From Bacillota bacterium (lineage in GTDB: Bacteria; Bacillota; Sulfobacillia; JAJZYS01; JAJZLH01), in contig JAKAUI010000045.1 of NCBI GenBank assembly GCA_021827745.1, positions 33,563 through 97,562 of the forward strand: a stretch of 64,000 bases of DNA, read 5' to 3'. Numbering within the stretch: the first letter of the stretch is position 1; the number at the start of each line of letters is the position of its first letter. A program made the translations under genes and the position numbers. Shown in pieces: positions 1 to 64,000 of this stretch. The notes below the pieces were generated by a model. The model made no database searches and was not told where the DNA came from. It worked only from the letters and a program-made list of their open reading frames with translations.

Positions 1-6
1 CCCGCA

Positions 7-2178
7 TCAGGTCGCCTTCTGGCGGGCCACCCGCTGCACCGAGATCACCTCCGGCAGGGTCCCGAGCTGTTCGATCAGTCGGGACAGCTCGCCGATGTTC
101 TTGATCTCCACCACGACCACCACCGCCGCAGTCGCGTTGCGATAGCCACGCGCCCTGGCGGACAGAATGTTCACCCGGTTGGCCGCCAGGATGGTGGCGA
201 CATCGGCCAAAAGACCGGAGCGGTCAAGCGCCCGCACCTCGATCTCGACCGTGTAGCTGCCGGTGGACTCCTTGTGCACGGCTCCCGCCCAGTTCACCTC
301 GATCATCCGCCCGGAGTCCTGTTCCAGGTGGCGCAGGTTGTAGCAGTCGGTGCGGTGCACGGTGATGCCGCGGCCACGGCTGACATAGCCGACGATCGGC
401 TCGCCGGGCACCGGCGAGCAGCATCCGGCCAGGTGCACCAGGAGATTCTCCGCCCCCTGCACCACGATGCCGGAGGACGCCCCAGGCGCCCTGCGCACGT
501 GCTCCACAGCGGAATCGGGCGGCAGTTCTGGAGGCGCCGCTGGCAGTTTCTCGCGCAGCCTGGAGATGACCTGGCCGACCGAAAAGCCACCGTAGCCGAT
601 GGCGGCCAGAAGATCGTCCCCCGACTGGTAGCGGTGCCGACGGCCGATCTCGCCCAGCCACTCGTCCTTCACGAGCATCTCCGGATCGAGCCCCAGCCGC
701 CTCGCCTCGCGCTCCAGGAGGTCGCGGCCCTGGCGCACGTTCTCCTCGCGGTTCTTCGCCTTGAACCACTGGCGGATTCGATTCCTGGCAGTCGAGGTGT
801 TGGCGAACTGCAGCCAGTCCGCCGATGGGCCGCGGGCTGTCTTGGAGGTGATGATCTCGATGATGTCGCCGTTATGCAGGTGATAGTCCAACGTCACGAT
901 GTGGCCGTTTGCCTTGGCGCCGATCGTCCGGTGACCGACGTCGGTATGGATGCGGTAGGCGAAGTCGATCGGGGTGGCGCCGCGCGGCAGCTCCAGCACC
1001 ATGCCCTTGGGCGTGAACACGAACACCTCGTCGGAGAAGAGGTCGACCTTCATGCTCTCGAAGAACTCGTGCGGCTCGCTGACGTCGCCCTGGATCTCAA
1101 GCACCTGGCGCAGCCAGGCCAGCCTCTGGTTGAAGCGGGGATCGGTCTGGCCCTCTTTGTAGATCCAGTGGGCGGCGATGCCGTACTCGGCGGTGTGGTG
1201 CATCTCCACGGTTCGGATCTGGACCTCGAAGGGCCGTCCGTCCGCCCCCAGCACAGTGGTGTGCAGCGACTGGTACAGGTTTGACTTCGGCATCGCCACG
1301 TAGTCCTTGAACCGTCCCGGGATCGGCGTGAACAGGGTGTGCACGATGCCGAGCACCCCGTAGCATTCGCGGGCGGAGTCGACCAACACGCGCACGGCGA
1401 TCAGGTCGTAGATCTCCCGAAAGTCCCGACCCTCGCGCTTGATCTTCTGGTAGATCGAATAGAAGCTCTTTGGCCGGCCCTGCACCTCGGCCCTGATCCC
1501 GTGCTCTTCCAGCGCCTTGGTCAGGGCGCTGACGATGGCGGCGATCTGGGCCTCGCGCTCCTTGCGCTTGTCCGCCACCTTGTCGGCAATGTCGCGGTAG
1601 GCGACGGGGTCGAGGTGCCTGAGCGACAGGTCCTCCAGCTCCCACTTCAGCCGGCTCATGCCCAGGCGATGGGCGAGCGGGGCGAAGATCTCGAGCGTCT
1701 CCTGGGCGATCGCCTTCTGGCGGGGCAGGCTGAGCGCCTTCAGCGTGCGCATGTTGTGCAGGCGGTCGGCCAGCTTGATCATCATCACCCGCACGTCCTG
1801 GGCCATGGCCAGAAACATCTTGCGCAGATTCTCGGCCTCGGCCTCAAGGTGCGTGCTGTCCTCGAGCTGGGTCAGCTTGGTGACGCCGTCGACCAAGCTG
1901 GCGACTTCGGCGCCTAGTTCCCGCTCGATCTCGGCCAGGGAGAGCGCGGTGTCTTCCACGGCGTCGTGGAGGATGGCGGCGGCCAGGGTGACGCTGTCCA
2001 TCCGCAGCTCAGCCAGGATCTGGGCCACGGCCAACGGATGGGTGACGAAGGCGTCCCCGCTCTTTCGCCGCTGGCCCTCGTGGACGCGGCTGGCCAGCGC
2101 CACCGCCCGATCGACCAGGCTGCGCTCGTCGGCAGTGAGGTAGTCGAGACCGGCCGAAAAGTCTGCCGGTGCCTTCAC
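7..2178 (-). CDS. relA: Bifunctional (p)ppGpp synthetase/hydrolase RelA/SpoT family
   Basis: 723-aa ORF with an HD hydrolase motif (HDAVEDT), a RelA/SpoT synthetase region, and TGS and C-terminal ACT regions. Its position after apt and recJ matches Firmicutes synteny. Confidence 0.95.
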   Translation of the reverse strand: MKAPADFSAGLDYLTADERSLVDRAVALASRVHEGQRRKSGDAFVTHPLAVAQILAELRMDSVTLAAAILHDAVEDTALSLAEIERELGAEVASLVDGVTKLTQLEDSTHLEAEAENLRKMFLAMAQDVRVMMIKLADRLHNMRTLKALSLPRQKAIAQETLEIFAPLAHRLGMSRLKWELEDLSLRHLDPVAYRDIADKVADKRKEREAQIAAIVSALTKALEEHGIRAEVQGRPKSFYSIYQKIKREGRDFREIYDLIAVRVLVDSARECYGVLGIVHTLFTPIPGRFKDYVAMPKSNLYQSLHTTVLGADGRPFEVQIRTVEMHHTAEYGIAAHWIYKEGQTDPRFNQRLAWLRQVLEIQGDVSEPHEFFESMKVDLFSDEVFVFTPKGMVLELPRGATPIDFAYRIHTDVGHRTIGAKANGHIVTLDYHLHNGDIIEIITSKTARGPSADWLQFANTSTARNRIRQWFKAKNREENVRQGRDLLEREARRLGLDPEMLVKDEWLGEIGRRHRYQSGDDLLAAIGYGGFSVGQVISRLREKLPAAPPELPPDSAVEHVRRAPGASSGIVVQGAENLLVHLAGCCSPVPGEPIVGYVSRGRGITVHRTDCYNLRHLEQDSGRMIEVNWAGAVHKESTGSYTVEIEVRALDRSGLLADVATILAANRVNILSARARGYRNATAAVVVVVEIKNIGELSRLIEQLGTLPEVISVQRVARQKAT

Positions 2179-2200
2179 GCCGTCACCCCCCAGCGAGGAC

Positions 2201-2716
2201 TCAGTTCACCTTGAGCACCGAGAACACGGGTGCATCTCCCAAAGAGGCGCGGCCAGGCAGGAACGCGAGCTCGACCAGAAACCCAAAGCCGACCGTCTTG
2301 CCGCCCAGGCGTTGGACCAAGTCCGCCGTCGCCAGCACCGTGCCCCCGGTTGCCAGAAGGTCGTCCACCACCAGCACCCGCTGCCCGGGCAAAAGGGCGT
2401 CGCGGTGGATTTCCAGCCTGGCCTCTCCGTATTCCAGCTGGTAGGCGCCCTGCTCGATCTGGTGCGGCAGTTTGCCCGGCTTGCGCACCGGAACGAACCC
2501 CTTGCCGAGCTGAAGGGCCAGGGGGGCCCCCAACAGGAAGCCGCGGGCCTCCGGGGCCACCACCAGGTCGAATTCCAGGGCAGAAGCCCAGGTCACGATC
2601 TGGTCGAAGGCCTGTCGGAAGGCGCTGTGGTCTTGCAGAAGGGGTGTGATGTCGACGAAGCGGATGCCCGGGTGCGGAAAGTCAGGGACGATCCTGAGCT
2701 TTTGGGCCAGATCCAC
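2201..2716 (-). CDS. apt: Adenine phosphoribosyltransferase
   Basis: 171 aa with the PRTase motif VLVVDDLLATGGT and the typical Apt N-terminus (DFPHPGIRFVDIT). Confidence 0.9.
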   Translation of the reverse strand: MDLAQKLRIVPDFPHPGIRFVDITPLLQDHSAFRQAFDQIVTWASALEFDLVVAPEARGFLLGAPLALQLGKGFVPVRKPGKLPHQIEQGAYQLEYGEARLEIHRDALLPGQRVLVVDDLLATGGTVLATADLVQRLGGKTVGFGFLVELAFLPGRASLGDAPVFSVLKVN

Positions 2717-2729
2717 GGCGACACACCCC

Positions 2730-4979
2730 TCACCCGCGACTGTCAGGCTCCGGCGGCACAGTCGCCACGCCTACCGTAACACAATGGCGTCTGGCGCCAA
2801 AACGCCCAAACGTAGGGCTGGAGAGGAGATCCACCTTCTGGTCCGACTCTTCTGACCCGTTCAGCTTAAGTTCGGCCAGCACCTGTGCACTGAGCTGGCG
2901 CTTTACAGGGTCGGCCGGCAAAGAGGCTTGCACCCGACCCATCTGCCGCCAGAGGGCGACCACGTCCGCGCGCGCCAGCATCGGTGCTTTGGCCCGGCCA
3001 GGCAGGGCGTACGCCTGGCGCCAGCCGCGCGCCCGCCACCTCTGCATCTCCTGGACTGTCGGCGGGTCCAAAAAGGCGATCGTCTGACCCATTCCCTCAG
3101 CCGGCGGCAGATACCCGATCCAGGCCCTGACCCATCCTTCATCCTCAATCTCCTGCCATCTGCCAGATGAAAGGCCTGGCCCCATCGGCAGCACCTGCGG
3201 CTCTGACTCCCGCCGTGCCCAGGCCCGGCTCAGATCTGCCGTCACTAGGAGCAGCGAACCGACCTGATCGGCCAGGGTCTGCCAGTCGTCGAGCCAGGGG
3301 AGCAGTTCGAGGGAAGCGCCTTCGCTCGGCTCGATCTCGCCGGCTCCGCTGAACCAGATGTCCATGGCCTGCTCCCAGAGGGACGGGCGCAGACTTGCCA
3401 CCACCAGGCGGCTGCGGTGGGCGAAGGGGTCGTCCTCCAGGCCGCCGATGGCGTCGACCAAAGTCGGCAGGCTGCCTTGTTCGCCGCCGCCCCACCAGAC
3501 GGCCGACAGCGCGTCCAGCGAAAAGGCGAGATGGCGGCCGCCGTCTCCAATCTGACGCAGGCCGCCAATCTCGGCACTCGGCCTCAGCCATCTCGGCGTC
3601 TCAAACGAAGCCCCAAACGGCTTCAGCTGCTCCTGGGCGGAGAGCACCAGGGCGGCCTCGGCGGCAGTCAGGACGCCGTCGACCGTTAGGGTAGGGGCCT
3701 CTTGGGCGGCAAGCTCCCGGCGCAGGATCTCCCAGAGCCGAGGCAGGGCACTGGCAGACGTCTCGAAGCCGGCCGCCTGGGCGTGGCCGCCGTAGCGCGA
3801 GAGCAGCCCTTCGGCCGCAGCCAGGGCCTGTCGCACATCGGTGCCGATCGGTCCGCGGGCTGACCCGATCACCTGCTCGCCGCTGACGGCCGCGACCACA
3901 GTCGGCCGGCCCATCTGCCCGCACAGCCGGGAGGCCAGGATGCCGATCAGGCCCGGAGACCAGCCTGTTCCGGAGATCAGGATCGGGCCGGACTCGGGAT
4001 TGGCGGCGATCGCGGCCTCGCTCTCTGCCACCAGCGCCGCCAGTCCCTCCCGTCGCTCGGCGTTGACCATCTCCACCCGCTGGGCAAGCGTCTTGGCCTC
4101 GTCCACCTCAGCCAGAAGCAGCCGTACGCCGTCGTCCGGCGAGCCCATCCGTCCCAGGCTGTTCAGCCGAGGAGCCAGTCGAAAGGCAACGTCCTGTTCG
4201 TCCAGGGGCCGGCGCACCCTGGCCTGGTCTAGCAGGGAGCGCAACCCCGCTCGGGCGCTTGTGCTGATCTGGCGCAGGCCCTGCTGGACAATCCAGCGGT
4301 TGGCGCCGCGCAGCGGCACCTGATCGGCAACCGTTCCAAGTGCCGCCAAGTCGAGCACGCCCGTAGGGTCAAGACCCAAGGCCTCGGTCAGAACGAAGGC
4401 GAGGCCCGCTCCGCAAAGCGGCGGCCGGCCCGGCGCGGTCGCCGGGCTGATGATGACCCTGGCCTGGGGCAACGCTGCGTCCGGCAGGTGGTGGTCGACC
4501 ACCACCAGATCGAGGCCGAGCTCGGCAGCCAAGGCTGCCTCTTCTGTCGCCGTGATCCCGCAGTCGACCGCCACCAAAACCTCGACACCGGCCTCAAAGG
4601 CGGCCTGGACCGCGGCTGTGGTCAGCCCGTATCCGCCCTGGAACCGGTTGGGCAGCTGCCAGCTGACCGCCCCGGCCAGCTGCCGGAGTGCCAAGACGGT
4701 GATGGCCGTCGCCGCCATGCCGTCCACATCATAGTCCCCGAACACGAGCACCGATCGGCCCTTCACGGCGAGGTACAGCTCCTGACGCTCTCGGTCGGTC
4801 AAAAACTGCTGCCAGGTGGGCGGCTCGGGCCGGGCGATCTCCTGATTGAACGTCTCGGCGTCGAATCCGCGCCGCACCATCACCTCGGCCAGCGGTCCGG
4901 CAAGACCAGTCTTGTCGGTAAACGCCGCCACCTGGTCCCGGGCGGCCGGGGCCATCTTGAACACAAGTGGCAGGGTCAC
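2730..4979 (-). CDS. recJ: Single-stranded-DNA-specific exonuclease RecJ
   Basis: 749 aa with a DHH motif (VFGDYDVDGM...DHH) and DHHA1 region plus a C-terminal extension, as in Bacillus/Thermus RecJ. It lies between a yrvD-like gene and apt. Confidence 0.9.
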   Translation of the reverse strand: MTLPLVFKMAPAARDQVAAFTDKTGLAGPLAEVMVRRGFDAETFNQEIARPEPPTWQQFLTDRERQELYLAVKGRSVLVFGDYDVDGMAATAITVLALRQLAGAVSWQLPNRFQGGYGLTTAAVQAAFEAGVEVLVAVDCGITATEEAALAAELGLDLVVVDHHLPDAALPQARVIISPATAPGRPPLCGAGLAFVLTEALGLDPTGVLDLAALGTVADQVPLRGANRWIVQQGLRQISTSARAGLRSLLDQARVRRPLDEQDVAFRLAPRLNSLGRMGSPDDGVRLLLAEVDEAKTLAQRVEMVNAERREGLAALVAESEAAIAANPESGPILISGTGWSPGLIGILASRLCGQMGRPTVVAAVSGEQVIGSARGPIGTDVRQALAAAEGLLSRYGGHAQAAGFETSASALPRLWEILRRELAAQEAPTLTVDGVLTAAEAALVLSAQEQLKPFGASFETPRWLRPSAEIGGLRQIGDGGRHLAFSLDALSAVWWGGGEQGSLPTLVDAIGGLEDDPFAHRSRLVVASLRPSLWEQAMDIWFSGAGEIEPSEGASLELLPWLDDWQTLADQVGSLLLVTADLSRAWARRESEPQVLPMGPGLSSGRWQEIEDEGWVRAWIGYLPPAEGMGQTIAFLDPPTVQEMQRWRARGWRQAYALPGRAKAPMLARADVVALWRQMGRVQASLPADPVKRQLSAQVLAELKLNGSEESDQKVDLLSSPTFGRFGARRHCVTVGVATVPPEPDSRG

Positions 4980-5314
4980 TGGGGGGAGTCAGGTGGCGGC
5001 TGGGCGCCTTCTTCCGACTTCGAGGCTCCCTCGGTCTCCTTGAGCGCCGCCTGGTGTGCGCCGACCGCCAGGTCACGCTCAGCCTTCAGCTGCTTCAGCT
5101 CCTGGCGATGGCTCGCCCGCATCCTCCACATCTGACTGGCGCCAAAAAGCGCCCCCAGGACCACGCCGACCAAGGCAGACAGCAAGATGACCAGCACCAG
5201 GCTGACCTGGGGCAAGGTCCAGAAATAGGCCTGAATCGTCACGGCGTGGGCGTTTTGCACGGCGAAGACCGCGACCAAAATCGCGAGCACTAACCCTACG
5301 AGCATGCTCCGCAC
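4976..5314 (-). CDS. Small membrane protein, LapA/DUF1049-like (yrvD-like)
   Basis: 112 aa with two hydrophobic helices and a charged C-terminal tail. Its position between secF and recJ matches yrvD in Bacillus. GTG start, and its stop overlaps the recJ start by 4 nt. Confidence 0.5.
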   Translation of the reverse strand: MRSMLVGLVLAILVAVFAVQNAHAVTIQAYFWTLPQVSLVLVILLSALVGVVLGALFGASQMWRMRASHRQELKQLKAERDLAVGAHQAALKETEGASKSEEGAQPPPDSPQ

Positions 5315-5402
5315 GACGCATTCCCCCTCGCTGTATCGTATTTCTCCGTACGCAAGGGCAAACCTGTCTCATTGTGGCTCCTGGCCTCGGTTGCGCGCAC
5401 CA

Positions 5403-5441
5403 GCCGCCAAGACGAGGCGCCCGGTCATCGGGACCGGGCGC
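5403..5441 (-). terminator. Rho-independent terminator candidate downstream of secF
   Basis: Perfect 11-bp GC stem (GGCGCCCGGTC / GACCGGGCGCC) with a 5-nt loop, followed on the minus strand by UCGUCUUGG. Confidence 0.5.
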
Positions 5442-5459
5442 CTGCTCGATCAATGCCCC

Positions 5460-6470
5460 TTAGCGGCGCCGGCGCCGCTTGCGGCCGCGTCCTCGGTTCT
5501 GAGGAGTGCGTCGGCGCACGGCCTGCTCCGCCTCCGGGTCAGCCACCAGGGCCTGGCGCTTTGGGGCAGGCGCTCGGCCCACGCGCACGGCAGTCGCCGC
5601 CGCCTCGGCCTCGACCCTAGACATCCAGTCGAACCAGATCGGCGAGGCGAGAAGGATCGAGGAGTAGGCGCCAAACACCACGCCGATGACGACCGTGGCG
5701 GCCAGATCCTGGGTGGTGGCCCCGCCCAGGAATAAGATGGCCAGCATGGCGACCACCACCACCGTGGCGGTGGCGATCGATCGGCCCAGCGTCTGGTTCA
5801 GGCTGAGATTGACGATCTCGGCCAGGCTCTCCTTGCCCCGCTTCTTCAGGTTCTCCCGCACCCGGTCGAAGATGATGATACGGTCGTTGATCGAATAGCC
5901 GATGATGGTCAGCACTCCAGCCACGAACGGCGCATTGACCGTGAAGTGGATCAGGGCCACCAATCCCAGAGAGACGAAGGCGTCCCAGAACACGGCAAAG
6001 ATGCCGGCCACGGCAAAGCGCAGGTCGAAGCGGATCATCATGTACAGGATGATGCCGAGCGAGGCGAGCAGCACGGCGATCACGCCGCCCTGCACCACCT
6101 GCGAGGAGAAGCTGCCGGTGACCTTGGTGAAGCTCGTGATCGTATAGGGCCCGACGCTCTTGGTGAGGCTCTGGTCAACCTTCGCCCGCAGGGTCTCGGA
6201 AACGGCCGGCATCGAGATCTGGACGTTCTGGTCGCCCTTTCCGAGGTAGACGGCGAAGTAGTTGCTGATCCCGTCCTTGCGCAAGGTGGCGTCCACCGCC
6301 GAAAGCTGCACTGGCTTGTTGAAGTGCACCTGCATCTGGATGCCGCCCGTGAAGTCGATGCCCAGATTCAGGCCGCGCAGGAAGAAGCCGCCGACAGCCA
6401 CCACCAGGATGACCGCCGACAGGATGTAGAACTGGCGGCGGCGGCCCATGAAGTCAAAGTTAAAGCGCAT
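5460..6470 (-). CDS. secF: Protein translocase subunit SecF
   Basis: 336 aa with the SecF N-terminus (FDFMGRRRQFYILSAV) and 6 TMS. It has an unusual Arg-rich C-terminal tail. Confidence 0.9.
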   Translation of the reverse strand: MRFNFDFMGRRRQFYILSAVILVVAVGGFFLRGLNLGIDFTGGIQMQVHFNKPVQLSAVDATLRKDGISNYFAVYLGKGDQNVQISMPAVSETLRAKVDQSLTKSVGPYTITSFTKVTGSFSSQVVQGGVIAVLLASLGIILYMMIRFDLRFAVAGIFAVFWDAFVSLGLVALIHFTVNAPFVAGVLTIIGYSINDRIIIFDRVRENLKKRGKESLAEIVNLSLNQTLGRSIATATVVVVAMLAILFLGGATTQDLAATVVIGVVFGAYSSILLASPIWFDWMSRVEAEAAATAVRVGRAPAPKRQALVADPEAEQAVRRRTPQNRGRGRKRRRRR

Positions 6471-6485
6471 GCCCGTTGACTGCCC

Positions 6486-7733
6486 CTATCCCAAAAAGAC
6501 TTTCAGATTGCCGACCAGCACCGAGTCCTCGGCCAGGCGCAGAAGGTAGCGGGTGAAGACAATGGCCGTCAGAAAGCTGATCGCCACGCCAAGACCAAGG
6601 GTCACGGCGAAGCCGCGCACATCGCCCGAGCCAAAATAGTAGAGCACGATGGCGGCGATGATGGTCGACACGTTCGAGTCCAAGATGGCGCGAAAGGCGT
6701 TCCTGAACCCCTTGTCCAGAGCCGTCTTCATGCTGAGTCCACTGCGGAGCTCTTCCCGGACCCTGGCGAAGATGATGACATTGGCGTCGACGGCGATGCC
6801 GGCGGACAAGATGACGCCGGCCACGGCCGGCAGGGTCATCACGAAGCCAAGGGCGACCAAGACGCCGACAAACAGCATCAGGTAGAAGACGAGCGCCATG
6901 TCGGCCAGAAAGCCAGCCAGCCGATAGGCCGCCACCATGAACAGGCCGATCAGCGCCATGGCCACCAGCCCGGCGATCTCTGACGCATGGATGGAAGACG
7001 CCCCTAGGGTGGCGGACACGGCGGTCGCCTCGATGATCTTGAGCGGCACCGGCAGGGCGCCCGAGCTGAGCAGCGTGGCCAGCGTCTGGGCCTGCTGCAG
7101 GGTGCCGATGCCTGTGATCTGGGCATTGCCGTTTGTGATCACGGCCTGGACGGTGGCCGTCTCGATGTTCTTGCCGTCGAGGTAGATCGAGATCGGCTGG
7201 TGCAGATAGGCCTGGGTGGCGGTGGCGAACGCCTTGGTTCCGGCGGCGTCGAAGGTGAGGTTGATCACCGCTCCGCTGCCTCCGGTTCCGGCCAGGGCGG
7301 CCTGGGCCGAGACCAGATCGGCCCCGGACAGGATCGGCTGGCCCTTCGGTCCCTTGAACTCGAGCTGGGCCGTCTGACCGAGGGCCGTGATTGCCTGCTG
7401 CTGGTTCTTGATGCCAGGAAGCTGGGCCACAATCTGATTCTGGTTCTGGATCTGGATGACCGGAGACGATACGCCGAAGCCGTTGGCCCGAAAGGCGATG
7501 ATGGTCTCAACCTTTTGCATGTCGGCGGCCGTCACCGGCTTGGTCGCCTGGAGCACGACCTGCACGCCGCCCTGCAGGTCGAGGCCCTGCTTGACATAGC
7601 GCAGCACCGGATTGACGCTCGTGAAGTAGTAAGCCAGTCCCACCAGCAACACCAAGATGGCGACCAGCCCGCTGATTCCTCTGCCCGTCATGGGAGACCT
7701 CCCTAGGTCGATCTGAGTGCCTGAGCGCCACAC
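6486..7733 (-). CDS. secD: Protein translocase subunit SecD
   Basis: 415 aa with a periplasmic domain and a C-terminal 6-TMS SecD region, adjacent to secF. The true start may be the internal Met (MTGRGISG). Confidence 0.9.
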   Translation of the reverse strand: MWRSGTQIDLGRSPMTGRGISGLVAILVLLVGLAYYFTSVNPVLRYVKQGLDLQGGVQVVLQATKPVTAADMQKVETIIAFRANGFGVSSPVIQIQNQNQIVAQLPGIKNQQQAITALGQTAQLEFKGPKGQPILSGADLVSAQAALAGTGGSGAVINLTFDAAGTKAFATATQAYLHQPISIYLDGKNIETATVQAVITNGNAQITGIGTLQQAQTLATLLSSGALPVPLKIIEATAVSATLGASSIHASEIAGLVAMALIGLFMVAAYRLAGFLADMALVFYLMLFVGVLVALGFVMTLPAVAGVILSAGIAVDANVIIFARVREELRSGLSMKTALDKGFRNAFRAILDSNVSTIIAAIVLYYFGSGDVRGFAVTLGLGVAISFLTAIVFTRYLLRLAEDSVLVGNLKVFLG

Positions 7734-7800
7734 GAGCCGGCCACGGGGATTATATCAGAACACCCACGGCCCACCACCAGCCTCCGCCCAACAACGCCGC

Positions 7801-9663
7801 TTAGCGAAACGGGCGCCGCACCTCTCCCACCCGTCTGGTCAGGCGCCGGCCGTCGAAGTACTCGAGCAGCGGAATCGCATAGCGGCGCGAGGTAGAGAGC
7901 AGATCGCGAAACTCTCCGGCGGTCATCTGCGGGTGCGTGTCAAACCAGTCGTTCACCCGCTTTGCGGCCTCCTTGAGGGCGTCTTGGGTGAACAGCCACT
8001 CTCCAATGCGCACCACCCGAGAACTGGCCGCCAGATAGCGGCCGAGCCGGTCCACCTCACCCTCGGAGGCAGCCAGCGAGCGGGCCAGTTCGGCGGCGCT
8101 GGGTGGCATGAAGGGCGTCTTGGCCAGCTGCTCGAGCAGGCGGCGGGCCGGTTGCTCCAGCGGATTCTCAGGATCTGCCCGCAGCTCGGGCAGGCCGATC
8201 ACACCGTCGCCCAGGCGGATGGTCTGCGATCGCTCTAAGGCGGCCATCACCTGAGCGAAGGTAGGACCATCCAGCTCCCGGTACAGTCGCTGACGGATCG
8301 TCTCCGCCCGCTCCCCCAAGCGCTCTGGATGCTCTTGGCCAAGGCGCTTCAGGTAGGCGATCAGCGCCTGCTCCCTGGCTCGGAGTACCGCTTGGCCCAG
8401 CCACTGGTCGCCGATGCGCACGAGCACGCCCTTGCGCTCCAGATCGACCAATAGCTGGTCGGAGGCGCCAGAGACAGATCCCAGGCGCAGCAGGCGACTG
8501 GCCGCAACCTCCAGTCGGCCGCCGGCGCCGCCGGTCTCCATCTTGGTCAGGTCGGCCAGATCCTGCTGGTGATGGCGGCGAAAATGGCCAGAGGTGGCGA
8601 TCACCACGCCGCCGCCGACGGTCGCCTGCGGGGCAACCTGACGCAGCACCATGCGATCTCCGGCCAGAAGCCACAGGGGGTGTTCCAGCCGGATGCGGAC
8701 CAGCGCCGTCTCACCACCGCTCACCCGATCGGCGTCCAAGAGCACCACCCTGCCCACCACCTCAAAGGTGAGGGCGTGGATGTGCAGTCTCTGGTCCGTT
8801 TTGATCGCGTGCTCCCCTGCTAACACGCTCACTCTGGCATAGACGGTGTCGGTGCGATCGCCGCCGCCGGCTCCCTGCACCAGGCTGCCCCGCCCCAGTT
8901 CGCTGGCCTCGGCGCCAACCAGGTTGAGCGCCACCCGCTCGCCGGCTTGGGCGCTCTTCCGGTTCTCTCCGTGCACCTGAACCTGGCGGACGCGCACGGT
9001 CTTCTGCGCCGGCACGGCCAAGAGGCGGTCGTCCACCGCCACCTGGCCGCGGAACAAGGTGCCGGTCACCACCGTGCCAAAGCCGCTGGCGACAAAGGTG
9101 CGGTCCACCGGCAGCCGGGCCGGGCCCTCGGCGCTACGTGGGGGCAGGTCGGCGGTCAGCTGGTCGATGGTCGAAAGGATGTCGGCCAGCCCGGCCCCGG
9201 TCGGGGCTGAAAAGGGCAGGATCGGCGCATTCTTCAAGAAGGTGTCGGCCAGGCGGGAGCGCAGCGCGCGCTCAATCTTGGCCTGCTGGTCGCGATCGAC
9301 CAGGTCGACCTTGGTCAGCACCACGAGCCCTCGGCCCAAGCCGAGCAGCGACAAGATCGCCAGATGCTCCTCGGTCTGCGGCATGACCCCCTCGTCGGCC
9401 GCCACCACCAGGAGCACGGCGTCCATGCCGAAGGCCCCGGCCACCATATGGCGGACGAACCGCTCGTGGCCCGGCACGTCGACGACGCCGGCCCGCCGTC
9501 CGGATGGCAGAACGAAGGGGGCGAACCCCAATTCGATCGAGATGCCGCGCCGCTTCTCCTCAGGCAGGCGGTCGGTCTCCTTCCCGGTCAAGGCCCGGAT
9601 CAAGGTGGTCTTGCCATGATCCACATGGCCCGCCGTGCCAATGATCAGGTGGGTATCGGTCAC
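7801..9663 (-). CDS. selB: Selenocysteine-specific elongation factor SelB
   Basis: GTPase N-terminus (IIGTAGHVDHGKTTL, DVPGHERF, TKVD) followed by a long C-terminal winged-helix region, about 620 aa. The track ORF extends to 9714. A GTG at 9663 gives the typical SelB N-terminus (MTDTHLIIGTAGH). Confidence 0.85.
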   Translation of the reverse strand: MTDTHLIIGTAGHVDHGKTTLIRALTGKETDRLPEEKRRGISIELGFAPFVLPSGRRAGVVDVPGHERFVRHMVAGAFGMDAVLLVVAADEGVMPQTEEHLAILSLLGLGRGLVVLTKVDLVDRDQQAKIERALRSRLADTFLKNAPILPFSAPTGAGLADILSTIDQLTADLPPRSAEGPARLPVDRTFVASGFGTVVTGTLFRGQVAVDDRLLAVPAQKTVRVRQVQVHGENRKSAQAGERVALNLVGAEASELGRGSLVQGAGGGDRTDTVYARVSVLAGEHAIKTDQRLHIHALTFEVVGRVVLLDADRVSGGETALVRIRLEHPLWLLAGDRMVLRQVAPQATVGGGVVIATSGHFRRHHQQDLADLTKMETGGAGGRLEVAASRLLRLGSVSGASDQLLVDLERKGVLVRIGDQWLGQAVLRAREQALIAYLKRLGQEHPERLGERAETIRQRLYRELDGPTFAQVMAALERSQTIRLGDGVIGLPELRADPENPLEQPARRLLEQLAKTPFMPPSAAELARSLAASEGEVDRLGRYLAASSRVVRIGEWLFTQDALKEAAKRVNDWFDTHPQMTAGEFRDLLSTSRRYAIPLLEYFDGRRLTRRVGEVRRPFR

Positions 9664-9733
9664 CTGCTCCGCCAATCCTGCCCCTCCTGCCCGGGTGTCT
9701 CCAAATTTTCCCATGAGACGGCGATAGGTTTCC

Positions 9734-9763
9734 TTGACGGGGTTTCGTGGCCACCCCTACAAT
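9734..9763 (+). promoter_or_regulatory. Sigma-A-type promoter candidate for tRNA-Pro
   Basis: TTGACG, an 18-nt spacer, then TACAAT, ending about 15 nt upstream of the tRNA 5' end. Confidence 0.45.
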
Positions 9764-9778
9764 GGGCAGGTGATTCAG

Positions 9779-9855
9779 CGGGTGGTGGCGCAGCTTGGTA
9801 GCGCGCTGCGTTCGGGACGCAGAGGTCGCAGGTTCAAATCCTGTCCACCCGACCA
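9779..9855 (+). tRNA. tRNA-Pro (anticodon CGG)
   Basis: 77 nt with a 7-bp acceptor stem (CGGGTGG/CCACCCG), anticodon loop TTCGGGA, T-arm GCAGG TTCAAAT CCTGT, discriminator A and an encoded CCA. Confidence 0.85.
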
Positions 9856-10316
9856 GTCATTTCGATGCCGTGCTTGAGGGCGGCATTTTTTGTTGCCCGG
9901 ACCAGCCCTTCTGGCACCCGCCTGGCGAGCCAGGCCTCGAGCTGGTCGGCGACGCCCGGCCAGCCCTGCTCGCCCAGCCGGCGCCGGGCCTCGGTCCAGG
10001 GTAAGAAGGCGACAGCACTTGTCTCGTCACTGGGACGCGGATGGCCAGATCGGGCCCGCATCAGCCACACCACGACCACCTTCTCGACCCCAGGAAGGCG
10101 CGGCAGCGGGTAGCGCAGGCGACCGAGGTAGCGGACCACCTCTGCCTGCACACCGGTCTCCTCCGCCACCTCGCGGCAGGCCGTCTCACAGATCCGCTCG
10201 CCCTTCTCTTGATGCCCCTTGGGCAGGGCCCACCGTCCGTGGCGATCCACTACCAACAGCACCTGGCCCTTGGCGTCGACCACAAGTCCCCCGCTCGCCA
10301 CCTCGCGCTGGCGCAT
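9834..10316 (-). CDS. NUDIX hydrolase
   Basis: 160 aa with the Nudix box [23 protein letters not shown]. Its 3' end overlaps the tRNA-Pro on the opposite strand by about 22 nt. Confidence 0.7.
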
Positions 10317-10317
10317 C

Positions 10318-11100
10318 CTAGTCGCTTCGGTCGGCGAATTCGCGCATCACCGTCTGGTAGGTGGACGGATACTCCGCCTGATAGCGCAGGTAGTTCGGCA
10401 CCGGGTAGCGGACGCCGCCTTGGTGGCAGCCGGCCAGCCCGAGAACGAACTCGTCCAGCTGGGCGAAGGGCAGCGAAAATGCCATCTCATGGTCCTGAGT
10501 CTGACCGAAGACGCGGTCCCCGTAGCAGGGCAGGATCACCTGCGGCTCACCGGTCAGTCTGGTCCGATTGATGATCTCGGCGCAGTCCGCCCGGGCGCTG
10601 AAGGTCGAGGTCAGGGCCCCGCCCTTGCCGAACAGGGATGCCGCCACCGCCACCATGATCTGGGCCGAGTTGCCGTAGATCGCCACCACCTCCGGCGTGA
10701 AGGTGGCCCGGGCCAGCGGGGCGATCAGGATGGTGCCCGAAGCCTCCGGCTCAATGCCCGCCACCGCCGCCTCAGTCCGCTTGGCCGCAGCCTGGTCCTT
10801 GGCGTACATGCCCTCGGCCAGTCTGCCCGATGCGTAGGTGGCGGTCGGCGTCTCAAACCCGAAGGCCACCTGGGCGATCGGGCAGGAGAGATCGTCTGCG
10901 TCCATCGCCATCGTCCACCCGTAGCGCCGGGCGATCGACACGCCCTGGCAGACGGAGAGCGAGACCCCGAGGTCCCGTTTCGGCCGCCTGGCCTTCTCCG
11001 GGATCTTCTTGGGGTCGCCCTCGACGGCAATAGCCAGGGGAAAGGTGTCGGTCCGCAGGTAGCGCTCGATGGCCTGGGTCGCTTCCTCCAAAGACGGCAT
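10318..11100 (-). CDS. DUF169-family protein
   Basis: 260 aa resembling the uncharacterised DUF169/COG2043 family. The family call is made from memory of the family profile. Confidence 0.5.
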   Translation of the reverse strand: MPSLEEATQAIERYLRTDTFPLAIAVEGDPKKIPEKARRPKRDLGVSLSVCQGVSIARRYGWTMAMDADDLSCPIAQVAFGFETPTATYASGRLAEGMYAKDQAAAKRTEAAVAGIEPEASGTILIAPLARATFTPEVVAIYGNSAQIMVAVAASLFGKGGALTSTFSARADCAEIINRTRLTGEPQVILPCYGDRVFGQTQDHEMAFSLPFAQLDEFVLGLAGCHQGGVRYPVPNYLRYQAEYPSTYQTVMREFADRSD

Positions 11101-11133
11101 GACAACTACCTCCCAGGTCTGTACGGGACAGTC

Positions 11134-11164
11134 AAAAGGGCCTTCGCAGATGCGAAGGCCCTTT
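11134..11164 (-). terminator. Terminator hairpin downstream of the iscA-like gene
   Basis: Palindrome AAAAGGGCCTTCGCAGATGCGAAGGCCCTTT, followed by UUUUG on the minus strand. It could work in either direction. Confidence 0.55.
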
Positions 11165-11190
11165 CCTTGTCGTGTGGGCTGCTGATCCGT

Positions 11191-11541
11191 TCAGCAGTGG
11201 GACGAGACGGCCTTCTCCTGGTCGGTGGTGAAGGAGTGTCCGCAGCCACAGGTCTTGACCGCGTTCGGGTTTTCGATCGTGAAGCCGCTGCCGGACAGTT
11301 CGTCGATGAAGTCGATGGTGGCACCGTTCAAGATGGGCATGCTCTCCGGATCCACCAGCACCTGAACGCCGCCGACCTCGGCCACCGCATCGTCCGCAGT
11401 GCGCTCGTCAAAGGCCATCCCATAGGAATAGCCGGCGCAGCCGCCGCCGGTCACGAAGACGCGCAGCCCCTTGCCTGCTCCGCCCTGCTCCGTCATCAGA
11501 TCCCTGACCTTTTCCGCGGCCTTGTCGGTAATCGTTACCAT
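11191..11541 (-). CDS. Fe-S cluster insertion protein, HesB/IscA/ErpA family
   Basis: 116 aa with the A-type carrier motif (GGGCAGYSY...CGCGHSF) plus a short Cys-containing C-terminal extension. Confidence 0.8.
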   Translation of the reverse strand: MVTITDKAAEKVRDLMTEQGGAGKGLRVFVTGGGCAGYSYGMAFDERTADDAVAEVGGVQVLVDPESMPILNGATIDFIDELSGSGFTIENPNAVKTCGCGHSFTTDQEKAVSSHC

Positions 11542-11603
11542 CGATTGGCCTCCTCACATCCGGCGCAAACTGCAACGGCACGAGTATACCACAGACGTCG
11601 GAG

Positions 11604-12353
11604 TCAATCTCCAGGGCCAAGTGCCGGGCACAGCTCCGCCAGGCTGCTGAAGAAGCCGCTTGCACCCATCAGCTGCCGGGCCGCCATCGCCACGCCGGCG
11701 CCGTACGCCTGGCGAGAGGTGACCTCGTGAATCACCGAAATCACCTCGCCGGGTCCTCCGGCCCACGCCTCCTGTCGGGCCACCAGGCCCTCGAGCCGCA
11801 GGGAATGCACGGCTGCCTCCACGCCCAGGGCCTCCAGCGCCGACATCAGGTCCTTGGCCGTGCCCGAGGGGGCGTCTCGCTTGGTGCGATGGTGTCCCTC
11901 CACCACCTCGACCCGGCCGTAGCGGCGGCCCAGTTCGAGGGCCATCCGCCGTTGCAGGGCGGCACCGATCGAAAAGTTGGGGATCACGGCCATCGCCAGA
12001 TTGCGCCGACTCGCCTCGCTCGCCAGCAGCGACACGGATCTCGCATCGAGTCCGCTCGTCCCGATCAACAGGCGCAGATCACGGGCCAAGGCCTCCATCG
12101 CCAAGGACACAGCCGCCTCGGCAAGGGTGAAGTCGAGGTAGATGTCGGCCTCGGCTGCGACCTGGGAGACGCTGCCACTGATCGCCACCCCAGCGAGCGA
12201 GGGCACGGAGAGCACGGCACCGAGGTCCCTCCCCGCCTGGAGGCGACCGACGGCGCCGATCACCTGAAGATCCCCCTGAGCGGCGAGGTAGCGCACCACC
12301 TCAGCGCCGGTCTTGCCGGTCGCCCCGCCGACGATCAGCCGGATGACGCTCAT
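11604..12353 (-). CDS. dapB: 4-hydroxy-tetrahydrodipicolinate reductase
   Basis: 249 aa with a Rossmann N-terminus (GATGKTG) and the DapB signature EGHHRTKRDAPSGTA. Confidence 0.85.
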   Translation of the reverse strand: MSVIRLIVGGATGKTGAEVVRYLAAQGDLQVIGAVGRLQAGRDLGAVLSVPSLAGVAISGSVSQVAAEADIYLDFTLAEAAVSLAMEALARDLRLLIGTSGLDARSVSLLASEASRRNLAMAVIPNFSIGAALQRRMALELGRRYGRVEVVEGHHRTKRDAPSGTAKDLMSALEALGVEAAVHSLRLEGLVARQEAWAGGPGEVISVIHEVTSRQAYGAGVAMAARQLMGASGFFSSLAELCPALGPGD

Positions 12354-12360
12354 CTCGGTC

Positions 12361-12684
12361 TTAGGACCGAAGCAGGCTTTCCAGCTTGAGTGCGGTGCCG
12401 AGGTCGCCCTCGACCCGAATCCGGCCGCTCATGAACAGGGCCATGCCCGAAGTCTGGCCGCCGGCCAGGGACACGAAGTCGTCGCTGCTGAGCGACACCT
12501 CGGCGCTGGCTGGCTGATCGGACGCCTCGGTCAAGGTGGCCTGACCGGAGCCGATGGCCAGGTCAAAGTTTCCCCCGCCCTCGCCACTGAGGCGCAGGCG
12601 ATAGCGCACCTCCAGACCCGACATCAGCTCAGGGCGTCCGTTCAGACGGTTCACCAGTTCGTTCAGAGTCTCTTGCGCTGCCAT
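12361..12684 (-). CDS. SCP2 sterol-carrier-like domain protein
   Basis: 107 aa with an SCP-2 fold signature (FMSGRIRVEGDLGTALKL). Confidence 0.6.
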   Translation of the reverse strand: MAAQETLNELVNRLNGRPELMSGLEVRYRLRLSGEGGGNFDLAIGSGQATLTEASDQPASAEVSLSSDDFVSLAGGQTSGMALFMSGRIRVEGDLGTALKLESLLRS

Positions 12685-12720
12685 CTTGGGTGCTCCTCTC
12701 TGCTGTTGATCTCTCGGGAC

Positions 12721-13545
12721 TTAGCCGATGCGTCGGCTGATCAGGGCCAAAAGTTCGCCGTGCACCGCCGCGCTTCCCGCCACCACCGTCACCGCGCTGT
12801 GCAGATCGTCGAGCGCCACCTGCCAGGGCTGGCCGAGGTGGTCTGAGACGACTCCGCCTGCTGCCCGCACCACCACGGCGGCAGCCAGCACATCGAACAG
12901 GCGGTGCACGGGATAGGTCTGGCCCAGCCCGACGTAGCCACCGGCCCTGCCGTCTGCCACGGCCGCCAGCGACCAAGACGGGCAGGCAAAGAGGCGGATG
13001 CCCCGGCTGGCGCCGACCACGTCGATCAGCACTTGTTGGGCGAAGGCCTCCCGGATCGGGCCGTAGGTGATGACGCTGTCGGCCAGAGCGCGTTTGGGAC
13101 AGCGGATGGGCTGGCCGTTGAAGAAGGCCGCCTCGGCACCTTTGGCGCTGTAGGTCTCATGCGTCGCCAGGTTTCTCACCACAGCGGCCTGGGCCTGGCC
13201 GCGGCGAAAGGCGACCAGGGCGGTGGTGTAGATCGGCAGGCCCAAGGTGGCGTTCGTGGTGGAGTCCACCGGATCGCAGAGCACCACCAAGGGATCGTCC
13301 CCCTCGACCAGGGTGAGCGTCCCCCGCTCCTCAGAGATGACGCGAAGCGGCATGTCAACAGCGCTCAAGGCGTCGAGCACGGCCTGCTCGGCGGCCCGGT
13401 CGACGGCGGTGGTGGGCTCGCCGTCTGCGCCATCCGCCACCTTGGCCGCCCGCTCGCTGACCGCCAGCTGTCCGACGGCCCGATCAGCAGCCTGGGCGGC
13501 TAAAAGCAGCAGGGAATGGGCGCGCTCCTCCAGACCCTCGCTCAA
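12721..13545 (-). CDS. Inositol monophosphatase / FBPase family phosphatase
   Basis: 274 aa with IMPase-family motifs (DPVDSTTN, metal-binding EE...DP). Confidence 0.7.
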   Translation of the reverse strand: MSEGLEERAHSLLLLAAQAADRAVGQLAVSERAAKVADGADGEPTTAVDRAAEQAVLDALSAVDMPLRVISEERGTLTLVEGDDPLVVLCDPVDSTTNATLGLPIYTTALVAFRRGQAQAAVVRNLATHETYSAKGAEAAFFNGQPIRCPKRALADSVITYGPIREAFAQQVLIDVVGASRGIRLFACPSWSLAAVADGRAGGYVGLGQTYPVHRLFDVLAAAVVVRAAGGVVSDHLGQPWQVALDDLHSAVTVVAGSAAVHGELLALISRRIG

Positions 13546-14714
13546 CCTACAAGCGGCGATTCCTGCGCCGCATGCAGGTCCAGGACATGACGGGCGATCA
13601 GCATGCGCTGCACCTCGGAAGTCCCCTCATAGATCTCCGTGATCTTGGCGTCGCGCATCAGCCGCTCGGCGGGATACTCGTTGGTGAAGCCATAGCCGCC
13701 CAGAATCTGCACACCCTTCACTGTGCCGCGCATGGCCGCCTCCGACGCGAACAGCTTGGCCATCGAGATGGCCGCCGCAGCGCGCTCGCCCCGTCCGTGC
13801 AGCCAGGCGGCCCGGTAGGTCAAGAGCCGGGCCGCCTGGACGTCTGTTTCCATGTCCGCCAGCATCCACTGGATGGCCTGGTGCTCTCCGATCTTCTGGC
13901 CAAACTGCTCCCTGCTCAGGGCGTAGGAAGTCGCCGTGTCGATGGCGCCCTGGAGGATGCCGACGGCCTGGGCGGCGATGCCGACGCGGCCGCCCTGAAG
14001 CGTGAGCAGAGCGATCTTGTAGCCGTCTCCTTCGGCCCCCAACCGGCGGTCGTCTGGCACCATCACCTGGTCGAGCACGACGTCGCAGGTGGCGCTGGCT
14101 CGGATGCCGAGCTTCTCCAAGAGCGGCCCGAAGCTGACCCCTGGCATGTCCTTGTCCACGACGAAGGCGCTGAGGCCGCGCTTGCCCTTGTCCTTGTCGG
14201 TCACGGCGTACACCACGTAGCGATGGGCCATCGACCCGTTGGTGACGAACACCTTGCGCCCAGTCAGCTCGTACCCGCCGGCCACCCGCTTGGCCACGGT
14301 CAGCAAATTGGCGGCGTCGGAGCCAGCCTGCGGCTCGGTCAGGCAGTATGCGCCCAGCACCTCTCCCCTGCAGAGCGGCGGCAAGAAACGCTCACGCTGC
14401 TCAGGCGAGCCGTTTTTCCAGATGCACTCTGCGTGCAGGCTGTTTTGCACATCTAAGATCACGGCGGTGGTGGCGTCGGTCCGGGCCAGTTCCTCCAGGG
14501 TGATGGCGTAGCTGATGTAGTCGAATCCGGCGCCGCCGTATTCGGCCGGAAGATGCATACCGAAATATCCCTGCTCGGCCATCAGCTGCACCGAGTCCCA
14601 CGGGAACTCGCCGCTGCGGTCCCGTTGAGCCGCCCTCGGCCGAATCACCTCCTGGGCCAGTTGGTGGACGGCCTGCCGGATCGCCTCTTGCTCGTCGGTC
14701 AGCTGGAAGTCCAC
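13542..14714 (-). CDS. Acyl-CoA dehydrogenase (short/branched-chain type)
   Basis: 390 aa with ACAD N-terminal, middle and C-terminal regions (YGGAGFDY, C-terminal catalytic region). Confidence 0.85.
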   Translation of the reverse strand: MDFQLTDEQEAIRQAVHQLAQEVIRPRAAQRDRSGEFPWDSVQLMAEQGYFGMHLPAEYGGAGFDYISYAITLEELARTDATTAVILDVQNSLHAECIWKNGSPEQRERFLPPLCRGEVLGAYCLTEPQAGSDAANLLTVAKRVAGGYELTGRKVFVTNGSMAHRYVVYAVTDKDKGKRGLSAFVVDKDMPGVSFGPLLEKLGIRASATCDVVLDQVMVPDDRRLGAEGDGYKIALLTLQGGRVGIAAQAVGILQGAIDTATSYALSREQFGQKIGEHQAIQWMLADMETDVQAARLLTYRAAWLHGRGERAAAAISMAKLFASEAAMRGTVKGVQILGGYGFTNEYPAERLMRDAKITEIYEGTSEVQRMLIARHVLDLHAAQESPLVG

Positions 14715-14720
14715 GGTGTC

Positions 14721-15656
14721 CTACGCCTCCTCAATTGTTGGTCGCAATAGCTCTCGAGCCGCTCCCTCCGGGTCCAGGCGCCGAGCGGCGATCTGCTCGA
14801 CGGCCGCCTCCCAGTGGCCAGGCCCGGCGGAGCTCTTGATCTTCGCCACCACCAGCTCGGCCAGCGCCTCGCCAAGCCGCCGGTCGGCCTGCTGCAGGCG
14901 GCGGCTGTGCTGGAGCATCCGTTCCTCGGGGTTCCGGCCAAAGGCGTCGATCGCCGCCAAAAGGGCGTCGATCCCCTCTCCCTGTGTGGCGATGGTCTTC
15001 GTGATCGGCACCAGGGCCCGCTCCTTGTCGACGAGGCTCAACATGGAGCGAATCTCGCGCACCGTCAGGTCGGCGCCGGGCAGGTCGGCCTTGTTCACGA
15101 CGAACAGGTCGCCGATCTCCAAGATGCCGGCCTTGTTGGCCTGGATGTCATCGCCCAGCCCGGGCATCAGCACGACCACGGTCAGATCGGCGTGGCTCAT
15201 GATCTCCACCTCGCTCTGGCCGGCACCGACCGTCTCCACCAGAACCAGGTCGTGGCCGGCGGCCGCCATCAGGGCGATCGCCCCGCCCAGAGCCCGATTG
15301 ACGCCGCCCAGATGGCCGCGGGTGGCAAGCGAGCGGATGAAGACCCTAGGGTCAGGGTCATCCATCCGGATGCGGTCGCCGAGCAGGGCGCCGCCGGAGA
15401 AGGGGGAGCTGGGGTCGATGGCCAGCACGCCGACCCGCCGTCCGGCCTTGGCATAGGCCCGGGCCAGGCCGTCGACCAGGGTGGACTTGCCGACGCCAGG
15501 AGCTCCGGTCAGGCCGACGACCAGGCTGGCCGCCGTATATTGCCAGAGGTCAGCCAGCAGCCTGTGGGCGTCTTCGCTCTGCGATTCGACCAGGCTGATC
15601 GCACGGGCCAGCGCCCGCCGGTCTCCCGAGCGGACGGCCAGAGCGAGTTCGGTCAT
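14721..15656 (-). CDS. meaB: Methylmalonyl-CoA mutase accessory GTPase MeaB/ArgK
   Basis: 311 aa with a P-loop (GAPGVGKST) and G4 (NKAD), matching MeaB family architecture. Confidence 0.85.
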
Positions 15657-16060
15657 CGGCTGCGAACGTGGTCCCGAGTGAAGTCGACGATCTCCTGGGT
15701 CGGCGTGCCCGGGCCGAAGACGGCCTTGACCCCCAGCTCCCGAAGGCGGGCCGCATCGTCTTCCGGGATGATGCCGCCGACCACCACCATCACGTCATTC
15801 AGCCCTTCTTGGCGCAGACGGTCGATGACCCTGGGGACGAGCGTGTTGTGGGCGCCGGACAAGATGGAGAGCCCGACCACATCCACGTCCTCCTGCAGGG
15901 CGGCCTCCACAATCTGCTCCGGCGTCTGGTGCAGTCCGGTGTAGATCACTTCCATCCCGGCGTCGCGATAGGCCCGGGCCACCACCTTGGCTCCACGGTC
16001 GTGGCCATCGAGCCCTGGCTTGGCGACCAGCACCCGGATCTTGCGCTGCAACACGTCCAT
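15653..16060 (-). CDS. B12-binding domain protein (acyl-CoA mutase small subunit)
   Basis: 135 aa with a cobalamin-binding motif (DGHDRG ... GGIIP), typical of the small subunit of isobutyryl- or methylmalonyl-CoA mutases. No large subunit is adjacent. Confidence 0.8.
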
Positions 16061-16112
16061 TCCTCGCCGTTCCTCCGATCGTCCGGGTCCGAACCAACCT
16101 GAGGTCGTGCCG

Positions 16113-16325
16113 TCAGGTCTTCGGCACCCGCTTCAGGGTGATCACCACATCTTTGTTCCAAACCGTCTCTGACAGCTGCTTGAAGTACTCGTGGACGCCT
16201 GGCGGCGTCACGTCCTGGCTCTCCACGTCGGTGATGTCGGTGTCGCACTCCGGGCACTCCCACTTGGGCAGGCGGCTGGCTGAATAGGCCCAGCTGGAAC
16301 ACTGCGGGCAGAGCTTGTAGGGCAA
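16113..16325 (-). CDS. Hypothetical zinc-ribbon protein
   Basis: 70 aa with CPQC...CPEC, in the gap between ispH and the B12-binding gene. Confidence 0.35.
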
Positions 16326-16349
16326 AGGGCCTCCTCCTTCCCTGGGGCC

Positions 16350-17246
16350 TTAGTGTGAAACCGCCACCGGGTCTGGCCGATACGCCTCCAGGAACTCGAT
16401 CACCTGGCGGGTGAGCTGGCTCGGCGTTGAGCTGCCGGCAGTCACGCCGACCGTCTTCTTGCCGACAAGCCACCTGGGATCGATGTCGTCCACTGTCCCG
16501 ACCAGATAGGCCGGCCGGTGCGCCACCTCCTGCACCACCTGGACCAGCCGGTTGGAGTTGTTCGAGCGCTCGTCCCCGACCACGACCACGAGGTCGCACT
16601 GGTCGGCCTGGGTGACGGCCGCCTCCTGGCGCAGCTGGGTGGCGAGGCAGATCTCATTGTGCACCTCAGCCTCGGGAAACATCGTCTTCAGCCGGTCGAT
16701 CAGGGCCGCCGTGTCCCAGCGGCTGAGCGTCGTCTGGGTGACGATCGCCACCGGAGACCCCTTCGGAACCTTGAGGTCGGCGAGGTCGTCTTCGGTCTCC
16801 ACCAGCTGCACCCGTCCGGCGGGTGCCTCGCCCATCGCCCCCTCCGGTTCGGGGTGGCCCTTCTTGCCGATATAGATGATGGCCGACCCGGCCGCGACCA
16901 GCTGGCCGATCAGGTCATGAGTGCGGGTCACATCCGGACAGGTGGCGTCCAGCACGTTCAGGCCGCGGGCGCGGGCCCGCTCCTTGACCGCCGGCGAGAC
17001 ACCATGAGCGGTAAAGATCACGGTGCCGGAGGGCACTTGCTCGAGCAGCCCCAGCCGCTCTGGTCCGTCCAGATGGACGACGCCCCACTTGTCCAGTTCA
17101 GCCACGGCGTGGCGATTGTGCACGATCAGGCCGAGCACGTGGATCGGCCGCGGCATGGCCGGGTCCTGAGCGGCCCTCCGGACCATGGTCATGGCGTCTA
17201 CCACGCCGTAGCAGTATCCGCGCGGGGTGATGCGGATCACCTGCAT
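16350..17246 (-). CDS. ispH: 4-hydroxy-3-methylbut-2-enyl diphosphate reductase
   Basis: 298 aa with IspH/LytB conserved Cys and His residues (CYGV, ATCP, TQTT). Confidence 0.9.
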   Translation of the reverse strand: MQVIRITPRGYCYGVVDAMTMVRRAAQDPAMPRPIHVLGLIVHNRHAVAELDKWGVVHLDGPERLGLLEQVPSGTVIFTAHGVSPAVKERARARGLNVLDATCPDVTRTHDLIGQLVAAGSAIIYIGKKGHPEPEGAMGEAPAGRVQLVETEDDLADLKVPKGSPVAIVTQTTLSRWDTAALIDRLKTMFPEAEVHNEICLATQLRQEAAVTQADQCDLVVVVGDERSNNSNRLVQVVQEVAHRPAYLVGTVDDIDPRWLVGKKTVGVTAGSSTPSQLTRQVIEFLEAYRPDPVAVSH

Positions 17247-17271
17247 GCCGACATCTCCTTACGCCCTTATC

Positions 17272-18264
17272 TTACCTGCCGCCCAGCCAGCGTGCCACTT
17301 CCTGGGCGAAGTAGCTGATGGTCAGGTGGGCGCCTGCGCGCTGAATGGCGGTCAAGGACTCTAAGATGGCGTCCTTGCGGTTCAGCCAGCCGCGCTCGGC
17401 CGCCGCCTCGATCATGGCCGCCTCGCCCGACACCTGGTAGGCGACGATCGGCAAGAGGGTCAGGCGGCGCGCCCTCGCGATCAGGTCGAGCGCGGTGATC
17501 GCCGGCTTGACGATGATCAGGTCGGCGCCTTCCTCTTGGTCGGCCAGGATCTCGCGCATCGCCTCTTGGCCATTGGCCGGATCCATCTGATAGGTGCGGC
17601 GGTCACCGAAGGCGGGCGTCGACTGCGCCGCCTCCCGAAACGGACCGTAGAACGCCGATGCGTGTTTGGCCGCGTAGCTCATGATGGCGGTGTCGGTGAA
17701 CCCGACCTGGTCCAGGTGGCGACGGATCGCCAATACCCGGCCGTCCATCATGTCGGACGGAGCGACGATCTCAGCGCCGGCCTCGGCGTGGACCAGCGCC
17801 ATCTTCGACAGCTGTGCCAGGGTGCGGTCATTGTCGATCCGGCCTGCCTCGTCGATCAGCCCGCAATGCCCGTGGTCGGTGTACTCGCACAGGCAGACGT
17901 CGGTGATCACCACGGTCTCGGGAGATCTTTGCCGGATCAGGCGGCAGGCCTCCGGCACCGGCCCCTTCTCGTCCAGGCCGCTTGAGCCGATCGCGTCCTT
18001 GGACGCTGGCAGCCCAAAGAGCAAGACGGCGCCCACGCCGACTTCGGCAGCCCGCAGCGCCTCTTCGGCGGCCTGATCCGGACTGAGGTGGAACTGGCCA
18101 GGCAGGGTGGAGATGGCTTCACGCACCCCGACGCCTGGACAGACGAACAGGGGCTGAATCAGGCTCTTTGCGTCCAGCCTGGTCTCCCGGACCAGCCGGC
18201 GCAGGGCCGGACGCTGGCGCAGCCGACGGCCGCGTAGGAATTCTCCGGTCGTTTCAGTGATCAC
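17272..18264 (-). CDS. hemB: Porphobilinogen synthase (ALA dehydratase)
   Basis: HemB motifs and an active-site Lys region. The track ORF over-extends its N-terminus. A GTG at 18264 overlapping the hemD TGA (GTGA) gives MITETTGEFLRGRRLR, which matches HemB N-termini. Confidence 0.9.
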   Translation of the reverse strand: MITETTGEFLRGRRLRQRPALRRLVRETRLDAKSLIQPLFVCPGVGVREAISTLPGQFHLSPDQAAEEALRAAEVGVGAVLLFGLPASKDAIGSSGLDEKGPVPEACRLIRQRSPETVVITDVCLCEYTDHGHCGLIDEAGRIDNDRTLAQLSKMALVHAEAGAEIVAPSDMMDGRVLAIRRHLDQVGFTDTAIMSYAAKHASAFYGPFREAAQSTPAFGDRRTYQMDPANGQEAMREILADQEEGADLIIVKPAITALDLIARARRLTLLPIVAYQVSGEAAMIEAAAERGWLNRKDAILESLTAIQRAGAHLTISYFAQEVARWLGGR

Positions 18265-19421
18265 ATCCACCGCACCCTGCCTCCTTGCGCCACCAGGCAC
18301 CGGACCAGCTCCTCTGCAGTGGGCCGGGCTGCCTCCGCGGCGACCTGCAATCCACATTCTCGCGCTGTGCGGGCCGTTTGCGGGCCGATCACCGCCACCT
18401 GGAGACGACTTCGCTGCGCTTCGTCCAGGGCCAGGGCCAGGACCTCAGCCGCCCGCCCATCGAAGATAAGGGCCCAGGGCCGCTCGCTTTGCCGCACCAA
18501 GGGACCGAGCGGTTTCAGGGCCGGGCCCGGCGCCGGGATCAGCCGGTGCGTTGCGACCTCTGTCACCTCGAGCCCCTGGCTGCTCAGGGCGACCAGCACA
18601 TCGCGAGGCGCATCCTCCGCCCTGAGCACCGCCACCCGGCCGCCCGACCTGATCTGCCTGCCGAGCTCTGCCGCCAGGGAGAGGGCGCCCTCTTCGCCTA
18701 TGAGTTGAACGGCGACCCCGCCTCGCCCGAGGGCCAGCGCTGTCTTCGGACCGACGGCGGCCACCTGGGCCGGCCCCACCCGCAAGATGGCCGCCGCCGC
18801 CGTGATCGCCGCCTGGGCACTGGTCACCAGCACGCCGTCCCACGCTCCGCTCTCTGACCAAGCCGCCAGGGCGTCTCGGTCACGAGCAGGCGCGAAGCGC
18901 CACATCGGACAACTGAGCGTGCGAGCCCCCAGCTGGTTCAGGGTGCGGACGACGGCCCTTGCCCGCTCCGGTGAGCGCATCACCAGCACATCCGTCCTGG
19001 CAAGCGGCCCCGTCCGTTCGGGCTCTAGGGCGGCCTGCAGCTGGCCTTCTTCGACCGCATAGGGGCGGCCCGGCTGAAGCCAGAGCCCATCTTCGGCGGC
19101 CAGCGCCAGGGCGGCAAAGGGGTCTGGGACCACCCGGGTCGACCACTCCGCTGATGCCAGCCGCCAAAACGGCCGCCGATGCTCGGCAATCGGGTTGCCA
19201 CTGGCGTAGATGACCTGGGGCTGTGCTCGTGACCACCCCCCCAGCTCCGGCACCGCCGCGAAGCGGTGGGCCCCGCTTGGCAGATCGGCCCCAGAGAGCC
19301 CCTCTTCCACCCAGATCTCAGCCCCTCGTTCCGGCCGTCGCATCTCCCAAGGAGCCGGCTCCCATCCAGGCGTGGCGCCGATCCAGCTCAGACGGGTCAC
19401 GTCAGCTCGAACCCAGTGCAC
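18261..19421 (-). CDS. hemD: Uroporphyrinogen-III synthase (with N-terminal extension of unknown function)
   Basis: The C-terminal ~240 aa align to HemD (LVMRSPERA..., VLVTSAQA, AAVGPKTA). An extra ~147-aa N-terminal region has no recognisable domain. Confidence 0.65.
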   Translation of the reverse strand: MHWVRADVTRLSWIGATPGWEPAPWEMRRPERGAEIWVEEGLSGADLPSGAHRFAAVPELGGWSRAQPQVIYASGNPIAEHRRPFWRLASAEWSTRVVPDPFAALALAAEDGLWLQPGRPYAVEEGQLQAALEPERTGPLARTDVLVMRSPERARAVVRTLNQLGARTLSCPMWRFAPARDRDALAAWSESGAWDGVLVTSAQAAITAAAAILRVGPAQVAAVGPKTALALGRGGVAVQLIGEEGALSLAAELGRQIRSGGRVAVLRAEDAPRDVLVALSSQGLEVTEVATHRLIPAPGPALKPLGPLVRQSERPWALIFDGRAAEVLALALDEAQRSRLQVAVIGPQTARTARECGLQVAAEAARPTAEELVRCLVAQGGRVRWM

Positions 19422-20340
19422 GGCGCAGCGCTAGCGCCAACTGCTCTCCCAGCGCCTGCGCCGCGTCGAGATCGCCCTCTGCCGAGGCCGATCCCACGTG
19501 ACCGCCCTCGAGCAGGCTGCCCCGGATCTGCAGCCGCCTCCCCTGGACCGTGGCCCACACGCCGAGCGGCAGGTTGCAGCCGCCGCCGAGCGCCTGCAGG
19601 CAGGCCCGCTCGGCCTCGACCGCCCGGTGGGTCGGCCGATGGTCGATCCTGCGCACCGCCTGGGCCAGCGGGTGGTCCGCTCGACCCTGGACGGCGATCG
19701 CCCCTTGGCCGGCGGCGGGCAGGAGGGGCTCTGGCCCGAGCCTCTGCCACGCTCTGGCCACACCCAGTCGCACCAGCCCAGCCTCGGCCAAGACCAGGGC
19801 GTCCACCTGCTTGGCATCGAGTTTGGCCAGCCGGGTGTCGATGTTGCCGCGGATCTCAACCAGCTCAAGATCAGGTCTGGCCAGGGCCAGAAATCCGGCC
19901 CGGCGCGGCGACGAGGTGCCGACGCGGCTTCCTCTCGGCAACTCCTCGAGTGTGTGTCCCTCTCGAGTGACCAGCACATCCCATGGTGCGCTGCGCTCCA
20001 ATACGGCCAGAATCGCCAGATCGGAGGGCTCGGTCGGCAGATCCTTCAGGCTGTGCACCGCCGCATCCGCCTGGTTGTGGCTGACCGCCGCCTCAAGTGC
20101 CGAGGTGAAGAGCCCGACCTCATCACCTACGCTCAGCGGCAAAGAGCCGTCGTCGCCGGTGGTGGTGAGCAGGACCTCAAGCAGGTCGATGTCCGGCACG
20201 GAGGCCTTGAGTGCCGATTCGACCTGGCGCAGCTGGACCAGAGCCAGAACCGAGCGGCGAGAGGCCAGGCGCAGGATCGGGTGCGGCCCAGCGGACGGGG
20301 TCCGCTGGTAGGCCAGCGGGGCGCCGCCGATGATTCCCAT
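19402..20340 (-). CDS. hemC: Hydroxymethylbilane synthase (porphobilinogen deaminase)
   Basis: HemC motifs (RLASRRSVLALVQ, dipyrromethane Cys region). The track ORF is over-extended. An ATG at 20340 overlaps the hemA TGA (ATGA). Confidence 0.85.
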   Translation of the reverse strand: MGIIGGAPLAYQRTPSAGPHPILRLASRRSVLALVQLRQVESALKASVPDIDLLEVLLTTTGDDGSLPLSVGDEVGLFTSALEAAVSHNQADAAVHSLKDLPTEPSDLAILAVLERSAPWDVLVTREGHTLEELPRGSRVGTSSPRRAGFLALARPDLELVEIRGNIDTRLAKLDAKQVDALVLAEAGLVRLGVARAWQRLGPEPLLPAAGQGAIAVQGRADHPLAQAVRRIDHRPTHRAVEAERACLQALGGGCNLPLGVWATVQGRRLQIRGSLLEGGHVGSASAEGDLDAAQALGEQLALALRRALGSS

Positions 20341-21626
20341 CAGGCGGAAGGAGCCGTCTTTGACCTTGTATCTTCGCCAACGTCGAACAGCTCGGCCGCG
20401 AGGCCCAGGGTCTGATCGGCGTCCGGCCGAGCGGCCAGCATGCGCAGCCGGCGCATCGGAGCGTCCAGGATCTTGCGGTTGATCTGCGAGGTGGCGGCGG
20501 CGATCGCCTGCTGCTGGGCAGGAGTGAGCTCCGGCAGTCGCCGCCACAGCTTGTCCAACTCCTGGGCAGAGATGGCTTCGGCCTGCTGGTTGAGCGCCAC
20601 GATCAAGGGCACGGCCAGGCGACCCTGCTGGTCGGCGAGGTAGCTCTGCACCGCCTGGTCGACCAGCCGGCTGGCGGCGCGGGCGGCCTGACGCCGGCCG
20701 TCGACGTTCTTTGCAACCACCTGGCGCAGATGATCGATGTGGAACAGCTCTACACCGGGCACCGATGCGGCGTCGGCAGCGATGTCGCGGGGCACGGCCA
20801 GATCGAAGATGAACAGGCGACGACCGTCTCTCTTCGCCATCATCCGCTCCACGTCGTCGCGATCGAGAACGGCGTGGGGAGCACCGGTCGAGCCGATCAC
20901 CATGTCCACCCGGGCCAGGTCGACGGCGGCCTGGGTGAAGGGGATGGCCTCAGCGCCGAGACGACTGGCCAGGGACTCGGCCTTGGCAAAGGTGCGGTTG
21001 GCGATCAGGACCTGGCCGATGCCCGCCTCCTTCAGATGCACCAGGCAGAGTTCGGCCAGCTCGCCGGCCCCCAGCAGCAGGACGCCGCGGCCGGTCAGGG
21101 GTCCGAGCACCTCTCGGGCGAGCGCCACCGCGGCATAGGCGACCGAAACGGCCGCCTGGCCCACCGCCGTCTCGCTGTGCACCCGCTTCGCCACCCGCAG
21201 CGCCTGCTGGAAGAGCGGCGCCAGGATCTCCCCACTGGTCCCGGCGGCTACGGCCGCCTGATAGGCGTCTTTGACCTGGGCGATGATCTGGGTCTCGCCG
21301 ACGACCAGCGCCTCGAGCCCGCTGGCCACCCGGAACAGGTGGCGCACCGCCGCCTCGTCCCGATAGAGGCGCAGGCAGCTGTCGAGCTCCGTTGCCTCGA
21401 GTCCAGAATGCCTGGCCAAGACGGCCGGCACCTGGGCCAGACGCTCCTCGCTGGCGCCGGCCAGCCAGACCTCTGTGCGATTGCAGGTGGACAAGACGGC
21501 GCACTCGTCTGCCAGCGAGCCAAGCTCCTCCAGCGCCTCAGGCAGCTGTTCCGCCGTGATCGCCAGCCGCTCCCTAAGGGCCAGGGGCGCGCTGGTGTGA
21601 TCGCAGCCAATGCTCACCAGATCCAC
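20340..21626 (-). CDS. hemA: Glutamyl-tRNA reductase
   Basis: 428 aa with the HemA N-terminal catalytic region (LSTCNRTEVW) and an NADP-binding domain (GAGELAE). Confidence 0.9.
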   Translation of the reverse strand: MDLVSIGCDHTSAPLALRERLAITAEQLPEALEELGSLADECAVLSTCNRTEVWLAGASEERLAQVPAVLARHSGLEATELDSCLRLYRDEAAVRHLFRVASGLEALVVGETQIIAQVKDAYQAAVAAGTSGEILAPLFQQALRVAKRVHSETAVGQAAVSVAYAAVALAREVLGPLTGRGVLLLGAGELAELCLVHLKEAGIGQVLIANRTFAKAESLASRLGAEAIPFTQAAVDLARVDMVIGSTGAPHAVLDRDDVERMMAKRDGRRLFIFDLAVPRDIAADAASVPGVELFHIDHLRQVVAKNVDGRRQAARAASRLVDQAVQSYLADQQGRLAVPLIVALNQQAEAISAQELDKLWRRLPELTPAQQQAIAAATSQINRKILDAPMRRLRMLAARPDADQTLGLAAELFDVGEDTRSKTAPSA

Positions 21627-21627
21627 G

Positions 21628-22350
21628 TCAGTCGTCTCCTTGCTCCGGTACCTGGCCGCTGTGAATCGCCACGGCGCCGAACCCCATCGGCCAGGACTGG
21701 ACGTTCACCAGTCCCGCCTCTTCGAACAAGGCACTGAGGGTGGCGCGGTCTGGGAATAGGGCCAGGGACCTGGGCAGCCATTCGTAGGCTGCCTTGTTGC
21801 GCCCGGCGAGCGCCCCCAGCCAGGGCACCAGGTGATCAAAATAGAGGTGGAAGCAAGACGCCCACAGCCAGTGTTCAGGATGACTCATCTCGAGGGAGAG
21901 CACCAGTCCCCCGGGCCGAACCACCCGCCGCATCTCGGAGAGCGCCTGGACCAAATTCTGCATGTTGCGCAGGCCAAACCCGACCAGCGCCCGATCGAAG
22001 CTCTGATCGGGAAACGGCAGGGCCAGGGCGTTTCCGGTCTGCAGGCGGATCGGCAGCGCCTCGCCCAGCCGGCTGATCTTTTGAACACCCAGGGCCAGCA
22101 TCCGGGCGGACAGGTCGCACCCGGTCACTTCTCCGCCGGGCACCACCCGCCTGGCCGCCAATACCGCAAGGTCGGCCGTACCGGTCGCGACGTCGAGCAC
22201 CTTCTGGCCAGGAGCAAGCGTGGCCCGCCGCATCAGGGCCCGCTGCCACAGCCCATAGGCGCCGAGCGTCATCACGCGGTTCATCGGGTCATAGACCGGC
22301 GCGATCCGGTCGAACAACGAGGTGACGTCTTTTTCCTTGAGTCGCTCCAC
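21628..22350 (-). CDS. ubiE: Demethylmenaquinone / ubiquinone methyltransferase UbiE/MenG
   Basis: 240 aa SAM-dependent methyltransferase (VLDVATGTAD) with the UbiE-family N-terminus (FDRIAPVYDPMN). Confidence 0.85.
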   Translation of the reverse strand: MERLKEKDVTSLFDRIAPVYDPMNRVMTLGAYGLWQRALMRRATLAPGQKVLDVATGTADLAVLAARRVVPGGEVTGCDLSARMLALGVQKISRLGEALPIRLQTGNALALPFPDQSFDRALVGFGLRNMQNLVQALSEMRRVVRPGGLVLSLEMSHPEHWLWASCFHLYFDHLVPWLGALAGRNKAAYEWLPRSLALFPDRATLSALFEEAGLVNVQSWPMGFGAVAIHSGQVPEQGDD

Positions 22351-22400
22351 GGCCTTGCCCCCCTGCCCAGTATACAGCCGCGAGCTCGCCCGCCGGGCGC

Positions 22401-23378
22401 TTAGAAGCCTCTTGAGCTAGAGTGGGTGAGGCCGCTCTTGACGCCGGGGAAGGCGTGCTCGGTGGCAGACCTGATGGCGATGGCGATCTCGGCGAATCCG
22501 ATGGCGATCAGGTTCTGCTTGCCGGGGTAGGTCACGACGTCGCCGGCGGCAAACACGCCGGGTTGGTTGGTGCGCATCTCGCGGTCGACTTCCACCTTGC
22601 CCCCGCTCAGGGTGAGCCCCCAGGCCTTCAGCGGGCCGAGGTCGGCGTTGAAGCCGATGCAGACCAGAAGCTGGTCACAGGGCAGGCGACGCTCCTCGCT
22701 GCCGTCCAGCGCCCTGACCGTGACGCTCTCCAGGCGGTCCGCGCCGTCGAGGGCGCACACCTCCCAGGGCATCAGCACCTCGGTTCCGGAGTCGAGAAGC
22801 CGCTTCACAGACGCAGGGTGTGCCTGGAAGCGCTCGAGACGATGGACGAGCGTGACCTGGCTGCGCTCAGAGAACGTGTTCACCCAGTCGACTGCCGAGT
22901 CGCCGCCGCCGACGACCACCAGGCGCTGTTTGGCCAGGGCCTGAAGCGACTTCACAAAGTAGGCCACGCCCCGCCCTTCAAACCGCTCTTCGCCGGCCAC
23001 GCCCAGGGTCTTCGGCCGAAAGGCGCCGAGACCGGTCGCCACCACCACGGCCTTGGCCCGATGCTGGCCCTGGGTGGTGCCGATCTCCCAGCAGCCCTCG
23101 TCGGCCGTGAGCGACAGCACCTTTTCGCCGACCCGGACCCGACTGTGGTCGTCAACGCTCTGCGCCACGAGCTGCTCCACCAGCTCTCGGGCCAGCACCC
23201 TGGGAAAGCCGGCGACATCGAAGATGTCTTTTTCCGGATACATCGCCATCAGCTGGCCGCCCAGTTCCGGCAGGCTGTCGAACAGCCGGGCGTCCACCTG
23301 GCGCAGGTGGCTGTGGTAGAGTCCCCAGATGCCGATCGGGCCACCGCCGACGATGGCGATGTCACAGTCCGACCCCAT
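22401..23378 (-). CDS. Ferredoxin--NADP reductase (thioredoxin-reductase-like, YumC type)
   Basis: 325 aa with two FAD/NAD(P) GxGxxG motifs (IVGGGPIG, VVGGGDSAVD), TrxR-like but lacking the redox CxxC. Confidence 0.8.
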   Translation of the reverse strand: MGSDCDIAIVGGGPIGIWGLYHSHLRQVDARLFDSLPELGGQLMAMYPEKDIFDVAGFPRVLARELVEQLVAQSVDDHSRVRVGEKVLSLTADEGCWEIGTTQGQHRAKAVVVATGLGAFRPKTLGVAGEERFEGRGVAYFVKSLQALAKQRLVVVGGGDSAVDWVNTFSERSQVTLVHRLERFQAHPASVKRLLDSGTEVLMPWEVCALDGADRLESVTVRALDGSEERRLPCDQLLVCIGFNADLGPLKAWGLTLSGGKVEVDREMRTNQPGVFAAGDVVTYPGKQNLIAIGFAEIAIAIRSATEHAFPGVKSGLTHSSSRGF

Positions 23379-23441
23379 CTCACACCTCCTTGCGCTGGCG
23401 CCTGCGATCGGCGCCCTTGGCTCAGAGGGTTCGAGGTCAGA

Positions 23442-25235
23442 TCAGGCCATTCCCTGCTCCCCCTGGGCCTCAGGTCGCTCAGATGCCGTCTTGAGGCCAG
23501 CCGCGGCGGTCGCCACCATCGGCAGGCTATCCCCTTGACCCTCCTCTTGCCAGACGAAGTGGCCGCCGCGCATCAGGGAGGCCAAGGCCGCCACCACCGA
23601 CATGACGGCTGAGATGTCAAAGACGACATGCACGCTGGCACTGAACGGCCCGGCCATCAGGCTGGCAAAGAACCGGGTGCCGAGCAGATGGGTGACCGCC
23701 GCCTTGGGCAGGGCGTTCAGGATGGCGGCTGGGAGCAGATGGGCCAAGGGGTTGTAGCCGAGCAGGGCCGAGAACAGTGCCACCACCGGCGGCATGTGGG
23801 AGAGCGGTCCGGCCACTGCCGGCGAAAGCCCGACCTGGGTGAGGCCGGTGAGCAGCGAGCCGGGAAGACGAGAGGACAGGCCGGAGATGACCATGGTGAA
23901 GAAGAGGGCGAGACTCATCATCATGGCGCCGTTCTGGAAGGTGGCGCGCATCCCGGAGGCGACACCGCGGTAGGCGGCTGGCACCGCGTTCATGATCGAC
24001 GCCGTGTTCGGCGCTGCGAACAGCCCCATGCCGACGCCCAGGATGCCGAGGTAGAGGGCGAAGGGGCCGAAGGCGAAGTCGGCTGGCAAGGTCGTCAGCA
24101 GCCAGAAGCCAAAGGCGGAGACCAGCATGCCCGCGGTGGAGAAGATGCGGGCGCCGTAGCGGTCTGACAGGCTGCCGCTGAGCGGACCCGCCACCATGAA
24201 CCCGACCATCATGGGCAGGGTGTCGATGCCCGCTTGCAAGGGCGTCTGCGAGAAGGCGACACCGTGCAGGGGCAGCCACACGCCCTGGAGCCAGATGATC
24301 AGCATGAACTGCAGGCCGCCGCGGGCAAGCGCCGCCAAAAACCCGCTCAGGTTTCCGGCGGCGAACGAGCGGATGGCGAACAGGCGGAGCTGGAACATCG
24401 GATAGGCCACCTTTCGCTCCACCACAAGAAAGATCAGCAGGAGGGCTACGCCGAGAGCTCCGCCGATTTCGACCACCGGGCTGCCCCAGCCCATGGCCTG
24501 CTTGCCGTAGGGCAGGAGGGAGTAGGTCAGGGCCACCATCAGCAGGGTGAGTCCGAGGCCAAAGGTGACGTTGCCCCAGGCATCGGCCGGCTGGCGAACC
24601 GTGACGCCGACCTCGCGCAGCTTCAGATAGCTCCAGATGCTGCCGGCAATGCCGATCGGAACGCTGATCAAAAAGACGAGTCTCCAGTCCACGGCGGCCA
24701 ACACGCCGCCCAGCACCAACCCGAGCACGCTGCCGCCGATGGCTGCGATCTGGTTGATGCCAAGGGCCAATCCGCGCTGGTCGGAGGGGAAGGCGTCGGT
24801 CAAGATGGCCGCCGACGTGGCGAACAAGAAGGCCCCGCCCACGCCCTGGATCGCTCGAAAGGCGATCAGCTCCCACTCGCCGGCCAGTCCCAGGCTGGGG
24901 GTCAACGTGGCCAGCAGAGATCCGAGCGTGAACACGATGAAGCCCAGGTTGTAGAAGCGCACCTTGCCATGGTTGTCGGAGATGCGGCCGAAGGTGACCA
25001 GGAGCACGGTCGTCGCCAGGTTGTAGCCCATCAGGATCCAGAGCAGCAGACTGGTCTGCCCCGGAGCGAGCGGATTGACATGCAGGCCGCGGAAGATGAC
25101 GGGCAAGGAGATCATGATGATGGTCGAGTTGATCGTCGCCATCAAGGTCCCGACCGTGGTGTTGGCGAGCGCTACCCACTTGTATTCCAGCCCGCGCCTC
25201 AACTTGGGGGAAATCGTCCTCGCTGTTGCGCTCAC
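23442..25235 (-). CDS. MFS transporter, DHA2 (EmrB/QacA) family
   Basis: 597 aa with about 14 TMS and MFS motifs. Its GTG start overlaps the marR stop (GTGA). Confidence 0.8.
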   Translation of the reverse strand: MSATARTISPKLRRGLEYKWVALANTTVGTLMATINSTIIMISLPVIFRGLHVNPLAPGQTSLLLWILMGYNLATTVLLVTFGRISDNHGKVRFYNLGFIVFTLGSLLATLTPSLGLAGEWELIAFRAIQGVGGAFLFATSAAILTDAFPSDQRGLALGINQIAAIGGSVLGLVLGGVLAAVDWRLVFLISVPIGIAGSIWSYLKLREVGVTVRQPADAWGNVTFGLGLTLLMVALTYSLLPYGKQAMGWGSPVVEIGGALGVALLLIFLVVERKVAYPMFQLRLFAIRSFAAGNLSGFLAALARGGLQFMLIIWLQGVWLPLHGVAFSQTPLQAGIDTLPMMVGFMVAGPLSGSLSDRYGARIFSTAGMLVSAFGFWLLTTLPADFAFGPFALYLGILGVGMGLFAAPNTASIMNAVPAAYRGVASGMRATFQNGAMMMSLALFFTMVISGLSSRLPGSLLTGLTQVGLSPAVAGPLSHMPPVVALFSALLGYNPLAHLLPAAILNALPKAAVTHLLGTRFFASLMAGPFSASVHVVFDISAVMSVVAALASLMRGGHFVWQEEGQGDSLPMVATAAAGLKTASERPEAQGEQGMA

Positions 25236-25723
25236 GAGCGGACTTCCACCGCCCTCTTGGCGTCAGGGTGCGCTAGAAGGTCTTCGGGCAGGGCAGAGGT
25301 AAAGGCGGCCAGACCGGCGATCAGGGCTTGCCGCTGCTCAGGCGCCATCGTCGAGGCAGCCTCCTCCAGCACCCGACGCAGGCCACCCTGCCGCAACCCC
25401 AGCCGCACCTTGGCGTCCTTGGTCAGCTCCACCCAGACCCGGCGACGATCCTTGTCACACGACGCGCGCGTGACCCATCCGCCGCCTTCCAATCGATCGA
25501 GCGTTCTGGTCATCGACGCCGGGTGCAGTCCGACTCGCTCCGCCAGGTCACCGGCCACGAGCGGCCCGCCCTCCAGCTGGCGCAAGGTGCGCAGCTGGCT
25601 CAGGGTGATGCCAAAAGACAGCCAGACGTCCAGCTGGAGAGATTCGGCGCGTTCGAGCGCGTTCAGATAGGCAGAGGCCACCCGGCGGACAGATGATGGA
25701 TCTGTGTCTGAGTTTCTTAGCAT
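25232..25723 (-). CDS. MarR-family transcriptional regulator
   Basis: 163 aa with a MarR winged helix (TLSQLRTLRQL ... DRRRVWVELT), sitting upstream of the MFS pump gene. Confidence 0.8.
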   Translation of the reverse strand: MLRNSDTDPSSVRRVASAYLNALERAESLQLDVWLSFGITLSQLRTLRQLEGGPLVAGDLAERVGLHPASMTRTLDRLEGGGWVTRASCDKDRRRVWVELTKDAKVRLGLRQGGLRRVLEEAASTMAPEQRQALIAGLAAFTSALPEDLLAHPDAKRAVEVRS

Positions 25724-25879
25724 AGGGTCAAGTATATCGGCGGCTCAAGATGCTGACAAGCGCACAGTCGTCGGCAACATTGGTCCCCTGTTCCTCTCCA
25801 GGAAGCGGCCGCCTGTCTGCCGGCCGTTTCCGTTCCGTCGGCACGAGGCCCGGGTCTTCATCTGAGCCGGCGCTGGCGG

Positions 25880-26746
25880 TCAGCTCAGGCGGTCTCTGAC
25901 GGCCGGCACCACGTCCCAGGGCATCTCGACCACGCTGGCGCCAGCGGCCTCCAGGGCCTTGCGCTTTGACTCCAGGGTTCCTCGACCACGCTCGATGATG
26001 GCGCCGGCGTGCCCCATCCGCTTGCCGGCCGGTGCCGCCTTGCCGGCCAAGTAGACCACGACCGGCTTGTTCATCTTCTGGATGAAGGGAGCCGCTTCTT
26101 CCTCGGCGCTGCCGCCGATCTCGCCCACCATCACCACCAGCTTGGTCGCCTCGTCCTCTGAGAAGCGATGCAGAATCTCGTTGAAGGTCTGTCCTGCGAC
26201 CGGATCGCCGCCCATGCCCACGGCCGTGGTCTGGCCAAGTCCGGCTCGGGTCAGGGCGTCGGCGATCTCGTAGGACAGGGTTCCGGAGCGGGCGACGAGA
26301 CCGATCGGGCCCGGTGCGAAGATGTGGCCCGGCGGGATGCCCATCTTGGCCTCACCGGCGGTGACCAATCCGAAGGTGTTCGGCCCCAGCACCACGGCGC
26401 CCTGGTAGCGGGCATATTCCAAGATGGCGATCGTGTCCTGGACTGGAACGTGCTCCGGCACCATGACCAGAAGCTTGATCCCTGCGGCCAGCGCCTCGAA
26501 GGCGGCATCTTTGGCAAAAGGAGCCGGCACGAACATGACAGAGGCGCTGGCCCCGGTCTCGTTGACGGCGTCGCTGACCCGGTCGAAGACGGGCACCCCC
26601 TGGTGGATGGTGCCGCCCTTGCCCGGGGAGGTTCCGGCCACGACTCGGCTGCCGTAGGCCGCCATCTGGCCGGCATGGAAGGAGCCCTGGTTGCCGGTGA
26701 TGCCCTGGACTAAGATCGGGGTCGAGCGGTCGATCAAGATGCCCAT
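25880..26746 (-). CDS. sucD: Succinyl-CoA synthetase alpha subunit
   Basis: 288 aa from the internal Met (MGILIDRSTPILVQGITG) with a CoA-binding region and the phosphohistidine segment. The track ORF is over-extended out of frame into sucC. The ATG overlaps the sucC TGA (TGATG). Confidence 0.9.
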   Translation of the reverse strand: MGILIDRSTPILVQGITGNQGSFHAGQMAAYGSRVVAGTSPGKGGTIHQGVPVFDRVSDAVNETGASASVMFVPAPFAKDAAFEALAAGIKLLVMVPEHVPVQDTIAILEYARYQGAVVLGPNTFGLVTAGEAKMGIPPGHIFAPGPIGLVARSGTLSYEIADALTRAGLGQTTAVGMGGDPVAGQTFNEILHRFSEDEATKLVVMVGEIGGSAEEEAAPFIQKMNKPVVVYLAGKAAPAGKRMGHAGAIIERGRGTLESKRKALEAAGASVVEMPWDVVPAVRDRLS

Positions 26747-27858
26747 CACGCGCCTCCTCGGCTCAGCCGGACGGCCTCTTCCGCCGCCTGGTCCATGTCT
26801 CGGTACGCCTGAATGCCCTGTTGCTTCAGGATCTCGATCCCGGCCTCTTCGTTGGTGCCGACCAGCCGCACGACGAGCGGAACGGGGATGCCGCGGCTTT
26901 CCTTCACCTGGGTGATCGCTCGGGCGACGTCGTCGCAGCGCGTGATGCCGCCGAAGATGTTGATCAGGATCACCTTTGGCTTCATCTCGATCAGCACCTC
27001 GATCGCCTGGGCGGTGGGCTCCACGCTGGCGCCGCCTCCGGCGTCCAGAAAGTTGGCTGGCTTGCCGCCGAAGTGCTGGACGGCGTCCAAGGTGGCCATG
27101 GACATGCCGGCGCCGTTGGCCATGATCGCCACATCGCCATCCAGCTCCACATAGGCGAGTCCGATGGCGTGGACCTTCTTTTCCAGGGCGGTGCCCTCTT
27201 CGACCATTGGCAGATCGCCGCGGCGGAAGAGGGCGCTGTCGTCGATGTTCAGTCGAGCGTCGGCAGCGATGATCCGCCCAGCACACCTCACGAGCGGGTT
27301 GATCTCGACCAGCTCGGCGTCGGTGCGGCGAAACACGTCGTACAGCTGGCCGACGATCTTGGCCACCTGCTTGGCCTCATCGCCAACGAGCCCCATCTCC
27401 GCCGCGATCTCGCGACAGAGGTAGGCCGGCAGGCCAAACGACAGATCGACATGGCGGCGAACGAGGTCTCGCTCGGCCACGTCCTCGATCTCGACGCCGC
27501 CTTTGGCCGACGCCATGATCAAGGGCTTTCTGGCGCTGCGGTCGACGGTCACGGAGAGGTAGTACTCCGCCTCGACCTCGAGTTTTTGCTCGACGTAGAC
27601 CTGCTTGACCAGGTGGCCCTTCAGGTCCATGCCCAAGATGGCCTTGGCGACCGTCTCGGCCTCGGCTCGATTCTCAGCGAAGCGGATGCCGCCGGCCTTG
27701 CCCCTGCCGCCGACCAGCACCTGGGCCTTCACAGCGGCGGGACCGATCGCCTCTACTGCGGCCACCACCTCGTCCACCGTGGTGGCGAGCCGTCCCTCCG
27801 GCACCGGAATGTTGGCCTGGCGCAGCGCGCCCTTGGCCAGATACTCGTAAAGCCTCAG
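26746..27858 (-). CDS. sucC: Succinyl-CoA synthetase beta subunit
   Basis: ATP-grasp beta subunit. The conserved N-terminus (LYEYLAKGALRQANIPVPEG) lies upstream of the track's GTG start. The only start-like codon at the homologous Met position is a CTG overlapping the maeA TGA (CTGA). Confidence 0.8.
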   Translation of the reverse strand: MRLYEYLAKGALRQANIPVPEGRLATTVDEVVAAVEAIGPAAVKAQVLVGGRGKAGGIRFAENRAEAETVAKAILGMDLKGHLVKQVYVEQKLEVEAEYYLSVTVDRSARKPLIMASAKGGVEIEDVAERDLVRRHVDLSFGLPAYLCREIAAEMGLVGDEAKQVAKIVGQLYDVFRRTDAELVEINPLVRCAGRIIAADARLNIDDSALFRRGDLPMVEEGTALEKKVHAIGLAYVELDGDVAIMANGAGMSMATLDAVQHFGGKPANFLDAGGGASVEPTAQAIEVLIEMKPKVILINIFGGITRCDDVARAITQVKESRGIPVPLVVRLVGTNEEAGIEILKQQGIQAYRDMDQAAEEAVRLSRGGA

Positions 27859-29114
27859 TTCGGTGTCCCTCCTTCTTCCTCTGCCCCAGTCAGTGCGGCG
27901 AGGCGATGTCCGATCTCCTTGGGGTCGAGATCGGTCACCTGGGCCAGCCCCTCGTCGATGGCGGCGCGGGCCACCGCCTCGGCCACCGCCGGCGCCACCT
28001 TGGGATCGAGCGGCGACGGGATGATGTAGTCCGGGCGCAGCTCGTCCCCGACCAGTTCCGAAATGGCCAAGGACGCCGCCCGGTGCATACCGGCGCTGAT
28101 CTGACGGGCCCGCACGTCCAGGGTGCCGCGAAAGACGCCGGGAAAGCCGAGCACGTTGTTGATCTGGTTGGGGAAGTCCGATCGGCCGGTGCCGACCACG
28201 GCGGCGCCGACCTCCAGCGCCTGGACCGGCCAGATCTCCGGCACCGGATTGGCCAGTGCGAAGACGATGGAACCTGGGCGCATGGCCGAGAGCATGTCCA
28301 TGGTGAAGGCGCCGGCGACAGACAGTCCGATCAGCACGTCCGCGCCGCGCACGGCCTCGGCGAGCTCGCCCTGGCGACGGTCCAAGTTGGTGTGCTGTGC
28401 GATCGACTCCTTCTCCTCGTTCAGCTCTGGCCGCCCGCGATAGATGAGGCCGCGGCGGTCGACCAGGGAGAGGTCGTTGACGCCGAGGGCGAGCAGCATG
28501 CGGGCCACGGCGATGCCGGCCGCTCCGGCGCCGTTGATCACGATCCGGACGTCTCCGACCGTCTTGTTGGCCACCCGGACGGCGTTGATGAAGGCGGCGC
28601 CGACCACGATGGCGGTGCCGTGCTGGTCGTCGTTGAAGACGGGGACGGCGAGCGACGCCTGCAGGCGGCGCTCCACGGCGAAGCAGCGCGGGGCGGCAAT
28701 GTCCTCGATGTTGACGCCGCCGAATCCCGGCTCGATCAGCTCCATCACCCGGCAGATGTCGTCGGGATCCTGGCTTCTGACCAGAATCGGAAAGGCATCC
28801 ACGCCGCCGAAGCGCTTGAACAGGACGGCCTTTCCTTCCATCACGGGAAGAGAGGCCTCCGGGCCGATATCGCCCAACCCCAGCACCGCCGACCCGTCGG
28901 TCAGGATGGCGACCTGATTGGCACGGTTCGTGTAGGTGAAGACCTGCTCAGGATGGGCATGAATTTCGCGGCAGGGCTCGGCCACTCCTGGCGTGTAGGA
29001 CAGGGACAGGCCGTCCATGTCGTCCACCGGCATCTTGGCGGCAATCTCGATCTTGCCCCTGTGCTCGCTGTGATAGCGCAGGGCCCGATCGCGGCTCAGC
29101 CAGCGCCGGCTCAG
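27855..29114 (-). CDS. maeA: NAD(P)-dependent malic enzyme
   Basis: ME domains (LSLSYTPGVA, NAD-binding GAGAAG). The conserved N-terminus (ALRYHSEHRGKIEIAAK) lies upstream of the track's ATG. No ATG/GTG/TTG is in frame, and a CTG at 29114 overlaps the mdh TGA. Confidence 0.8.
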   Translation of the reverse strand: MSRRWLSRDRALRYHSEHRGKIEIAAKMPVDDMDGLSLSYTPGVAEPCREIHAHPEQVFTYTNRANQVAILTDGSAVLGLGDIGPEASLPVMEGKAVLFKRFGGVDAFPILVRSQDPDDICRVMELIEPGFGGVNIEDIAAPRCFAVERRLQASLAVPVFNDDQHGTAIVVGAAFINAVRVANKTVGDVRIVINGAGAAGIAVARMLLALGVNDLSLVDRRGLIYRGRPELNEEKESIAQHTNLDRRQGELAEAVRGADVLIGLSVAGAFTMDMLSAMRPGSIVFALANPVPEIWPVQALEVGAAVVGTGRSDFPNQINNVLGFPGVFRGTLDVRARQISAGMHRAASLAISELVGDELRPDYIIPSPLDPKVAPAVAEAVARAAIDEGLAQVTDLDPKEIGHRLAALTGAEEEGGTPN

Positions 29115-30043
29115 AAGCCCAGCACCGACAGGGGAGCGCGCACCGCTTCCACCGAGGCGTCGAAGGCCGCCTTCTCGTCAGGCTCAAGGCCGATCTCGAC
29201 CACCTCTTCGACGCCGCCTTTGCCGATCACAGCCGGCACGCCGACGTAGACGCCCCGATGGCCGTACTCGCCGTTCAGGTAGGCCACCACCGGAATGGTC
29301 CGGCGCTGATCGAGCAGCACGGCCTCCACCATCTCCGCCGTTGCCGCCGCCGGAGCGACGAAGGCCGATCCGTTCTTCAGCAGCTGCAGGACCTCTCCGC
29401 CGCCGCCCCTAGTGCGGGCGACGATCCGGTCGATCGCCTCCTGGCTGAGATGCCGCTCGACCGGCTCGCCACCGACCGTGGAATAGCGGACCAAAGGCAC
29501 CATCTGATCACCGTGGCCGCCCATCACGAAGCCGAACACATCTTTGGCCGAAACGCCCAGTTCCCAGGCCAGAAAGGTCCGAAAGCGGGCCGAGTCCAAT
29601 CCGCCGGCCATGCCGAAGACCCGCTGATGGGAGAGCCCGGAGGCGCGGTGGGCGACGAAGGTCATGACGTCGACCGGGTTGGTGACCACGATCACGACGG
29701 CCTCCGGCGAGGCGGCCACCGCCCGGGACACCACGTCTGAAATGACGTCGTTGTTCACCTTCAAGAGATCGTCGCGGGTCATGCCGGGCCGGCGCGGCGA
29801 CCCGGCCGTCACCACCAGGACATCCGAGCCAGCCGTCGGGGCGAAGTCGTTGGTGCCGGTCACAGACACGGTGTGCCCGAAGATCGGTGCCGACTCTGCC
29901 AGGTCCAGCGCCTTGCCCTGCGGCCAGCCCTCCACCACGTCGAAGAGGACCAGGTCGCACAGGTTTCGGGCCATCAGCCACATGGCGGTGGTGGCTCCCA
30001 CGTTTCCGCTTCCGACCAGGGTCACCTTCGGTCGCTTGGTCAC
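29111..30043 (-). CDS. mdh: Malate dehydrogenase (LDH-like)
   Basis: 310 aa with an NAD-binding N-terminus (VTLVGSGNVG) and an LDH/MDH catalytic region, starting on GTG. Confidence 0.9.
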   Translation of the reverse strand: MTKRPKVTLVGSGNVGATTAMWLMARNLCDLVLFDVVEGWPQGKALDLAESAPIFGHTVSVTGTNDFAPTAGSDVLVVTAGSPRRPGMTRDDLLKVNNDVISDVVSRAVAASPEAVVIVVTNPVDVMTFVAHRASGLSHQRVFGMAGGLDSARFRTFLAWELGVSAKDVFGFVMGGHGDQMVPLVRYSTVGGEPVERHLSQEAIDRIVARTRGGGGEVLQLLKNGSAFVAPAAATAEMVEAVLLDQRRTIPVVAYLNGEYGHRGVYVGVPAVIGKGGVEEVVEIGLEPDEKAAFDASVEAVRAPLSVLGF

Positions 30044-30044
30044 C

Positions 30045-31286
30045 TCAGCTCACTCCCTTGTTCTGCATGCGGGACATCATCGACCGGGCGAACTCGGAGG
30101 TGGACACCTTGGTCGCTCCCGGCCGCACCAGGTCGTAGGTGACGATGCCATCGGCGATCGACTGGGCCAGGGCGCCCTCCAGCAACTTGGCCGCCTCGGT
30201 CCAGCCCATCGCCTCCAGCATCATCGCCGCCGACAGCATCAGGCTGCCGGGGTTGGCCTCGTCCTTTCCGGCATGGCGCGGGGCCGTGCCATGGGTGGCC
30301 TCGAAGACCGCTGCCTGATCCGATAAATTGGCGCCTGGCGCCAGGCCGATGCCGCCCACCTCGGCGGCGATGGCGTCCGACAGATAGTCGCCGTTCAGGT
30401 TGGTGGTGGCGATCACGTCGTAGGCGCCCGGGTGCAGCAGCACCTGCTGGAACATGTTGTCGGCGATCCGGTCCTTGATCACGACCAGCCCTTCGGGCGG
30501 CGGGCCGCTCAGATCCTGCTCCAAGACGACCTGGCCCTTGAACTCGGACGCCACCTCGTATCCCCAGTCCCGAAAGGCGCCCTCAGTGAACTTCTGGATG
30601 TTTCCCTTGTGCACCAGGGTCACAGAACGGCGGTGCGCCTCTATCGCGTAGGTGATCGCTCGCCGCACCAGACGCTTGGAGGCACCCGGGCTGATCGGCT
30701 TGATGCCGATGCCGGATAAAGGATCGATGCTGACCCCAAGCCGCTCTTTCAAGGTTGCGACCAAGAGGGCGGCCTCGGCCGATCCAGAGGGCCACTCGAT
30801 ACCGGCGTACACGTCTTCCGTGTTCTCGCGGTAGATGACCATGTCGACCTGCTCCGGGTGCTGCAGCGGGCTCGAGACACCTGGGTAGTAGCGGACGGGG
30901 CGGACACAGGCGTAGAGATCGAGTTCCTGGCGAAGCGCCACATTCAAGGAGCGGATGCCGCCGCCGACCGGTGTCGTGAGCGGCCCCTTGATCCCAACCT
31001 TGACCTGGCGCAGGGTGTCCAGCGTGGCCGGTGGCAGGTAGCTCCCGGTACGCTCCTTGGCCTTTTCACCGGCCAGGACCTCGACCCAGACGATCTTCCG
31101 GCGCCCTTCGTAGGCGCGCTCGACCGCAGCTTCGGTCACTGCCTTGGTGGCCGGCCAGATGTCTCGTCCGATGCCGTCGCCTTCGATGAAGGCGATCAGC
31201 GGGTGATCGGGCGTGCGCATCTTGCCGGAACCGAACTCGACCAGATCGCCGCCGCCTGGGAGCGTCTCACTCATCACGGATCCCAT
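30045..31286 (-). CDS. icd: Isocitrate dehydrogenase (NADP-dependent)
   Basis: 413 aa of the prokaryotic homodimeric IDH type ([23 protein letters not shown]). Confidence 0.9.
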
Positions 31287-31368
31287 CCTTCTTGGTCATG
31301 GCGGCGAGCGCCATTTGCTCCAGCGCTGATTGGAGGGGGGTCGGTGCGTCCGAAGGCGGGCGGTTGGG

Positions 31369-32859
31369 TCAGAGCTTGATGCTGGGCGTTCCGCTCGGAG
31401 CCACGACGAGCTTGGCCCACATACCGAGCTGGATGTGTCCGGGCACCAGACAGGCGATCACGTAGTTGCCGGCGGTTGTGGCCTTGAAGGTGAAACTGGA
31501 CTTGGCCCCCGGCGCGTCGCCGAGCACCGGGTTCGGCGTTTCGTCTGTGGCTGCAAGCGCCGTGCTCGAGGTCTGCGACGCCGTGATCGCCGCCGAGTGG
31601 TTCAGGCTGCCGTCGTTGGTGAACGCCACATCCAGGGTCCAGCCCTGGGGAATGGTCACCACCATCGCCCCGTTTGCAGCCCCGTTGAAGTTGAACCCTC
31701 CGTTGGTGGTGCCGTAGCCGCCGAGCAGGGTGAGGGTGGCCGTCTTGGTGGCCGCGTTGGTGGAAAGGTAGCTGCTGGCCGCCTGCACCGGTGCGGCGAC
31801 CCCCTGGTTGACGGCCCCCAGATAGGTCAGAACGACGATCGCCGCCACCACGATGCCGCCGGAGTAGACGTAGCCCTTGCGCTCAGATGGCTTGCGGTCG
31901 GGGATCTTGTCGATGAAGGGCAAGAGCACGAGCATCAGGATGCCGATCGTCGGCAGCCCGATGATGCCGAAGGCGTCCAAGGCCGGCGGGATGTACTTCA
32001 AGAGCTGGTAGATGGAGAAGAAGAACCAGAGCGGAATCGGCACGTAGTGGGCCTTGTTCAAGGGGTCGGCGATGGCCAGGAGCGGGGCGTGGAAATTGAT
32101 CGAGAAGTAGAGCAGAGCGGCCGAAAGGATGACCAGGAACATGGTCATCTGAAACACGGTGGTCGGGAAGAAGGTGACGAGCCCCCGCTGCTTCTCCTTG
32201 GGCAGCTTCTCGGCCTCTTCCACCATGGTCAGTTGCTTGCTGAGCACCATGTAGAAGTGAAGCCCGAAGACGAGCAGGAAGAGCGCTGGCAGAACGAGCA
32301 CGTGGATGGCGTAGAAGCGGGTGAGCGTGACCCCGGTGATGTAGGGGCCGCCGCGCATCAGGAGCACGATGTAATAGCCGATCACCGGCATGTAAAAGGG
32401 CATCCAGGTGCCGACCATCGTCGCCCAGTAGGACTGCTGGTCCCAGGGCAAGAGATAGCCGGTGAACGAGAACAAGATGGTGATCAGGAGCAGTCCGACG
32501 CCAGACAGCCAGACCAGTTCCCTAGGCTTGCGGTAGGCGCCGATGTAGTAGCCGCGCAGCATGTGCAGGAAGACCAAGACCACCATGAAGTTGGCGCCCC
32601 AGTAATGCAGGTCCCTGATCAGCCACCCCAGCGGCACCGTGTGCATGATCCGCTGTACGCTCTGGTAGGCGCCGGTGACCGAGGCGTTGTACCAGGTGGC
32701 CAGGATGATGCCTGTGACCACCTGGTTGATGAACACGAAGAGCGTCCCCAGGCCCAGAAAGTCGAGCGGGCTAACTCGGCGCGGCACCCGGTGGTAGAGC
32801 TGAAGATTGATGAACGACCGGATTCCCATCCGGTCGATCACCCAGTTGGCGGGCTTCAA
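31369..32859 (-). CDS. qcrB: Menaquinol-oxidoreductase subunit: cytochrome b6 + subunit IV + C-terminal cupredoxin fusion
   Basis: Two bis-His heme-b helices (HYWGANFMVVLVFLH, HVLVLPALFLLVFGLH), a subunit-IV-like region (PIPLWFFFSIYQLL), and a C-terminal ~150-aa domain with type-1 Cu ligands (...NH..., CLVPGHIQLGM). There is no CxxCH. The likely start is a TTG at 32859 overlapping the qcrA TGA. Confidence 0.8.
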   Translation of the reverse strand: MKPANWVIDRMGIRSFINLQLYHRVPRRVSPLDFLGLGTLFVFINQVVTGIILATWYNASVTGAYQSVQRIMHTVPLGWLIRDLHYWGANFMVVLVFLHMLRGYYIGAYRKPRELVWLSGVGLLLITILFSFTGYLLPWDQQSYWATMVGTWMPFYMPVIGYYIVLLMRGGPYITGVTLTRFYAIHVLVLPALFLLVFGLHFYMVLSKQLTMVEEAEKLPKEKQRGLVTFFPTTVFQMTMFLVILSAALLYFSINFHAPLLAIADPLNKAHYVPIPLWFFFSIYQLLKYIPPALDAFGIIGLPTIGILMLVLLPFIDKIPDRKPSERKGYVYSGGIVVAAIVVLTYLGAVNQGVAAPVQAASSYLSTNAATKTATLTLLGGYGTTNGGFNFNGAANGAMVVTIPQGWTLDVAFTNDGSLNHSAAITASQTSSTALAATDETPNPVLGDAPGAKSSFTFKATTAGNYVIACLVPGHIQLGMWAKLVVAPSGTPSIKL

Positions 32860-33392
32860 TCGATCTGCCCCCCGATGTATACGTTGCCGTTCGCGATCTT
32901 GACCACATGCGGCCACAGGCCCCTAGGCGCCGGCCCTGCGATGTGCTGGCCGTTGGCGTTGTACACAGAGCCGTGGCACGGGCACTGGAACTCCTTCAAG
33001 CTTGAGTTCCACTGCACCGGACACTGCAGATGGGCGCAGTGAAAGTCGAAGGCCTGGATCACGCCAGGCGACTTCTGCCGGACGTAGACACCGTCCGGAA
33101 AGCCGGCGCCCGTGTAGTCGATCAGGGTGTAGTTGTTCGTGAACTTGTTGATCGGTCCGATGTTCTGGAGCTTGCCCAGGGGTCCGCTGGCTGGGAACAG
33201 ATTCTTCAGCGCCAGTCCGAGATAGCCGACGCCGAACAGGCCCATGGCGCCGATCAGGCTGTTTCTCAAGAACTTGCGACGGCCGAGCTCCCGCTCTGCC
33301 CGCCCATCGGCGATGCAGTCGGCACAGACCTCCCCATCGCCGTCCACCGGATTCCCACAGATGCTGCAGCGCAACCTTGTGTCCACCGTCAT
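32856..33392 (-). CDS. qcrA: Rieske [2Fe-2S] protein with N-terminal zinc-ribbon
   Basis: 178 aa with Rieske boxes CAHLQC and CPCHGS, an RRKFL twin-arginine/TM anchor, and an N-terminal CSIC...CADC motif. Confidence 0.85.
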   Translation of the reverse strand: MTVDTRLRCSICGNPVDGDGEVCADCIADGRAERELGRRKFLRNSLIGAMGLFGVGYLGLALKNLFPASGPLGKLQNIGPINKFTNNYTLIDYTGAGFPDGVYVRQKSPGVIQAFDFHCAHLQCPVQWNSSLKEFQCPCHGSVYNANGQHIAGPAPRGLWPHVVKIANGNVYIGGQID

Positions 33393-33460
33393 CGCGCGAT
33401 CCCCCCAAGTCTTGGCAAGATACGCCCTGTGTTGGAACCTGGCCGGTTTAAAGCATCCCG

Positions 33461-33489
33461 ATTGTAGCCTGCGCTCCCAGGTGCGTCAA
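33461..33489 (-). promoter_or_regulatory. Sigma-A-type promoter candidate for qcrA-qcrB
   Basis: TTGACG, a 17-nt spacer, then TACAAT on the minus strand, about 70 nt upstream of the qcrA ATG. A GGGGGG RBS precedes the start. Confidence 0.45.
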
Positions 33490-33567
33490 CCGCGTGGCAA
33501 TGCCCAAAAACCGCTGTGCGTCTGTCTTTCGACGTTCTCAAGAAATCTTTCACAACGTCCTTCCGGC

Positions 33568-34653
33568 TCAGGACACGGCCGTCTCGACCTGCCAAGGGGC
33601 CTCATCCACCGCCTTGGCGAGCAGGCCGAAGACGGCGGCGGACTCGCTCTTGGGATGCGTAAAGACGATCGGCTGACCCAAGTCTCCGCCCTCGGAGATC
33701 GCTGCCTCTACCGGAACCTTGCCCAAGAGCGGCGCCCCCAGCGCCGCCGCCAGCTCCTGGCCTCCCTCGCCGCTGAACAGGCGGGTCGGCTCGCCGCAGG
33801 AGGGACAGCGCAGGTAGGACATGTTCTCGACGACGCCGAGCACGCGCTGGCCCACCTTCTTCGCCATCTCGCCGACCCGCACCGCCACCTTGGACGCCGC
33901 CACCTGCGGCGTGGTGACCAAGAGCACCTGCCCCTGGTGCAGCCGCTGGGCGAGCGTGATGGCAACGTCCCCGGTGCCCGGCGGCGAGTCCACGACCAGA
34001 TAGTCGAGGTCGCCCCACATCACGTCGCCCATGAACTGCTCCAGAAGCTTCGTCAGCATCGGACCCCGCCACATCACGGGCGTACCCTCGTCAACCAGCA
34101 TGCCCATCGAGATCACCTGGACCCCCAGCGACTCCACCGGCAGGATCATGTCGTCGGAGAGCACCACCGGTCTGCGGTCGACGCCGATCATGCGCGGCAC
34201 CGAAAAGCCGTAGATGTCGGCGTCCAACACGCCAACGGCTCGCCCCAGCTGGGCCAGCGCCACGGCCAGATTGACCGCCACGGTCGACTTGCCGACGCCG
34301 CCCTTGCCGGATCCGACGATCAGCACCCGAACCCTAGAGCCTTCCTTCGTCACCGATGAGTGGCGGACGGGGCGGAGCTCCTGGGTCAGCTTCTGACGCT
34401 CCTCTGGCGTCATCACAGAGGTGACGACCGCCACATCGGCGATGCCTTGGACGCCTGCCATGGCCTTTGTCACGTCGCCCTCGATCCGGCCCTTGAGCGG
34501 GCAGCCGGCCGTCGTCAGCTTGACCGCCACCGTCACCTTCTGGCCGTTGACCTGGACGGATTCCACCATGCCGAGCTCGGTCAGCGGCCGGTGCAGCTCC
34601 GGGTCTGTGACCTCGGCGAGCCGCCGCCAGATCTCCTGCTCTTGGTCGGTCAT
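33568..34653 (-). CDS. apbC: Fe-S cluster carrier ATPase Mrp/ApbC (with N-terminal DUF59)
   Basis: 361 aa with the Walker A GKGGVGKST, the C-terminal CPSCGE motif and an N-terminal MIP18/DUF59 region. Confidence 0.85.
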   Translation of the reverse strand: MTDQEQEIWRRLAEVTDPELHRPLTELGMVESVQVNGQKVTVAVKLTTAGCPLKGRIEGDVTKAMAGVQGIADVAVVTSVMTPEERQKLTQELRPVRHSSVTKEGSRVRVLIVGSGKGGVGKSTVAVNLAVALAQLGRAVGVLDADIYGFSVPRMIGVDRRPVVLSDDMILPVESLGVQVISMGMLVDEGTPVMWRGPMLTKLLEQFMGDVMWGDLDYLVVDSPPGTGDVAITLAQRLHQGQVLLVTTPQVAASKVAVRVGEMAKKVGQRVLGVVENMSYLRCPSCGEPTRLFSGEGGQELAAALGAPLLGKVPVEAAISEGGDLGQPIVFTHPKSESAAVFGLLAKAVDEAPWQVETAVS

Positions 34654-35258
34654 GAACTCCGTCTCCTTCCAGGGCCCGTGCTTCGGTTCGGTGTCAGCAT
34701 ACCGCCGGACAAGAGCATTTTCATCGCCTGCTCGACCGTCATGTCGGCCGGCTGCAGGTCATCTGGCGCATAAAAGAGCAGCACGCCGCCGGTCGGGGGG
34801 GCAAAGGGGATAAAGACGCCGACCCGGCCGGCGACCACCTCGTCGCTGACCACGAAGCCGACCACCAGGGATGCCGGACCAGGGTAGGGAGCGAGCACCA
34901 CGGCCCGAAACGCGCTGTTGGCATCGGGATCGAACAGGACCTTCAGCACCTGCTTCGATCCCTCGTACACCACCCGGATCACCGGCACCCGGCTCAGCAC
35001 CAATTCCACGAGCCGCACCAGCTGCTGGCCCATGATATTGCTGACCAGAAGACCGAACAGCGTGATCACGATCAGAGTCAGGATCAGGCCAAGGCCGGGG
35101 AAGCGGATGCCAGCTGGCAAGAGCAGACCCAGTCCGTCGAAGAAGACCAGGACCTTGTCGGCGACGTAGAGCGCCAGGGCCACCGGCAAAATGGCCGCCA
35201 GGCCGGTCAGAAAGTAGTGCCTGATCTGGCGCCAGACATGGCGGCTGTGGTCTTGCAT
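34650..35258 (-). CDS. DUF502-family membrane protein
   Basis: 202 aa with an N-terminus (RQIRHYFLTGLAAILPVALALYV) typical of COG2928/DUF502. Confidence 0.6.
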   Translation of the reverse strand: MQDHSRHVWRQIRHYFLTGLAAILPVALALYVADKVLVFFDGLGLLLPAGIRFPGLGLILTLIVITLFGLLVSNIMGQQLVRLVELVLSRVPVIRVVYEGSKQVLKVLFDPDANSAFRAVVLAPYPGPASLVVGFVVSDEVVAGRVGVFIPFAPPTGGVLLFYAPDDLQPADMTVEQAMKMLLSGGMLTPNRSTGPGRRRSS

Positions 35259-35310
35259 GGTCTACCCCTCGCTCGACTGATCGGTACGCAGATCGCGGTG
35301 CTGTGCCTGG

Positions 35311-35406
35311 TGGCGGGAGCAGGTAGGAATCGAACCTACCGCGGACGCGACGCGCCCGCCATTGGATTTGAAGTCCAAGGGGGACACCAGCCCCACCTCT
35401 GCCCCC
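35311..35406 (-). tRNA. selC: tRNA-Sec (selC), anticodon UCA
   Basis: 96 nt with an 8-bp acceptor stem (GGGGGCAG/CTGCTCCC), anticodon arm TTGGA-CTTCAAA-TCCAA matching the E. coli selC loop, a long GC-rich variable arm, T-arm GGTAGG-TTCGATT-CCTACC, discriminator G and an encoded CCA. Confidence 0.85.
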
Positions 35407-35467
35407 ACATCGACGGGTCTCCACCAACGCCAGCCTAGTTTAGCAGACACGCTGACCCTCATCTGCG

Positions 35468-36229
35468 TCATTCCTCGGCAGGAGGCTCTTCGTCTGAGTC
35501 CTCGGGCGGCTCGTTCCGTCGCCTCTGGCGCTCGGCCAGCGCCGAGAGCCACACTCCGACCTCGTATAGGACCAGCATCGGACTCGCCAGCACCAGCATC
35601 GACATCAGGTCCGGCGGCGCAAAGGCGGCGGCCAGCACAAAGATGATGAAGATGGCCATCCGCCGCTTCTGGCGAAGCCAGTGCGCAGAGATCAGGCCCA
35701 GCCGGGTCAGCGCCATCACGACCAACGGGAATTCGAAGACGATGGCCAGGGGGAGCATCAGGCCAATGATGAAATCGACGTAACTGCTGTAGGTGATCAT
35801 CGGGTGCACGACCGGTCCCGTGAAAGAAAACAGGAAGCGAAAGACGACCGGCGCAAACACGAAGAAGGCGAAGGCGGCCCCGGCCCAGAGCAGAAAGAGC
35901 GCAGCCGGAGCATAGGAAATGACCAGGTGGCGCTCTTCTCGGGTCAGCCCGGGCCAGACGAAGGCGGCCACCTCATAGATCAGAAGCGGCGAGGTTACGA
36001 TCAGGGCCGCCACCAAAGAGGCCTGAATGTAGGTGAAAAAGAGCTCCGAGGGACTGATGAAGATGAGTTCCTTGATCCGACCGCCGGTGGCCAGGAGCAG
36101 AAACTGGGTCAGGCCGGTGGCATGAAAGAAGAACCAGACCGCCACCGGCAGAAACACGACCAGATACGTGATGATGCGGTTGCGCAGCTCTCCCAGATGC
36201 CCTTCCAGCTGCAGCAGCGGCCGGCTCAT
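35468..36229 (-). CDS. tatC: Sec-independent protein translocase TatC
   Basis: 253 aa with 6 TMS and TatC-family conserved segments, plus an acidic C-terminal tail. Confidence 0.9.
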   Translation of the reverse strand: MSRPLLQLEGHLGELRNRIITYLVVFLPVAVWFFFHATGLTQFLLLATGGRIKELIFISPSELFFTYIQASLVAALIVTSPLLIYEVAAFVWPGLTREERHLVISYAPAALFLLWAGAAFAFFVFAPVVFRFLFSFTGPVVHPMITYSSYVDFIIGLMLPLAIVFEFPLVVMALTRLGLISAHWLRQKRRMAIFIIFVLAAAFAPPDLMSMLVLASPMLVLYEVGVWLSALAERQRRRNEPPEDSDEEPPAEE

Positions 36230-36690
36230 CGGCCGTCAGGCCCGGCCAGAAGCGGCTGGATCACCTGTCGATAGACGACCCGGGCATCGCGCTCAGCGAT
36301 CTGGAGGCAGCCCGGAGGCGCCGCGCCGGCCACCACCGCCAAGAGACCAGGCAAGTCAGGCGGACAGCCTGGGCCGACCCAGACCTTGGGGCCGGGATAC
36401 TCCTTGATGCCCTCCACCAGCACGAGGCGCGTCGATGGAGGGAGGCGGCGTCTGGCGTCGTCCAGACTCGGGGCTCGCGCCATCTCCAGCACGCCGTCTT
36501 GGGCCAAGAGAACGGTCGGCGTCCCGGTCGCAAACAGTCGGGCCGAATCCTTGCGCTCCGGGCTCAGCCCGCCATGGTGGTGCTTGATGGCGGCGACCTG
36601 CACCCGATCTCGCTGCAAGAGTGCGATCAGGCCGAGGATCAAGGTGGTCTTGCCGGAACCGGACGGACCGACCACGTGCAGTTCGGTCAT
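36226..36690 (-). CDS. mobB: Molybdopterin-guanine dinucleotide biosynthesis adapter MobB
   Basis: From the internal Met (MTELHVVGPSGSGKTTL), a P-loop protein of about 154 aa. The track ORF is over-extended. The ATG overlaps the moeA stop (ATGA). Confidence 0.8.
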   Translation of the reverse strand: MTELHVVGPSGSGKTTLILGLIALLQRDRVQVAAIKHHHGGLSPERKDSARLFATGTPTVLLAQDGVLEMARAPSLDDARRRLPPSTRLVLVEGIKEYPGPKVWVGPGCPPDLPGLLAVVAGAAPPGCLQIAERDARVVYRQVIQPLLAGPDGR

Positions 36691-37916
36691 CGGCCGCCCC
36701 AGTGTGCGATCCACACCGGAACAACTGACCCGGCCCGGATCCGGCCTTGACCCGGTTCCGAGCGCACCCAGGCATCTAGCTGGCGCAGGGCGGAAACGGC
36801 TCCCGATCCGCCGTATGACGCCGGGCGCACCTCCAGCCGTCCGTCGTCCAGGCCGAGCTCGGCCGGCCAAAATCTCGGCACCTTGCCCCGATTCGGCGGC
36901 AGCGCTGCTTTGAGATACGCCTGCGCCGATCTGGCCTCGCAGCCACGGCCCTCCATCGCCGCCAGCAGCGGCCGCACCAGTCGGTCAAAGCCAAGGGCGG
37001 TGGCGAGAGGGTTTCCGGGCAGGGCAATCCAGAGGGCGTGTCCGCCAGAAAACGCCTGCAACGGCTGCCCTGGACGCATCAAGAGGCCGTCGACCAGGGT
37101 GCGCCGGCCAAGGCGCGCGGACACCCGACGCACGAAGTCGCGCGGTCCCTTTGAGGCCCCACCGGTGGTGAGCAATAGATCGCACAGCGAGTCCAGCCTG
37201 CGCACCTCCGCCTCAAAGCGGGCCTCGTCGTCGCCGAGGGTCAGGCTGATCACCTCACATCCCAGGGCCACCAGCTGCTGAGCCATCCAGGGGCCGTTGG
37301 TGTTGCGGACCATCCCGGGACCAAACGCGCCCTCTTCCACCAACTCGGAGCCGACCGACAAGACGGCAACCGTCACTGGCCGCCGGACGCTGACCTCGCT
37401 TACCCCGGTGGCGCGCAAGAGCGCCAGCTGGCCGGGCCCCAGTCGCTCGCCGCGGCCAAGGATGCTCGCTCCCTTGCGCACCTCTTCGCCGACGTGCCGC
37501 ACATTGTCCCCTGGCCTGGGCCAGTGGCGAAGCACGACCATCTGCCCCTCCACCGTCACCTCTTCCTGCCAGGCCACACCTGCGTCGGCGGGCACCACGG
37601 CTCCGGTGGCCACAAACAGGGCCTGGCCGGGGCCCAGGGTCGGCGCCGGACCGTCGCCAGCGTACAGCCGGCCGATCAGCGCACAGCTCTGACGGCTTTC
37701 TCCGACGACGGCAAAACCGTCGACGGCCGAGGTCTCAAAGGCGGGCAGAGGGTTTAGAGCCCGCATGCCCTGCGCGGCCACCCGTCCCAGAGCCTGGTCC
37801 AGGCCGATCCGCTCCACGCCCTGCCTCGGGGCGTGACTGGCCAGGATCTCTTCGGCTTGCTCCGGGCTCAGCCGTTCCATCGCCACGGACTTGCACCTTC
37901 CGCCTGCGCCATCCAT
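36687..37916 (-). CDS. moeA: Molybdopterin molybdenumtransferase MoeA
   Basis: About 400 aa with MoeA N-terminal, MoCF-binding and C-terminal regions. The start is probably the internal Met (MERLSPEQAEEIL) near 37880. Confidence 0.85.
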   Translation of the reverse strand: MDGAGGRCKSVAMERLSPEQAEEILASHAPRQGVERIGLDQALGRVAAQGMRALNPLPAFETSAVDGFAVVGESRQSCALIGRLYAGDGPAPTLGPGQALFVATGAVVPADAGVAWQEEVTVEGQMVVLRHWPRPGDNVRHVGEEVRKGASILGRGERLGPGQLALLRATGVSEVSVRRPVTVAVLSVGSELVEEGAFGPGMVRNTNGPWMAQQLVALGCEVISLTLGDDEARFEAEVRRLDSLCDLLLTTGGASKGPRDFVRRVSARLGRRTLVDGLLMRPGQPLQAFSGGHALWIALPGNPLATALGFDRLVRPLLAAMEGRGCEARSAQAYLKAALPPNRGKVPRFWPAELGLDDGRLEVRPASYGGSGAVSALRQLDAWVRSEPGQGRIRAGSVVPVWIAHWGGR

Positions 37917-38881
37917 TCCAGCAGCCCGCCCACGCCAAGGTCCGCCACCTGGTCGGCCGTCGGGACTTCCCCGGCCAGCACCCTGGGCAGTAAGAGGTCA
38001 AACACGGTGACCGGATCGGCGATCACGCAGGCCGGGAGCCCTAAGATCGGCTTATCGCCGTGCACGGCCACGATCGCCATCGAACCTGGCAGGACCGGCG
38101 TCCCATGGCAGATCAGGCGGGCGCCGCTGTCCTGGATGGCGCCGGGCGTGCGGTCATCGGGATCGACCGACATCCCGCCGCTGACCAGGATGATGTCCAC
38201 CTTGGGGTCGGCTGCGGCTGCTGCGATGGCGTGGGCAATGAGGGAGCGGTCATCTGGCAAGAGGGCGTGGCGGACGATGCGGGCACCGAAAGGATGGAGC
38301 TTTGACTCCACCCGGGGCCGAAAGGCATCTGTGATCTTGCCGCTGAACACCTCCTGACCGGTGGTCAGGAGCGCAACCCCGAGCTGGCTGAAGGGCCTGA
38401 CCCGCAGCACCGCACCGTAGCTCACGGCGCGCTCGACCACCGCCTCCTCGACGAGCAGCGGCACACACTTGACCGCCGCCACCCGCTCTTGGCGGTGGAC
38501 CGGCATCCGGTCCGGCCTGGTCACGACGAGGATCTGGCCCTGTCCGTTCAGCGCCCTGATCGCCTCCGTGTTCAGCTGCAACAGGCCGTCGTGCGCTGCC
38601 CGCAGGGTCACCTTTCCCTCTTCGGGCCCTTCGGCCTCGAGTCCGCCGCCGGCCAGGGCGCTGGCTGCCCGGCTGGCGGCGTCCTGCTCGTGCACGAGTC
38701 CGTCTGCTTGCTCCCAGACGAACAGGTGCTCTTTGCCCATGGCCCGCAGGACGGGCAGATCGGCCTCCGCCACCACATGACCGCGCTGAAAGCGCACGCC
38801 CTTGAACTGGCCGGGAATGACCTGGGTCAGATCATGGCCGAGCGTCAGACCCACGGCCTCGGACAGCGGCACCTCACGCAT
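37868..38881 (-). CDS. MoeA-N/MoCF-domain molybdopterin-binding protein (MoeA paralog)
   Basis: From the internal Met (MREVPLSEAVGLTLGHDLTQ), about 337 aa with a MoeA-N-like region plus a MoCF biosynthesis domain. The upstream 100 aa of the track ORF are overlap artefact. Confidence 0.65.
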   Translation of the reverse strand: MREVPLSEAVGLTLGHDLTQVIPGQFKGVRFQRGHVVAEADLPVLRAMGKEHLFVWEQADGLVHEQDAASRAASALAGGGLEAEGPEEGKVTLRAAHDGLLQLNTEAIRALNGQGQILVVTRPDRMPVHRQERVAAVKCVPLLVEEAVVERAVSYGAVLRVRPFSQLGVALLTTGQEVFSGKITDAFRPRVESKLHPFGARIVRHALLPDDRSLIAHAIAAAAADPKVDIILVSGGMSVDPDDRTPGAIQDSGARLICHGTPVLPGSMAIVAVHGDKPILGLPACVIADPVTVFDLLLPRVLAGEVPTADQVADLGVGGLLEWMAQAEGASPWRWNG

Positions 38882-39479
38882 GGTTCCCCTCCGCTCCAAC
38901 GAGCCTGCGGTAGTCATCCGGGTGGTTGACGTTGGTGAAGATGGTGGCATCGAGCCCCAGTCTGGCCAGGTCCTGGTCGTCCAGCCGCCGCACGTTGATC
39001 TGGCTGACAAAGGCCTCCATGCTGGGTCGATCCGAGCTGACCGTCGCCTCGGCCACCGCGAGCGCCGACTGTCGGTACAGGGCCGCGAGGGGCTGAATGC
39101 CGGCAGCCCGCCCCAAATAGAGCGCCCCATCGAGTCCGTCTTCGGTCGCAAGCAGCTCTTCGATGAACCGCCTGGGCACATGGGGCAGGTCGCAGGCCAT
39201 CACCAGCACATCACCCTCGCGCAGGGCTGCCGCCAGCCCGGCCAGTGGCCCGCGCCCTGGGGCGATGTCCAAAAGCTGGCGACCCGGCCAAGGCCGCCTT
39301 GAGCTGCCGACGAACACGACCTCTTTGGTCAGGGGAGCGAGACGGTCCGCTGCGCTCTCGGCCAGGGTCTTGCCGTCATACGGCAAAGTCGCCTTGTCCT
39401 GGCCCATGCGCACGCTGTGCCCGCCGACCAAGACGGCGCCGAGCGGACGCTCGTCGGCAACTGGTGGCTTGGCTCCCAT
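38874..39479 (-). CDS. mobA: Molybdenum cofactor guanylyltransferase MobA
   Basis: 201 aa with the MobA N-terminus (GAVLVGGHSVRMGQDK). Confidence 0.8.
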   Translation of the reverse strand: MGAKPPVADERPLGAVLVGGHSVRMGQDKATLPYDGKTLAESAADRLAPLTKEVVFVGSSRRPWPGRQLLDIAPGRGPLAGLAAALREGDVLVMACDLPHVPRRFIEELLATEDGLDGALYLGRAAGIQPLAALYRQSALAVAEATVSSDRPSMEAFVSQINVRRLDDQDLARLGLDATIFTNVNHPDDYRRLVGAEGNHA

Positions 39480-39517
39480 GGCCGACCCTCCCTGTTGCGT
39501 CAGTGTAATGCAATCCT

Positions 39518-39561
39518 CATCTCAAAGGCACGACGAGCCCCGCCGGTTGGCGGGGCTCGTC
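39518..39561 (-). terminator. Terminator hairpin downstream of groEL
   Basis: Perfect 13-bp stem GACGAGCCCCGCC / GGCGGGGCTCGTC with a 4-nt loop, followed by GUGCCUUUG on the minus strand. Confidence 0.55.
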
Positions 39562-39576
39562 CGATCGGGAGCAGGA

Positions 39577-41217
<1,641 letters not shown>

Positions 41218-41237
41218 TTAGCTTCTCTCGGTCGACC

Positions 41238-41522
41238 TTAGCGGATCGCCAAGAGGTCGCTCTCGCGCACGATCAGGTACTCGACGTCGTCGACCTTGAT
41301 CTCGGTCCCACCGTACTTGGAGAAGATCACCTTGTCACCGGCCTTGACGTCGAGCGGAACCCGCTGCCCGTTGTCCAGCACCCGACCCGGGCCAACGGCC
41401 ACCACCTCGCCCTCCTGCGGGCGCTCCTTGGCCGTGTCCGGAATGATGATCCCACCCTTGGTCTTCTCTTCGGCATCCGACACCTTGACCACCACGCGAT
41501 CACCGAGCGGCTTCAGCAACAC
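41238..41522 (-). CDS. groES: Co-chaperonin GroES (Cpn10)
   Basis: 94 aa with canonical GroES sequence ([14 protein letters not shown]...). Confidence 0.95.
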
Positions 41523-41560
41523 ACCAACCCCCTGTCCTTAGATGACTACACCCCATATTG

Positions 41561-41587
41561 TTAGCACTCTCCTGAGGTGAGTGCTAG
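41561..41587. promoter_or_regulatory. CIRCE operator (HrcA binding site) in the groES leader
   Basis: TTAGCACTC-N9-GAGTGCTAG, one mismatch from the consensus TTAGCACTC-N9-GAGTGCTAA, lying 39 nt upstream of the groES start codon. Confidence 0.8.
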
Positions 41588-41599
41588 CATCCATCGCTC

Positions 41600-41637
41600 A
41601 TTGTATGAACGATTTCTCGGTCGTCAAGAGTCTGGTT
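41600..41637 (-). promoter_or_regulatory. Sigma-A-type promoter candidate for groESL
   Basis: TTGACG, a 16-nt spacer, then TACAAT on the minus strand, immediately upstream of the CIRCE element. Confidence 0.5.
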
Positions 41638-41724
41638 CCGCTGTCTTCGAAGACGGCATCTGGGAGCCTTTACGCGCCCAGAGCCGGGCTCCGTGACCCG
41701 GCTCTGGGGGTCGACCGCACTCGC

Positions 41725-41922
41725 TCAGTGCGGATGGGGCGTGGTTTCCTCACCCGGGGCAATTGTCTGCGTGTCCTTCGCCATCTCGCCCTCCATCGAG
41801 GCCCGGAAGGCTCGGATGCTCTTGCCCAGGCCGCTGCCGATCTCCGGCAGGCGCTTTGGTCCAAAGATGAGCAGGGCAACCACCAGCAACACGATCAGGT
41901 GAATGGGCGACAAGAGATCCAC
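41725..41922 (-). CDS. tatA: Sec-independent translocase TatA/E
   Basis: 65 aa with an N-terminal TM helix plus amphipathic helix ([24 protein letters not shown]). Confidence 0.8.
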
Positions 41923-41973
41923 GAGGGATCACCTTCTTTCGCGGCCCAAGTGTATGCCTGGCACTCAGCCCTG

Positions 41974-42570
41974 TCAAAGCGGGGTGCGATGGCGCTGGCG
42001 CAGCCGCCAGATCAAGTATCCGAGCCCTGCCACCGCCAAGCCAGCCAGGATCCAGGGGCCGGTGCCGATCAGGACGTCGACCACCTGATCCCAGTAGTGG
42101 CCGAGCACTCGGCCAGCCTCCACGGCCAGGATCGGCCAGGCCAGCGCGCCGATCACGGTGGCGACCAGAAAGCGGGAAAAGGGCATCTCGAAGAAGCCGG
42201 CCGGATAGGAGATCAGAAGGCGCACCCCGGACAGGATGCGGCCGACGATGACGGCCCCCATCCCCCAGCGGGTGAACAGCTTCTCGACCCGAGTCATTCG
42301 CTCTTCGGTGATGCCCACTCGCCTGCCGTAGAGCAAGATCAGCTTTCTCCCGCCGGTGCGGCCGATCAGGTAGGAGACACAGGCGCCTCCCGTGGAGCCG
42401 CAGGCGGCAACCACAATCGCCAACGGTGCCGACAGCTGTCCCTGGGCCGCCATCACACCGGCCGTGACCAGGGTGATCTCAGAGGGGGCTGGGATCCCAA
42501 CCGCCTCCAGAAAGAGGACCAGAAAGATGGCGGCATAGCCGTATTGGTGGAGCAAGGGAGCGAGATTCAA
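41974..42570 (-). CDS. DedA/SNARE-associated family membrane protein
   Basis: 198 aa with DedA-family topology and motifs (YGYAAIFLVLFLEAVGIP...). Confidence 0.75.
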   Translation of the reverse strand: MNLAPLLHQYGYAAIFLVLFLEAVGIPAPSEITLVTAGVMAAQGQLSAPLAIVVAACGSTGGACVSYLIGRTGGRKLILLYGRRVGITEERMTRVEKLFTRWGMGAVIVGRILSGVRLLISYPAGFFEMPFSRFLVATVIGALAWPILAVEAGRVLGHYWDQVVDVLIGTGPWILAGLAVAGLGYLIWRLRQRHRTPL

Positions 42571-43871
42571 GCCACTACCGCGTCCTCTCGCAGCCGTCGG
42601 ATCTCCGCATCAGTGTAGCCCAGATCGGCGAGCACCTGGTCGGTGTGCTGGCCGAGCCTGGGCGGTGTGCTGCGCCCCCTTGCCGGCGTCCGGCTGAGCT
42701 CGACCGGCGATCCCACCGTCCGCCACGGCTGATCCTCGCCCTGAAGCTCCCAGATCAGTCCCATGGCCTCAATCTGCGGGTGGGTCAGCACTTCGTCGAC
42801 CTCCAGGATGTCGGCGGCTGGCACCTCCGCCGCCCGGCATCGGGCCACCCACTCGCTGGCCTCGTCCGCAGCGAAGACGGCATCGAGCATGGGGATCAAC
42901 GTCTGGCGGTTGGCGACCCGGTCCGGATTGCTGCGAAACCGTGGGTCGCTCGCCCACTGTGGGTGGTCGAGCACGGTGCACAGTCGCTGCCACTGGGGAT
43001 CGTTGGCGACGGCCAGGTTAAAGGGGCGGTCTTTGGCCATGAATCGCTGGTAGGGCACGATCGATGCATGCTGAGAGCCCAGCCGCCGCGGTTTGGCATG
43101 GGCCGAGAGCACCGCTTGGGAGATGTGCGCCTGCCAGCTGACCAGCCCGCCCATCAGGCTTGAGGCCACCACCTGGCCGCGCCCGCTCTTCGTGCGCTCG
43201 AAAAGTGCACCCAGGATGCCGATCGCCGCCCACATCCCAGCGCCGATGTCTCCGATGGAGAAGGCGGCCTTGGTCGGCGGACCATCTGGTTCGCCGCTGG
43301 ATGCCATCAGACCAGACAGGCCTTGGGCGATCACATCGTACCCAGGCGTGGCCCGCTCGGGCCCACGCTGGCCGAAGCCGCTCACCCGAGCGTAGATCAG
43401 GCCAGGCCGTCGGGCGAGACAGGCCTCCGGGTCGAATCCGAGCGCCTCCATGGTGCCCGGCCGGAAGTTCTCGACCAGCACGTCGGCCCGGTCGATCAGT
43501 CGCCATAGCACCTCGGAGGCTCTGTCCCGCTTGAGATCCAGCCCAATGCTGGCCTTGTTGCGGTTGACCGACTGAAAATAGGTGCTCTCCCCGTTCACGA
43601 ACGGCGGTCCGAAGGCCCGGGCGTCATCGCCGATCGGCGGCTTCTCCACCTTGATCACCTCGGCGCCGAGGTCGGCGAGGATCATGGTGCAGTACGGACC
43701 GCTCAGCACCTGGCTCAGGTCGACCACGCGCACACCCGCCAGCACCGCCGGCTGGGAGGTGGCCACCTTGGAAGACGGCACCAAGACCACCTCCCGGGCG
43801 AAATGCGGTGGGTGAAAGACAGCTCGCGGCAGCCGAGCTCGATCAAGTGTGCGAAGAGGCCTGGCCGGCAC
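42567..43871 (-). CDS. Family III CoA-transferase (CaiB/BaiF-like)
   Basis: 434 aa with the CoA-transferase III signature (VRVVDLSQVLSGPYCTMILADLGAEVIKVE). Confidence 0.85.
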   Translation of the reverse strand: MPARPLRTLDRARLPRAVFHPPHFAREVVLVPSSKVATSQPAVLAGVRVVDLSQVLSGPYCTMILADLGAEVIKVEKPPIGDDARAFGPPFVNGESTYFQSVNRNKASIGLDLKRDRASEVLWRLIDRADVLVENFRPGTMEALGFDPEACLARRPGLIYARVSGFGQRGPERATPGYDVIAQGLSGLMASSGEPDGPPTKAAFSIGDIGAGMWAAIGILGALFERTKSGRGQVVASSLMGGLVSWQAHISQAVLSAHAKPRRLGSQHASIVPYQRFMAKDRPFNLAVANDPQWQRLCTVLDHPQWASDPRFRSNPDRVANRQTLIPMLDAVFAADEASEWVARCRAAEVPAADILEVDEVLTHPQIEAMGLIWELQGEDQPWRTVGSPVELSRTPARGRSTPPRLGQHTDQVLADLGYTDAEIRRLREDAVVA

Positions 43872-43989
43872 ACTTCTTGCCGCGGCTCACGGGCTGCAAG
43901 ATAGGCGCCAGGCTGGCGGCATACTTAGACGCCATCCGCACAATCCCCTCCGCGCCGGGCCCAGGCGTTACCAGGCTGGCCCAGAACCT

Positions 43990-44227
43990 TGACAACCTGA
44001 GGCAAACCTCGTAGTGCGAGGAAGGCATCGGAGTGGTACTCTTCTCTCGCCCTGAGAGAACCCGCGTGCGATCCGGCGAGCGTCCTCACTTGGCCGGCCG
44101 TTGCGGGGGACCCGTTTAGAGCCCTTTCGGGATCTGAACCACTGGGGGTCGCTTCGGTCTCAACCGGCGCTGCCTGCTCGGGCAGCCTCCCGGCCCGTAG
44201 TCTGATGGAGATGGGGTTTCACTGCTG
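43990..44227 (+). ncRNA. Candidate structured 5' leader or riboswitch upstream of the LCP gene
   Basis: About 200 nt of GC-rich intergenic sequence carrying many complementary segments (GGCCGGCCG, GCGGGGGACCCG, GGGAUC...GAUCC, CUGCCUGCUCGGGCAGCC). It lies in the largest non-coding gap in the window. I could not assign a riboswitch class by eye. Confidence 0.25.
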
Positions 44228-45457
44228 ATGCGAACTGTCGCCAAAATCGTGATCTGGGTCCTGGTCGCCTTAGCGGCGGCAGGAGTCGGAAAACTCGCCT
44301 ACGACCACTTCTCGAACCCGAACGGAAACGTCTCGATCACGACCCAGATCAAGACCGATCTGAGCACCGGGGTGCTCGGCAGTCAGCCGGTGAACATCCT
44401 CTTGATCGGCAACAATGCCAGAAATGCCACCTCACCGCTGACCCCCGGCCAAGCGGACTTGATCATCGTCGCCCACGTCGAGCCTGTGCAGCACAAGGTG
44501 GTCCTGATCACCGTGCCGAGAAACGTCATGGTCGCCTACCCGGGCTACCGTGACACCATTCCCAAGCTGAAGTCCTCGTTCCTGATGGGGGGCCCCTCCC
44601 TGGCCGTCAAGTCGGTCAGCCAAGTGCTGGGCATGCCCATTCAGTTCTACGTGGTGTCCGACTTTCAGGGATTCATCGATGCCATCAACGCCATCGGCGG
44701 CGTGACGGTCGACATTCCCTGCCGCATCTACGATCCCCAGCACAGCCACGCCGTGTTCAACCCGGGGACCCAGCTGCTGAACGGGACAGAGGCCCTCGCC
44801 TATATCCGGGTCCGGCAGAACCTGGCCGGAAGCGGCTGCCGGGTGAACGACTTCCAGCGCATGTCGACGGCCGTCGCCTTCATCAAGCTGGTAGAGGCCC
44901 AGGCGGTGAAGAACCTGTCGCCGGGCGAGGTGCTCAATCTGATGGGCACCTGGAACAAGGATGTGGCGACCAACCTGAATCCGGTTCAGGAGGCGGCGAT
45001 CGCCGCCGTCGCCGACCACGCCACCATCACGCACGTCACAGTGGGTGTCTTGGGAGATTCGATGCAGATTCGGACCACGACCTTTGCCGGCCTCAACCAG
45101 GAGGGCTCCATCTCCGGTGCCTACTACGACATCCTGACTCCGCAGGAGATCCTGTCTGCGGTCGGACCATACGGCGCCAAGAACCCCTCAACCGGACTGC
45201 CCACGCTTCCCGCACCCAACACCCTGACCGTCTTCTTGACCAACGATGGCGGAGGAAAGCTGTCGGCTGCCCAGCTTCAGAAGTCGGGCATCACGACGCA
45301 CCTATCCAATCTGGTTCCACCCAGCACCGGTCTGACCGAGGTCATCTACCCGCCGGGCGAGCTTCTCCAGGCCATGGTGGTGGGCCGGGCGCTCGGCTAC
45401 AGCGACGAGATCCTGTCCCAGGGCAACGTGCCTACGCTCGAGGTGATGAGCCGCTAG
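44228..45457 (+). CDS. LytR-CpsA-Psr (LCP) family cell-envelope phosphotransferase
   Basis: 409 aa with an N-terminal TM anchor and an LCP domain (ILLIGNNARN...ADLIIVAHVEP...VMVAYPGY). Confidence 0.85.
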   Translation: MRTVAKIVIWVLVALAAAGVGKLAYDHFSNPNGNVSITTQIKTDLSTGVLGSQPVNILLIGNNARNATSPLTPGQADLIIVAHVEPVQHKVVLITVPRNVMVAYPGYRDTIPKLKSSFLMGGPSLAVKSVSQVLGMPIQFYVVSDFQGFIDAINAIGGVTVDIPCRIYDPQHSHAVFNPGTQLLNGTEALAYIRVRQNLAGSGCRVNDFQRMSTAVAFIKLVEAQAVKNLSPGEVLNLMGTWNKDVATNLNPVQEAAIAAVADHATITHVTVGVLGDSMQIRTTTFAGLNQEGSISGAYYDILTPQEILSAVGPYGAKNPSTGLPTLPAPNTLTVFLTNDGGGKLSAAQLQKSGITTHLSNLVPPSTGLTEVIYPPGELLQAMVVGRALGYSDEILSQGNVPTLEVMSR

Positions 45458-45462
45458 CCGCT

Positions 45463-46692
45463 CTAGTTCCGCTCGGCCGCACCGGGTGCCCGAAAGGCGT
45501 CCAATCCGGTCAGGTCGCGGCCCACGATCAGGGTGTGGATCTCGTAGGTCCCCTCGTAGGTGTCGACCGTCTCCAAATTGGCCATGTGCCTGATCGCCCG
45601 GTACTCGGTGGTGATCCCGTTGCCGCCCAGCAGCTCGCGGCCGATCCGGGCCACCTCGAGGGCCGCGCGGGTGTTGTTGCGCTTGGCCAACGACACCTGG
45701 GCGTAGCGCAGCTCCCCCGCCTCCTTCAGCCGGCCGAGCTGGAGGGCGGTGAGCTGGGCCGCAGTCAGGCGGCTCAGCATGTCGACCAGGTGCTCCTGCA
45801 CCAGCTGGGTTCCGGCGATCGGATGGCCGAAGGCGATGCGCTGTCCGGTGTAGGCCAGCGCTTCGTTGAAGCAGTCCATGGCGGCCCCGACCACGCCGCA
45901 GGCGATGCCGAAGCGGGCCTGGGTGAGACAGGCCAAGGGGGCGCCAAGGCCCTTGGCCTCAGGCAGCCGGGCGTCATCTGAAAGACGAACTGTGTCCAGC
46001 ATCAGGTCTGAGGTGTGGGATGCCCGCATCGAGGCCTTGGTGTGGACGTCTTCGGCGGAAAAGCCCTCTGTTCCCCGCTCCACCAGAAAGCCGAGGATGG
46101 CGCCGCCTTCCTCCCTGGCCCACACCACCGCCACGTCAGCCAGGGTGCCGTTGGTGATCCAGCGCTTGACGCCGTTCAGCACCCAGCCGCCACCGTCGCG
46201 CTGCGCCCGGGTGGTCATGGCACCGGGATCGGAACCGGCGTCCGGCTCGGTCAGGCCGAAGCAGCCGATGGCCTGGCCCTTGGCCATCTTGGGCAGCCAG
46301 CGCCGGCGCTGCGCTTCCGATCCGAAGCGCCAGATGGCGTACATGCTGAGAGCACTCTGCACCGAGGCGAAGCTGCGCAGCCCGGAGTCTCCGCGCTCCA
46401 GCTCCTGCATGATCAGTCCGTAGGCGACGTCCGAGATGCCGGCGCCGCCGTACTCCTGGGGCAGGGTCGGCCCGAAGATGCCGAGCTCGCCCATCTGCGC
46501 CACCAGCGCCATTGGAAACGTGCCCTCCTGCCAGTGCCGCCCAATCGACGGAGCCACTTCAGCGGCCACGAACTCGGCGACCAGGTTGCGGATCGAACGC
46601 TCGTCGTCGGTGAGCAGCCGCTCGATCTGCAGGTAGTCGGGACCCGTCTCTGGCACAGATGTCCTCTCCTTCAGAGCCAAAATCTCCCTCAT
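45463..46692 (-). CDS. Acyl-CoA dehydrogenase (glutaryl-CoA dehydrogenase-like)
   Basis: 409 aa ACAD with GCDH-like motifs (GCFGLTEPDAGSDP, YEGTYEIHTLIVGRDLTG). Confidence 0.85.
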   Translation of the reverse strand: MREILALKERTSVPETGPDYLQIERLLTDDERSIRNLVAEFVAAEVAPSIGRHWQEGTFPMALVAQMGELGIFGPTLPQEYGGAGISDVAYGLIMQELERGDSGLRSFASVQSALSMYAIWRFGSEAQRRRWLPKMAKGQAIGCFGLTEPDAGSDPGAMTTRAQRDGGGWVLNGVKRWITNGTLADVAVVWAREEGGAILGFLVERGTEGFSAEDVHTKASMRASHTSDLMLDTVRLSDDARLPEAKGLGAPLACLTQARFGIACGVVGAAMDCFNEALAYTGQRIAFGHPIAGTQLVQEHLVDMLSRLTAAQLTALQLGRLKEAGELRYAQVSLAKRNNTRAALEVARIGRELLGGNGITTEYRAIRHMANLETVDTYEGTYEIHTLIVGRDLTGLDAFRAPGAAERN

Positions 46693-46770
46693 TATACCCG
46701 GCCGATGGCCTCTGGCCGCAGTGCGGCCGTTCGTCTAGAGTTGGGGAGGCAAAATGAGGAGGCTGACCGT

Positions 46771-48090
46771 TTGCCCGCCGAGCGTCGTCTTTTGCCCATC
46801 TATCTGTTCGGGGTGTTCATCGGCGCGCTCGACACCAACGTCTTGGGCCCGGCCCTGCCGCTGGTGGCCCATGCCTTCTCGACCACCTTGGCCTGGACCG
46901 CCTGGACGATCACCGCCTACACGGCCGCCTACATCGCCAGCACTGTGCTGGCTGGTCCGGGTGGGGACCGCGTCGGCCGACGCACATTCTTTCTGGTCGG
47001 CATCGCCCTGTTCGGGGCGGCCTCCCTGCTGGCGGCCCTGTCCGGCAACCTGCCGCTCTTCCTGGTGGCGAGAACCCTGCAGGGCGCCGGGGCCGGCCTG
47101 GTCTATCCCAACGCCCAGGCCGAGGGGATGCGGGCCTTCCCGGAGGAAAAGCGGGGCATGGCACTGGGCCTGTTCGGGGCTGTCTTTGGGCTGGCCGCCA
47201 TCATCGGTCCCAACCTCGGCGGTCTCCTTGCCCAGGCCTTCGGCTGGCCGGCCATCTTCTTGGTCAACGTGCCCTTGGCCGTGATCGTCCTGGGGCTCGG
47301 CCGCCGCCTTCCCAAGACCGAGGCCGATCACCCCGGCGGTCTGCCGGACGTCTTCGGAGGGGTGGCGTTTTCGCTCACGCTCGTCTTCTTGCTGCTGGCG
47401 CTCAGCGCCGCGTCGATGCTCAGCGTGGTTTGGCTCATGGCCGCCCTCGTCTCTGGCATCACCTTCAGCCTGCGCCAGCGGCGGGCGGCCACGCCCTTTC
47501 TCGACACCGCCCCGCTCAAGACCTCTTCTGGTGCCTTCATGATGGCGGCTGCCGGCATCATCGGACTGGATCTGGCTGCCGCCGTGTTTGTTCCAGCCTT
47601 GGCCCAGCAGGAGCTCCACTTCTCGGTCCTCTTGTCGGGCGTGGCCCTGATGCCCGCCGCCGTGGTCGGAGCCGTCCTGGCCGGTGCCGCCGGCGTGCTG
47701 GTGGATCGCCTGGGTGCGCGCCGGGTCCTCCAGGTTGGCCTGGCGGCAGCCGGTGTCGGCGGTGTCTTGATCGCCCTGCCCGACCTCACTGTGGTGCGCT
47801 TTGTCATCGCCATGGCCTTCTTCGGCTTCGGCACCGCCTTCACGCTCGGTGCGCCGATCAACCGACTCGCCACCTTGCTCTACCGCAAGGACCAGCTGGG
47901 CGAGGCCCTCTCCCTGGTGGCGGTGGCCCGGGCCGTCGGACTGATGGTCGGACCGGTGGTGTTCGGCCTCATGATCACGAACTCCGGCTTTTCAGCGCCG
48001 TTCTGGCTGCTGGCGGTCGTCTCGGCTCTGGGCGTCATGCTGCTGTTTCAGGTTCCCAACTGGCTTCAGCCTAGCCAGGTGGCCTCATGA
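46771..48090 (+). CDS. MFS transporter
   Basis: 12-TMS MFS with motif A-like GDRVGRR. The probable TTG start at 46771 has a GAGGAGG RBS 8 nt upstream. The track ORF (from 46015) is a frame left open across the antisense gene. Confidence 0.75.
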   Translation: MPAERRLLPIYLFGVFIGALDTNVLGPALPLVAHAFSTTLAWTAWTITAYTAAYIASTVLAGPGGDRVGRRTFFLVGIALFGAASLLAALSGNLPLFLVARTLQGAGAGLVYPNAQAEGMRAFPEEKRGMALGLFGAVFGLAAIIGPNLGGLLAQAFGWPAIFLVNVPLAVIVLGLGRRLPKTEADHPGGLPDVFGGVAFSLTLVFLLLALSAASMLSVVWLMAALVSGITFSLRQRRAATPFLDTAPLKTSSGAFMMAAAGIIGLDLAAAVFVPALAQQELHFSVLLSGVALMPAAVVGAVLAGAAGVLVDRLGARRVLQVGLAAAGVGGVLIALPDLTVVRFVIAMAFFGFGTAFTLGAPINRLATLLYRKDQLGEALSLVAVARAVGLMVGPVVFGLMITNSGFSAPFWLLAVVSALGVMLLFQVPNWLQPSQVAS

Positions 48091-48972
48091 CCGTCCGCCC
48101 GCGGCCTCCGTTCCACTCGTGAGCGCCGACACCAAGAGGTAGCCGATCGCCACGAACAGCACCGAGACGAGGCCGACGTGGATCAAGATCGCCCAGGTGG
48201 CGATGTGCGAGAGGATGAGGAGCACTCCGCTCAGGATCTGCAAGACGACCATGCCAAGCGCCACGTGGGCGGCCCGATAGGTGTCCGGGCGACTCACCCG
48301 GCTGCGCCGGGCCAAGAGGACCATGACCACGACCAGCACAAAGAGGCCGATCGCCACCGATCGATGCACCTCGTCCAGCTGGACCAGCGGCAGCGCGCTG
48401 GCCGACGGCGTGACGGTGCAGAGCGGCCAGGTCAGACAGGCGATGCCGGCATTCTGGTGGGCTACGAAGGCGCCGAGGTAGACGGCGAGATAGAGGTAGA
48501 AGAACAGCACAACGGACAGCCAGCGCTGGCCGAGCGGCAGGCCGCCCTCAGGGACGGTCCGCCGGCTTAAGGCGATGGCCAGCAGCGAGGTGGCGCCTAG
48601 GGCGATCAGGGCGAAGCCAAAGTGCAGCGCCAAGACCGGAGCCGACTCCGGGGCGATCACATCGGCGGCGCCGATGGCCGCCTGGACCACGATGAATAAA
48701 ACGGCCACCGCGGCCAGCCAGCGCTCGATCGCCACCTGACGCCGCCGCCACACCCAGATGGCGAGCCCGACGACCAGGACCGTGATGATGGCGGCAAGCG
48801 CCCGGTGGCTGAACTCGATCAGCGGGTGAAAGGCGATGTCTGGGATGAACTGGCCGTTGCACAGCGGCCAGGAGCCCCCGCAGCCTTGGCCGGAGTTGGT
48901 GAAGGTGACCACAAAGCCCATCTCCACCAACAGCAGGGTGGCGACAGCGGAGATCCATGCCAAAAGCCGCAT
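48085..48972 (-). CDS. ctaA: Heme A synthase CtaA (COX15 family)
   Basis: From the internal Met (MRLLAWISAVATLLLV), about 295 aa with 8 TMS, conserved Cys pairs (GCGGSWPLC, CLTWPLC) and His residues. Confidence 0.8.
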   Translation of the reverse strand: MRLLAWISAVATLLLVEMGFVVTFTNSGQGCGGSWPLCNGQFIPDIAFHPLIEFSHRALAAIITVLVVGLAIWVWRRRQVAIERWLAAVAVLFIVVQAAIGAADVIAPESAPVLALHFGFALIALGATSLLAIALSRRTVPEGGLPLGQRWLSVVLFFYLYLAVYLGAFVAHQNAGIACLTWPLCTVTPSASALPLVQLDEVHRSVAIGLFVLVVVMVLLARRSRVSRPDTYRAAHVALGMVVLQILSGVLLILSHIATWAILIHVGLVSVLFVAIGYLLVSALTSGTEAAGGRS

Positions 48973-49021
48973 CGCCCGCGGCGCCGGCTGGTCGCGCAAG
49001 GTCAAGGCCTCCCCAGGAGGG

Positions 49022-49474
49022 TCATCGGCCGAGCAGGGCCTGGAGGACGTTGGTGGTGGCTCCCGAGGGGAACACCACATAGAGCAGCAAGAACACCATC
49101 AGGCCGGAGCCGGCGGCAATCAGCCACAGGGTGGCCGTCCAGGGGGCGACCCGGCGGTGGCGCCCGAAGCGGGCCCTAAGGGCAAGGCGCAGGGTGATGA
49201 TCCCGAGCACGCCGGCCACCGTGGCCAAGGTGGCGTGCGTCTGCAAGAACACCTGGTAGGGGATGCTCCAGCTGACCGGGCCGCCGAAGGTGGTGTCCCC
49301 GATCAAAAGCGTCTTCACCACATAGGTGATGAAGAAGAGCGCACCCAACCAGGCGGCCGAGACCATCAGGCGGCGATGTCTTCCGATCTTGTGCTGCCGA
49401 ATCGCCCGCCAGCCGAAGGCCAGGCAGACCGCCGACGAGATCATCAGCGCCTCGTTCAGATAGGCCAGCCACAT
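49022..49474 (-). CDS. DUF420-family membrane protein (cytochrome oxidase-associated)
   Basis: About 150 aa from the internal Met with the DUF420 signature (LNEALMISSAVCLAFGWRAIRQHKIGRHRRLM). It sits between ctaG and ctaA. Confidence 0.65.
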   Translation of the reverse strand: MWLAYLNEALMISSAVCLAFGWRAIRQHKIGRHRRLMVSAAWLGALFFITYVVKTLLIGDTTFGGPVSWSIPYQVFLQTHATLATVAGVLGIITLRLALRARFGRHRRVAPWTATLWLIAAGSGLMVFLLLYVVFPSGATTNVLQALLGR

Positions 49475-49475
49475 C

Positions 49476-50351
49476 TCAGTGCGCCCCCCTGTTCCACGAT
49501 CCGTGGGTCTGGGGCTTGGCGCGCCCCTCGGGACGGGGCAAGAGGCCAAACTCCTCTTTCATCCGCTCGCCTCTGGCCCAGCGCCAAAATGCCCACAACG
49601 TGGCGGTACCGTACGCCAGGAGCGTCATGTAGTGCATGACCAGCCCGCCCACCTGCTGGTCTTCGAGCGGGCTGAGCCCAGGGATGAGGCGGGGCGCCTG
49701 CTCGTAGAACGTATAGAGCGGCGTCGGTGCGAAGGTGATGGTGGCAAAGGCCACCATCATCAGGAGTCCGTCCACAAACAGGTAGAGGATCTTGATCGGG
49801 TCGGCGAGGGCCGGCAGCTCTGGCAGCGGGCTGAACACGGGCCACCACATGAACAGGGCCGTGACCAGGATGGTGGCATGCTCGAAGAAGTGAACGGTCG
49901 GGTTGCGCAAGGAGAGCTCGTAGAAACCCGGGAAGTGCATGTAGGAGAAGAGCACGTTGAAGACCACCACGGCGATCACCGGCCGGGTCAGAAAGGAAAG
50001 GAGCCGACCCAAGACCGGTGCCTGGTAGATCGGCCGCCAGAACCAAGCCGGGCTGCCGATCAGCAAAAGGGGCGCCACCACGACCGCCAGCATCATGTGC
50101 TGCAGCATGTGGGCGCTGAACAGGTAGTGGTCCGAGATGACGTCGAGCGGCGACCCCACCGCCAGGTAGAGCAAAAAGAGCGCCAGGTAGAAGGCGACCT
50201 GCTGACCGGTCGGAACCGGGAGCTCCTTGCCCAGCTTGCGGCGCAGCGGACCGACCGCCCAGGCGTAGAGGGCGCCGATCACAACGACCCCGATCATGAT
50301 GTCTGGATTCCACAGAGCCGAAAATCCCCATCTGGCGAGCATCGCCGGCAC
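49476..50351 (-). CDS. ctaG: Cytochrome c oxidase assembly factor CtaG (Caa3_CtaG family)
   Basis: 291 aa polytopic membrane protein with Bacillus CtaG-like sequence, directly downstream of ctaF. Confidence 0.75.
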   Translation of the reverse strand: MPAMLARWGFSALWNPDIMIGVVVIGALYAWAVGPLRRKLGKELPVPTGQQVAFYLALFLLYLAVGSPLDVISDHYLFSAHMLQHMMLAVVVAPLLLIGSPAWFWRPIYQAPVLGRLLSFLTRPVIAVVVFNVLFSYMHFPGFYELSLRNPTVHFFEHATILVTALFMWWPVFSPLPELPALADPIKILYLFVDGLLMMVAFATITFAPTPLYTFYEQAPRLIPGLSPLEDQQVGGLVMHYMTLLAYGTATLWAFWRWARGERMKEEFGLLPRPEGRAKPQTHGSWNRGAH

Positions 50352-50400
50352 AGCTCACGCCTCCTCTCGGATGGCTGCGCTGTCCGCTCGTTCGCTCACC

Positions 50401-50706
50401 TCAGAATCGGAGCAGCACGAACAACGCCATCGAGATCAGGACCGCAACACCGAGTCCCATGCCAAAGAACATGCCGTAGGCACGTCGGCCGACGTTCAAG
50501 TGCATGAAGAGGTACACCTGAAGCACCACCTGAATGGCGGCGAAGACGAGCAAGATGGCGGCGATGAACACGGCCGGGAGCGCCCCGGTGATGACCAGGG
50601 CGAAGGCGATCACGGTCAGGACGACCATCGCCGCCATCACCTGCCAGTACCGGCGGCGATGCTGGCGTTCTGCGGACTCTGTTGTGGCTGTCACCTGCTC
50701 GCTCAT
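50401..50706 (-). CDS. ctaF: Cytochrome c oxidase subunit IV (CtaF)
   Basis: 101 aa with two TMS (MSEQVTATTE...), following ctaE. The track ORF is over-extended out of frame into ctaE. Confidence 0.65.
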   Translation of the reverse strand: MSEQVTATTESAERQHRRRYWQVMAAMVVLTVIAFALVITGALPAVFIAAILLVFAAIQVVLQVYLFMHLNVGRRAYGMFFGMGLGVAVLISMALFVLLRF

Positions 50707-50711
50707 CCTCT

Positions 50712-51329
50712 TCAGTGCACCTTTTGCATCAGGTAGACCACCGTGAAGATGATCACCCAGACCACGTCCACGAAGTGCCAGTAGAGACCGGCGATCCACA
50801 CCTTGGACGTGTTGGCCGGCGTGATCCCGTCTTTGAAGGAATAGACGAGCAAAGAGATGATCCAGAACAGCCCGAAGGCCACGTGCAGACCATGGAAGCC
50901 GACCAGGGCGTAGAAGGCGGAGGCGGAGGCGCTGGCCCCCATCGTGAAGCCAGACGCCATGTAGTGGGTGAACTCGAAGATCTGTAGGTCGAGGAAGATG
51001 GCGCCGAGCAGCGCCGTCACCCACAGCCAGATCTTCATCGCCTGCAGCTCGCCCTTGTTCATGGCCAAGAAGGCAAAGACCATGGTCAGGCTGCTCGAAA
51101 GCAAGGACAAGGTCATCACGCCGGTGAGCGGCAGGTCGATCAAAGACGCCAGGGTCACGGCTCCGGCGGTGTGGGTGTCGAGCGACAGGTAGGTGCCGAT
51201 CAGGGCGGCGAAGAAGGCGCACTCTCCAGACAGGAAAATCCAAAAACCGAGCACCCGGTTGTCCTGCGCCTTGGCCTGTTCCGGGGTCTGCCCCGGCTGG
51301 GCGGGCACAAGCTCATGGCTCCCGATCAT
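50712..51329 (-). CDS. ctaE: Cytochrome c oxidase subunit III
   Basis: 205 aa with COX3 conserved helices (FWIFLSGECAFFAALIGTY..., GLYWHFVDVVWVIIF). Confidence 0.9.
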   Translation of the reverse strand: MIGSHELVPAQPGQTPEQAKAQDNRVLGFWIFLSGECAFFAALIGTYLSLDTHTAGAVTLASLIDLPLTGVMTLSLLSSSLTMVFAFLAMNKGELQAMKIWLWVTALLGAIFLDLQIFEFTHYMASGFTMGASASASAFYALVGFHGLHVAFGLFWIISLLVYSFKDGITPANTSKVWIAGLYWHFVDVVWVIIFTVVYLMQKVH

Positions 51330-53212
51330 TCGCCCGCACCCCCGACCGGCTGGACAATCTCGCCCGGGTCTTCGTCCACGATCATGCGATGGATAGAGAA
51401 GAAGGCCAAGGCGAGGCCGATTGCCACCAAAAGGAGCAGGCCGAAGATGGCGCCGTATCCGGCGATGGTCAACCCCAGTGCGATCAGGAACGGGAAGATG
51501 GACCCGGTCGGCAGGTGGATGCCATGCGCATGATGGGCGCTCTCCCCGTCTTGCTCAGGCTCGGCCGATCTCAGCTGTCCATCGCCTTCCGTCTTCTCCA
51601 CCCACCAGGCGTCGCGGCCGCGCACGAGCGGCGTCTTGGCAAAGTTGTAGACCGGAGCTGGCGACTCGGTCGCCCACTCCAGGGCGCGCCCATCCCAGGG
51701 GTCAGGCCCCGCCCGCTCTCCGGATTTGAGCGATTTGATCAGGTTGTAGAAGAAGAAGAGGAACGAGATGGCCAGGATGAAGGCTCCAATCGTCGCCACC
51801 AGGTTCCAGAAGGCGACAGCCTGACCCATGGCGGCCGAATAGGTGGCCACCCGCCGGGGCATGCCGAGCAGGCCGAGAAAGTGCATCGGGAAGAACGTGA
51901 CGTTGAAGCCGATCATCATCAGCCAGAAGTGCCACTTGCCGAGCGTCTCATTGAGCAGGCGGCCGGTGATCTTGGGGAACCAGTAGTAGGCCCCGGCCAG
52001 CACGCCCATCAGAGAGCCGCCGATCAGCACGTAATGCAGGTGGGCGACCACGAAGTAGGAGTCGTTGTACTGGAAGTCGGCTGGCGCCATCGCCAGCATC
52101 ACGCCGCTGATCCCTCCGATCACGAACAGCGGGATGAAGCCGGTGGCGAACAGCATGGCGGTCGTGAATTTGATCTTGCCGCCCCACATCGTGAAGATCC
52201 AATTGAAGATCTTCACCCCGGTCGGCACGGCGATGGCCAGCGTGGTGATGGCAAAGAGCGAGTTCACATAGGGCCCGAACCCGTCCACGAACATGTGGTG
52301 CACCCACACCGTGAAGGCCAGGAAGCCGATGGCGATGGTGGCCAGCACCATCGAGTCATAGCCGAAGATCGTCTTCCGCGAGAAGGTGGCGATCACCTCG
52401 GAGATGATGCCAAAGGCCGGCAGAATCAGGATGTAGACCTCTGGATGGCCGAAGATCCAAAACAGGTGCTGCCAAAGCAGGACGTTTCCGCCCTTCAGGA
52501 TGTTGAAGAAGTTGGCGCCCATCAGGCGATCGAACATCAGGAGGAACAGGTTCACGGTGAAGGGCGGGAAGGCGAACAGGATCAGGACCGACGTGACAAA
52601 CGTGGTCCAGGTGAACAGCGGCATCCGCATCAGACTCATACCGGGCGCCCGGTTGTTGATGATCGTGGCGATGAAGTTGACTCCGGTCATCAGCGTCCCG
52701 ATACCGGCCAGTTGCAGGCCGATGTCGTAGAAATCGATGCCCGGGCCCGGGTTGAACGGCGTCAGGCTGATCGGCGCGTAGTTGAACCAGCCGGCGTTGG
52801 GCGCCCCACCCAAGAACCAGCTGGAGTTCAGCAAGATGCCGCCAAGCACGAACAGCCACAGGCTCAGCGCGTTCAGCCGCGGAAAGGCCACATCCCTGGC
52901 CCCGATCTGCAGGGGCACAATGCAGTTGATGAAGCCGATGAAGAGCGGCATCACGGCCAGAAAGATCATGGTGGTGCCGTGCATCGTGAACAGTTGGTCA
53001 TAGAGCGCAGGGGTGACAAAGGTGTTGCCGGGAGAAGACAGCTGGATGCGGATCATCAGCGCCTCGATGCCGCCGACGCCAAAGAAGAAGGTGGCGGCGA
53101 GCAGGTACATGATGCCGATCCGCTTATGGTCGGCAGTCGTCAGCCAGCTCATCAGGTAGCTCTGGCTGCGCTGTCGACCCTTGGTTCCGACGAGCTCAGC
53201 GACCGCTGCCAT
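51326..53212 (-). CDS. ctaD: Cytochrome c oxidase subunit I (heme-copper oxidase, A-type)
   Basis: 628 aa with 12+ TMS, heme a/a3-CuB His ligands and D- and K-channel motifs ([34 protein letters not shown]). Confidence 0.95.
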   Translation of the reverse strand: [628 protein letters not shown]

Positions 53213-53265
53213 CTCGGCTGCCCCCTTTCAGGCTGATCTCAAAGCCCTGCGACGCGCCTCCCATC

Positions 53266-54081
53266 TCAGCTGGGCACCGGCTGGCCGCCCGGCTCAACGG
53301 CTCGAGCCGAGCTCGACGACGCGTTCTTCTTCTGCATCGACTTGACCCAGGCTTGGAACTGGGCCGGAGGCAGGGCGATCACCGTCATGTGCATGTTGTA
53401 GTGGCCGACGCCGCAGAACTGGGCGCACTCTCCGAAGAAGCTGCCAGCCCGGCTCGCCTCCAGCCACATGTAGGTATGGTAGCCGGGGATGGCGTCGGTC
53501 TTGCCGCCCAGCTCCGGAACCCAGAAGGAGTGGATCACGTCGGCCGAGGTCAAGGTTAGGTTCACCTTTTCCCCGACCGGGATGTACAGGTTGTGGATGG
53601 TGCTGATCCCAAGCCCGGGGTAGGAGAACTGCCAGAAGAACTGGTGTCCGGTCACGGACACCTGGAGGCTCGTGGCCGGATTCGGGCGCCGGGTCAGATA
53701 GAACTCGCTCTGCACGGTCAGCACGGTCAGATAGATCACGATCAGAAGCGGCACGACCGTCCACAAGATCTCCAGACGGGTGTCTCCGGTGGAGGTGCTG
53801 GGCTCACGCGGATCGTTGCGGCGGGCTCGGTAGCGGATCACGGCGTATGCCCACAGGCCCATGACCACGACGAAGATCACGAGCATGATGGCGAGCGAGA
53901 TCTCGATCAGGCTCAGCTCGCGGCTCGCCACTGGACCGGCCGGCGACAGCACCGAGGCGCGCGATGTGAAATAGCTGCCACATCCGCTCAAGGTCACGGC
54001 CAAGATTCCCAGTACGGCGGGCCACTTCAAGCGGGACACAAACCGCCCAACAGCTCGCACCCACGAACCTCCCTGAGTCAT
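53266..54081 (-). CDS. ctaC: Cytochrome c oxidase subunit II (CuA, lipoprotein; no cytochrome c domain)
   Basis: 271 aa with a lipobox LSGC, two TMS and the CuA site (H...CAQFCGVGHYNMHM). There is no CxxCH motif anywhere. Confidence 0.9.
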   Translation of the reverse strand: MTQGGSWVRAVGRFVSRLKWPAVLGILAVTLSGCGSYFTSRASVLSPAGPVASRELSLIEISLAIMLVIFVVVMGLWAYAVIRYRARRNDPREPSTSTGDTRLEILWTVVPLLIVIYLTVLTVQSEFYLTRRPNPATSLQVSVTGHQFFWQFSYPGLGISTIHNLYIPVGEKVNLTLTSADVIHSFWVPELGGKTDAIPGYHTYMWLEASRAGSFFGECAQFCGVGHYNMHMTVIALPPAQFQAWVKSMQKKNASSSSARAVEPGGQPVPS

Positions 54082-54193
54082 CTACGGGCCAGACCCCGGT
54101 TTGGGTCGTTGAGAGTGAAGATACCACATTTCATCGGCCGGAACCGGCCGGCTCAGGCCATGCGAAAACTTTCTCAAATCCGCCGATCCTTAT

Positions 54194-55057
54194 CTATCCT
54201 GCACTTGCGGCTGCGGACGCTGCAGGCTCGAGTTCTGTCGTCAGACGGCGCCAGTAGGCATCGTGCAGCTGCGCCGTGATCGGGCCTGGCCCCTTGGCCC
54301 GCCACTCGTCTCGGATCTCTGCGATCGGGAGCAGATGACTGGTCGTACCGGTGACAAAGATTTCGTCGGCCTGAGCCAGATCGGCCTTGGCGTATGGTTC
54401 CAACCGGATCTTCAGGTCGAGCCTCCTGGCCTCTTCAAGGATCACGTGCCGGGTGATCCCGGCCAGCACCAGATGGTTGGCCGGATGCGTCCAAAGTTCG
54501 CCCTCACGCACCACAAACAGGTTGGTGGCGGCGCCTTCTGTGAGCATCCCATCACGCACCAAGATGGCCTCGCGTGCCCCTCGGCGCCTGGCTTCCTCAC
54601 GGGCCAGCACGTTTGGCAACAGGTTGACCGACTTGATGTCGCAGCGCAGCCAGCGCTGGTCTTCCAGCAGGACCGCCGACACGCCTGGGCCGAGGCAGCT
54701 CTCCGGAGCGCTGGCGGGCTTGATGAAGGCGACGGTCGAGGGCTCGATCCGATCCGGGAAGTGGTGTTCGCGCGGGGCCGCCCCCCGACTCACTTCCAGG
54801 TAGATGGAGCCACTGTCGCCGCCCTCGCTCCACAGGCGCTTCGCCACGGCCAGCCACCCGGCTGAGTCCAGGGGCAACGGGATTTCGAGTTCGGCCGCCG
54901 ACCTGGTCAGTCGGGCCATGTGCAGGTCCCAGAAGGCAAAGCGGCCCGCCCGTCCGAAGATCACTTCGTAGACGCCGTCTGCAAACAGAAAGGCCCGATC
55001 GGTCACCGGGATCTGTGCCTTCTCGGGAGGGACGAACCGGCCGTTGACATACACCAC
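54194..55057 (-). CDS. dat: D-amino-acid aminotransferase (fold-type IV PLP enzyme)
   Basis: 287 aa closely resembling Bacillus Dat (RWLRCDIKSVNLLPNVLA, catalytic Lys region). Confidence 0.8.
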   Translation of the reverse strand: MVYVNGRFVPPEKAQIPVTDRAFLFADGVYEVIFGRAGRFAFWDLHMARLTRSAAELEIPLPLDSAGWLAVAKRLWSEGGDSGSIYLEVSRGAAPREHHFPDRIEPSTVAFIKPASAPESCLGPGVSAVLLEDQRWLRCDIKSVNLLPNVLAREEARRRGAREAILVRDGMLTEGAATNLFVVREGELWTHPANHLVLAGITRHVILEEARRLDLKIRLEPYAKADLAQADEIFVTGTTSHLLPIAEIRDEWRAKGPGPITAQLHDAYWRRLTTELEPAASAAASAG

Positions 55058-55811
55058 AGGGTCTCAGTCCTCTCATCTCAAGGTACGTCGGCCACTGCAC
55101 GGCGAGGTCGTCGTCGTGCTCGGTGCAAGCGGGGCGCTCGGTCAGGCTCTGGTGCCGCTGCTGACTGAGCGCGGCGCCACCGTCATCCTGTGCGGGCGGC
55201 AAGAGGCCGCTCTCAGATCGCTGGCCGATGGCCAAGACGCCCATGTGGTGGCGGGGGACCTAGCGACCCTCGCCTGCCGCCGCCGAGTCTATCAGATCGC
55301 AGACCAACTCGGCCGCCTGGACGCCATGGCGGTGCTGACCGGCGAGGCCAGCTTCGGGGCCTTTCTCGCCACCTCGGATCGACGACTTGTGGCCACCGTC
55401 ACGGCCAACCTGGCGATTCCCATGCTGGCCGTCAAATCCCTGCTCCCGCTCATGGTCCGCCGCGGCCGCGGCCGGATCTGCCTCGTGTCGTCGGTGTGGG
55501 CGATCACCCCCGCTGCCGGCGAGGTGGCCTACAGCGCGGCCAAGGCCGGTCTCACCGGATTCGGACTCGGCCTCGCCCGTGAGCTCGGCCCCACTCAGAT
55601 CCGGGTCAACATACTCGCCCCGGCCGCCTTCCCCAGCCGGATGCTCGCCCGCCTCAGCCCAAGGGAGTTGGACGAGCTCGCGGCCCGCCAGGGCGGCAAA
55701 CTCCTTTCGACCAGCCGGGTCGCCCGCCGGGTTCTAGACCTGCTCGACCCAGACCTCACGTTCAGCGGGCGGCTGATCCGGATCGGCCGCATCCGCCAGG
55801 TCGAGGACTAG
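55044..55811 (+). CDS. Short-chain dehydrogenase/reductase (SDR)
   Basis: 255 aa with cofactor motif VVLGASGALG and catalytic YSAAK. Confidence 0.7.
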   Translation: MTYTTGSQSSHLKVRRPLHGEVVVVLGASGALGQALVPLLTERGATVILCGRQEAALRSLADGQDAHVVAGDLATLACRRRVYQIADQLGRLDAMAVLTGEASFGAFLATSDRRLVATVTANLAIPMLAVKSLLPLMVRRGRGRICLVSSVWAITPAAGEVAYSAAKAGLTGFGLGLARELGPTQIRVNILAPAAFPSRMLARLSPRELDELAARQGGKLLSTSRVARRVLDLLDPDLTFSGRLIRIGRIRQVED

Positions 55812-57340
55812 GCCGACTGCGTCTCCCGTCCGGCGACCGTCAGCCGGTTCTTGCCGGCCTCTTTGCTTGCATACAGTGCCATATCGGCGCCCTTGATCAG
55901 GTCCTGGGCCGTCTGGCCGCCCCTGCTCAGCGTGCAGACCCCGACACTGGCGCTGATCGGAATGTCGATCCCCAACTCGACCTCAAAGATGGCCCGCCGC
56001 ACGCGCTCCCCAACCATCGCCGCCTGCTCCACGTCCGTGTCCGGCAACACCAGCATGAACTCGTCTCCGGCATAGCGGATGGCGGCGTCTCCGATCCGGG
56101 TGTGCGACTTCAGAACTTCGGCGATGGCCCGGATCATGCGATCACCCGTGTCATGACCGTAGCGGTCGTTGATCGACTTCAGGGTGTCCGAATCGAGCAT
56201 CAAGAGGGACAGCGGCTGACCGATGCGCTCCGCCCGCTCCACCTCCTGCGGCAGCTTCTCTGCGAGGTAGCGCTGGTTGAACAGCCCGGTCATCGGGTCG
56301 GTCATGCTCAGCCAGCGGGTCTTTTCGTATAGTTCCTTGGTCTCGTCGTAGAGCTGCGAGTTCTGGACGGCGACGGCCGCCTGGTGGGCGACCAGCTCGG
56401 TCAGGCCAAGATCGTGGGCGCCGTAGCGATTTGCTCCTAGGCGGCTGATGCGCAGGATGCCGATCATCTTCTCCTGGACGCGCAGCGGCACAAAGATGGA
56501 AGACACCTCGGTCGGCTCGGTGCCGGGCAACGTCTGGGCGTTCGGGTGCTTTTCCATGTCGCCGACGATCAGAGAGCGTCCTTCCTGCGCAACCGCTCCG
56601 GTCACGCCTTGGCCTATGGCGATCGGATAGGAGGCCAGGGCGCGCGCCTCCTCCGAGACCTCCCCGAGCCGGCTGTCGACAGCCACCGGGTTCAGCATCT
56701 GGGTCTCGTTGTCCAAGAGATAGATGATGGCGTACTCCGACTCGGTCACCTGGCGAAGTCCCCCGACCAGAAGGGACAACACCGAGGTCAGCTGCACATT
56801 GGCGGACAGGTCCCCGGCCTGATTGATCGTCTCCATCACGCTGCGGACGCGTCGCTCGAAGCGGGCGCTCTCCCCGGCCCTGACCAAGATGGCAGCCACT
56901 AGGACCATCAGCGGCAGACGCAGGAGCTCGGCACGGATGAAGACGTCTGACAACCCCAGCACGAGCGGCGTCAGGCTGAGCAGCGCATTGAAGATCGCCG
57001 CCAGATAGGCCCGCTTGGTATCGAGGGTGGCGGCGGCCACGGCCACCGACAGATAGAACAGCGGGAACAGGGGCGAGGCCTGGGCGCCTGATCCCCACAC
57101 GGCGCCTGCGACCAGCAGGGCGGCCACATAGGCGAAGTTGAAGCGGCGGGACGACCCATGCGGCATAACGCGGATGATCAGAGCCATAGCGACAGCCAGG
57201 GCCGCCATGGCGAACTCGAGCGGCCAGTTCACGCTCGGTGCCAGGGAGGGCACGACCAGGATCAGGAGGGACACGACGGCGCTGAGCAGGAAGGAGAGAG
57301 CAATCACCTGCCGCCGGCCACGCGCGGTCACGTCAGACAT
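55808..57340 (-). CDS. Membrane-anchored GAF-GGDEF protein (diguanylate cyclase-like, AGDEF variant)
   Basis: N-terminal polytopic region, a GAF domain, and a C-terminal GGDEF domain carrying the motif RYAGDEF. The start is probably at MSDVTAR, which has a GGAGG RBS. The track ORF starts 12 codons earlier. Confidence 0.8.
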   Translation of the reverse strand: MSDVTARGRRQVIALSFLLSAVVSLLILVVPSLAPSVNWPLEFAMAALAVAMALIIRVMPHGSSRRFNFAYVAALLVAGAVWGSGAQASPLFPLFYLSVAVAAATLDTKRAYLAAIFNALLSLTPLVLGLSDVFIRAELLRLPLMVLVAAILVRAGESARFERRVRSVMETINQAGDLSANVQLTSVLSLLVGGLRQVTESEYAIIYLLDNETQMLNPVAVDSRLGEVSEEARALASYPIAIGQGVTGAVAQEGRSLIVGDMEKHPNAQTLPGTEPTEVSSIFVPLRVQEKMIGILRISRLGANRYGAHDLGLTELVAHQAAVAVQNSQLYDETKELYEKTRWLSMTDPMTGLFNQRYLAEKLPQEVERAERIGQPLSLLMLDSDTLKSINDRYGHDTGDRMIRAIAEVLKSHTRIGDAAIRYAGDEFMLVLPDTDVEQAAMVGERVRRAIFEVELGIDIPISASVGVCTLSRGGQTAQDLIKGADMALYASKEAGKNRLTVAGRETQSA

Positions 57341-57457
57341 TCCTCCTCCCCTCTCCCAAGCGGCCGCACAGCCCACCGCCTGGCGATCTTCCCGCCGTTG
57401 GAGGGGACTTCTCGGCTGCCCATCGGCAGCCCTGCCGTCTGTACCGAATCGCTCCCC

Positions 57458-58708
57458 CTAATTGGTAGTCGATCCCAGTCCGATGTCTGATCGGAAACTG
57501 GCGCCGGAAAAACGGACGGACCGGGCCAACCGATAGGCCTCGGTGCGGGCCAGAGCGGCAGTCGGGCCGATCCCTACTGCCGTCGCCACTCGTCCGCTCC
57601 CGGCCATCAGCTGGTCAGGTCGACCGCTAACGCCGCTCCAGAAGAGTCGACCCGGATGATTCGTCGCCATGGGCAAAATCCCCTGCGCTGCACCGCCGCC
57701 GTCCGGATAGCGATCTGCGACCACCACCACGGCCGCCGTGTGGGTAGAGACGAGCGGCATCTCGTCAAGAGAGGCCAGCCGGCCGCTGGCCGTGGCGAGA
57801 AGCCAATCGTAGAGGTCCGGTGAAAGCAGCCCAACCAGCGCCTGGGTCTCCGGGTCGCCGAAGCGGACGTTGTACTCGAGCACCCGAGGACCGTCTGCAG
57901 TCAGGATCAGACCGGCGTAGAGCACCCCGGAGAAGGGATGTCCCTTCGCCACCAGGTGGCGCGCCACCGGTGCGATCGCCAGATCGGCCAGATCGGCGGC
58001 TGCCCACGGACAGCGCACCGGTGCCATACTGCCCATGCCGCCCGTGTTCGGCCCCAGATCTCCGTCGAATCTGCGCTTGTAGTCGCGCGAAAGGGGCAGG
58101 GCACAGACCGTCTCGCCGCTGACCAGAGCGTGCAGCGAAATCTCGGGGCCAAAGAGCCGCTCCTCCACCACCAGGCGGCCAAAGGTGCGAAGCCATCGCT
58201 GGCCAGCCTGCCGGGCCTCGGCCAGGTCGCCTGCGATCAGCACGCCCTTGCCCTGAGCCAGTCCATCGGCCTTCAGGGCCACAGTTCCGCCGAACCGATC
58301 GATCGCTGCCAGAAGGTCCCGCTCCGTGCACACAGTTGCGAATCGGGCAGTGGGCACGGCGCAGGCGGTCATCACCGACTTGGCATAGGACTTTGAGCCT
58401 TCCAGTTGGGCGGGACCTTGATCTGGCCCCAAGACCGCGTGACCGCTCGCCCGCAGTCGATTGGCCGCTCCCTGGACCAACGGCCCCTCCGGCCCGACCA
58501 CGACCAGCGAGCAGGCGGCCTCGTCTGCGAGCCGACAGACGGCGTCCAAGTCCGCCAGATCCAGCGCCGCCGTCTCGACGCCGGAGTTGGCCATGCCCGG
58601 ATTCCCCGGGGCCACCACCACCCGGCTGACGGCCGCACTCTGCTGGCAGGCCCAGGCCAGGGCGTGTTCTCTGCCGCCGGAGCCAAGGATCAGGACAGTG
58701 GCGCTCAT
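57458..58708 (-). CDS. purD: Phosphoribosylamine--glycine ligase
   Basis: 416 aa ATP-grasp enzyme with the PurD N-terminus (VLILGSGGREHALAW). Confidence 0.9.
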   Translation of the reverse strand: MSATVLILGSGGREHALAWACQQSAAVSRVVVAPGNPGMANSGVETAALDLADLDAVCRLADEAACSLVVVGPEGPLVQGAANRLRASGHAVLGPDQGPAQLEGSKSYAKSVMTACAVPTARFATVCTERDLLAAIDRFGGTVALKADGLAQGKGVLIAGDLAEARQAGQRWLRTFGRLVVEERLFGPEISLHALVSGETVCALPLSRDYKRRFDGDLGPNTGGMGSMAPVRCPWAAADLADLAIAPVARHLVAKGHPFSGVLYAGLILTADGPRVLEYNVRFGDPETQALVGLLSPDLYDWLLATASGRLASLDEMPLVSTHTAAVVVVADRYPDGGGAAQGILPMATNHPGRLFWSGVSGRPDQLMAGSGRVATAVGIGPTAALARTEAYRLARSVRFSGASFRSDIGLGSTTN

Positions 58709-58712
58709 CGGC

Positions 58713-60215
58713 TCAATGCCGAAAGTGGCGGATGCCGGTCAGGTACATGGTCATCCCGGCCCGCTCGGCAGCCGCGATCACCTCTTGGTCTCCTTTGGAG
58801 CCGCCCGGCTGGACGATGGCGCGCACCCCGGACGCCCTGGCCGCCTCAATGAGGTCCGGGAAGGGGATGAATCCGTCCGATGCCGCCAGCGCACCCTGGG
58901 CATGCGCCCCGGCCTGTGCGATCGCCTGCTGGGCTGCCCGCACTCGGCTCACCTGGCCGGCTCCGACTCCGACGGTCGCTCCGTCCCTGGCCAAGACGAC
59001 GGCATTCGACTTGGCCATGCGGGCAACTGCCCAGGCCAGCTCCAGATCGGCCAGCTCCTCGCCGTGAAGGGGTGGTCCCGCCACCAGCGACCAGGATGCA
59101 GCAGCCACGTCCTCACCGTCCCAGTCCTCGACCACCACCTGGCCGCCAACCGAGCGCAGGCGCTGTTGGGGTGGCTGCCAGGGCTTCGGCACGACCAATA
59201 GGCGCAGGCCGGAGCGGTCAGCGAGCAATTCTAGGGCGGCGGCACTGATCGACGGCACGACCAAGACCTCTAAGAAGCGCTTCCGGACGACCGCAGCGGT
59301 CTCTACGTCCAGTTCCTGATTGACGGCCGCCACCCCGCCGTAGGCGGCTTCCCAGTCCGCCTCGAGCGCCCGCTGGTAGGCGCTGGCCAAAGAAGGACCA
59401 CGGGCTGCGCCGGCCGGCGTCTGATGCTTGATCACCGCCACCGCAGGCTCAGGCAGGGCAGCGACCGTCCAGAGTGCGCTCTCGGCGTCGAACAGATTGT
59501 TGGCGGACACAGGCTTGCCCTCTTTGACCAGGGCGGCCAAAAGGTCGGGTCCAGCCGTGGGCCAGGGGCCGAAGGCCGTGGCGTGCTGATGCATGTTCTC
59601 GCCGTAGCGCAAATGGCGCCCAGCCCCGAGCTGCAGCGTGAACCCCTGATCTTGCGCGGCAGAAAGAAAATCGCTGATCTCGTGATCGTAGGCCGAGAGG
59701 GCGGCAAAGACTTTCGCCGCAAGCGGTCGGCCGAGGTCGGAAAGCGTCCCGGCGTCGACGGCGCTGAGCACCTCGGGCACGTCGGCGACGTCGCAGACCA
59801 CCGTCACCCGCTTGTGATTCTTGGCGGCAGCCCGCAGCATGGCCGGTCCGCCGACGTCGATCATCTCGATGACGTCCTCGGGCGCAAGCCCGCGGTCTCT
59901 GGCCTCGGCAAAGGGGTAGAGCGACACGGCCAAGAGGTCGATCGGCTCACCGCCGAGCTCCCTCACCAGCGGCAGGTCCTCTGCCCCCCGCCAGAGCAGG
60001 CCGGCGTGCACGGCTGGGTGCAGGGTCTTGACCCGTCCCCCCATCAGCGAGCTGATGCCGGTCATGTCCTCCAGGTGGGCGACGGCCACACCCTCGCGCT
60101 CAAGGAACAGGGCGGTGCCATGGGTGGCCAGCAGCTGCCAGTTGCGGTCGCAAAGCCCCCGCGCCAGCGCCACCCAGCCAGCGCTCTTATCGAAGGTCGA
60201 AATCAGAGCCCGCAT
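58713..60215 (-). CDS. purH: Bifunctional AICAR transformylase / IMP cyclohydrolase
   Basis: 500 aa with the PurH N-terminus (MRALISTFDKSG...) and conserved regions. Confidence 0.9.
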   Translation of the reverse strand: MRALISTFDKSAGWVALARGLCDRNWQLLATHGTALFLEREGVAVAHLEDMTGISSLMGGRVKTLHPAVHAGLLWRGAEDLPLVRELGGEPIDLLAVSLYPFAEARDRGLAPEDVIEMIDVGGPAMLRAAAKNHKRVTVVCDVADVPEVLSAVDAGTLSDLGRPLAAKVFAALSAYDHEISDFLSAAQDQGFTLQLGAGRHLRYGENMHQHATAFGPWPTAGPDLLAALVKEGKPVSANNLFDAESALWTVAALPEPAVAVIKHQTPAGAARGPSLASAYQRALEADWEAAYGGVAAVNQELDVETAAVVRKRFLEVLVVPSISAAALELLADRSGLRLLVVPKPWQPPQQRLRSVGGQVVVEDWDGEDVAAASWSLVAGPPLHGEELADLELAWAVARMAKSNAVVLARDGATVGVGAGQVSRVRAAQQAIAQAGAHAQGALAASDGFIPFPDLIEAARASGVRAIVQPGGSKGDQEVIAAAERAGMTMYLTGIRHFRH

Positions 60216-60834
60216 CCAGGTCCCTCCCCAGATCGATTGTCACCTGGCGACCGTTGACGCTCAGGCGCTCATTCAGCATCCAGCCGAGCGCCGTCACGAC
60301 GCCCTGTTGCTCCAAAGGCGCCACCCGCTCTCTCAGGTCCTGCCAATCATCTCCCGGTAGGACGGCGACCGTGTCTTGCCACACGATCGGGCCCCCGTCC
60401 ACCGCATCGCTGACCAGGTGGACGGTGACGCCCGTGACCTTCACGCCGTGGGCCAGCGCCTGGCCGATGCCATCGCGGCCGGGGAAGGCGGGCAACAGGG
60501 AGGGATGGACGTTGAGCGCCCGATTGGCGTACCGCCGAACCAGTGCGGTGCCAAGCCGGCTCATGTATCCGGCCAGCACGAGATGACTGATGCGCTGTCC
60601 TCTGAGCGCCGCCTCCACCTGCCGCTCGCGCTGCTCCCAAGGTGCCTTCGTCCGGTCGGCGACGACCGTGGGGAGGCCCTGGGCCTGCGCCCAGTCCACC
60701 GCCGGGCACTGCCGGTCCGCCACGACCAGTGTGAGCTCGCAGCTCAGCTCTTGAGCCGAGACGGCGGCGAAGACCGCCCGCAGGATGCTGCCCTGTCCGG
60801 AACAGAACACGGCCAGCCGGCCCGTCACTGCCAT
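60187..60834 (-). CDS. purN: Phosphoribosylglycinamide formyltransferase
   Basis: 215 aa with formyl-transferase motifs (LAVFCSGQGS, NVHPSLLP). Confidence 0.85.
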   Translation of the reverse strand: MAVTGRLAVFCSGQGSILRAVFAAVSAQELSCELTLVVADRQCPAVDWAQAQGLPTVVADRTKAPWEQRERQVEAALRGQRISHLVLAGYMSRLGTALVRRYANRALNVHPSLLPAFPGRDGIGQALAHGVKVTGVTVHLVSDAVDGGPIVWQDTVAVLPGDDWQDLRERVAPLEQQGVVTALGWMLNERLSVNGRQVTIDLGRDLDAGSDFDLR

Positions 60835-61844
60835 CTGACAGCCCGCTCCCCCGCTTCGATCCAGCCGATCTCGAACGCCCGCTCTCCCGAGGCGGCCAGT
60901 ACCGCAAGGATCTGTTCCGCCGCCTCGGCCGGCGCCACCAGCAGAAATCCGATGCCGAGGTTGAAGACGTGGCGCACCGCCTCGTGGCTGAGATGGGCGG
61001 TCTCACGGATGAACCGAACGAGTGCGGGCTCTGCCCAACGGGTCTGGTCAATCACCGCCCGACAGCCGCCCGGCAGGATGCGCACGAGGTTTCCGCCGAT
61101 GCCGCCGCCCGTCACATGGGCCAGTCCGCTCAGCGGCAGGGCGAGCACGTCGTGGACCGCCCCCACGTAGATGCGGGTTGGCGAAAGAAGCTCTGTACCG
61201 AGACTTGGCAGGCCCTGGGCGCGGGGTGCGCTCAGGTCCAGCTTGAAGTCACGGACGATCTTTCGGATCAGGGTGTAGCCGTTGGCGTGAAAGCCGTCAC
61301 TCGCGATCCCGATCACCTTGTGGCCGGGACGGATCGCCTCGCCGGAGATGATGCGCTCTTTCGATACCGCCCCCACGGCGAAGCCTGCCAGATCCAAAAC
61401 CCCCGGCCGCAGCATGTCCGGGAGCTCGGCTGTCTCGCCGCCCAAGAGGGCGCACCCGGCCTGGCGACATCCTCTGGCCACGCTGGCCACCACCTCGCCG
61501 GCCTGCTCGGGATCGAGCCGGTCGACGGCCAGGTAGTCGAGCACAAACAGCGGTCTCGCCCCGACCGTCAGGACGTCGTTCACGACCATCGCCACGAGAT
61601 CGATCCCGATGTCGGAGAAGGCGCTGAGCTCGCTCGCCAAGAGGAGCTTGCTACCAACGCCGTCGGCGCCAGCCACCAGCACCTCGCCCGTCCCCCCACT
61701 CAGGGCGAACAGGCCGGCGAAATGCCCGATCCCGCCCACCACCTCCGGTCGCCAGGCGACGCCGGCCGCCTGCTGATAGCGGCGGACGGCCTCGTCTGAG
61801 GCGTCGATGTCGACGCCGGCCCTGCGGTAGACGTCGTCGCTCAC
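60825..61844 (-). CDS. purM: Phosphoribosylformylglycinamidine cyclo-ligase (AIR synthase)
   Basis: 339 aa with the PurM N-terminus (YRRAGVDIDA) and AIRS domains. The ATG overlaps the purF stop (ATGA). Confidence 0.9.
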   Translation of the reverse strand: MSDDVYRRAGVDIDASDEAVRRYQQAAGVAWRPEVVGGIGHFAGLFALSGGTGEVLVAGADGVGSKLLLASELSAFSDIGIDLVAMVVNDVLTVGARPLFVLDYLAVDRLDPEQAGEVVASVARGCRQAGCALLGGETAELPDMLRPGVLDLAGFAVGAVSKERIISGEAIRPGHKVIGIASDGFHANGYTLIRKIVRDFKLDLSAPRAQGLPSLGTELLSPTRIYVGAVHDVLALPLSGLAHVTGGGIGGNLVRILPGGCRAVIDQTRWAEPALVRFIRETAHLSHEAVRHVFNLGIGFLLVAPAEAAEQILAVLAASGERAFEIGWIEAGERAVRWQ

Positions 61845-63250
61845 GGCCCGACCTCCGCTGAGCGCTTGGCTCCGGCACCGACCACGGACAGGGGGTAGCG
61901 GCCGGTGAAGCAGGCCATGCAGCCGCTCTCGCCGATCGCCCGGCCGACGCCGTCTGCGCTGAGAAATGCCAGGCTGTCCGCCCCCACCCAGCGGGCGATG
62001 GTCGCCTCATCCCGGCCAGCGGCAACGAGCTCCTCCCGGTTCGAGGTGTCGATTCCGTAGTGGCACGGGTGGCGGTAGGGCGGCGAGGCGATGCGCAGGT
62101 GCACCTCGCTCGCTCCGGCCTGTCTGAGCAGGCGGACGAGATGCGAGGCGGTGGTGCCTCTGACCAGAGAGTCGTCGACCAGAGCGACCCGTTTGCCGAC
62201 GACCACCTCGGCAATCGGCACCAGCTTCAGGCGAAGGGTCAGTTCCCGTTCGCCCTGCGAGGGCTGGATGAAGGTGCGGCCGACGTAACGGTTCTTGGCC
62301 AGTCCCTGCTCGAGCGGCAGGTTCAGGGTGCGGGCGAAGCCTTCCGCCGCCGGCAGGGACGAGTCGGGCACACCGACCACGATGTCGGCGTCCACGGGGG
62401 CCTCCCGGGCCAGCTCCTCGCCCAGCCGGCGGCGCACCATCTGCACGGTGCGGCCGGAGATCACGGAGTCTGGCCGTGCAAAGTAGATGTACTCAAAGCT
62501 GCACATGCTGCGCGGTCCGGCCGGCAAGAAGCCGGGGTGTCTCTTGATGCGGGCTGCGGGATCGATCGAGACCAGCTCTCCCCCGGCCACGTCGCCCAAA
62601 AGCGGCAGATCGAGCGCCGTGAGGGCGCAGGACTCAGAGACGGCTGCCGCCCTCCCCTCGCGCTGGCCAAAGACGAGCGGCCTCAGTTCCAGCGGATCCC
62701 TGACCGCCAGCAGCCCGGTGCGGGACAGCAGCACCATGGCGTAGCCGCCGCGCACCTGCATCAGCGCCTCCTGCAGCGCCTCGACCAGGGTGTCGCGCCG
62801 GGAGTGGGCGATCAGGTGGGCCACCACCTCTGTGTCGGTGGTGGTCTGGAAGATGGCGCCCTCCCCCTCCAGGCGTCGGCGCAGGTCCAGGGCGTTGACC
62901 AGGTTGCCGTTGTGCGCCAGAGCGAATGTGCCAAAGCGCGAGCGGAAGGTGAACGGCTGGGCATTCTCAAGCGACGGGGAACCGCTGGTCGAATAGCGGA
63001 CGTGGCCGACAGCCATGGTCCCGGCGCGGCTGTCCGGGCGGCCGCTCGGAAAGACCTCGGAGACAAGGCCCATGCCCCGCTCCAGCTGGAGCCCCTCACC
63101 GTCCACGCTGGCTACGCCGGCGCTCTCCTGGCCGCGGTGCTGCAGGCTGATCAGGGCCTGAACCGCCAGCTGCGGGGCGCCCTCTTCCAGATCGGCGACC
63201 GCCGCCACGCCGCACGCTTCGTGGAGCTCTGCTCCCTCCACCGCTCTCAC
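61841..63250 (-). CDS. purF: Amidophosphoribosyltransferase
   Basis: Ntn amidotransferase plus PRTase. A GTG at 63250 overlapping the purL TGA gives a 12-residue propeptide (MRAVEGAELHEA) before the catalytic Cys (CGVAAV), as in Bacillus PurF. The track ORF is over-extended. Confidence 0.9.
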   Translation of the reverse strand: MRAVEGAELHEACGVAAVADLEEGAPQLAVQALISLQHRGQESAGVASVDGEGLQLERGMGLVSEVFPSGRPDSRAGTMAVGHVRYSTSGSPSLENAQPFTFRSRFGTFALAHNGNLVNALDLRRRLEGEGAIFQTTTDTEVVAHLIAHSRRDTLVEALQEALMQVRGGYAMVLLSRTGLLAVRDPLELRPLVFGQREGRAAAVSESCALTALDLPLLGDVAGGELVSIDPAARIKRHPGFLPAGPRSMCSFEYIYFARPDSVISGRTVQMVRRRLGEELAREAPVDADIVVGVPDSSLPAAEGFARTLNLPLEQGLAKNRYVGRTFIQPSQGERELTLRLKLVPIAEVVVGKRVALVDDSLVRGTTASHLVRLLRQAGASEVHLRIASPPYRHPCHYGIDTSNREELVAAGRDEATIARWVGADSLAFLSADGVGRAIGESGCMACFTGRYPLSVVGAGAKRSAEVGP

Positions 63251-63999
63251 CTCCAAAATGGCTGTCGGGCCGCATCCCTCAGCGAGGACAGCGGGCTGCG
63301 CCACAGAGGCCCCTGGCGATCGGCGCAGGTGATCTCGTCGCCCGCCGCCTGACCGAGCAGGGTGCAGGGCACCCCTCGTCGCGCCGCCCACTCCGAAGCC
63401 GCGGCTGGATCGTCGGTGGTCAGAAGATAGCGGCTGCCCCCTTCTGCGCACCACGCCTCCAACCCGTCGCCGTGGCCGTCTGGAGTCTCAAACCTGCCGC
63501 CGGCGTCCAATCGCAGCGCCTGTTCCATCACCGCCTGCCACAGGCCTCCGTCGCCCACGTCGTCGAGTGCCCGGCTCCACGGCTGGTCTAAAAGCTCGAT
63601 CATCGCCTCCACCATGTCCGCCTCGACCGCGTAGTCTGGACAGGGCAGGGCCCAGGGATCGCCCAGCGGTGTCCTCTCTCCCAGGAGAGCGAGCCAAAGC
63701 GGGCCAAGCGAGCGGTTGGGCGCTGGCCGCCTGCCGCCGTCTGCCAAAAGCCCCACCGTGCCTAGCACTGGCGTCGGCAACATGGGGCGCGCCTGATCGC
63801 CGTTGTAGAAGCTGACATTGCCGCCGATCACCGGAACCCCCATGGCGGAGGCCGCCTCGGCCATTCCGCCGACCGTCTCCAAAAAGCTCCAGGCCACCTC
63901 CGGCTGGTCCGGGTCGCCGAAGTTCAGGCAGTCGGTGAAGGCGATCGGGCGCGCTCCTGTTGCCGCCACGTTGCGGATGCCCTCGAGCACCAGTTCGCG
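63247..63999 (-). CDS. purL: Phosphoribosylformylglycinamidine synthase II, C-terminal part (gene continues beyond window)
   Basis: PurL C-terminal AIRS-C-like region. Pur-operon synteny is purL-F-M-N-H-D. The feature is truncated by the window edge. Confidence 0.8.
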   Translation of the reverse strand, partial: RELVLEGIRNVAATGARPIAFTDCLNFGDPDQPEVAWSFLETVGGMAEAASAMGVPVIGGNVSFYNGDQARPMLPTPVLGTVGLLADGGRRPAPNRSLGPLWLALLGERTPLGDPWALPCPDYAVEADMVEAMIELLDQPWSRALDDVGDGGLWQAVMEQALRLDAGGRFETPDGHGDGLEAWCAEGGSRYLLTTDDPAAASEWAARRGVPCTLLGQAAGDEITCADRQGPLWRSPLSSLRDAARQPFWR

Positions 64000-64000
64000 A

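Follow-up and report, generated by a model that had tools for sequence, protein, structure and literature searches.

Candidate CUG start codons at two consecutive CTGA stop/start overlaps in a citric-acid-cycle operon of an uncultured Sulfobacillus-like bacterium

Conserved, weak non-canonical start codons are known from the Escherichia coli genes infC, which encodes IF3, and pcnB. Their AUU codons belong to a class mismatched at the third position and limit or tune expression, and the IF3 autoregulatory logic is known. The cistron infC lies 3 nt behind the one preceding it (PMC3592434). CTG starts have been described for E. coli hda and yfjD, where conservation and inspection of the ribosome binding site predicted them and mutagenesis of the start codon bore them out (EcoGene 3.0, PMC3531124), and in E. 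coli reporters CUG supports 1–2% of the initiation obtained with AUG (bioRxiv 10.1101/063800). A further body of work concerns genes that share four bases at a stop/start overlap, which are translationally coupled via termination-reinitiation (Huber et al. 2019, PMC6728339; PMC12548453).

The locus described here, on the minus strand of a 64,000-nt window (the whole stretch of DNA that was analyzed), combines features of these systems. In the operon icd-mdh-maeA-sucC-sucD, which carries citric-acid-cycle genes of an uncultured Sulfobacillus-like bacterium, the mdh/maeA and maeA/sucC junctions both read CTGA, with CTG as the candidate start. Like hda and yfjD, maeA and sucC are bacterial chromosomal genes whose conserved N terminus extends ahead of any canonical start; unlike them, they are adjacent genes of one operon, each CTG has its last two bases in common with the upstream UGA, and they are known from sequence. 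Both junctions also resemble coupled pairs of the ATGA and TGATG types, in that the genes are co-directional, overlap by four bases, carry a Shine-Dalgarno (SD) motif inside the upstream open reading frame (at maeA GGTG or GGGGTG only) and encode enzymes of one pathway, sucC and sucD specifying subunits of one complex. The difference lies in the near-cognate CUG: the published coupling studies and their reporter assays treat canonical starts (ATGA and TGATG in the abstract), and among the terms found there a CUGA junction does not occur. With infC and pcnB the locus shares a weak, conserved non-canonical start, although CUG is a different codon class. It is thus a rare example of a documented phenomenon and reveals no new mechanism.

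The five genes form a single, tightly packed operon in a high-GC (67%) host. Its first gene, icd (30045–31286), encodes an NADP isocitrate dehydrogenase (NCBIfam TIGR00183, E 2e-173), for which an exact look-up returned no match; as read from the sequence, its TGA (30047–30045) is separated by one base from the GTG start of mdh at 30043. The malate dehydrogenase gene mdh (29111–30043; TIGR01763, E 1e-129, residues 4–308 against profile positions 1–305) ends in TGA 29113–29111. Read from CTG 29114, maeA has 419 codons (27855–29114) and encodes a short-type NAD(P) malic enzyme, residues 8–392 of which match positions 8–408 of the NCBIfam profile PRK12861; its homologues share 99–63% identity, and its stop is TGA 27857–27855. 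Read from CTG 27858, sucC has 370 codons (26746–27858), ends in TGA 26748–26746 and encodes the ADP-forming succinyl-CoA ligase beta subunit (NCBIfam equivalog PRK00696, 406 bits against a cut-off of 370, residues 2–366 on profile positions 2–385). The alpha subunit is encoded by sucD (25880–26749; TIGR01019, E 1e-114), the start of which is canonical because the sucC/sucD junction, cGTGATGg, offers both a GTG in a four-base overlap and an ATG in a one-base overlap with the sucC TGA. A scan of the coding strand from icd to sucD, which is weak evidence, found no internal promoter or terminator signals.

At the maeA/sucC junction (27855–27858), maeA ends in CCG AAC TGA, and the proposed sucC start, CTG 27858–27856, overlaps its stop. 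The sucC frame continues AGG CTT TAC GAG TAT CTG GCC AAG, or (L)RLYEYLAK. Residue 2 pairs with position 2 in the NCBIfam SucC equivalog as well as with residue 2 of the solved bacterial SucC chains 3ufx_B and 1jkj_B (PDB), which places the CTG exactly at the Met1 position. The first canonical in-frame codon, GTG 27804–27802, lies 18 codons downstream of the CTG; a Prodigal-type start there gives a 352-aa product and would cut off the conserved (M)RLYEYLAK... segment. An SD site, AAGGAGGG (27867–27874), is embedded in the last maeA codons, its GGAGG core ending 9 nt ahead of the start codon. In seven of seven lineages sucC is preceded at this distance by a GGAGG- or GGGGG-like motif, although the encoded MaeA C terminus varies.

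At the mdh/maeA junction (29111–29114), mdh ends in GGC TTC TGA, and the proposed maeA start, CTG 29114–29112, is followed in frame by AGC CGG CGC TGG CTG AGC CGC GAT CGG GCC CTG CGC TAT CAC, the reading from the CTG being L S R R W L S R D R A L R Y H. Residue 8 corresponds to position 8 of the malic-enzyme profile, and the alignment to PDB 5cee also begins at residue 8. The first canonical in-frame codon, ATG 29033–29031, stands 27 codons inside the conserved N terminus and would give a 392-aa product if used as a Prodigal-type start; from this ATG back to the in-frame stop about 48 codons upstream, the frame contains no ATG, GTG or TTG. Reading on from that stop, the first near-cognate codon encountered is CTG 29114. 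Bacillota 16S rRNA carries the anti-SD sequence ..CCUCCAC.., with which a weak SD-like GGTG (29123–29126), seen in the upstream alignment 8 nt before the CTG and within the mdh codons ..G GTG CTG GGC TTC, would be expected to pair; the element is GGGGTG or GGGGGTG in relatives L083, L086 and L090. The junction is also predicted to form a 13-bp hairpin with UCUG in its loop, which we do not invoke because its folding z-score is +1.25 and manual pairing of the aligned sequences showed pairs broken in L087 and L090.

These readings bear out an initial annotation of the window, which had placed the conserved N-terminal segments of both enzymes upstream of the first in-frame ATG, GTG or TTG and had located the overlaps at 29114–29111 and 27858–27855; frame scans and re-reading of the sequence agree with both. 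Its view that a CTG is the only start-like codon at the homologous Met position holds for sucC. For maeA it needs correcting: candidate CTGs stand at both 29114 and 29099, and the Met with which cultured Sulfobacillus malic enzymes begin (MESRDRAL...) falls opposite TGG 29102–29100, between them.

The same annotation suggested comparing the junctions in related genomes, and CTGA proved to be kept in close relatives at both. At mdh/maeA it is present in the window and in L081, L082, L083–85, L086, L087, L090, L109 and L110–115. In L088, L108 and S. acidophilus (L107), maeA starts with an ATG 2–4 codons downstream of the CTG position, and the canonical start of maeA orthologues is at the homologous position only approximately. 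At maeA/sucC, CTGA occurs in the window, L081, L082, L083, L090/L092, L109 and L110–115; at the same nucleotide position L086 and L087/L093 have TTGA and L088 has ATGA, and in L108 and L107 sucC starts with ATG or GTG. In the outgroups the genes are separate, with spacers and their own ATG or GTG. A rough neighbor-joining tree indicates that the sucC CTG was gained or reverted more than once. Since related genomes keep it, we regard the CTG-start feature as real. Among the matches listed in a scan of genome contigs with MaeA, relatives reached at most 56% identity and were unusable for junction comparison. Two metagenome pattern matches, L089 and L095, read LKLYEHLAKAAP... with no SucC-like continuation and were set aside.

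We also considered base usage at the overlaps. The 16 four-base overlaps in the curated gene list comprise six GTGA, five ATGA, three TTGA and the two CTGA, in line with the earlier statement that coupling elsewhere in the window uses the first three. At stops that do not overlap a start, C directly precedes TGA in 16 of 24 cases; because this genome often has a C ahead of TGA, CTGA by itself means little, and it is the homology and comparative data that carry the CTG-start finding. C is depleted at four-base overlaps relative to the other TGA stops (2/16 versus 16/24; Fisher p = 0.001), from which it follows that selection normally acts on the opening base of an overlapping start, that CUG is generally disfavored, and that the maeA and sucC junctions are true exceptions rather than noise. 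Both maeA and sucC, and with them SucCD, might be expressed at a low level, an odd situation for a TCA enzyme. The codons TTC, TAC and AAC make up 71–81% of their codon families; the conserved C is therefore explicable by codon bias alone, and its conservation is no proof of selection for CTG. Two further in-frame CTGAs in the window were rejected as starts: at 20340 the true start is an ATG in a TGATG overlap, and at 37868 an ATG lies three codons upstream (MERLSPEQ...). Comparison with NCBIfam of 10 other genes that have a long open stretch before the first canonical start (two without a match and two matching C-terminal domains only) revealed no further hidden non-canonical start, the full-length family profiles, where matched, beginning at or after the canonical start.

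On the sequence comparisons, initiation at CUG, as the initial annotation proposed, is the most likely reading of both genes; it draws on coding constraint ahead of the canonical codons, on the failure of those codons to be conserved, on sucC orthologues that start with ATG or TTG, and on independent assemblies. We infer that initiation uses fMet on the CUG, that it depends on upstream termination and that the first maeA CTG is used over the second. Overall, we think it probable that maeA and sucC are initiated by fMet-tRNA at a CUG in which U and G double as the opening bases of the upstream UGA, fed by ribosomes terminating there. A ribosome terminating on this UGA would already be positioned over the CUG; an upstream SD element, a strong GGAGG at −9 for sucC and a weak GGUG or GGGGUG at −8 for maeA, would keep it in place; and the high local supply of ribosomes would make up for the weak start codon. 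By analogy with experiments in E. coli and Haloferax, termination-reinitiation at both genes is plausible. The proposed origin is GC3-driven: the C closes the final sense codon of the preceding gene (TTC or TAC in mdh, AAC in maeA), a third codon position at which strong GC3 bias could push TTGA to CTGA. Together, the two consecutive CUGA junctions, retained across lineages to about 70% protein identity, and the ATGA/TTGA/CUGA series at a single site offer a clean natural test of the extent to which coupling makes up for a weak start codon, and of the erosion by GC3 bias of starts that overlap the final codon of the gene before.

The principal competing account accepts CUG as the start of both genes and holds that it is used by ordinary SD-directed de novo initiation, the UGA overlap being incidental to gene packing. 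The conserved GGAGG 9 nt before the sucC CTG is strong and could drive independent initiation, in E. coli reporters roughly half of the translation of a second cistron at an overlap arises de novo (PMC3592434), and the CTG starts of hda and yfjD show that such codons can serve. Against this, maeA has only GGTG, CUG alone has the low activity cited above, and both candidate CTG starts of the window fall exactly on four-base overlaps, with none at a non-overlapping position among the 10 other candidates compared with NCBIfam. We consider it unlikely that de novo initiation accounts for these starts.

Initiation at CUG in both genes, but at the second CTG of maeA (29099–29097), 12 nt downstream of the mdh stop, is somewhat less credible still. 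This codon, which overlaps a second TGA of the mdh frame, is the start in PGAP-type calls for L081 (start 39) and L109 (start 1522), which read MSRERALRYH, and it is one codon from the Met of the S. acidophilus and S. thermosulfidooxidans malic enzymes (MESRDRAL, MHSRDRAL). It is, however, present in the closest clade only: the equivalent codon is TCC in L086, ACA in L087 and GCG in L090, which have the first CTG alone, and CTG 29114 is the sole near-cognate codon common to all six CTG lineages. In the intervening maeA codons 2–5 (S R R/H/K W), substitutions across relatives of 69–99% identity are synonymous (AGC/AGT, CGG/CGC) or conservative and indels are absent, and no SD-like motif precedes CTG 29099. 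We therefore retain CTG 29114 as the probable maeA start.

Coupled initiation at CUG might reflect a broader property, in that reinitiation in this lineage may disregard the first base of the start codon, leaving A, T and C to exchange near-neutrally under GC3 pressure. Start-codon proofreading is normally performed by IF3 on 30S complexes, and if this doubtful proposal were true, the operon would be a natural experiment on relaxed proofreading in reinitiation, for example by 70S scanning. A lineage-wide relaxation through a changed initiator tRNA anticodon stem or IF3 is a less likely variant.

That translation instead begins at ATG 29033 and GTG 27804, yielding N-terminally shortened proteins, appears highly improbable. 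These are the sole ATG, GTG or TTG codons available, and the public calls for this genome, of 392 and 352 aa, use them. Upstream of them, however, the variable sites fall at codon positions one, two and three in the proportions 4/4/11 across 14 maeA codons and 6/7/15 across 17 sucC codons, and this mainly third-position variation argues that the segments are translated, as does their alignment to the N termini of profiles and PDB entries. Nor are the downstream codons kept as starts, ATG 29033 being GTC in L087 and GTG 27804 being ATC in L090, and no obvious SD sequence, as read by eye, precedes either.

Recoding, which the initial annotation had named as the alternative to CUG initiation, would dispense with a start codon, whether by −1 frameshifting at the 3′ end of mdh or maeA or by readthrough or selenocysteine insertion at TGA. 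At both junctions the downstream gene does lie in the −1 frame of its upstream neighbor, and the genome encodes tRNA-Sec and SelB (the tRNA genes in the window are tRNA-Pro and tRNA-Sec only). The −1 relation is, however, inherent in every NTGA overlap; the junctions, G GGC UUC UGA (UAC in L086 and L090) and C CGA ACU GAG, lack a slippery heptamer of the form X XXY YYZ; a ribosome reading through the mdh TGA would run into a second TGA after five codons; folding z-scores of +1.25 and −0.74 indicate no significant conserved RNA structure; and the outgroup genes are separate. Recoding thus has very little to recommend it, and CUG initiation remains our preferred reading.

Sequencing or assembly error converting ATG, GTG or TTG to CTG, for which nothing speaks except the rarity of CTG starts, is excluded by comparison, since six independent assemblies of the same population are identical to the window at the junctions and CTGA recurs in five or more additional diverged lineages that come from different samples (about six at mdh/maeA, at 69–90% protein identity). 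The initial annotation would have taken ATG, GTG or TTG in orthologues as a sign of such error; distant orthologues do have ATG or TTG, yet this reasoning fails here, since close relatives keep CTG in more than 10 independent assemblies.

The probable CUG starts have consequences for existing annotation. Prodigal-type callers shorten both enzymes, MaeA to 392 instead of about 419 aa and SucC to 352 instead of 370 aa; calls of this type for the present genome include the exact 392-aa MaeA (P0121) and the 352-aa SucC (P0125). Shortened forms from this and related genomes stand in public protein collections, where homology-anchored start calling would correct them. For sister Sulfobacillus sp. 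MAGs, both genes already have CTG starts in the independent annotation by the NCBI pipeline, giving full-length products of 370 and 414 aa (MHB1506186.1, MHB1506187.1, MHB1981166.1, MHB1981167.1, MHB1843130.1); these calls are automatic, carry no comparative or experimental argument and place the maeA start at the second CTG.

The gene cluster carrying both junctions lies on the minus strand and comprises icd (31286-30045), mdh (30043-29111), maeA, which encodes a short-type malic enzyme, sucC, and sucD, all assigned with NCBIfam models. Reading the sequence placed the two CTGA overlaps at 29114-29111 and 27858-27855, as in the initial annotation. The mdh gene ends in GGC TTC TGA (stop at 29113-29111), and one base ahead of this stop lies a CTG in the maeA frame (29114-29112). 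It continues with AGC CGG CGC TGG CTG AGC CGC GAT CGG GCC CTG CGC TAT CAC and reads LSRRWLSRDRALRYHSEHRGKIEIAAK, a segment upstream of the first canonical maeA start, ATG 29033. maeA itself ends in CCG AAC TGA (stop at 27857-27855), and the sucC-frame CTG at 27858-27856 begins (L)RLYEYLAKGALRQANIP, upstream of the first canonical sucC start, GTG 27804.

The local sequence has further peculiarities. Upstream of GTG 27804, the sucC frame is open for 381 codons (27805-28947, minus strand), nearly all of maeA, with neither a stop nor an ATG, GTG, or TTG. The sucC/sucD junction (26744-26749, minus strand) is GTGATG, which offers a GTG in a four-base overlap and an ATG in a one-base overlap with the sucC TGA; public sucD calls take the ATG (288 aa). 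At 29092-29114 (minus strand), two copies of CTGAGCCG lie 15 nt apart (CTGAGCCGGCGCTGGCTGAGCCG), yielding two in-frame mdh TGAs five codons apart and two in-frame maeA CTGs. The second copy is present only in the closest clade (the window and the relatives L081-L083 and L109).

The closest proteins come from metagenome-assembled genomes (MAGs) of uncultured Sulfobacillus sp.; identity to cultured S. acidophilus and S. thermosulfidooxidans is ~64-66%. The order icd-mdh-maeA-sucC-sucD is kept in all relatives fetched. Taking identity to the window over concatenated MaeA and SucC, both junctions are CTGA in the window and its near-identical relatives (L082 and L110-L115, ~100%), in L081 (90%) and L109, in L083-L085 (85%), and in L090/L092 (69%). 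L086 and L087/L093 (71% each) carry CTGA at mdh/maeA and TTGA at maeA/sucC. The remaining relatives have canonical starts: TAG GGC ATG and ATGA in L088 (70%), TAG caa ATG and an ATG behind a 13-nt spacer in L108 (68%), and a GGAGG-led ATG and TAG c GTG in S. acidophilus (63%). The sucC start thus begins with A, T, or C depending on the lineage, at a single homologous position, and the stop that overlaps it holds the TG constant. A rough neighbor-joining tree, which is only indicative, does not group the sucC CTG lineages together, suggesting that the T/C state changed more than once.

Public collections contain exactly the truncated products of this very genome (392 and 352 aa), encoded on at least 10 contigs; they stem from gene callers restricted to ATG, GTG, and TTG. 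Among these contigs, six independent assemblies carry both CTGAs unchanged, which excludes the base-calling error initially considered. Because such callers disallow CTG, deposited MaeA and SucC of the clade are widely truncated at the N terminus, to 392-397 and 351-352 aa, respectively (database entries P0001, P0003, P0004, P0009, P0010, P0013, P0121, P0125, and P0130); some 359-aa SucC calls in the L081 lineage start at an internal TTG (codon 12). NCBI's pipeline already annotates sister MAGs with CTG starts for both genes.

Alignments bear out the claim that conserved N-terminal sequence lies upstream of the first ATG, GTG, or TTG. In SucC, residue 2 falls on position 2 of the equivalog model and on the second residue of bacterial SucC chains of solved structure; in MaeA, the match to profiles and to solved structures begins at residue 8. 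In a comparison of seven lineages, the 14 codons that follow the CTG in maeA vary at 4 first, 4 second, and 11 third positions, and the 17 in sucC at 6, 7, and 15, respectively, which is the signature of coding sequence. All lineages have a GGAGG- or GGGGG-like motif 7-12 nt upstream of the sucC start, even though the MaeA C-terminal residues encoded there vary. The upstream element of maeA is limited to GGTG/GGGGTG at -8.

The initial annotation is borne out except on one point: maeA has two in-frame CTGs, at 29114 and 29099, and the Met of cultured Sulfobacillus malic enzymes (MESRDRAL, MHSRDRAL) aligns to the TGG between them. In the closest clade, a start at the second CTG, the one chosen by NCBI's pipeline, is possible, but this choice is inapplicable to L086, L087, and L090. 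Changes in maeA codons 2-5 (S-R-R/H/K-W) are synonymous (AGC/AGT, CGG/CGC) or conservative, without indels, even in lineages with TCC, ACA, or GCG in place of the second CTG. CTG 29114, the first near-cognate codon downstream of the in-frame stop, is therefore the only one common to the whole clade. Initiation at the canonical ATG 29033 and GTG 27804, as the public calls assume, is contradicted by the coding signature upstream and by the lack of conservation of these codons as starts (GTC in L087 and ATC in L090, respectively).

The initial annotation had allowed for unrecognized recoding, which we reject. The genome encodes tRNA-Sec (anticodon TCA, 35311-35406, minus strand) and selB (7801-9714, minus strand; TIGR00475, E 4e-107), so selenocysteine is inserted at some UGA codons in this organism, and we found no sign linking this to the two junction TGAs; readthrough or selenocysteine insertion there is opposed by another TGA five codons beyond the mdh stop and by outgroup genes that are separate, with spacers. 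A frameshift fusion across the junctions lacks a slippery heptamer and a conserved structure: a 13-bp hairpin is predicted at 29099-29129 (minus strand), its 5' arm containing GGUG, its UCUG tetraloop the CUG/UGA overlap, and its 3' arm maeA codons 2-5; shuffled sequences fold at least as stably (z = +1.25), and manual pairing finds its pairs broken in L087 and L090.

To gauge chance, we counted stops in our curated gene list for the window, which has 56 genes, 40 of them ending in TGA. Of the 24 TGA stops that do not overlap a start, 16 follow a C, so CTGA per se is common; of the 16 in four-base overlaps, only 2 do (Fisher p = 0.001). The other overlaps comprise six GTGA, five ATGA, and three TTGA, the three forms initially noted. 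This scarcity indicates that CUG is normally selected against at overlaps, making mdh/maeA and maeA/sucC true exceptions. Two further in-frame CTGA junctions have canonical ATGs adjoining, and no hidden non-canonical start emerged in ten genes whose upstream stretch is long and lacks a start. The feature is local to the operon, with no genome-wide habit visible in 64 kb.

GUG and UUG starts pair with fMet-tRNA despite a first-position mismatch, and CUG most likely does the same here. CUG initiation is known, at ~1-2% of AUG activity in E. coli (bioRxiv 10.1101/063800), where hda and yfjD are documented examples (PMC3531124). So is coupling by termination-reinitiation at four-base overlaps, in archaea as well as bacteria, where the Shine-Dalgarno contribution varies (PMC6728339, PMC12548453, PMC3592434). 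A ribosome terminating at the TGA would already sit over the CUG with a Shine-Dalgarno sequence in reach, and by analogy coupling would plausibly make initiation far more efficient than it is without coupling. In CTGA, the C doubles as the wobble base of the codon just before the upstream stop, which is TTC or TAC at the end of mdh and AAC at the end of maeA. Window GC is 66.6%, with GC3 near 0.87 in genes, and 71-81% of codons in these families end in C, making GC3 bias a simple candidate driver of TTGA-to-CTGA change. The weak start may either set a low level of MaeA and SucCD or be tolerated. The novelty lies in documenting that a clade conserves two neighboring CUGA junctions, one of which forms an ATGA/TTGA/CUGA series among orthologues; the case is useful to annotators and is a candidate for probing start-codon stringency in reinitiation.

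Two observations concern neighboring and homologous proteins. Directly upstream of this TCA operon, a 515-aa protein (31369-32916, minus strand) joins a cytochrome b6-like N-terminal part to a sulfocyanin-like (SoxE) blue-copper C-terminal part, a fusion also called in relatives (L083); the gene before it encodes a Rieske-type iron-sulfur subunit (32856-33392, minus strand). Two database malic-enzyme homologues from outside the window (P0005 and P0006; 658-707 aa) contain two tandem malic-enzyme modules per polypeptide.

Follow-up and report, generated by a model that had tools for sequence, protein, structure and literature searches.

A Rieske/cytochrome b operon of uncultured Bacillota with a fused sulfocyanin-type copper domain in the position of cytochrome c

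Within a 64-kb stretch of Bacillota DNA (64,000 nucleotides, hereafter the window) we found a two-gene operon in which a Rieske protein gene is followed by a single gene encoding cytochrome b fused to a type-1 copper domain. The operon probably specifies the quinol-oxidising part of an aerobic respiratory chain free of haem c, in which electrons would pass from the Rieske cluster to type-1 copper and from there to the CuA centre of a terminal oxidase. Rieske/cytochrome b complexes conventionally contain three redox subunits, with a c-type cytochrome as the usual third; the copper proteins that take over in Sulfolobus, haloarchaea and plastocyanin systems are polypeptides of their own. The operon and its upstream neighbours comprise the following features:

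35468-36229, minus strand: tatC, member of the conserved neighbourhood
33568-34653, minus strand: Mrp/ApbC-type Fe-S cluster carrier ATPase, directly upstream of the Rieske gene
33461-33489, minus strand: promoter-like site of the sigma-70 type, TTGACG-17 nt-TACAAT (10/12 matches), upstream of the Rieske gene
32856-33392, minus strand: Rieske 2Fe-2S subunit, 178 aa (PF00355)
31369-32859, minus strand: cytochrome b::cupredoxin gene, 496 aa, TTG start (open reading frame and domain profiles)
31804-32859, minus strand: cytochrome b core, residues 1-352, unsplit b6 + subunit IV (PF00033, PF00032, AF2)
31372-31803, minus strand: linker of ~12 residues and sulfocyanin-type cupredoxin, residues 353-496 (PF06525), with the stop codon at 31369-31371

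The Rieske protein carries the boxes CAHLQC (at 119) and CPCHGSVY (at 137), with the CxH...CxxH ligands and the disulfide cysteines present, and its N-terminus combines a zinc-ribbon-like CxxC...CxxC motif, an RRKF twin-arginine motif and a membrane anchor; the b6f/bc1 Rieske models match it below their cutoffs. The TTG start of the cytochrome b gene overlaps the Rieske stop codon TGA as TTGA, the two genes are translationally coupled, and the start is supported by a tryptophan (W6) that is invariant in the alignment of 13 homologues. The earlier note on this DNA, made from the sequence alone, had given the operon its own -35/-10 promoter, and the predicted site proved to be the sole match of its kind in the 2.7 kb from 31000 to 33700, where 0.5 would be expected. 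The mrp gene adjoins the Rieske gene in all related loci examined, and TatC is expected to be the translocase exporting the folded Rieske domain. Downstream, the open reading frames at 26746-31286 share 87-92% identity with genes of locus L001 and its close relative L008, and their counterparts there are annotated as Iso_dh, Ldh, malic enzyme and succinyl-CoA ligase, in agreement with the TCA-cycle neighbourhood proposed before. A plus-strand open reading frame of 570 aa at 31330-33042 was set aside as a low-complexity shadow frame antisense to the real genes.

The cytochrome b core (PF00033, E 4e-47; PF00032, E 1.5e-7) contains the two bis-His haem-b helices that had been read in the ~496-aa frame, with ligands H85 and H99 in helix B and H186 and H201 in helix D, all invariant in the 13 homologues; the helix-D pair has the 14-residue spacing of b6. 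The subunit-IV-like segment is likewise borne out by the PF00032 match, and the core aligns with its homologues as an unsplit fusion of b6 and subunit IV. Seven helices are predicted, six by hydropathy and helix B, which bears H85 and H99, from the AF2 model, in which the core mostly exceeds a pLDDT of 90 and gives bc1 cytochrome b as the Foldseek match (E 1e-16). Since Lys and Arg abound in the N-terminus and in the F-G loop, the C-terminus is predicted to lie outside. The Qo motif reads PLWF (residues 276-279), with its position and the Pro and Trp kept and a Leu at the acidic position, where most complexes have Glu or Asp. This Leu is common to the haem-c relatives described below and thus has no bearing on the exchange of haem c for copper; a hydrophobic second position is known from other clades as PVWY (PMC4122944).

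The C-terminal domain matches the SoxE profile PF06525 with E 3.8e-18 for the whole protein and E 6.4e-20 when the domain is scored by itself (71.6 bits, cutoff 21), while the sulfocyanin equivalog model TIGR03094 gives 65 bits against a cutoff of 168 and stays below it. Judged by these profiles, the domain is a member of the SoxE domain family and not an equivalog of archaeal SoxE. The type-1 ligands are exactly those read earlier, H421 within SLNHSAA followed by C470-x4-H475-x4-M480; across 19 sequences H421, C470 and H475 never vary, and position 480 is Met in 16 of them, His in one and Gln in two. The domain also contains GGFNFNG, the FNFNG signature. The blue-copper assignment therefore stood, but its azurin/auracyanin-like class did not: the nearest family is sulfocyanin (SoxE), with rusticyanin next, and azurin/auracyanin membership was rejected because PF00127 falls just under its cutoff and SoxE is far stronger. 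C470 is the sole cysteine of the 496-aa protein, so the fusion has no CxxCH and no cysteine for haem ci, and a CuA-like binuclear site in the fused domain was rejected for the same single cysteine. A model of the domain alone (pLDDT 94.8, pTM 0.89), which fixes the fold and not the docking, resembles rusticyanin, auracyanin and CuA folds in a structure search; in the full-length AF2 model the domain has a pLDDT of 40-80 and its placement is of low confidence. A sequence search of the PDB returned no solved sulfocyanin, the nearest entries being cupredoxin domains of nitrite reductases and rusticyanin. The domain is presumed to be occupied by copper.

It is very improbable that the fusion is an artefact, be it an assembly chimera or a frameshift read-through joining a cytochrome b gene to a sulfocyanin gene. 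On one NCBI contig of 8,722 bp the gene is indeed called as a 363-aa and a 98-aa fragment (P0413, P0121), but the 98-aa fragment begins within the beta-sandwich and the split is thus itself artefactual. Gene calls on 14 contigs of several independent assemblies yield an identical 496-aa protein, three further clusters show 85-93% identity at equal length and with the same architecture, so that the copper clade comprises four close sequence variants, and GC3 is continuous over the junction at 0.87-0.92.

The relatives of the fusion indicate what the copper domain replaced. In a neighbour-joining tree built from residues 1-352, the copper sequences, four in number, are nested within 36 sequences bearing cytochrome c, and all sampled members of the surrounding large clade have a C-terminal monohaem cytochrome c; on this tree the copper version is derived from within the haem-c versions. 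In the Bacillota MAG orthologues P0004-P0016, a cytochrome c of the form CxxCH...MPLGG follows directly after the conserved LTYLGA..QG of helix G, and the junction after helix G is identical in the copper fusion. These orthologues, which we liken by their architecture to the clade of unsplit cytochrome b-cytochrome c fusions reported by Kao & Hunte (PMC4122944), share with the window the order Rieske to cytochrome b, the seven-helix fusion of b6 and subunit IV, the neighbourhood, a core identity of 50-74% and a Qo motif of the common form P[LI]WF; they differ in having a CxxCH monohaem domain where the window has a type-1 copper cupredoxin, and the window has no adjacent ccm cassette. In the loci of the nearest haem-c relatives, L097 (74% identity) and L098 (68%), the order is mrp-Rieske-cytb::cytc-ccmE-x-ccmA-ccmB-ccmC-...-icd-mdh, and L003 and L004 have the same order plus csoR. 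In the window, L001, L008 and L010, cytb::SoxE runs directly to icd without ccmE-x-ccmABC. Orthologous loci, junction and tree thus agree with the proposal of the earlier note that a cupredoxin sits in place of a cytochrome c, and at the level of sequence the replacement of the haem-c domain is supported. An alignment for the breakpoint, from the end of the fusion gene to icd against L097, L098 and L008, gave no usable similarity.

The unsplit fusion clade is also a closer comparator than the Bacillus qcrABC genes to which the operon had been likened. Part of that comparison holds: like the menaquinol:cytochrome c reductase QcrABC (b6c) of the Bacillus subtilis type, this is a Rieske/cytochrome b complex of Bacillota in which the subunit IV part carries a fused exit redox domain. 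QcrB binds haem ci via a cysteine, whereas the only cysteine here is the copper ligand C470. The split form is what does not fit, since QcrB and QcrC are separate polypeptides in Bacillus (PMC3475470), unlike the one 496-aa polypeptide found here, which has a copper exit domain for the Bacillus haem c.

A terminal oxidase of the aa3 type is encoded 18-22 kb away in the same window by the following cluster:

53266-54081, minus strand: ctaC, haem-copper oxidase subunit II (COX2_TM and COX2 only)
51326-53212, minus strand: ctaD, oxidase subunit I, 628 aa (PF00115, E 1e-165)
50712-51329, minus strand: ctaE, oxidase subunit III (PF00510)
50401-50706, minus strand: small membrane open reading frame, 101 aa, at the putative ctaF (subunit IV) position (by position and by analogy with locus L009, COX4_pro)
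49476-50351, minus strand: ctaG (Caa3_CtaG), oxidase assembly
49022-49549, minus strand: DUF420, oxidase assembly
48085-49080, minus strand: ctaA, haem A synthase, oxidase assembly

CtaC, which probably starts with GTG at 54060 and then has 264 aa, retains the complete set of CuA ligands (H, C, C, H, M) as H184...C-AQF-C-GVG-H-YN-M, which places the enzyme with the cytochrome-c-type (CuA-bearing) oxidases and not with the quinol oxidases. Of the 120 best CtaC homologues, 111 have a cytochrome c domain (PF00034/PF13442), and the nearest are of the caa3 type, whereas the CtaC of the window has no fused cytochrome c; the same holds for the three members of the fusion clade (85-100% identity). This truncation, 20 kb away from the operon, and the missing ccm cassette are the strongest evidence for a cupredoxin in place of a cytochrome c and were not drawn upon in the earlier note.

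The earlier statement that no CxxCH occurs in the fusion frame, the Rieske gene or their neighbours can be extended to the plausible genes of the whole window. A six-frame scan of the 64 kb returned four CxxCH motifs, none in a plausible gene: three lie in open frames with a GC3 of 0.41-0.65, compared with 0.75-0.92 for gene-like frames, and the fourth (GC3 0.80) is antisense to a 386-aa minus-strand frame at 18261-19421. Neither the operon nor the rest of the 64 kb encodes a c-type third subunit (c1, f or a fused c), the cupredoxin holding that position, and a c1- or f-like gene beside the operon, which would have spoken against the first reading, is thus absent. The window also lacks any further cupredoxin, any cytochrome c domain and any homologue of the ccm cassette genes. 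A cytochrome c, a System II maturation pathway or a relocated ccm cluster could be encoded elsewhere in the genome, and a genome-wide absence of cytochromes c is extrapolated from the 64-kb window. Among cultured members of Sulfobacillus, most genomes encode c-type cytochromes of some kind (PMC4378227). A Sulfobacillus identity of the organism is doubtful, however, the name being a single NCBI MAG label and the GC content of the window ~66%; the window contains no rRNA.

Should electrons still go to a separate cytochrome c encoded elsewhere, the fused cupredoxin would be an accessory serving another copper-enzyme branch, or a structural remnant. The inspection covered 64 kb of the genome, and the Chloroflexota protein P0210, which carries both a cytochrome c and a SoxE domain on cytochrome b, illustrates that the two modules can coexist. 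We nevertheless regard this explanation as improbable: the haem-c domain is gone from the exact tether position and the ccm cassette from the locus, CtaC retains CuA although its own cytochrome c is gone, and all four copper ligands are kept across the fusion clade despite a divergence of the domain of 12-28%.

In the pathway that we favour, the Qo site would oxidise a quinol, presumably menaquinol as in other Bacillota. The first electron would pass from the Rieske 2Fe-2S cluster to the type-1 copper of the sulfocyanin-type domain, which is predicted to be tethered by its ~12-residue linker to the last cytochrome b helix at the outer face of the membrane, and the second would cross the membrane via haems bL and bH in a Q cycle. 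The copper domain would then reduce CuA of the aa3-type oxidase, and a tethered carrier implies a bc-aa3 supercomplex. The architecture, the conservation of the ligands, the modelled fold, the derived state, the absence of the cassette at the locus and the truncation of a CuA-bearing CtaC are demonstrated. To our knowledge, direct transfer from a Rieske cluster to copper has never been structurally resolved.

The copper domain might instead be a point of entry, receiving electrons from Fe(II) or from another cupredoxin and sending them downhill to aa3 and uphill, via a reversed complex, to the quinone. A scheme of this kind has been put forward for Acidithiobacillus ferrooxidans, with rusticyanin and the petI bc1 complex; sulfocyanin and rusticyanin, the relatives of the domain, are implicated in Fe(II) oxidation by acidophiles (PMC4062416; PMC3750248; PMC4378227), and one close homologue is the one labelled 'Sulfobacillus sp.' by NCBI. 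Heterotrophic TCA-cycle genes, however, surround the locus, the direct orthologues in relatives form ordinary complexes of cytochrome b with cytochrome c and have the same neighbours, and no cyc2, outer cytochromes or rus were seen in the 64-kb window, so that we consider an entry role unlikely.

With electron exit through copper as the preferred reading, the nearest functional parallel is the SoxM supercomplex of Sulfolobus acidocaldarius (SoxEFGHIM), which likewise combines Rieske protein, cytochrome b, a sulfocyanin (PF06525) and a CuA oxidase and has no cytochrome c. In SoxM, subunits I and III of the oxidase are fused, unlike the separate ctaD and ctaE genes of the window. SoxM is archaeal, its SoxE is a free-standing polypeptide that has a membrane anchor of its own and is not part of cytochrome b as here, and its cytochrome b is no more than a distant relative (NF041076 SoxC, 116 bits, cutoff 740). 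According to two published accounts, SoxE is held to link Rieske/cytochrome b to the CuA subunit in Sulfolobus SoxM (PMC5461723; PMC4122944). The fusion complex would work like SoxM and is not a member of the SoxM type. Blue-copper proteins also take electrons from the quinol-oxidising complex on to a terminal acceptor in the b6f/plastocyanin, haloarchaeal bc/halocyanin and Alternative Complex III/auracyanin systems, but plastocyanin, halocyanin and auracyanin are separate proteins, and the cupredoxins of b6f and Alternative Complex III are reduced by c-type haem (cytochrome f and the haems of Alternative Complex III) and not directly by the Rieske protein.

Fusions of cytochrome b and SoxE are rare, as the first reading had supposed: one other architecture turned up, a cytochrome b-cytochrome c-SoxE triple fusion of Chloroflexota (P0210/P0422, e.g. 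HVC83454.1), in which haem c is retained. Its C-terminal SoxE-type domain shows 41% identity and its cytochrome b core 33%, with a PDWY motif, and a CxxCH cytochrome c is kept between cytochrome b and the cupredoxin; it is an independent event in another phylum. We found no publication on this triple fusion, and none describing a cytochrome b-cupredoxin fusion in the full-text literature searched, the coverage of which is limited.

In the evolutionary sequence suggested by these comparisons, the copper domain would have taken the place of the monohaem cytochrome c found there in all sampled relatives, and ccmE-x-ccmABC and the cytochrome c domain of CtaC would have been lost in the same lineage. 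More speculatively, the lineage may have dispensed with c-type cytochromes altogether, a single recombination having exchanged the 3' end of cytb together with ccmE-x-ccmABC for a sulfocyanin fragment, with the loss of the CtaC domain alongside, an obligate bc-aa3 supercomplex and thus an independent bacterial reinvention of SoxM; this scenario is conceivable as a whole, although we lean against it. As for a donor, a free sulfocyanin gene adjoining a bc operon was not found in the contexts of P0130 and P0133, and no cytochrome b lay within 3 kb in any of the 80 best JGI metagenome loci; one of these loci (L074) adjoins cox2/cox1.

The copper-fusion complex is known from a small group of uncultured Bacillota. 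Assemblies bearing the fusion include GCA_027420265.1 (contig DAIBJI010000002.1), the JAJZLY01 MAG MAS3.bin149 and contigs of 322-362 kb in ERZ27237515, and the haem-c form occurs in the sister MAGs JAJYSJ01 and JAJYTE01. As its copper domain is fixed at the haem-c position and sister lineages have the haem-c form at the same locus, the two make up a natural matched pair. Such a pair could address how the Rieske head docks to a cupredoxin as compared with a cytochrome, whether the switch from haem c to copper is driven by cofactor economy, by habitat or by a lost maturation machinery, and whether a whole bacterial aerobic chain can run without haem c. Annotation pipelines label such complexes merely as 'cytochrome b N-terminal domain-containing protein', so that metabolic reconstructions of these MAGs would miss complex III.

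Positions 31369-33392 of the window are filled by two minus-strand genes:

32856-33392, minus strand: Rieske protein gene (178 aa), the upstream gene of the pair
31369-32859, minus strand: cytochrome b::SoxE gene (TTG start to 31369; 496 aa), the downstream gene

The TTG start of the cytochrome b gene is supported by a Trp at position 6 that every one of 13 homologues shares, and its final two bases are shared with the Rieske TGA (ATTGA). A scan of 2.7 kb turned up just one sigma-70-like site, TTGACG-17-TACAAT, 70 bp 5' of the Rieske start. The Rieske protein carries an RRKF twin-arginine motif and a single membrane anchor; its cluster boxes read CAHLQC and CPCHGSVY. Preceding the twin-arginine motif (residues 9-26; 33315-33368, minus strand) is a zinc-ribbon-like CxxC-x11-CxxC motif, predicted to be cytoplasmic, which Pfam Zn_ribbon_3/DZR_2 match weakly and which related loci L002-L004 keep as MRCRMCG...LCEECA; a metal-binding module cytoplasmic to a Tat signal anchor would be an unusual arrangement. 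Antisense to both genes runs a 570-aa open frame with abundant Arg, Gly, Asp and His (31330-33042, plus strand); it is no gene but the kind of shadow ORF that high-GC DNA typically shows.

Pfam analysis of the 496-aa protein matched Cytochrome_B (E 4e-47), Cytochrom_B_C (E 1.5e-7) and the sulfocyanin domain SoxE (E 3.8e-18, improving to E 6.4e-20 with the last 142 residues as query), supporting a Rieske/cytochrome b complex with a fused sulfocyanin-type copper domain as its third redox module. Among NCBIfam models, sulfocyanin scored best for the C-terminal domain, followed by nitrite reductase and rusticyanin; none reached its equivalog cutoff. The earlier note had proposed an azurin/auracyanin-like cupredoxin; the cupredoxin fold stands, but SoxE is the Pfam match, so the domain is rather sulfocyanin/rusticyanin-like. 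The C-x4-H-x4-M ligand spacing read there is borne out by the sequence. In an alignment of the window domain with those of three clade members and with 15 free-standing sulfocyanin-like proteins (34-50% identity), none of the 19 sequences departs from H421, C470 or H475; at M480, 16 of them have Met, two Gln and one His. A GGFNFNG signature is found in the domain. The AlphaFold2 model built on this alignment (pLDDT 94.8, pTM 0.89) matched rusticyanin, auracyanin and CuA domains in Foldseek. H421, C470, H475 and M480 are therefore the predicted ligands of a putative type-1 copper site. Since C470 is the only cysteine, the protein has neither a CxxCH nor a haem ci cysteine. Hydropathy and the AlphaFold model gave seven helices in cytochrome b, and the K/R-rich N-terminus and F-G loop would place the C-terminal domain on the outer face. 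The Qo motif (residues 276-279; 32023-32034, minus strand) reads PLWF, with Leu replacing the Glu/Asp and Phe the Tyr of PEWY/PDWY; P[LI]WF is the form in most of the related haem-c proteins, and PAWY that in one homologue, P0016. The variants named by a Qo-motif survey (PMC4122944) do not include PLWF.

Searched exhaustively with HMMER, 1.84 billion cluster representatives yielded 882 matches to the copper domain. The top 150 were assessed from protein length and the position of the match, and the ten longest or multi-domain ones were also scanned against Pfam. Among these 150, the P0001 cluster was the sole cytochrome b-SoxE protein. One other cytochrome b/SoxE architecture was identified, the 631-aa Chloroflexota protein P0210, in which, unlike in the window protein, a cytochrome c still separates the two domains; its core is only 33% identical to ours, and it is thus an independent fusion. 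SoxE also occurs in SoxE-CoxB-cytochrome c (P0205, 790 aa), PQQ-dehydrogenase-SoxE (P0196, 738 aa) and DUF2231-SoxE (P0262, 344 aa) proteins, so that tethered sulfocyanin-type copper carriers look like a general pattern, of which we found no description. Of the best 80 SoxE-like loci in JGI metagenomes, none had cytochrome b within 3 kb. The full-text literature searched, including the Qo-motif survey and Sulfobacillus genomes, describes fusions of cytochrome b with cytochrome c or FeS modules, as well as copper carriers that are separate; it contained no description of a cytochrome b-cupredoxin fusion, which is not proof of absence.

Among the best 120 of 2,477 homologues, PF06525 was present in just three clusters, P0001-P0003 (85-93% identity, each 496 aa). 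An assembly or frameshift artefact is barely conceivable, as the identical ORF lies on 14 independent contigs, the three diverged clusters share the architecture and codon bias is uniform. On an 8,722-bp public contig from one NCBI MAG the gene is called as proteins of 363 aa (P0413) and 98 aa (P0121), the latter 100% identical to the window C-terminus and beginning within the beta-sandwich. This split is itself probably an artefact of a sequencing frameshift, and such calls would make automated annotation overlook the fusion. The next relatives (458-481 aa, core identity 50-74%) are collinear with the fusion protein as far as LTYLGA..QG, where helix G ends; beyond this they change to a cytochrome c of the monohaem type, which has CxxCH and, distally, MPLGG. 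In a neighbour-joining tree of residues 1-352, the four copper sequences nest among 36 cytochrome-c-bearing ones; copper is thus the derived state.

The haem-c loci L097 (P0004, 74% identity) and L098 (P0006, 68%) read DUF502-mrp-Rieske-cytb::cytc-ccmE-x-ccmA-ccmB-ccmC-...-icd-mdh-malic enzyme-sucCD, and L003 and L004 have the same order plus a csoR-like gene; the window locus is orthologous to all four. The same-junction switch, the tree and these loci together support the earlier proposal that a cupredoxin stands in place of cytochrome c. Directly 3' of cytochrome b, the haem-c relatives carry System I genes (ccmE, an ORF of unknown function, ccmA, ccmB, ccmC and a small ORF):

L004, 11368-14854: System I genes
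L003, 7183-10647: System I genes
L097, 10415-13578: System I genes
L098, 4119-7307: System I genes

A CsoR-type metal-sensing repressor precedes them in L003 and L004, and neither ccmF nor ccmH turned up in the stretches examined. System II is usual in Bacillota, which makes System I there noteworthy. In the window and the other copper-form loci (L001, L008, L010) icd lies directly 3' of the fusion gene, and no homologue of the cassette genes was found anywhere in the 64 kb; the haem-c domain and its adjoining maturation genes have thus gone together. Mrp/ApbC Fe-S carrier ATPase and DUF502 genes lie immediately 5' of Rieske in every related locus examined (window 33568-36229, minus strand), with tatC farther upstream (in L097 two other genes intervene), which suggests a conserved assembly/export neighbourhood for the Rieske subunit.

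The proposed acceptor is encoded by an oxidase operon (ctaC-D-E-F-G, DUF420, ctaA) 18-22 kb from the fusion gene. CtaC keeps the CuA ligands (H184...CAQFCGVGHYNM) and would thus need a one-electron donor, not quinol. It has no cytochrome c domain, nor do three of its best 120 homologues (85-100% identity); 111 of the remaining ones have PF00034/PF13442, as in the L009 oxidase operon. The absence of CxxCH noted earlier for the operon and its neighbours extends to all coding sequence of the 64 kb, in which we found no second cupredoxin and no cytochrome c domain. With only 64 kb in view, an unlinked cytochrome c could be the true electron exit, which is quite unlikely given its poor fit with the threefold loss of haem-c domain, ccm cassette and CtaC cytochrome c domain. 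The data support instead an origin by replacement of the fused cytochrome c, with the local cassette and the CtaC domain lost in concert.

In the mechanism we propose, quinol would be oxidised at Qo, one electron passing from the Rieske cluster through the tethered type-1 copper to CuA of the aa3 oxidase and the other through haems bL and bH. The quinol is presumed to be menaquinol, as Bacillota use it; a UbiE/MenG-type quinone methyltransferase gene (21628-22350, minus strand) fits this and is not specific to menaquinone. The modelled tether spans ~12 residues between the end of helix G (residue 351) and the first strand (365); it would keep the carrier from diffusing and so implies a bc-aa3 supercomplex. 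The pathway would resemble archaeal SoxM, in which the sulfocyanin SoxE is thought to connect the CuA subunit with the Rieske/cytochrome b module (PMC4122944), a role also attributed to it by Komorowski & Schafer 2001, 2002, as cited in PMC5461723. The domain is also akin to proteins that have been linked to Fe(II) oxidation in acidophiles, and could serve iron oxidation with reverse electron flow; this is unlikely, as the locus lies amid TCA genes, is plainly orthologous to ordinary bc complexes and has neither iron genes nor acidophily to back such a role. Overall, the earlier observation is confirmed and its reading as a quinol:cupredoxin complex supported with these refinements. Copper-for-haem substitution is already familiar; what stands out is the covalent swap, which, with sister lineages still ancestral, offers a clean system for studying it.

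A selenocysteine tRNA lies between the DUF502 gene and tatC, and 9 kb from the bc operon is a haem biosynthesis cluster, which includes the methyltransferase gene and has the same arrangement in L008:

35315-35406, minus strand: selenocysteine tRNA (Rfam tRNA-Sec, 72.7 bits)
17272-22350, minus strand: haem biosynthesis cluster, hemA confirmed by Pfam
19402-20547, minus strand: hemC-like ORF, by eye only
18261-19421, minus strand: hemD-like ORF, by eye only
17272-18357, minus strand: hemB-like ORF, by eye only

Follow-up and report, generated by a model that had tools for sequence, protein, structure and literature searches.

Does the position of a selenocysteine tRNA gene tell us anything about the selenoprotein that the tRNA serves? 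The question is raised by a locus in which the tRNA-Sec gene, selC, lies between a gene for a DUF502 protein and tatC, next to genes for the molybdopterin cofactor and 25.6 kb away from selB. It brings with it a second question, namely whether the selenocysteine (Sec) system to which selC and selB belong is functional in the host. We considered both in a stretch of DNA of 64,000 nucleotides, here called the window, which has 67% G+C and carries nearly all of its genes on the minus strand. The host is a high-GC Bacillota population, and exact copies of its TatC, RelA and PurN sequences are also present in the MAGs GCA_027344545.1 and GCA_027420065.1, in sibling assemblies and in ENA/Logan assemblies, on contigs of up to 362 kb. 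The best explanation, to which we assign a probability of about 0.88, is that a functional and canonical selC occupies an inherited, conserved slot, with the rest of the Sec pathway encoded elsewhere in the genome.

ARAGORN places two tRNA genes in the window, a tRNA-Pro(CGG) at 9779-9855 on the plus strand and a tRNA-SeC of 96 nt at 35311-35406 on the minus strand, the latter with anticodon tca at position 36. The Rfam family RF01852 matches 35315-35406 of the minus strand with 72.7 bits (E = 5.8e-13; the gathering cutoff is 47 bits) over model positions 1-91 of 91. Under the Rfam overlap rule this match is retained and a weaker one from the same clan is discarded. The two programs agree with the first-pass annotation, in which a tRNA-Sec had been assigned to this strand and interval.

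The fold was read directly, base pair by base pair. The acceptor stem has 8 bp, from G1-C to G8-C, with one G.U pair, and is followed by a two-base linker. The D arm consists of five standard pairs, an internal U.C mismatch and a closing G11-C28 pair, with the 4 nt loop UGGU. The anticodon stem has 5 bp with C.U at the sixth position, and its loop, CUUCAAA, presents the UCA anticodon. The variable arm is formed by 8 bp and a 3 nt loop, the T stem by 5 bp with the loop UUCGAUU; the discriminator base is G73 and CCA is encoded. The UCA anticodon loop (CTTCAAA in the DNA) and the 8/5 architecture of the acceptor and T stems had been put forward earlier, and the pairing bears them out.

Bacterial tRNA-Sec is distinguished by an 8/5 fold with a 13 bp acceptor-T helix, a very long variable arm and G73, together with a D stem of 6 bp closed by a 4 nt loop, and CCA is encoded in 93% of the bacterial genes (PMC5330540). 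Every one of these structural hallmarks is present in the window gene: the acceptor and T stems form a 13 bp helix in the bacterial 8+5 arrangement, the 6 bp D stem with its 4 nt loop is there with a single internal U.C mismatch, the variable arm is long, G73 is in place and the length of 96 nt lies within the range of 90-101 nt. The gene is a genuine, canonical bacterial tRNA-Sec gene, a member of RF01852 by all criteria examined, and it belongs to an already known class, with nothing novel in kind.

The UCA anticodon, taken with the long variable arm, might also suggest a tRNA of the serine or leucine type or an opal suppressor, and G73 is common to tRNA-Ser. That one of these has been mistaken for tRNA-Sec is barely conceivable, however. 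Features peculiar to tRNA-Sec are the 8+5 helix of 13 bp, the extended D stem with its 4 nt loop and the length of 96 nt (PMC5330540); RF01852 is kept at 72.7 bits over the match from the same clan, and a dedicated SelB is encoded nearby.

Two further observations concern the same interval. Public gene calls place a 66-residue ORF over selC in all assemblies of the population (L084 3768-3968, corresponding to window 35262-35462), which is almost certainly spurious. The possibility that selC has served as an integration site for a genomic island was considered and rejected, since the 3' end of the tRNA has no second copy in the window (three mismatches or fewer) and the neighbouring genes are housekeeping genes.

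To obtain the gene map, about 60 ORFs were scanned with Pfam and NCBIfam. It starts with relA/spoT, apt, recJ, a LapA-domain gene, secF, secD and selB, beyond which come the plus-strand tRNA-Pro, a NUDIX gene, a DUF169 gene, iscA, dapB and other housekeeping genes. The middle part holds a hem cluster, sucCD, the malic enzyme gene, mdh and icd. Ahead of selC on the map are genes for a cytochrome b-sulfocyanin fusion, a Rieske protein, an Mrp/NUBPL ATPase and the DUF502 protein; after it follow tatC, mobB, moeA, a MoCF-domain gene, mobA, groEL/ES and further housekeeping genes, and the map ends with caa3 oxidase genes and the pur operon.

Two details of this map deserve a record of their own. 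In sucC (window 27804-27860, minus strand) the first ATG, GTG or TTG in frame comes only after the codons for the conserved N-terminus, LYEYLAK. The only plausible start is a CTG that follows a perfect AAGGAGG by 8 nt, an indication that sucC uses the rare CTG initiation codon. Cytochrome oxidase subunit I is a single ORF of 628 residues in the window (51326-53212) and in sibling assemblies, while in L098 (17623-19484; GCA_027420215.1) it is divided into two ORFs of 211 and 409 residues, probably through an assembly error or a strain-level frameshift.

The immediate surroundings of selC consist of two blocks, both on the minus strand. tatC (35468-36229) is recognized by Pfam as TatC and by TIGR00945 with 166 bits against a cutoff of 133, and selC lies 61 nt downstream of it on the same strand. 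Upstream of tatC is a block devoted to the molybdopterin-guanine-dinucleotide cofactor (Moco block; 36226-39479, assigned with Pfam and NCBIfam and with boundaries from public gene calls), which comprises mobB (36226-36690), moeA (36687-37880), the MoCF-domain gene (37868-38881) and mobA (38874-39479). The block on the other side of selC (31369-35258, from Pfam) comprises the DUF502 gene (34650-35258) and the genes for the Mrp/NUBPL-type ATPase, the Rieske protein and the cytochrome b-sulfocyanin fusion. The position of selC between DUF502 and tatC-mobB-moeA-mobA is as first described, with the extra MoCF-domain gene to be inserted between moeA and mobA.

The Rieske protein, encoded two genes downstream of selC, contains the segment ...GRRKFLRNSL..., with a textbook twin-arginine motif (RRKFL), and ahead of this motif it has an N-terminal CxxC...CxxC stretch. 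The cytochrome b encoded beside it (31369-33392, minus strand) ends in a cupredoxin domain of the sulfocyanin/SoxE type, and the block recurs in two related contigs, L102 and L104. In a Bacillota, a bc-type complex with a cytochrome b-sulfocyanin fusion and such a Rieske protein has an unusual architecture.

The first-pass annotation had taken the position of selC, and the dispersed layout of the sel genes, to point to a Tat-exported, selenocysteine-containing molybdoenzyme encoded elsewhere. Stated fully, the idea is that selC, tatC, mobB, moeA and mobA make up a functional module for a Tat-exported molybdopterin selenoenzyme (a formate dehydrogenase of the periplasmic type). The 61 nt spacing and common strand of tatC and selC speak in its favour. 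Formate dehydrogenase needs the bis-MGD cofactor, which is made with the help of MobA and MobB. Its FdhA subunit is moreover the commonest bacterial selenoprotein (PMC1794560).

To see what becomes of this arrangement in relatives, TatC homologues and their contigs (L100, L101, L102, L104 and L094) were compared with the window. The order tatC-selC-DUF502 is the same in L100 and L101, whose TatC sequences are 84 and 78% identical to that of the window, and in L102 (53%) selC still lies in the interval between tatC and DUF502, both points being in keeping with a module. In L102, however, selC is flanked by an ABC-transporter gene and a DAO gene, both on the opposite strand, which part it from tatC and DUF502. 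The two remaining loci keep the genes and have no tRNA-Sec that either ARAGORN or Rfam could find: L104 (TatC 51% identical) has mobA-moeA-mobB-tatC and, further on, DAO-DUF502-mrp-Rieske, and L094 (56%) has mobA-MoCF-moeA-tatC. The Moco block is conserved in L102 too, and since L094 and L104 retain the Moco-tatC block without a tRNA-Sec, the block is a stable unit with or without selC. The downstream block (DUF502-mrp-Rieske-cytochrome b) is likewise conserved in L102 and L104.

The tRNA gene itself has been maintained more strictly than its surroundings. In L100 and L101 it is identical to that of the window but for one base of the variable loop, while on either side of it the spacers have diverged and are of altered length. 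In L102 the stem changes are compensated, with U-A replaced by C-G in the anticodon stem, A-U by G-C in the T stem and G.U by A-U in the acceptor stem, and the C.U at the sixth position of the anticodon stem recurs. The window clade, L100 and L101 have the same D arm, of which several positions have changed in L102 (G13 to A and C25 to G among them). Among 20 tRNA-Sec genes from the fetched loci, compensatory double changes occur in 23 of the 30 consensus pairs. The selC tRNA is under purifying selection.

A further element bears on whether selC depends on its neighbours. On the minus strand at 35437-35445, 30 nt upstream of the 5' end of the tRNA, is TGCTAAACT, which resembles an extended -10 element and is a putative promoter belonging to selC. 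The window, L100 and L101 share the pattern GTCTGCTA[A/C]ACT unchanged, within a spacer that otherwise diverges, and the motif can be read as TG-n-TAAACT. It is absent from L102, and a consensus promoter scan returned no full -35/-10 site. Because the motif is invariant in the three closest lineages, it suggests that selC has its own promoter.

Set against these observations, the module for a Tat-exported selenoenzyme appears improbable. L094 and L104 have the Moco-tatC block but no selC, genes on the opposite strand intervene in L102 and selC is accompanied by its own conserved -10-like motif. The Rieske protein carries a twin-arginine motif, so tatC already has a local client. Neither the window nor its flanks, some 81 kb in total, contain a molybdopterin oxidoreductase gene, and within that distance no fdhA with a twin-arginine signal and an in-frame UGA is linked to selC, tatC or the Moco genes. 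Justice et al. described the Sec-containing formate dehydrogenases of Sulfobacillus as putatively cytoplasmic and syntenic with NuoEFG-like genes (PMC4378227). Of the cultured lineages represented in the fetched SelB loci, Sulfobacillus is the nearest, and it shares the selB synteny discussed below. The adjacency of selC and tatC gives no real support for a Tat-exported Sec enzyme. We consider it very probable that selC occupies a boundary slot between two conserved housekeeping blocks, and that its position reflects inherited synteny with no operon-level link to the Tat or Moco genes.

We turn to the second component. selB, for the Sec-specific elongation factor, occupies 7801-9714 on the minus strand. 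Its product scores 359.5 bits against the TIGR00475 equivalog (cutoff 242.25) over profile positions 1-576 of 581. The Pfam domains GTP_EFTU, Beta-barrel_SelB and SelB-wing_3 are above their gathering cut-offs, and SelB-wing_2 falls slightly under its own (20.0 bits against 22.3). The protein belongs to TIGR00475 and has a GTPase resembling EF-Tu and a winged-helix C-terminus. Translation probably starts at the TTG at 9675 rather than at the ATG at 9714, because the TTG is preceded by GGAGGGG and yields the 624 residues reported by public gene calls.

The most similar SelB sequences come from two Bacillota MAGs, L004 and L005, with 78 and 65% identity, and all others are at most 45% identical. 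The dN/dS ratio of selB is 0.18 against L004 and 0.30 against L005, values comparable with those of the neighbouring recJ; selB is intact and under purifying selection. The gene lies upstream of secD, secF and recJ, with a NUDIX gene and the tRNA-Pro(CGG) just upstream of it. This tRNA, identified by ARAGORN and Rfam and divergent from selB, serves as a syntenic marker of the locus. L005 and Sulfobacillus harzensis (L023) preserve the order selB-secD-secF-(lapA)-recJ-apt-relA together with the divergent tRNA-Pro(CGG) upstream of it. The gene order in L004 is the same, and its contig starts 146 nt upstream of selB, so that the tRNA-Pro region lies outside it. L022 retains, of that arrangement, the tRNA-Pro(CGG) upstream of selB alone. 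The placing of selB within a secDF-recJ cluster, at a distance of 25.6 kb from selC, is as first described.

How unusual is such a separation? The layout was counted at the 34 SelB loci for which a full 10 kb was available on both sides. selA lies within 10 kb of selB at 20 of these loci and selD at 25, while selC is that close at nine and more than 10 kb away at the other 25. At six loci, from unrelated taxa, selB has neither selA, selD nor selC within 10 kb. In the majority of loci selC is far from selB, and a selB standing alone is a minority arrangement that recurs regularly. The separation of selB from selA is one that the window clade shares with L005, L022 and S. harzensis. The dispersed layout, like the position of selC, therefore fails as a pointer to a Tat-exported molybdoenzyme, given that selC is remote from selB at 25 of 34 loci. 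As a separate observation, an Acidobacteriota MAG (L062) has two tRNA-Sec genes (3782-3877 and 8455-8548), 4.6 kb apart on the same strand and near selA and selB.

The other sel genes were sought in the window and its surroundings. tblastn with E. coli SelA and SelD detected neither gene in the window, the sole match being PurM with 25% identity; the two queries are validated by strong matches in 51 and 42, respectively, of 80 SelB-bearing loci. The sequence that adjoins the window, some 10 kb to its left and some 7 kb to its right, contains dtd, an ADH gene, the suf operon, purEBCSQL and cytochrome b-like genes, and in window and flanks together, about 81 kb, there is no selA, selD or selenoprotein gene. 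The AIRS-family matches in the window and flanks are purM and purL only. One of these, the gene at 60825-61844, was considered as a selD candidate and rejected, as it is purM (TIGR00878, 355.6 bits) inside the pur operon. In passing, we note a divergent cluster next to the pur operon, about 7 kb past the right end of the window (L097 1-1775), which encodes a 49-residue ORF, a cytochrome b/DUF4405-like protein of 207 residues and a protein of 312 residues that has no Pfam match.

Selenoprotein genes were sought with a screen for in-frame TGA codons with coding-type codon bias on both sides, and with a second, relaxed screen for short extensions. Each gave two cases in the window, and all four are junctions of adjacent genes. 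An MFS-TGA-TrxR-like junction at 23444 is an ordinary boundary of adjacent or overlapping genes, and the short C-terminal extensions suggested at 34652 and 13544 are ordinary gene junctions as well. The remaining case called for closer attention, as the selenoprotein families already known include the HesB-like proteins (PMC1794560): the IscA/HesB gene at 11191-11541 ends in a TGA from which the reading frame runs on into the downstream DUF169 gene. This TGA is a plain stop. IscA has its full set of three cysteines, L005 does not keep the frame beyond the TGA, the DUF169 gene has its own GGAGG (SD) and ATG, and the TGA is followed by a terminator with a G+C hairpin and a T-run, which L005 retains with a compensatory change. 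In this intrinsic terminator the change between the lineages replaces a G:C pair of the stem by A:T. The IscA/HesB-like protein also has a conserved C-terminal tail of 12 residues, ...(S/H)SHC, before the TGA (window 11100-11230, minus strand; L005 8410-8600). With tblastn, NCBIfam and the TGA screens in agreement, the earlier statement that the window has no selA, selD or selenoprotein gene stands.

The SelA of the population was also sought in larger collections. A Clostridia SelA query against 5.8 billion proteins returned, among the matches listed, only relatives of the query, none with high-GC composition. A search of representatives at 50% identity, filtered by composition and by cluster sources, gave candidates. 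Of the 270 or more SelA proteins listed, about 110 had a high-GC-like composition, and roughly 60 of these lacked a check of source, neighbours or contig. Several candidates were set aside. The closest named relatives of P0154 are from Armatimonadota, P0349 comes from GCA_040364295.1 with a sigma-54 activator on its contig and P0383 is from TARA ocean scaffolds; P0323 and its relatives, one of them labelled Firmicutes bacterium, were put aside on composition and contig count.

These results might be taken to mean that selC and selB are relics, orphaned machinery that survived the loss of selA, selD and the selenoprotein genes, with the tRNA non-functional or repurposed. The lack of those genes over about 81 kb would be expected in that case, and among the SelA matches listed none was traced to the host population; selA, moreover, adjoins selB in most other genomes (20 of the 34 full-flank loci). 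We regard a relic as very improbable all the same. selB is intact and under purifying selection, and the tRNA is conserved, with compensated changes in a relative whose TatC is as little as 53% identical. At six of the 34 loci, in unrelated taxa, selB stands without another sel gene within 10 kb, and the failure to trace a SelA to the host among the matches listed is no proof of absence. Romero et al. regarded selB with selC as the signature of Sec decoding, and in their survey of genomes the pair always coincided with selA, selD and selenoproteins (PMC1273633). An equally slender chance attaches to the idea that the clade keeps selC and selB in the absence of selA and selD as an orphan or repurposed UGA-decoding pair, one that inserts, for example, serine or cysteine at UGA.

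The selection on selB, the compensation in selC and the signature value of the pair (PMC1273633) lead us instead to infer, with high confidence, that the Sec system is functional in the host; the activity of the pathway and the presence of selA and selD are part of that inference. On this functional reading the selC transcript would probably arise from its own extended -10 promoter and have its 5' end trimmed by RNase P. The tRNA would then be charged with serine by SerRS, according to the established bacterial pathway, and SelA would convert Ser-tRNA to Sec-tRNA-Sec with selenophosphate supplied by SelD. SelB, encoded 25 kb away, would deliver Sec-tRNA-Sec to in-frame UGA codons that have a SECIS hairpin downstream. 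The genes for SelA, SelD and the selenoproteins would lie elsewhere in the genome. Of 75 bacteria that use Sec, 67 were found to have formate dehydrogenase (PMC1794560), and it is reasonable to take its alpha subunit as the likeliest selenoprotein, and thus the presumed target, in this host.

The window encodes a caa3 oxidase and a Rieske/cytochrome b complex. An uncultured, apparently aerobic lineage of high-GC Bacillota can now be said to carry the signature genes of Sec decoding. In annotating the MAGs of this host, one should be prepared for an in-frame TGA that breaks up at least one gene, probably fdhA and possibly selD; beyond annotation the importance of the locus is small. It does offer a caution against inferring function from the neighbours of a tRNA gene, since the Moco-tatC block is independent of selC.

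It remains to compare the system with those already known. The type example of RF01852 is E. coli selC, and the window tRNA has the same UCA anticodon in a CUUCAAA loop, the same 8/5 fold, extended D stem with a 4 nt loop and long variable arm, and likewise G73, an encoded CCA and 96 nt. It differs only in details, the U.C of the D stem, the C.U at the sixth position of the anticodon stem and the G.U of the acceptor stem, and is still within the family. Where Sulfobacillus is concerned, a cytoplasmic Sec formate dehydrogenase has been described (PMC4378227), and the likeness of the window lies in the synteny of selB: S. harzensis shares the order selB-secD-secF-recJ-apt-relA with tRNA-Pro(CGG) upstream, although its SelB is only about 38% identical.

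Many Bacillota and Actinomycetota have the same components in compact clusters, selC-selD-selA-selB or selD-selA-selB-selC; in L079, for instance, selC, selD, selA and selB stand in a row. In the window clade such a set is split up, with selB beside secDF and selC between tatC and DUF502. In E. coli, selC is apart from selAB and selD is elsewhere. The window resembles this dispersed layout in that selC is unlinked to selB, and departs from it in that selB is also apart from selA, which is a minority arrangement. By analogy, the system appears to work according to the E. coli paradigm, its departures being organisational only and common to related lineages.

Follow-up and report, generated by a model that had tools for sequence, protein, structure and literature searches.

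Our results suggest that the bacterial lineage from which this DNA comes has exchanged haem c for copper at the high-potential end of aerobic respiration, and we regard this history, with the ancestry and the electron route proposed below, as on balance the probable one. Three changes appear to coincide in the lineage: subunit II of the terminal oxidase (CtaC) has lost its cytochrome c domain, the cytochrome b has exchanged its cytochrome c domain for a sulfocyanin, and the maturation genes ccmEABC are absent from their place next to cytochrome b. The features concerned are collected in Table 1, in which the window is the whole 64-kb stretch that was analysed.

Table 1. Features of the 64-kb window that bear on the respiratory chain (positions in the window).
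Feature	Position	Strand	Support
Spacer between cytochrome b stop and icd start, 82 nt	31287..31368	.	tblastn synteny, ORFs, Pfam
Cytochrome b, unsplit, with C-terminal sulfocyanin	31369..32859	-	Pfam Cytochrome_B, Cytochrom_B_C, SoxE
Sulfocyanin (type 1 copper) domain, outer face	31372..31767	-	Pfam SoxE; cupredoxin PDB matches; relatives search
Rieske iron-sulfur protein, Tat motif RRKFLR, N-terminal CxxC...CxxC extension	32856..33392	-	Pfam Rieske
tatC, upstream of the Rieske gene, context for Rieske export	35468..36229	-	Pfam TatC, E 7.5e-55; synteny
ctaA, haem A synthase, 304 aa	48085..48999	-	Pfam COX15-CtaA
DUF420 membrane protein, 150 aa	49022..49474	-	Pfam DUF420, E 6.7e-33
ctaG, Bacillus-type oxidase assembly factor	49476..50351	-	Pfam Caa3_CtaG, E 2.2e-60
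ctaF, oxidase subunit IV	50401..50706	-	Pfam COX4_pro; gene calls
ctaE, oxidase subunit III, separate from subunit I	50712..51329	-	Pfam COX3; independent-assembly gene calls agree
ctaD, oxidase subunit I, 628 aa, GHPEVY motif	51326..53212	-	Pfam COX1, E 1e-165
ctaC, oxidase subunit II, ORF of 271 aa	53266..54081	-	Pfam COX2_TM + COX2 only

The genes of the bc complex and of the oxidase form two clusters, the spacing of which is given as ~15 kb and as 21,138 nt; in an independent assembly both clusters share one contig and are 21,138 nt apart, as in the window. Close homologues of these proteins come from MAGs submitted as Sulfobacillus sp. or Bacillota bacterium, and the host is an uncultured, high-GC bacterium.

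The cytochrome b consists of a b6-like and a subunit IV-like part with 7 predicted membrane helices (hydropathy), and the start of its gene is overlapped by the Rieske gene by 4 nt. The protein ends in a SoxE domain (PF06525) at residues 384-507 of the 515-aa ORF, with a score of 65.8 bits (cut-off 21; E 3.8e-18), which confirms the cupredoxin fusion that a sequence-only reading of this DNA had proposed. Predicted copper ligands of the domain are a histidine (in NHSAAI) and a C-x4-H-x4-M set (CLVPGHIQLGM), and among its PDB cupredoxin matches are rusticyanin, the NirK cupredoxin and auracyanin. It also contains the FNFNG motif (in GGFNFNGAANG) that has been described for sulfocyanin (PMC3750248). 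The domain is attached by a linker of ~20 residues after the last membrane helix. The seventh helix, which precedes it, comes after an inside loop rich in K/R; the domain is therefore on the outside, as is the c domain in whose place it stands.

Within the set of cytochrome b homologues, SoxE was found only in P0152-P0154 (85-93% identical). The next 13 relatives (P0155-P0167) are 51-74% identical to the window protein over the cytochrome b part in BLAST local alignments, and eight of them, aligned full length, are 46-61% identical. All 11 sequences retrieved from this group have CxxCH...MPLGG at the position of the sulfocyanin. Relatives and window agree in having an unsplit cytochrome b with the Rieske gene beside it, in synteny and in the place of the fusion behind the last helix, whereas the fused acceptor is a haem c protein in the relatives and a type 1 copper protein in the window. 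As judged from the sequences, a monohaem cytochrome c was swapped for sulfocyanin at exactly the same fusion point. When the sulfocyanin domain was searched against 1.84 billion representatives, 878 matches were obtained, and among the best 150, which were examined, a copper-only cytochrome b fusion was seen only in the window protein and its close relatives. Other fusions do exist, namely a Chloroflexota cytochrome b::cytochrome c::SoxE (P0462), a SoxE::COX2::cytochrome c (P0460) and a cytochrome c::SoxE lipoprotein (P0395). As in the window, these proteins carry sulfocyanin in covalent linkage with modules of the same pathway, but all three keep a haem c domain, unlike the window cytochrome b. 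The fusions cytochrome b::c::SoxE and SoxE::COX2::cytochrome c show that sulfocyanin works alongside modules of this pathway.

The neighbourhood of the cytochrome b gene has a conserved order in tblastn comparison, groES-groEL-moeA-tatC-DUF502-mrp-Rieske-cytb-[block]-icd-mdh-malic enzyme-sucC. In the nearest cytochrome b::c relatives, the position of the short cytochrome b-icd spacer is taken by a block of ~5.7 kb with a csoR-like gene, ccmE, an unknown gene, ccmA, ccmB, ccmC, DUF881 and citrate synthase. More specifically, the block with CcmE, CcmA, CcmB and CcmC (Pfam) is present in two relatives, L015 and L016, and absent from the window and from the sister species L013, which has the same short junction. 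The genes ccmE, ccmA, ccmB and ccmC are missing from the syntenic site and from the entire 64-kb window.

CtaC has Pfam matches to COX2_TM (residues 50-121, 40.5 bits) and COX2 (residues 163-234, 71.4 bits), both above the cut-off, and no Pfam match to a cytochrome c family. Its N-terminus is of the lipoprotein type (LSGC) and is followed by two membrane helices, which hydropathy places at residues 58-76 and 105-123. The CuA ligand set is complete, with the histidine in VIHSFW and then C-x-Q-x-C-x3-H-x2-M; the region VIHSFW ... CAQFCGVGHYNM aligns to the ligands of Thermus caa3 and Paracoccus aa3. Note that the glutamine in place of glutamate in this motif also occurs in the c-bearing relatives P0005 and P0006. 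Subunit II of Thermus caa3 (2yev_B, E 1.5e-47) ranks first among the PDB matches, and the alignment covers the membrane and CuA part only. A quinol oxidase subunit II (QoxA/CyoA) was considered for CtaC and rejected, the CuA ligands being intact and B. subtilis QoxA (6kob_B) aligning without them.

Only 34 residues follow the CuA methionine ligand, up to the C-terminus ...GECAQFCGVGHYNMHMTVIALPPAQFQAWVKSMQKKNASSSSARAVEPGGQPVPS and the stop. There is no CxxCH in CtaC, and the protein ends within ~5 alignment columns of the position where its relatives have this motif. The TGA stop is separated from the ctaD ATG at 53212 by a spacer of 53 nt, which includes a GGGGG ribosome-binding site. This spacer holds no frameshifted remnant of a c domain at the DNA level and is too small for one. 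The earlier claims that CtaC stops after CuA with no CxxCH, and that the cluster contains ctaC-D-E-F-G-DUF420-ctaA, are thus borne out, the former by Pfam, the ligand alignment and the clean stop codon, the latter by Pfam and gene calls. The true start of CtaC is probably the GTG at 54060 (264 aa), which has GGGAGG upstream and is the start of the database protein P0001; another gene call begins at 53997 (243 aa). An exact database look-up of the 271-aa form gave no match because gene callers choose later starts.

A fused cytochrome c (CxxCH) is present in 114 of the 120 best CtaC homologues. In a neighbour-joining tree the CtaC clade nests inside the c-bearing sequences, as sister to the c-bearing P0004, and because of this nesting we infer that CtaC lost its c domain. 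The closest c-bearing CtaC is only ~52% identical and its gene cluster is not syntenic, so that the loss is read here from sequence relationships. The idea that such a loss is unique to this lineage had to be rejected, as a second, separate c-less clade (P0087, P0088 and P0107) is found among the 120 homologues.

We propose the following history. In the ancestors, the cytochrome b of the Rieske/cytochrome b complex would have had a monohaem cytochrome c domain at its end, subunit II of a caa3-type oxidase would have had another cytochrome c domain, and ccmEABC maturation genes would have adjoined cytochrome b. Sulfocyanin would then have replaced the c domain of cytochrome b at the same point, just past the last membrane helix. 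CtaC would have had its c domain deleted, with the linker left as a variable Ser-rich tail, and the adjacent ccm genes would have been lost. Electrons would now pass from menaquinol through the Rieske cluster to the copper of the tethered sulfocyanin, from there to CuA of CtaC, and on through haem a to the haem a3-CuB centre. With a tether this short, the oxidase would have to be close by, probably in a bc-aa3 supercomplex, which the tether makes plausible. The claim that copper stands in for haem c on the way from the bc complex to the oxidase gains much stronger support from comparison than the sequence-only reading could give it, through the c-domain loss, the swap and the missing neighbouring ccmEABC in one lineage; the direct sulfocyanin-to-CuA transfer that it contains is still a prediction. 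A more far-reaching form of the proposal is a lineage without any c-type cytochromes or maturation machinery, in which only copper would connect a bc complex working by the Q cycle with an A-type oxidase that pumps protons, through a cytochrome b-tethered cupredoxin in an obligate supercomplex. We offer this form tentatively, as possible and not as probable. If it is true, bacteria have reinvented the archaeal SoxM design, with the c-containing ancestral forms alive next door.

The sequence-only reading had gone straight from a c-less CtaC to a chain free of cytochrome c, and this step is not justified: most aa3 oxidases have no fused c domain and nevertheless use cytochrome c, and where the domain is lacking, a separate carrier usually delivers the electrons. 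Here too, the tethered sulfocyanin could pass electrons to a further carrier encoded elsewhere, such as a free sulfocyanin, a cytochrome c::sulfocyanin lipoprotein of the P0395 type or a membrane cytochrome c, and this carrier would reduce CuA; the chain would then not be free of cytochrome c, and the ccm genes would merely have moved. We find this unlikely, although several observations fit it. The block missing from the window also held genes unrelated to haem attachment, DUF881 and citrate synthase, so its absence may reflect a rearrangement and not a targeted loss of ccm. Cytochrome c::sulfocyanin lipoproteins (P0395, P0542-P0544) occur in MAGs of related organisms and in samples that belong to the same projects, among them SRR25885107, which also contains the window organism. 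Among the places of P0542-P0544 that were displayed, all are on assemblies other than those listed for the window CtaC or cytochrome b, which may count against this carrier in our organism. No CxxCH was found in real genes of the 64-kb window, and the 4 motifs in its six-frame translation are all out of frame or antisense. A single scan of genome contigs gave 7 loci, the source species not being among them. When Ccm in the source genome was queried with the CcmC of L015, the four plausible clusters that were looked up (P0286, P0287, P0369 and P0337) all belonged to other organisms, a weak sign against relocated ccm genes. Cultured Sulfobacillus species keep cytochromes c and Ccm genes alongside their sulfocyanins (PMC6315122, PMC6803676), which also fits a further carrier; the disappearance of both c domains and the adjacent ccm genes in one lineage is harder to reconcile with it.

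Somewhat less likely again is that the fused sulfocyanin serves mainly as an entry point. The host would be an iron- or sulfur-oxidising acidophile in which an outer donor reduces sulfocyanin and the bc complex runs in reverse, uphill to quinone and NAD(P), with the aa3 oxidase taking the downhill share via the same or another cupredoxin. The names of related MAGs look like mine-site sampling campaigns and may point to such a habitat. In Ferroplasma, sulfocyanin is proposed to be what Fe(II) reduces first (PMC10654088, PMC3750248), and for iron oxidisers among the acidophiles, bc complexes that run in reverse have been described (PMC4378227). The Qo motif of the window cytochrome b is PLWF, with no acidic residue, and a neutral residue at this place has been noted for acidophile cytochrome b (PMC4122944). 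However, there are no iron or sulfur oxidase genes in the window, cytochrome b has genes of central metabolism around it (icd, mdh, sucCD), and the sequence does not tell which way the electrons run. Moreover, cupredoxin-to-CuA transfer would still be needed, so that an entry-point role complements the replacement of haem c by copper and does not exclude it. Finally, the short CtaC is most improbably a pseudogene, an assembly error or a quinol oxidase subunit: assembly errors do occur in the data set (ctaD is split in one MAG, GCA_027420215.1), but at least 19 contigs of independent assemblies encode the identical protein, the CtaC of two sister lineages (88% and 85% identical) stops at the same place and is conserved throughout the functional part, the CuA ligands are intact, and the codon-position GC of ctaC is that of a normal gene.

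Regarding what the replacement of haem c by copper would mean, the wiring had been called unusual, but it has a precedent: in the SoxM supercomplex of archaea, sulfocyanin is considered to do the work of cytochrome c (PMC3750248). What appears to be new is the bacterial cytochrome b::sulfocyanin fusion; no published fusion of cytochrome b to sulfocyanin or another cupredoxin was found in the literature searched, to which subscription journals largely did not belong. The locus can be seen as a natural experiment in modularity, in which the bc complex exchanged an electron-exit domain with haem c for one with type 1 copper and the receiver domain of the oxidase and the haem-attachment genes were dropped, the neighbourhood being otherwise unchanged. 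Because the swap occurred within a conserved neighbourhood, it becomes testable whether a cupredoxin can take the place of a c1/f-type domain and reduce CuA without haem c, and the closest c-containing relatives can be used as controls. A possible adaptive reason is that the cell would need no haem attachment outside the cell and would rely on acid-stable copper proteins. There is also a warning for annotation: labels such as 'cytochrome c oxidase' and Pfam 'Caa3_CtaG' do not imply a cytochrome c or a c domain.

The nearest functional counterpart is SoxM of Sulfolobus acidocaldarius (SoxEFGHIM; a SoxM-like system is proposed in Ferroplasma), which has Rieske, cytochrome b, sulfocyanin and a CuA subunit II and no cytochrome c (PMC3750248). 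The window encodes the same components, with the SoxE signature and FNFNG and with no haem c visible in 64 kb, and the electron path would be similar. The differences are that SoxM is archaeal and the window system bacterial, that sulfocyanin is a separate protein in SoxM and fused to cytochrome b in the window, that subunits I and III are fused in SoxM and are encoded by separate, Bacillus-like ctaD and ctaE here, and that the genes form one operon, soxEFGHIM, in the former and two clusters in the latter. The likeness would be convergent, since the window cytochrome b and oxidase descend from c-containing Bacillota forms.

By sequence, the closest relatives of CtaC are the caa3 oxidases of Bacillus and Thermus (2yev). 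Both have a lipoprotein N-terminus, a long subunit I and a ctaCDEF layout of four subunits accompanied by CtaG and CtaA. CtaC thus has the kinship of a caa3-type subunit II, but the C-terminal cytochrome c domain (CxxCH and Met ligand) that defines these oxidases is absent, the protein stopping inside the linker of its relatives.

Actinobacterial CtaC chains are also among the PDB matches of the window CtaC. In the bcc-aa3 supercomplex of Mycobacterium and Corynebacterium, an acceptor domain attached to the bc complex reduces CuA directly within an obligate supercomplex, there is no diffusible carrier, and CtaC is without a c domain of its own, as in the window. We take PDB 6adq, 7rh5 and 7qhm, for example, to represent this supercomplex. 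The bridge differs: it is a dihaem cytochrome cc subunit (QcrC) in the actinobacterial complex, and a single fused copper centre is proposed for the window.

The sequence-only reading had described an oxidase subunit II without a cytochrome c domain, encoded in a cluster ordered ctaC-D-E-F-G-DUF420-ctaA, and both points are borne out. In a Pfam profile search the ctaC ORF matches the two domains of oxidase subunit II, transmembrane and periplasmic, and nothing beyond these; no cytochrome c family is among the matches. Pfam together with the gene calls places ctaD, ctaE, ctaF, a Bacillus-type ctaG, DUF420 and ctaA downstream of it. Inspection of the DNA showed that ctaC ends in a clean TGA, followed by a 53-nt spacer with a ribosome-binding site; between the ctaC stop and the ctaD start there is neither a frameshifted c-domain remnant nor space for a c domain. 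In alignments the CuA ligand set is complete (H in VIHSFW and CAQFCGVGHYNM), and in LSGC the Gly-Cys conserved in lipoprotein signals is retained. Of the proteins with solved structures, subunit II of the Thermus caa3 oxidase matches best (2yev_B, E 1.5e-47), the alignment covering the membrane and CuA part of 2yev_B only. It is likely that translation starts at GTG 54060, downstream of GGGAGG, which gives the 264 aa of the database protein P0001. The cta cluster of the window contains no gene for haem O synthase (ctaB, UbiA family). A relative has a caa3 cluster (L020) in which ctaB (10008-10934) occupies the slot that ctaG holds in the window, thus the two clusters are not syntenic.

Coordinates of the features discussed, all in the window
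Feature	Position	Strand	Remark
ubiE/COQ5-family menaquinone-type methyltransferase gene	21628-22350		
Spacer between cytochrome b fusion gene and icd	31287-31368		82 nt
Cytochrome b fusion gene	31369-32859		adjoins Rieske gene, 4-nt overlap
Qo-site motif PLWF of cytochrome b	32010-32021	minus	residues ~276-279 of 496 aa
N-terminal CxxC...CxxC segment of Rieske protein	33270-33392	minus	
cta cluster	48085-54081		
ctaD start	53212		
ctaC ORF	53266-54081	minus	271 aa

A fused c domain is absent from most aa3 oxidases, so its loss from CtaC is unremarkable taken alone. CxxCH is missing in only six of the 120 best CtaC homologues: three are from the source lineage (P0001-P0003, 85–100% identical, 264–269 aa) and three form a separate clade (P0087, P0088, P0107). 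The remaining homologues have 295–407 aa, each with a C-terminal cytochrome c domain. In a neighbour-joining tree of the shared part the source lineage is sister to the c-bearing P0004 and nested within c-bearing sequences, and the second c-less clade is placed elsewhere. The Ser-rich tail of CtaC aligns with the linker of the relatives, and the protein ends at most about five alignment columns from the position of their CxxCH; the tail varies across the three sister lineages, as expected of a remnant. Because the lineage is nested among c-bearing homologues and its tail matches their linker, we infer that the c domain was lost here, and similar losses appear to have occurred at least twice among the homologues.

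The product of the cytochrome b gene next to the Rieske gene is an unsplit cytochrome b that ends in a sulfocyanin domain (Pfam SoxE, 65.8 bits; cut-off 21). This domain carries type 1 copper ligands (NHSAAI and C-x4-H-x4-M, the latter spaced as in rusticyanin) and the sulfocyanin motif FNFNG (PMC3750248), and is similar in sequence to rusticyanin, auracyanin and the cupredoxin domains of nitrite reductase. The hydropathy profile has seven membrane helices, the last preceded by a K/R-rich loop, which puts the sulfocyanin domain on the outer face. Among 5.8 billion proteins searched, the architecture is limited to three clusters, 85–93% identical. Local alignment of the cytochrome b part gives 51–74% identity for the next relatives (P0155-P0167, n=13), and eight of them are 46–61% identical in full-length alignment. 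A monohaem cytochrome c (CxxCH ... MPLGG) forms the C-terminus in all 11 retrieved, starting at the same point past the last helix as the sulfocyanin does in the window; the domain was swapped and the junction stayed fixed. A clade in which class I cytochrome c is fused to cytochrome b has been described (PMC4122944); no description of a cytochrome b::sulfocyanin fusion was found in the literature searched, from which subscription journals are largely absent. The Qo-site motif of this cytochrome b is PLWF, not PEWY/PDWY, and the relatives have PIWF or PLWF; a neutral second residue has been reported for acidophile cytochrome b (PMC4122944). The Rieske protein has a zinc-ribbon-like CxxC...CxxC segment (weak Pfam Zn_ribbon_3/DZR_2 matches) on the cytoplasmic side, before the Tat motif RRKFLR. 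Similar cysteine-rich N-termini occur in loci L016 (9441-9968) and L015 (5166-5753) of the cytochrome b::c relatives.

The window, the sister species locus (L013), L015 and L016 share the order groES-groEL-moeA-tatC-DUF502-mrp-Rieske-cytochrome b, then, after a block, icd-mdh-malic enzyme-sucC. In L015 and L016 this block consists of a CsoR-like repressor, CcmE, an unknown gene, CcmA, CcmB, CcmC, DUF881 and citrate synthase; in the window and L013 icd directly follows cytochrome b. Pfam search of the whole window revealed no cytochrome c maturation gene elsewhere, and its hemA-hemC-hemD-hemB cluster has no CcsA-like insertion. No real gene of the window contains CxxCH; the four motifs in its six-frame translation are all out of frame or antisense. 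With CcmC of L015 as query, its orthologues in the cytochrome b::c lineage stand together at ≥70% identity, and the next matches are at ≤49%. No CcmC from the source organism was found in this search, where the four most plausible clusters beyond that group proved to be from other organisms, a slight hint of absence. The CsoR-type metal-sensing repressor gene between cytochrome b and ccmE (L015 7156-7476, L016 11368-11694) might couple the maturation of cytochrome c to copper status; the window lacks this gene together with the ccm genes.

Window GC is ~66–67%. Identical ctaC occurs on many contigs from independent metagenome assemblies and in several MAGs, namely GCA_027420035.1, GCA_027420215.1, GCA_027447445.1 and GCA_027420195.1. 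Homologues at 88% identity were named 'Sulfobacillus sp.' by their submitters, and the related genomes among the species representatives are MAGs labelled 'Bacillota bacterium'. The distance from ctaC to the cytochrome b fusion is 21,138 nt both in the window and on the 322-kb contig k141_1028756 of ERZ27237515; equal spacing in an independent assembly places both loci in one genome. In GCA_027420215.1 (L010 10786-12647) the locus is shorter by 25 nt and ctaD is split into two called ORFs (211 and 409 aa), which probably reflects a frameshift or misassembly in that MAG and not biology. The GCA_027447445.1 contig (L012 15908-20732) diverges from the window and other assemblies downstream of ctaA: an arginase-MFS fusion call, poly(A) polymerase and ribosomal protein genes replace acyl-CoA dehydrogenase and a LytR-family gene, by either rearrangement or a chimeric contig.

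The sulfocyanin domain as query gave 878 matches in 1.84 billion representative proteins. In the larger protein library its nearest relatives are 49–56% identical, and of the top eight clusters just two have named sources, one a 'Thermaerobacter sp.' MAG, the other a JGI entry annotated as 'plastocyanin'; the only genome-collection match outside the source lineage is an archaeal sulfocyanin-like gene (36% identity over 77 residues; L019 7329-7559, 'Candidatus Pelearchaeum' MAG). Among the nearest matches, at 53% identity, is the sulfocyanin part of a 283-aa lipoprotein (P0395, P0542-P0544) with an N-terminal class I cytochrome c (CTLCH). It occurs in three variants (≥90% identity) in the related MAGs GCA_027343685.1 (L036 8001-8852) and GCA_021820465.1, at L039, L040 and L045-L052, and in samples of the same projects, including SRR25885107 (source of L040), home of the source organism too. 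If its genome encodes this lipoprotein, production of c-type cytochromes continues in the organism; in cultured Sulfobacillus species, sulfocyanins coexist with cytochromes c and Ccm genes (PMC6315122, PMC6803676, PMC4378227). Other fusions are cytochrome b::cytochrome c::SoxE (P0462, 631 aa, Chloroflexota MAGs), SoxE::COX2::cytochrome c (P0460, 790 aa) and PQQ dehydrogenase::SoxE (P0450, P0538, ~720–740 aa). Sulfocyanin domains seem widely used as built-in electron acceptors, and within the best 150 of the 878 matches the other fusions touching this pathway all keep haem c.

The sequence-only reading had copper replacing all haem c between quinol and O2. Since c-domain loss from CtaC, the domain swap on cytochrome b and the absence of adjacent ccm genes coincide, the most likely single explanation for these coordinated changes is that copper now carries the electrons that haem c once carried from the bc complex to the oxidase. 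The sequence-only reading is thus partly supported, and on better grounds than it had; the pairing of sulfocyanin with CuA is a prediction. Electrons would pass from quinol to the Rieske cluster, the tethered sulfocyanin, CuA, haem a and haem a3-CuB, the quinol possibly being menaquinol, as the ubiE/COQ5-family gene faintly hints. With only ~20 residues between the last cytochrome b helix and the first cupredoxin strand, the oxidase would have to lie adjacent to the bc complex, in a putative supercomplex. In an iron oxidiser, the tethered sulfocyanin might also be where electrons enter for reverse flow.

Replacement of haem c by copper would here join a copper-only cytochrome b fusion, a c-less caa3-derived oxidase and loss of adjacent ccm genes in what appears to be a new combination. 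An oxidase adjacent to the bc part is known from the actinobacterial bcc-aa3 supercomplex and the archaeal SoxM complex, and the proposed arrangement would share it. The SoxM complex, in which sulfocyanin stands in for cytochrome c (PMC3750248), is functionally the closest system. The window system is not a SoxM member, because its subunits I and III are separate, its genes lie in two clusters, and its cytochrome b and oxidase are of c-containing Bacillota descent, only the copper domain being of the sulfocyanin family.
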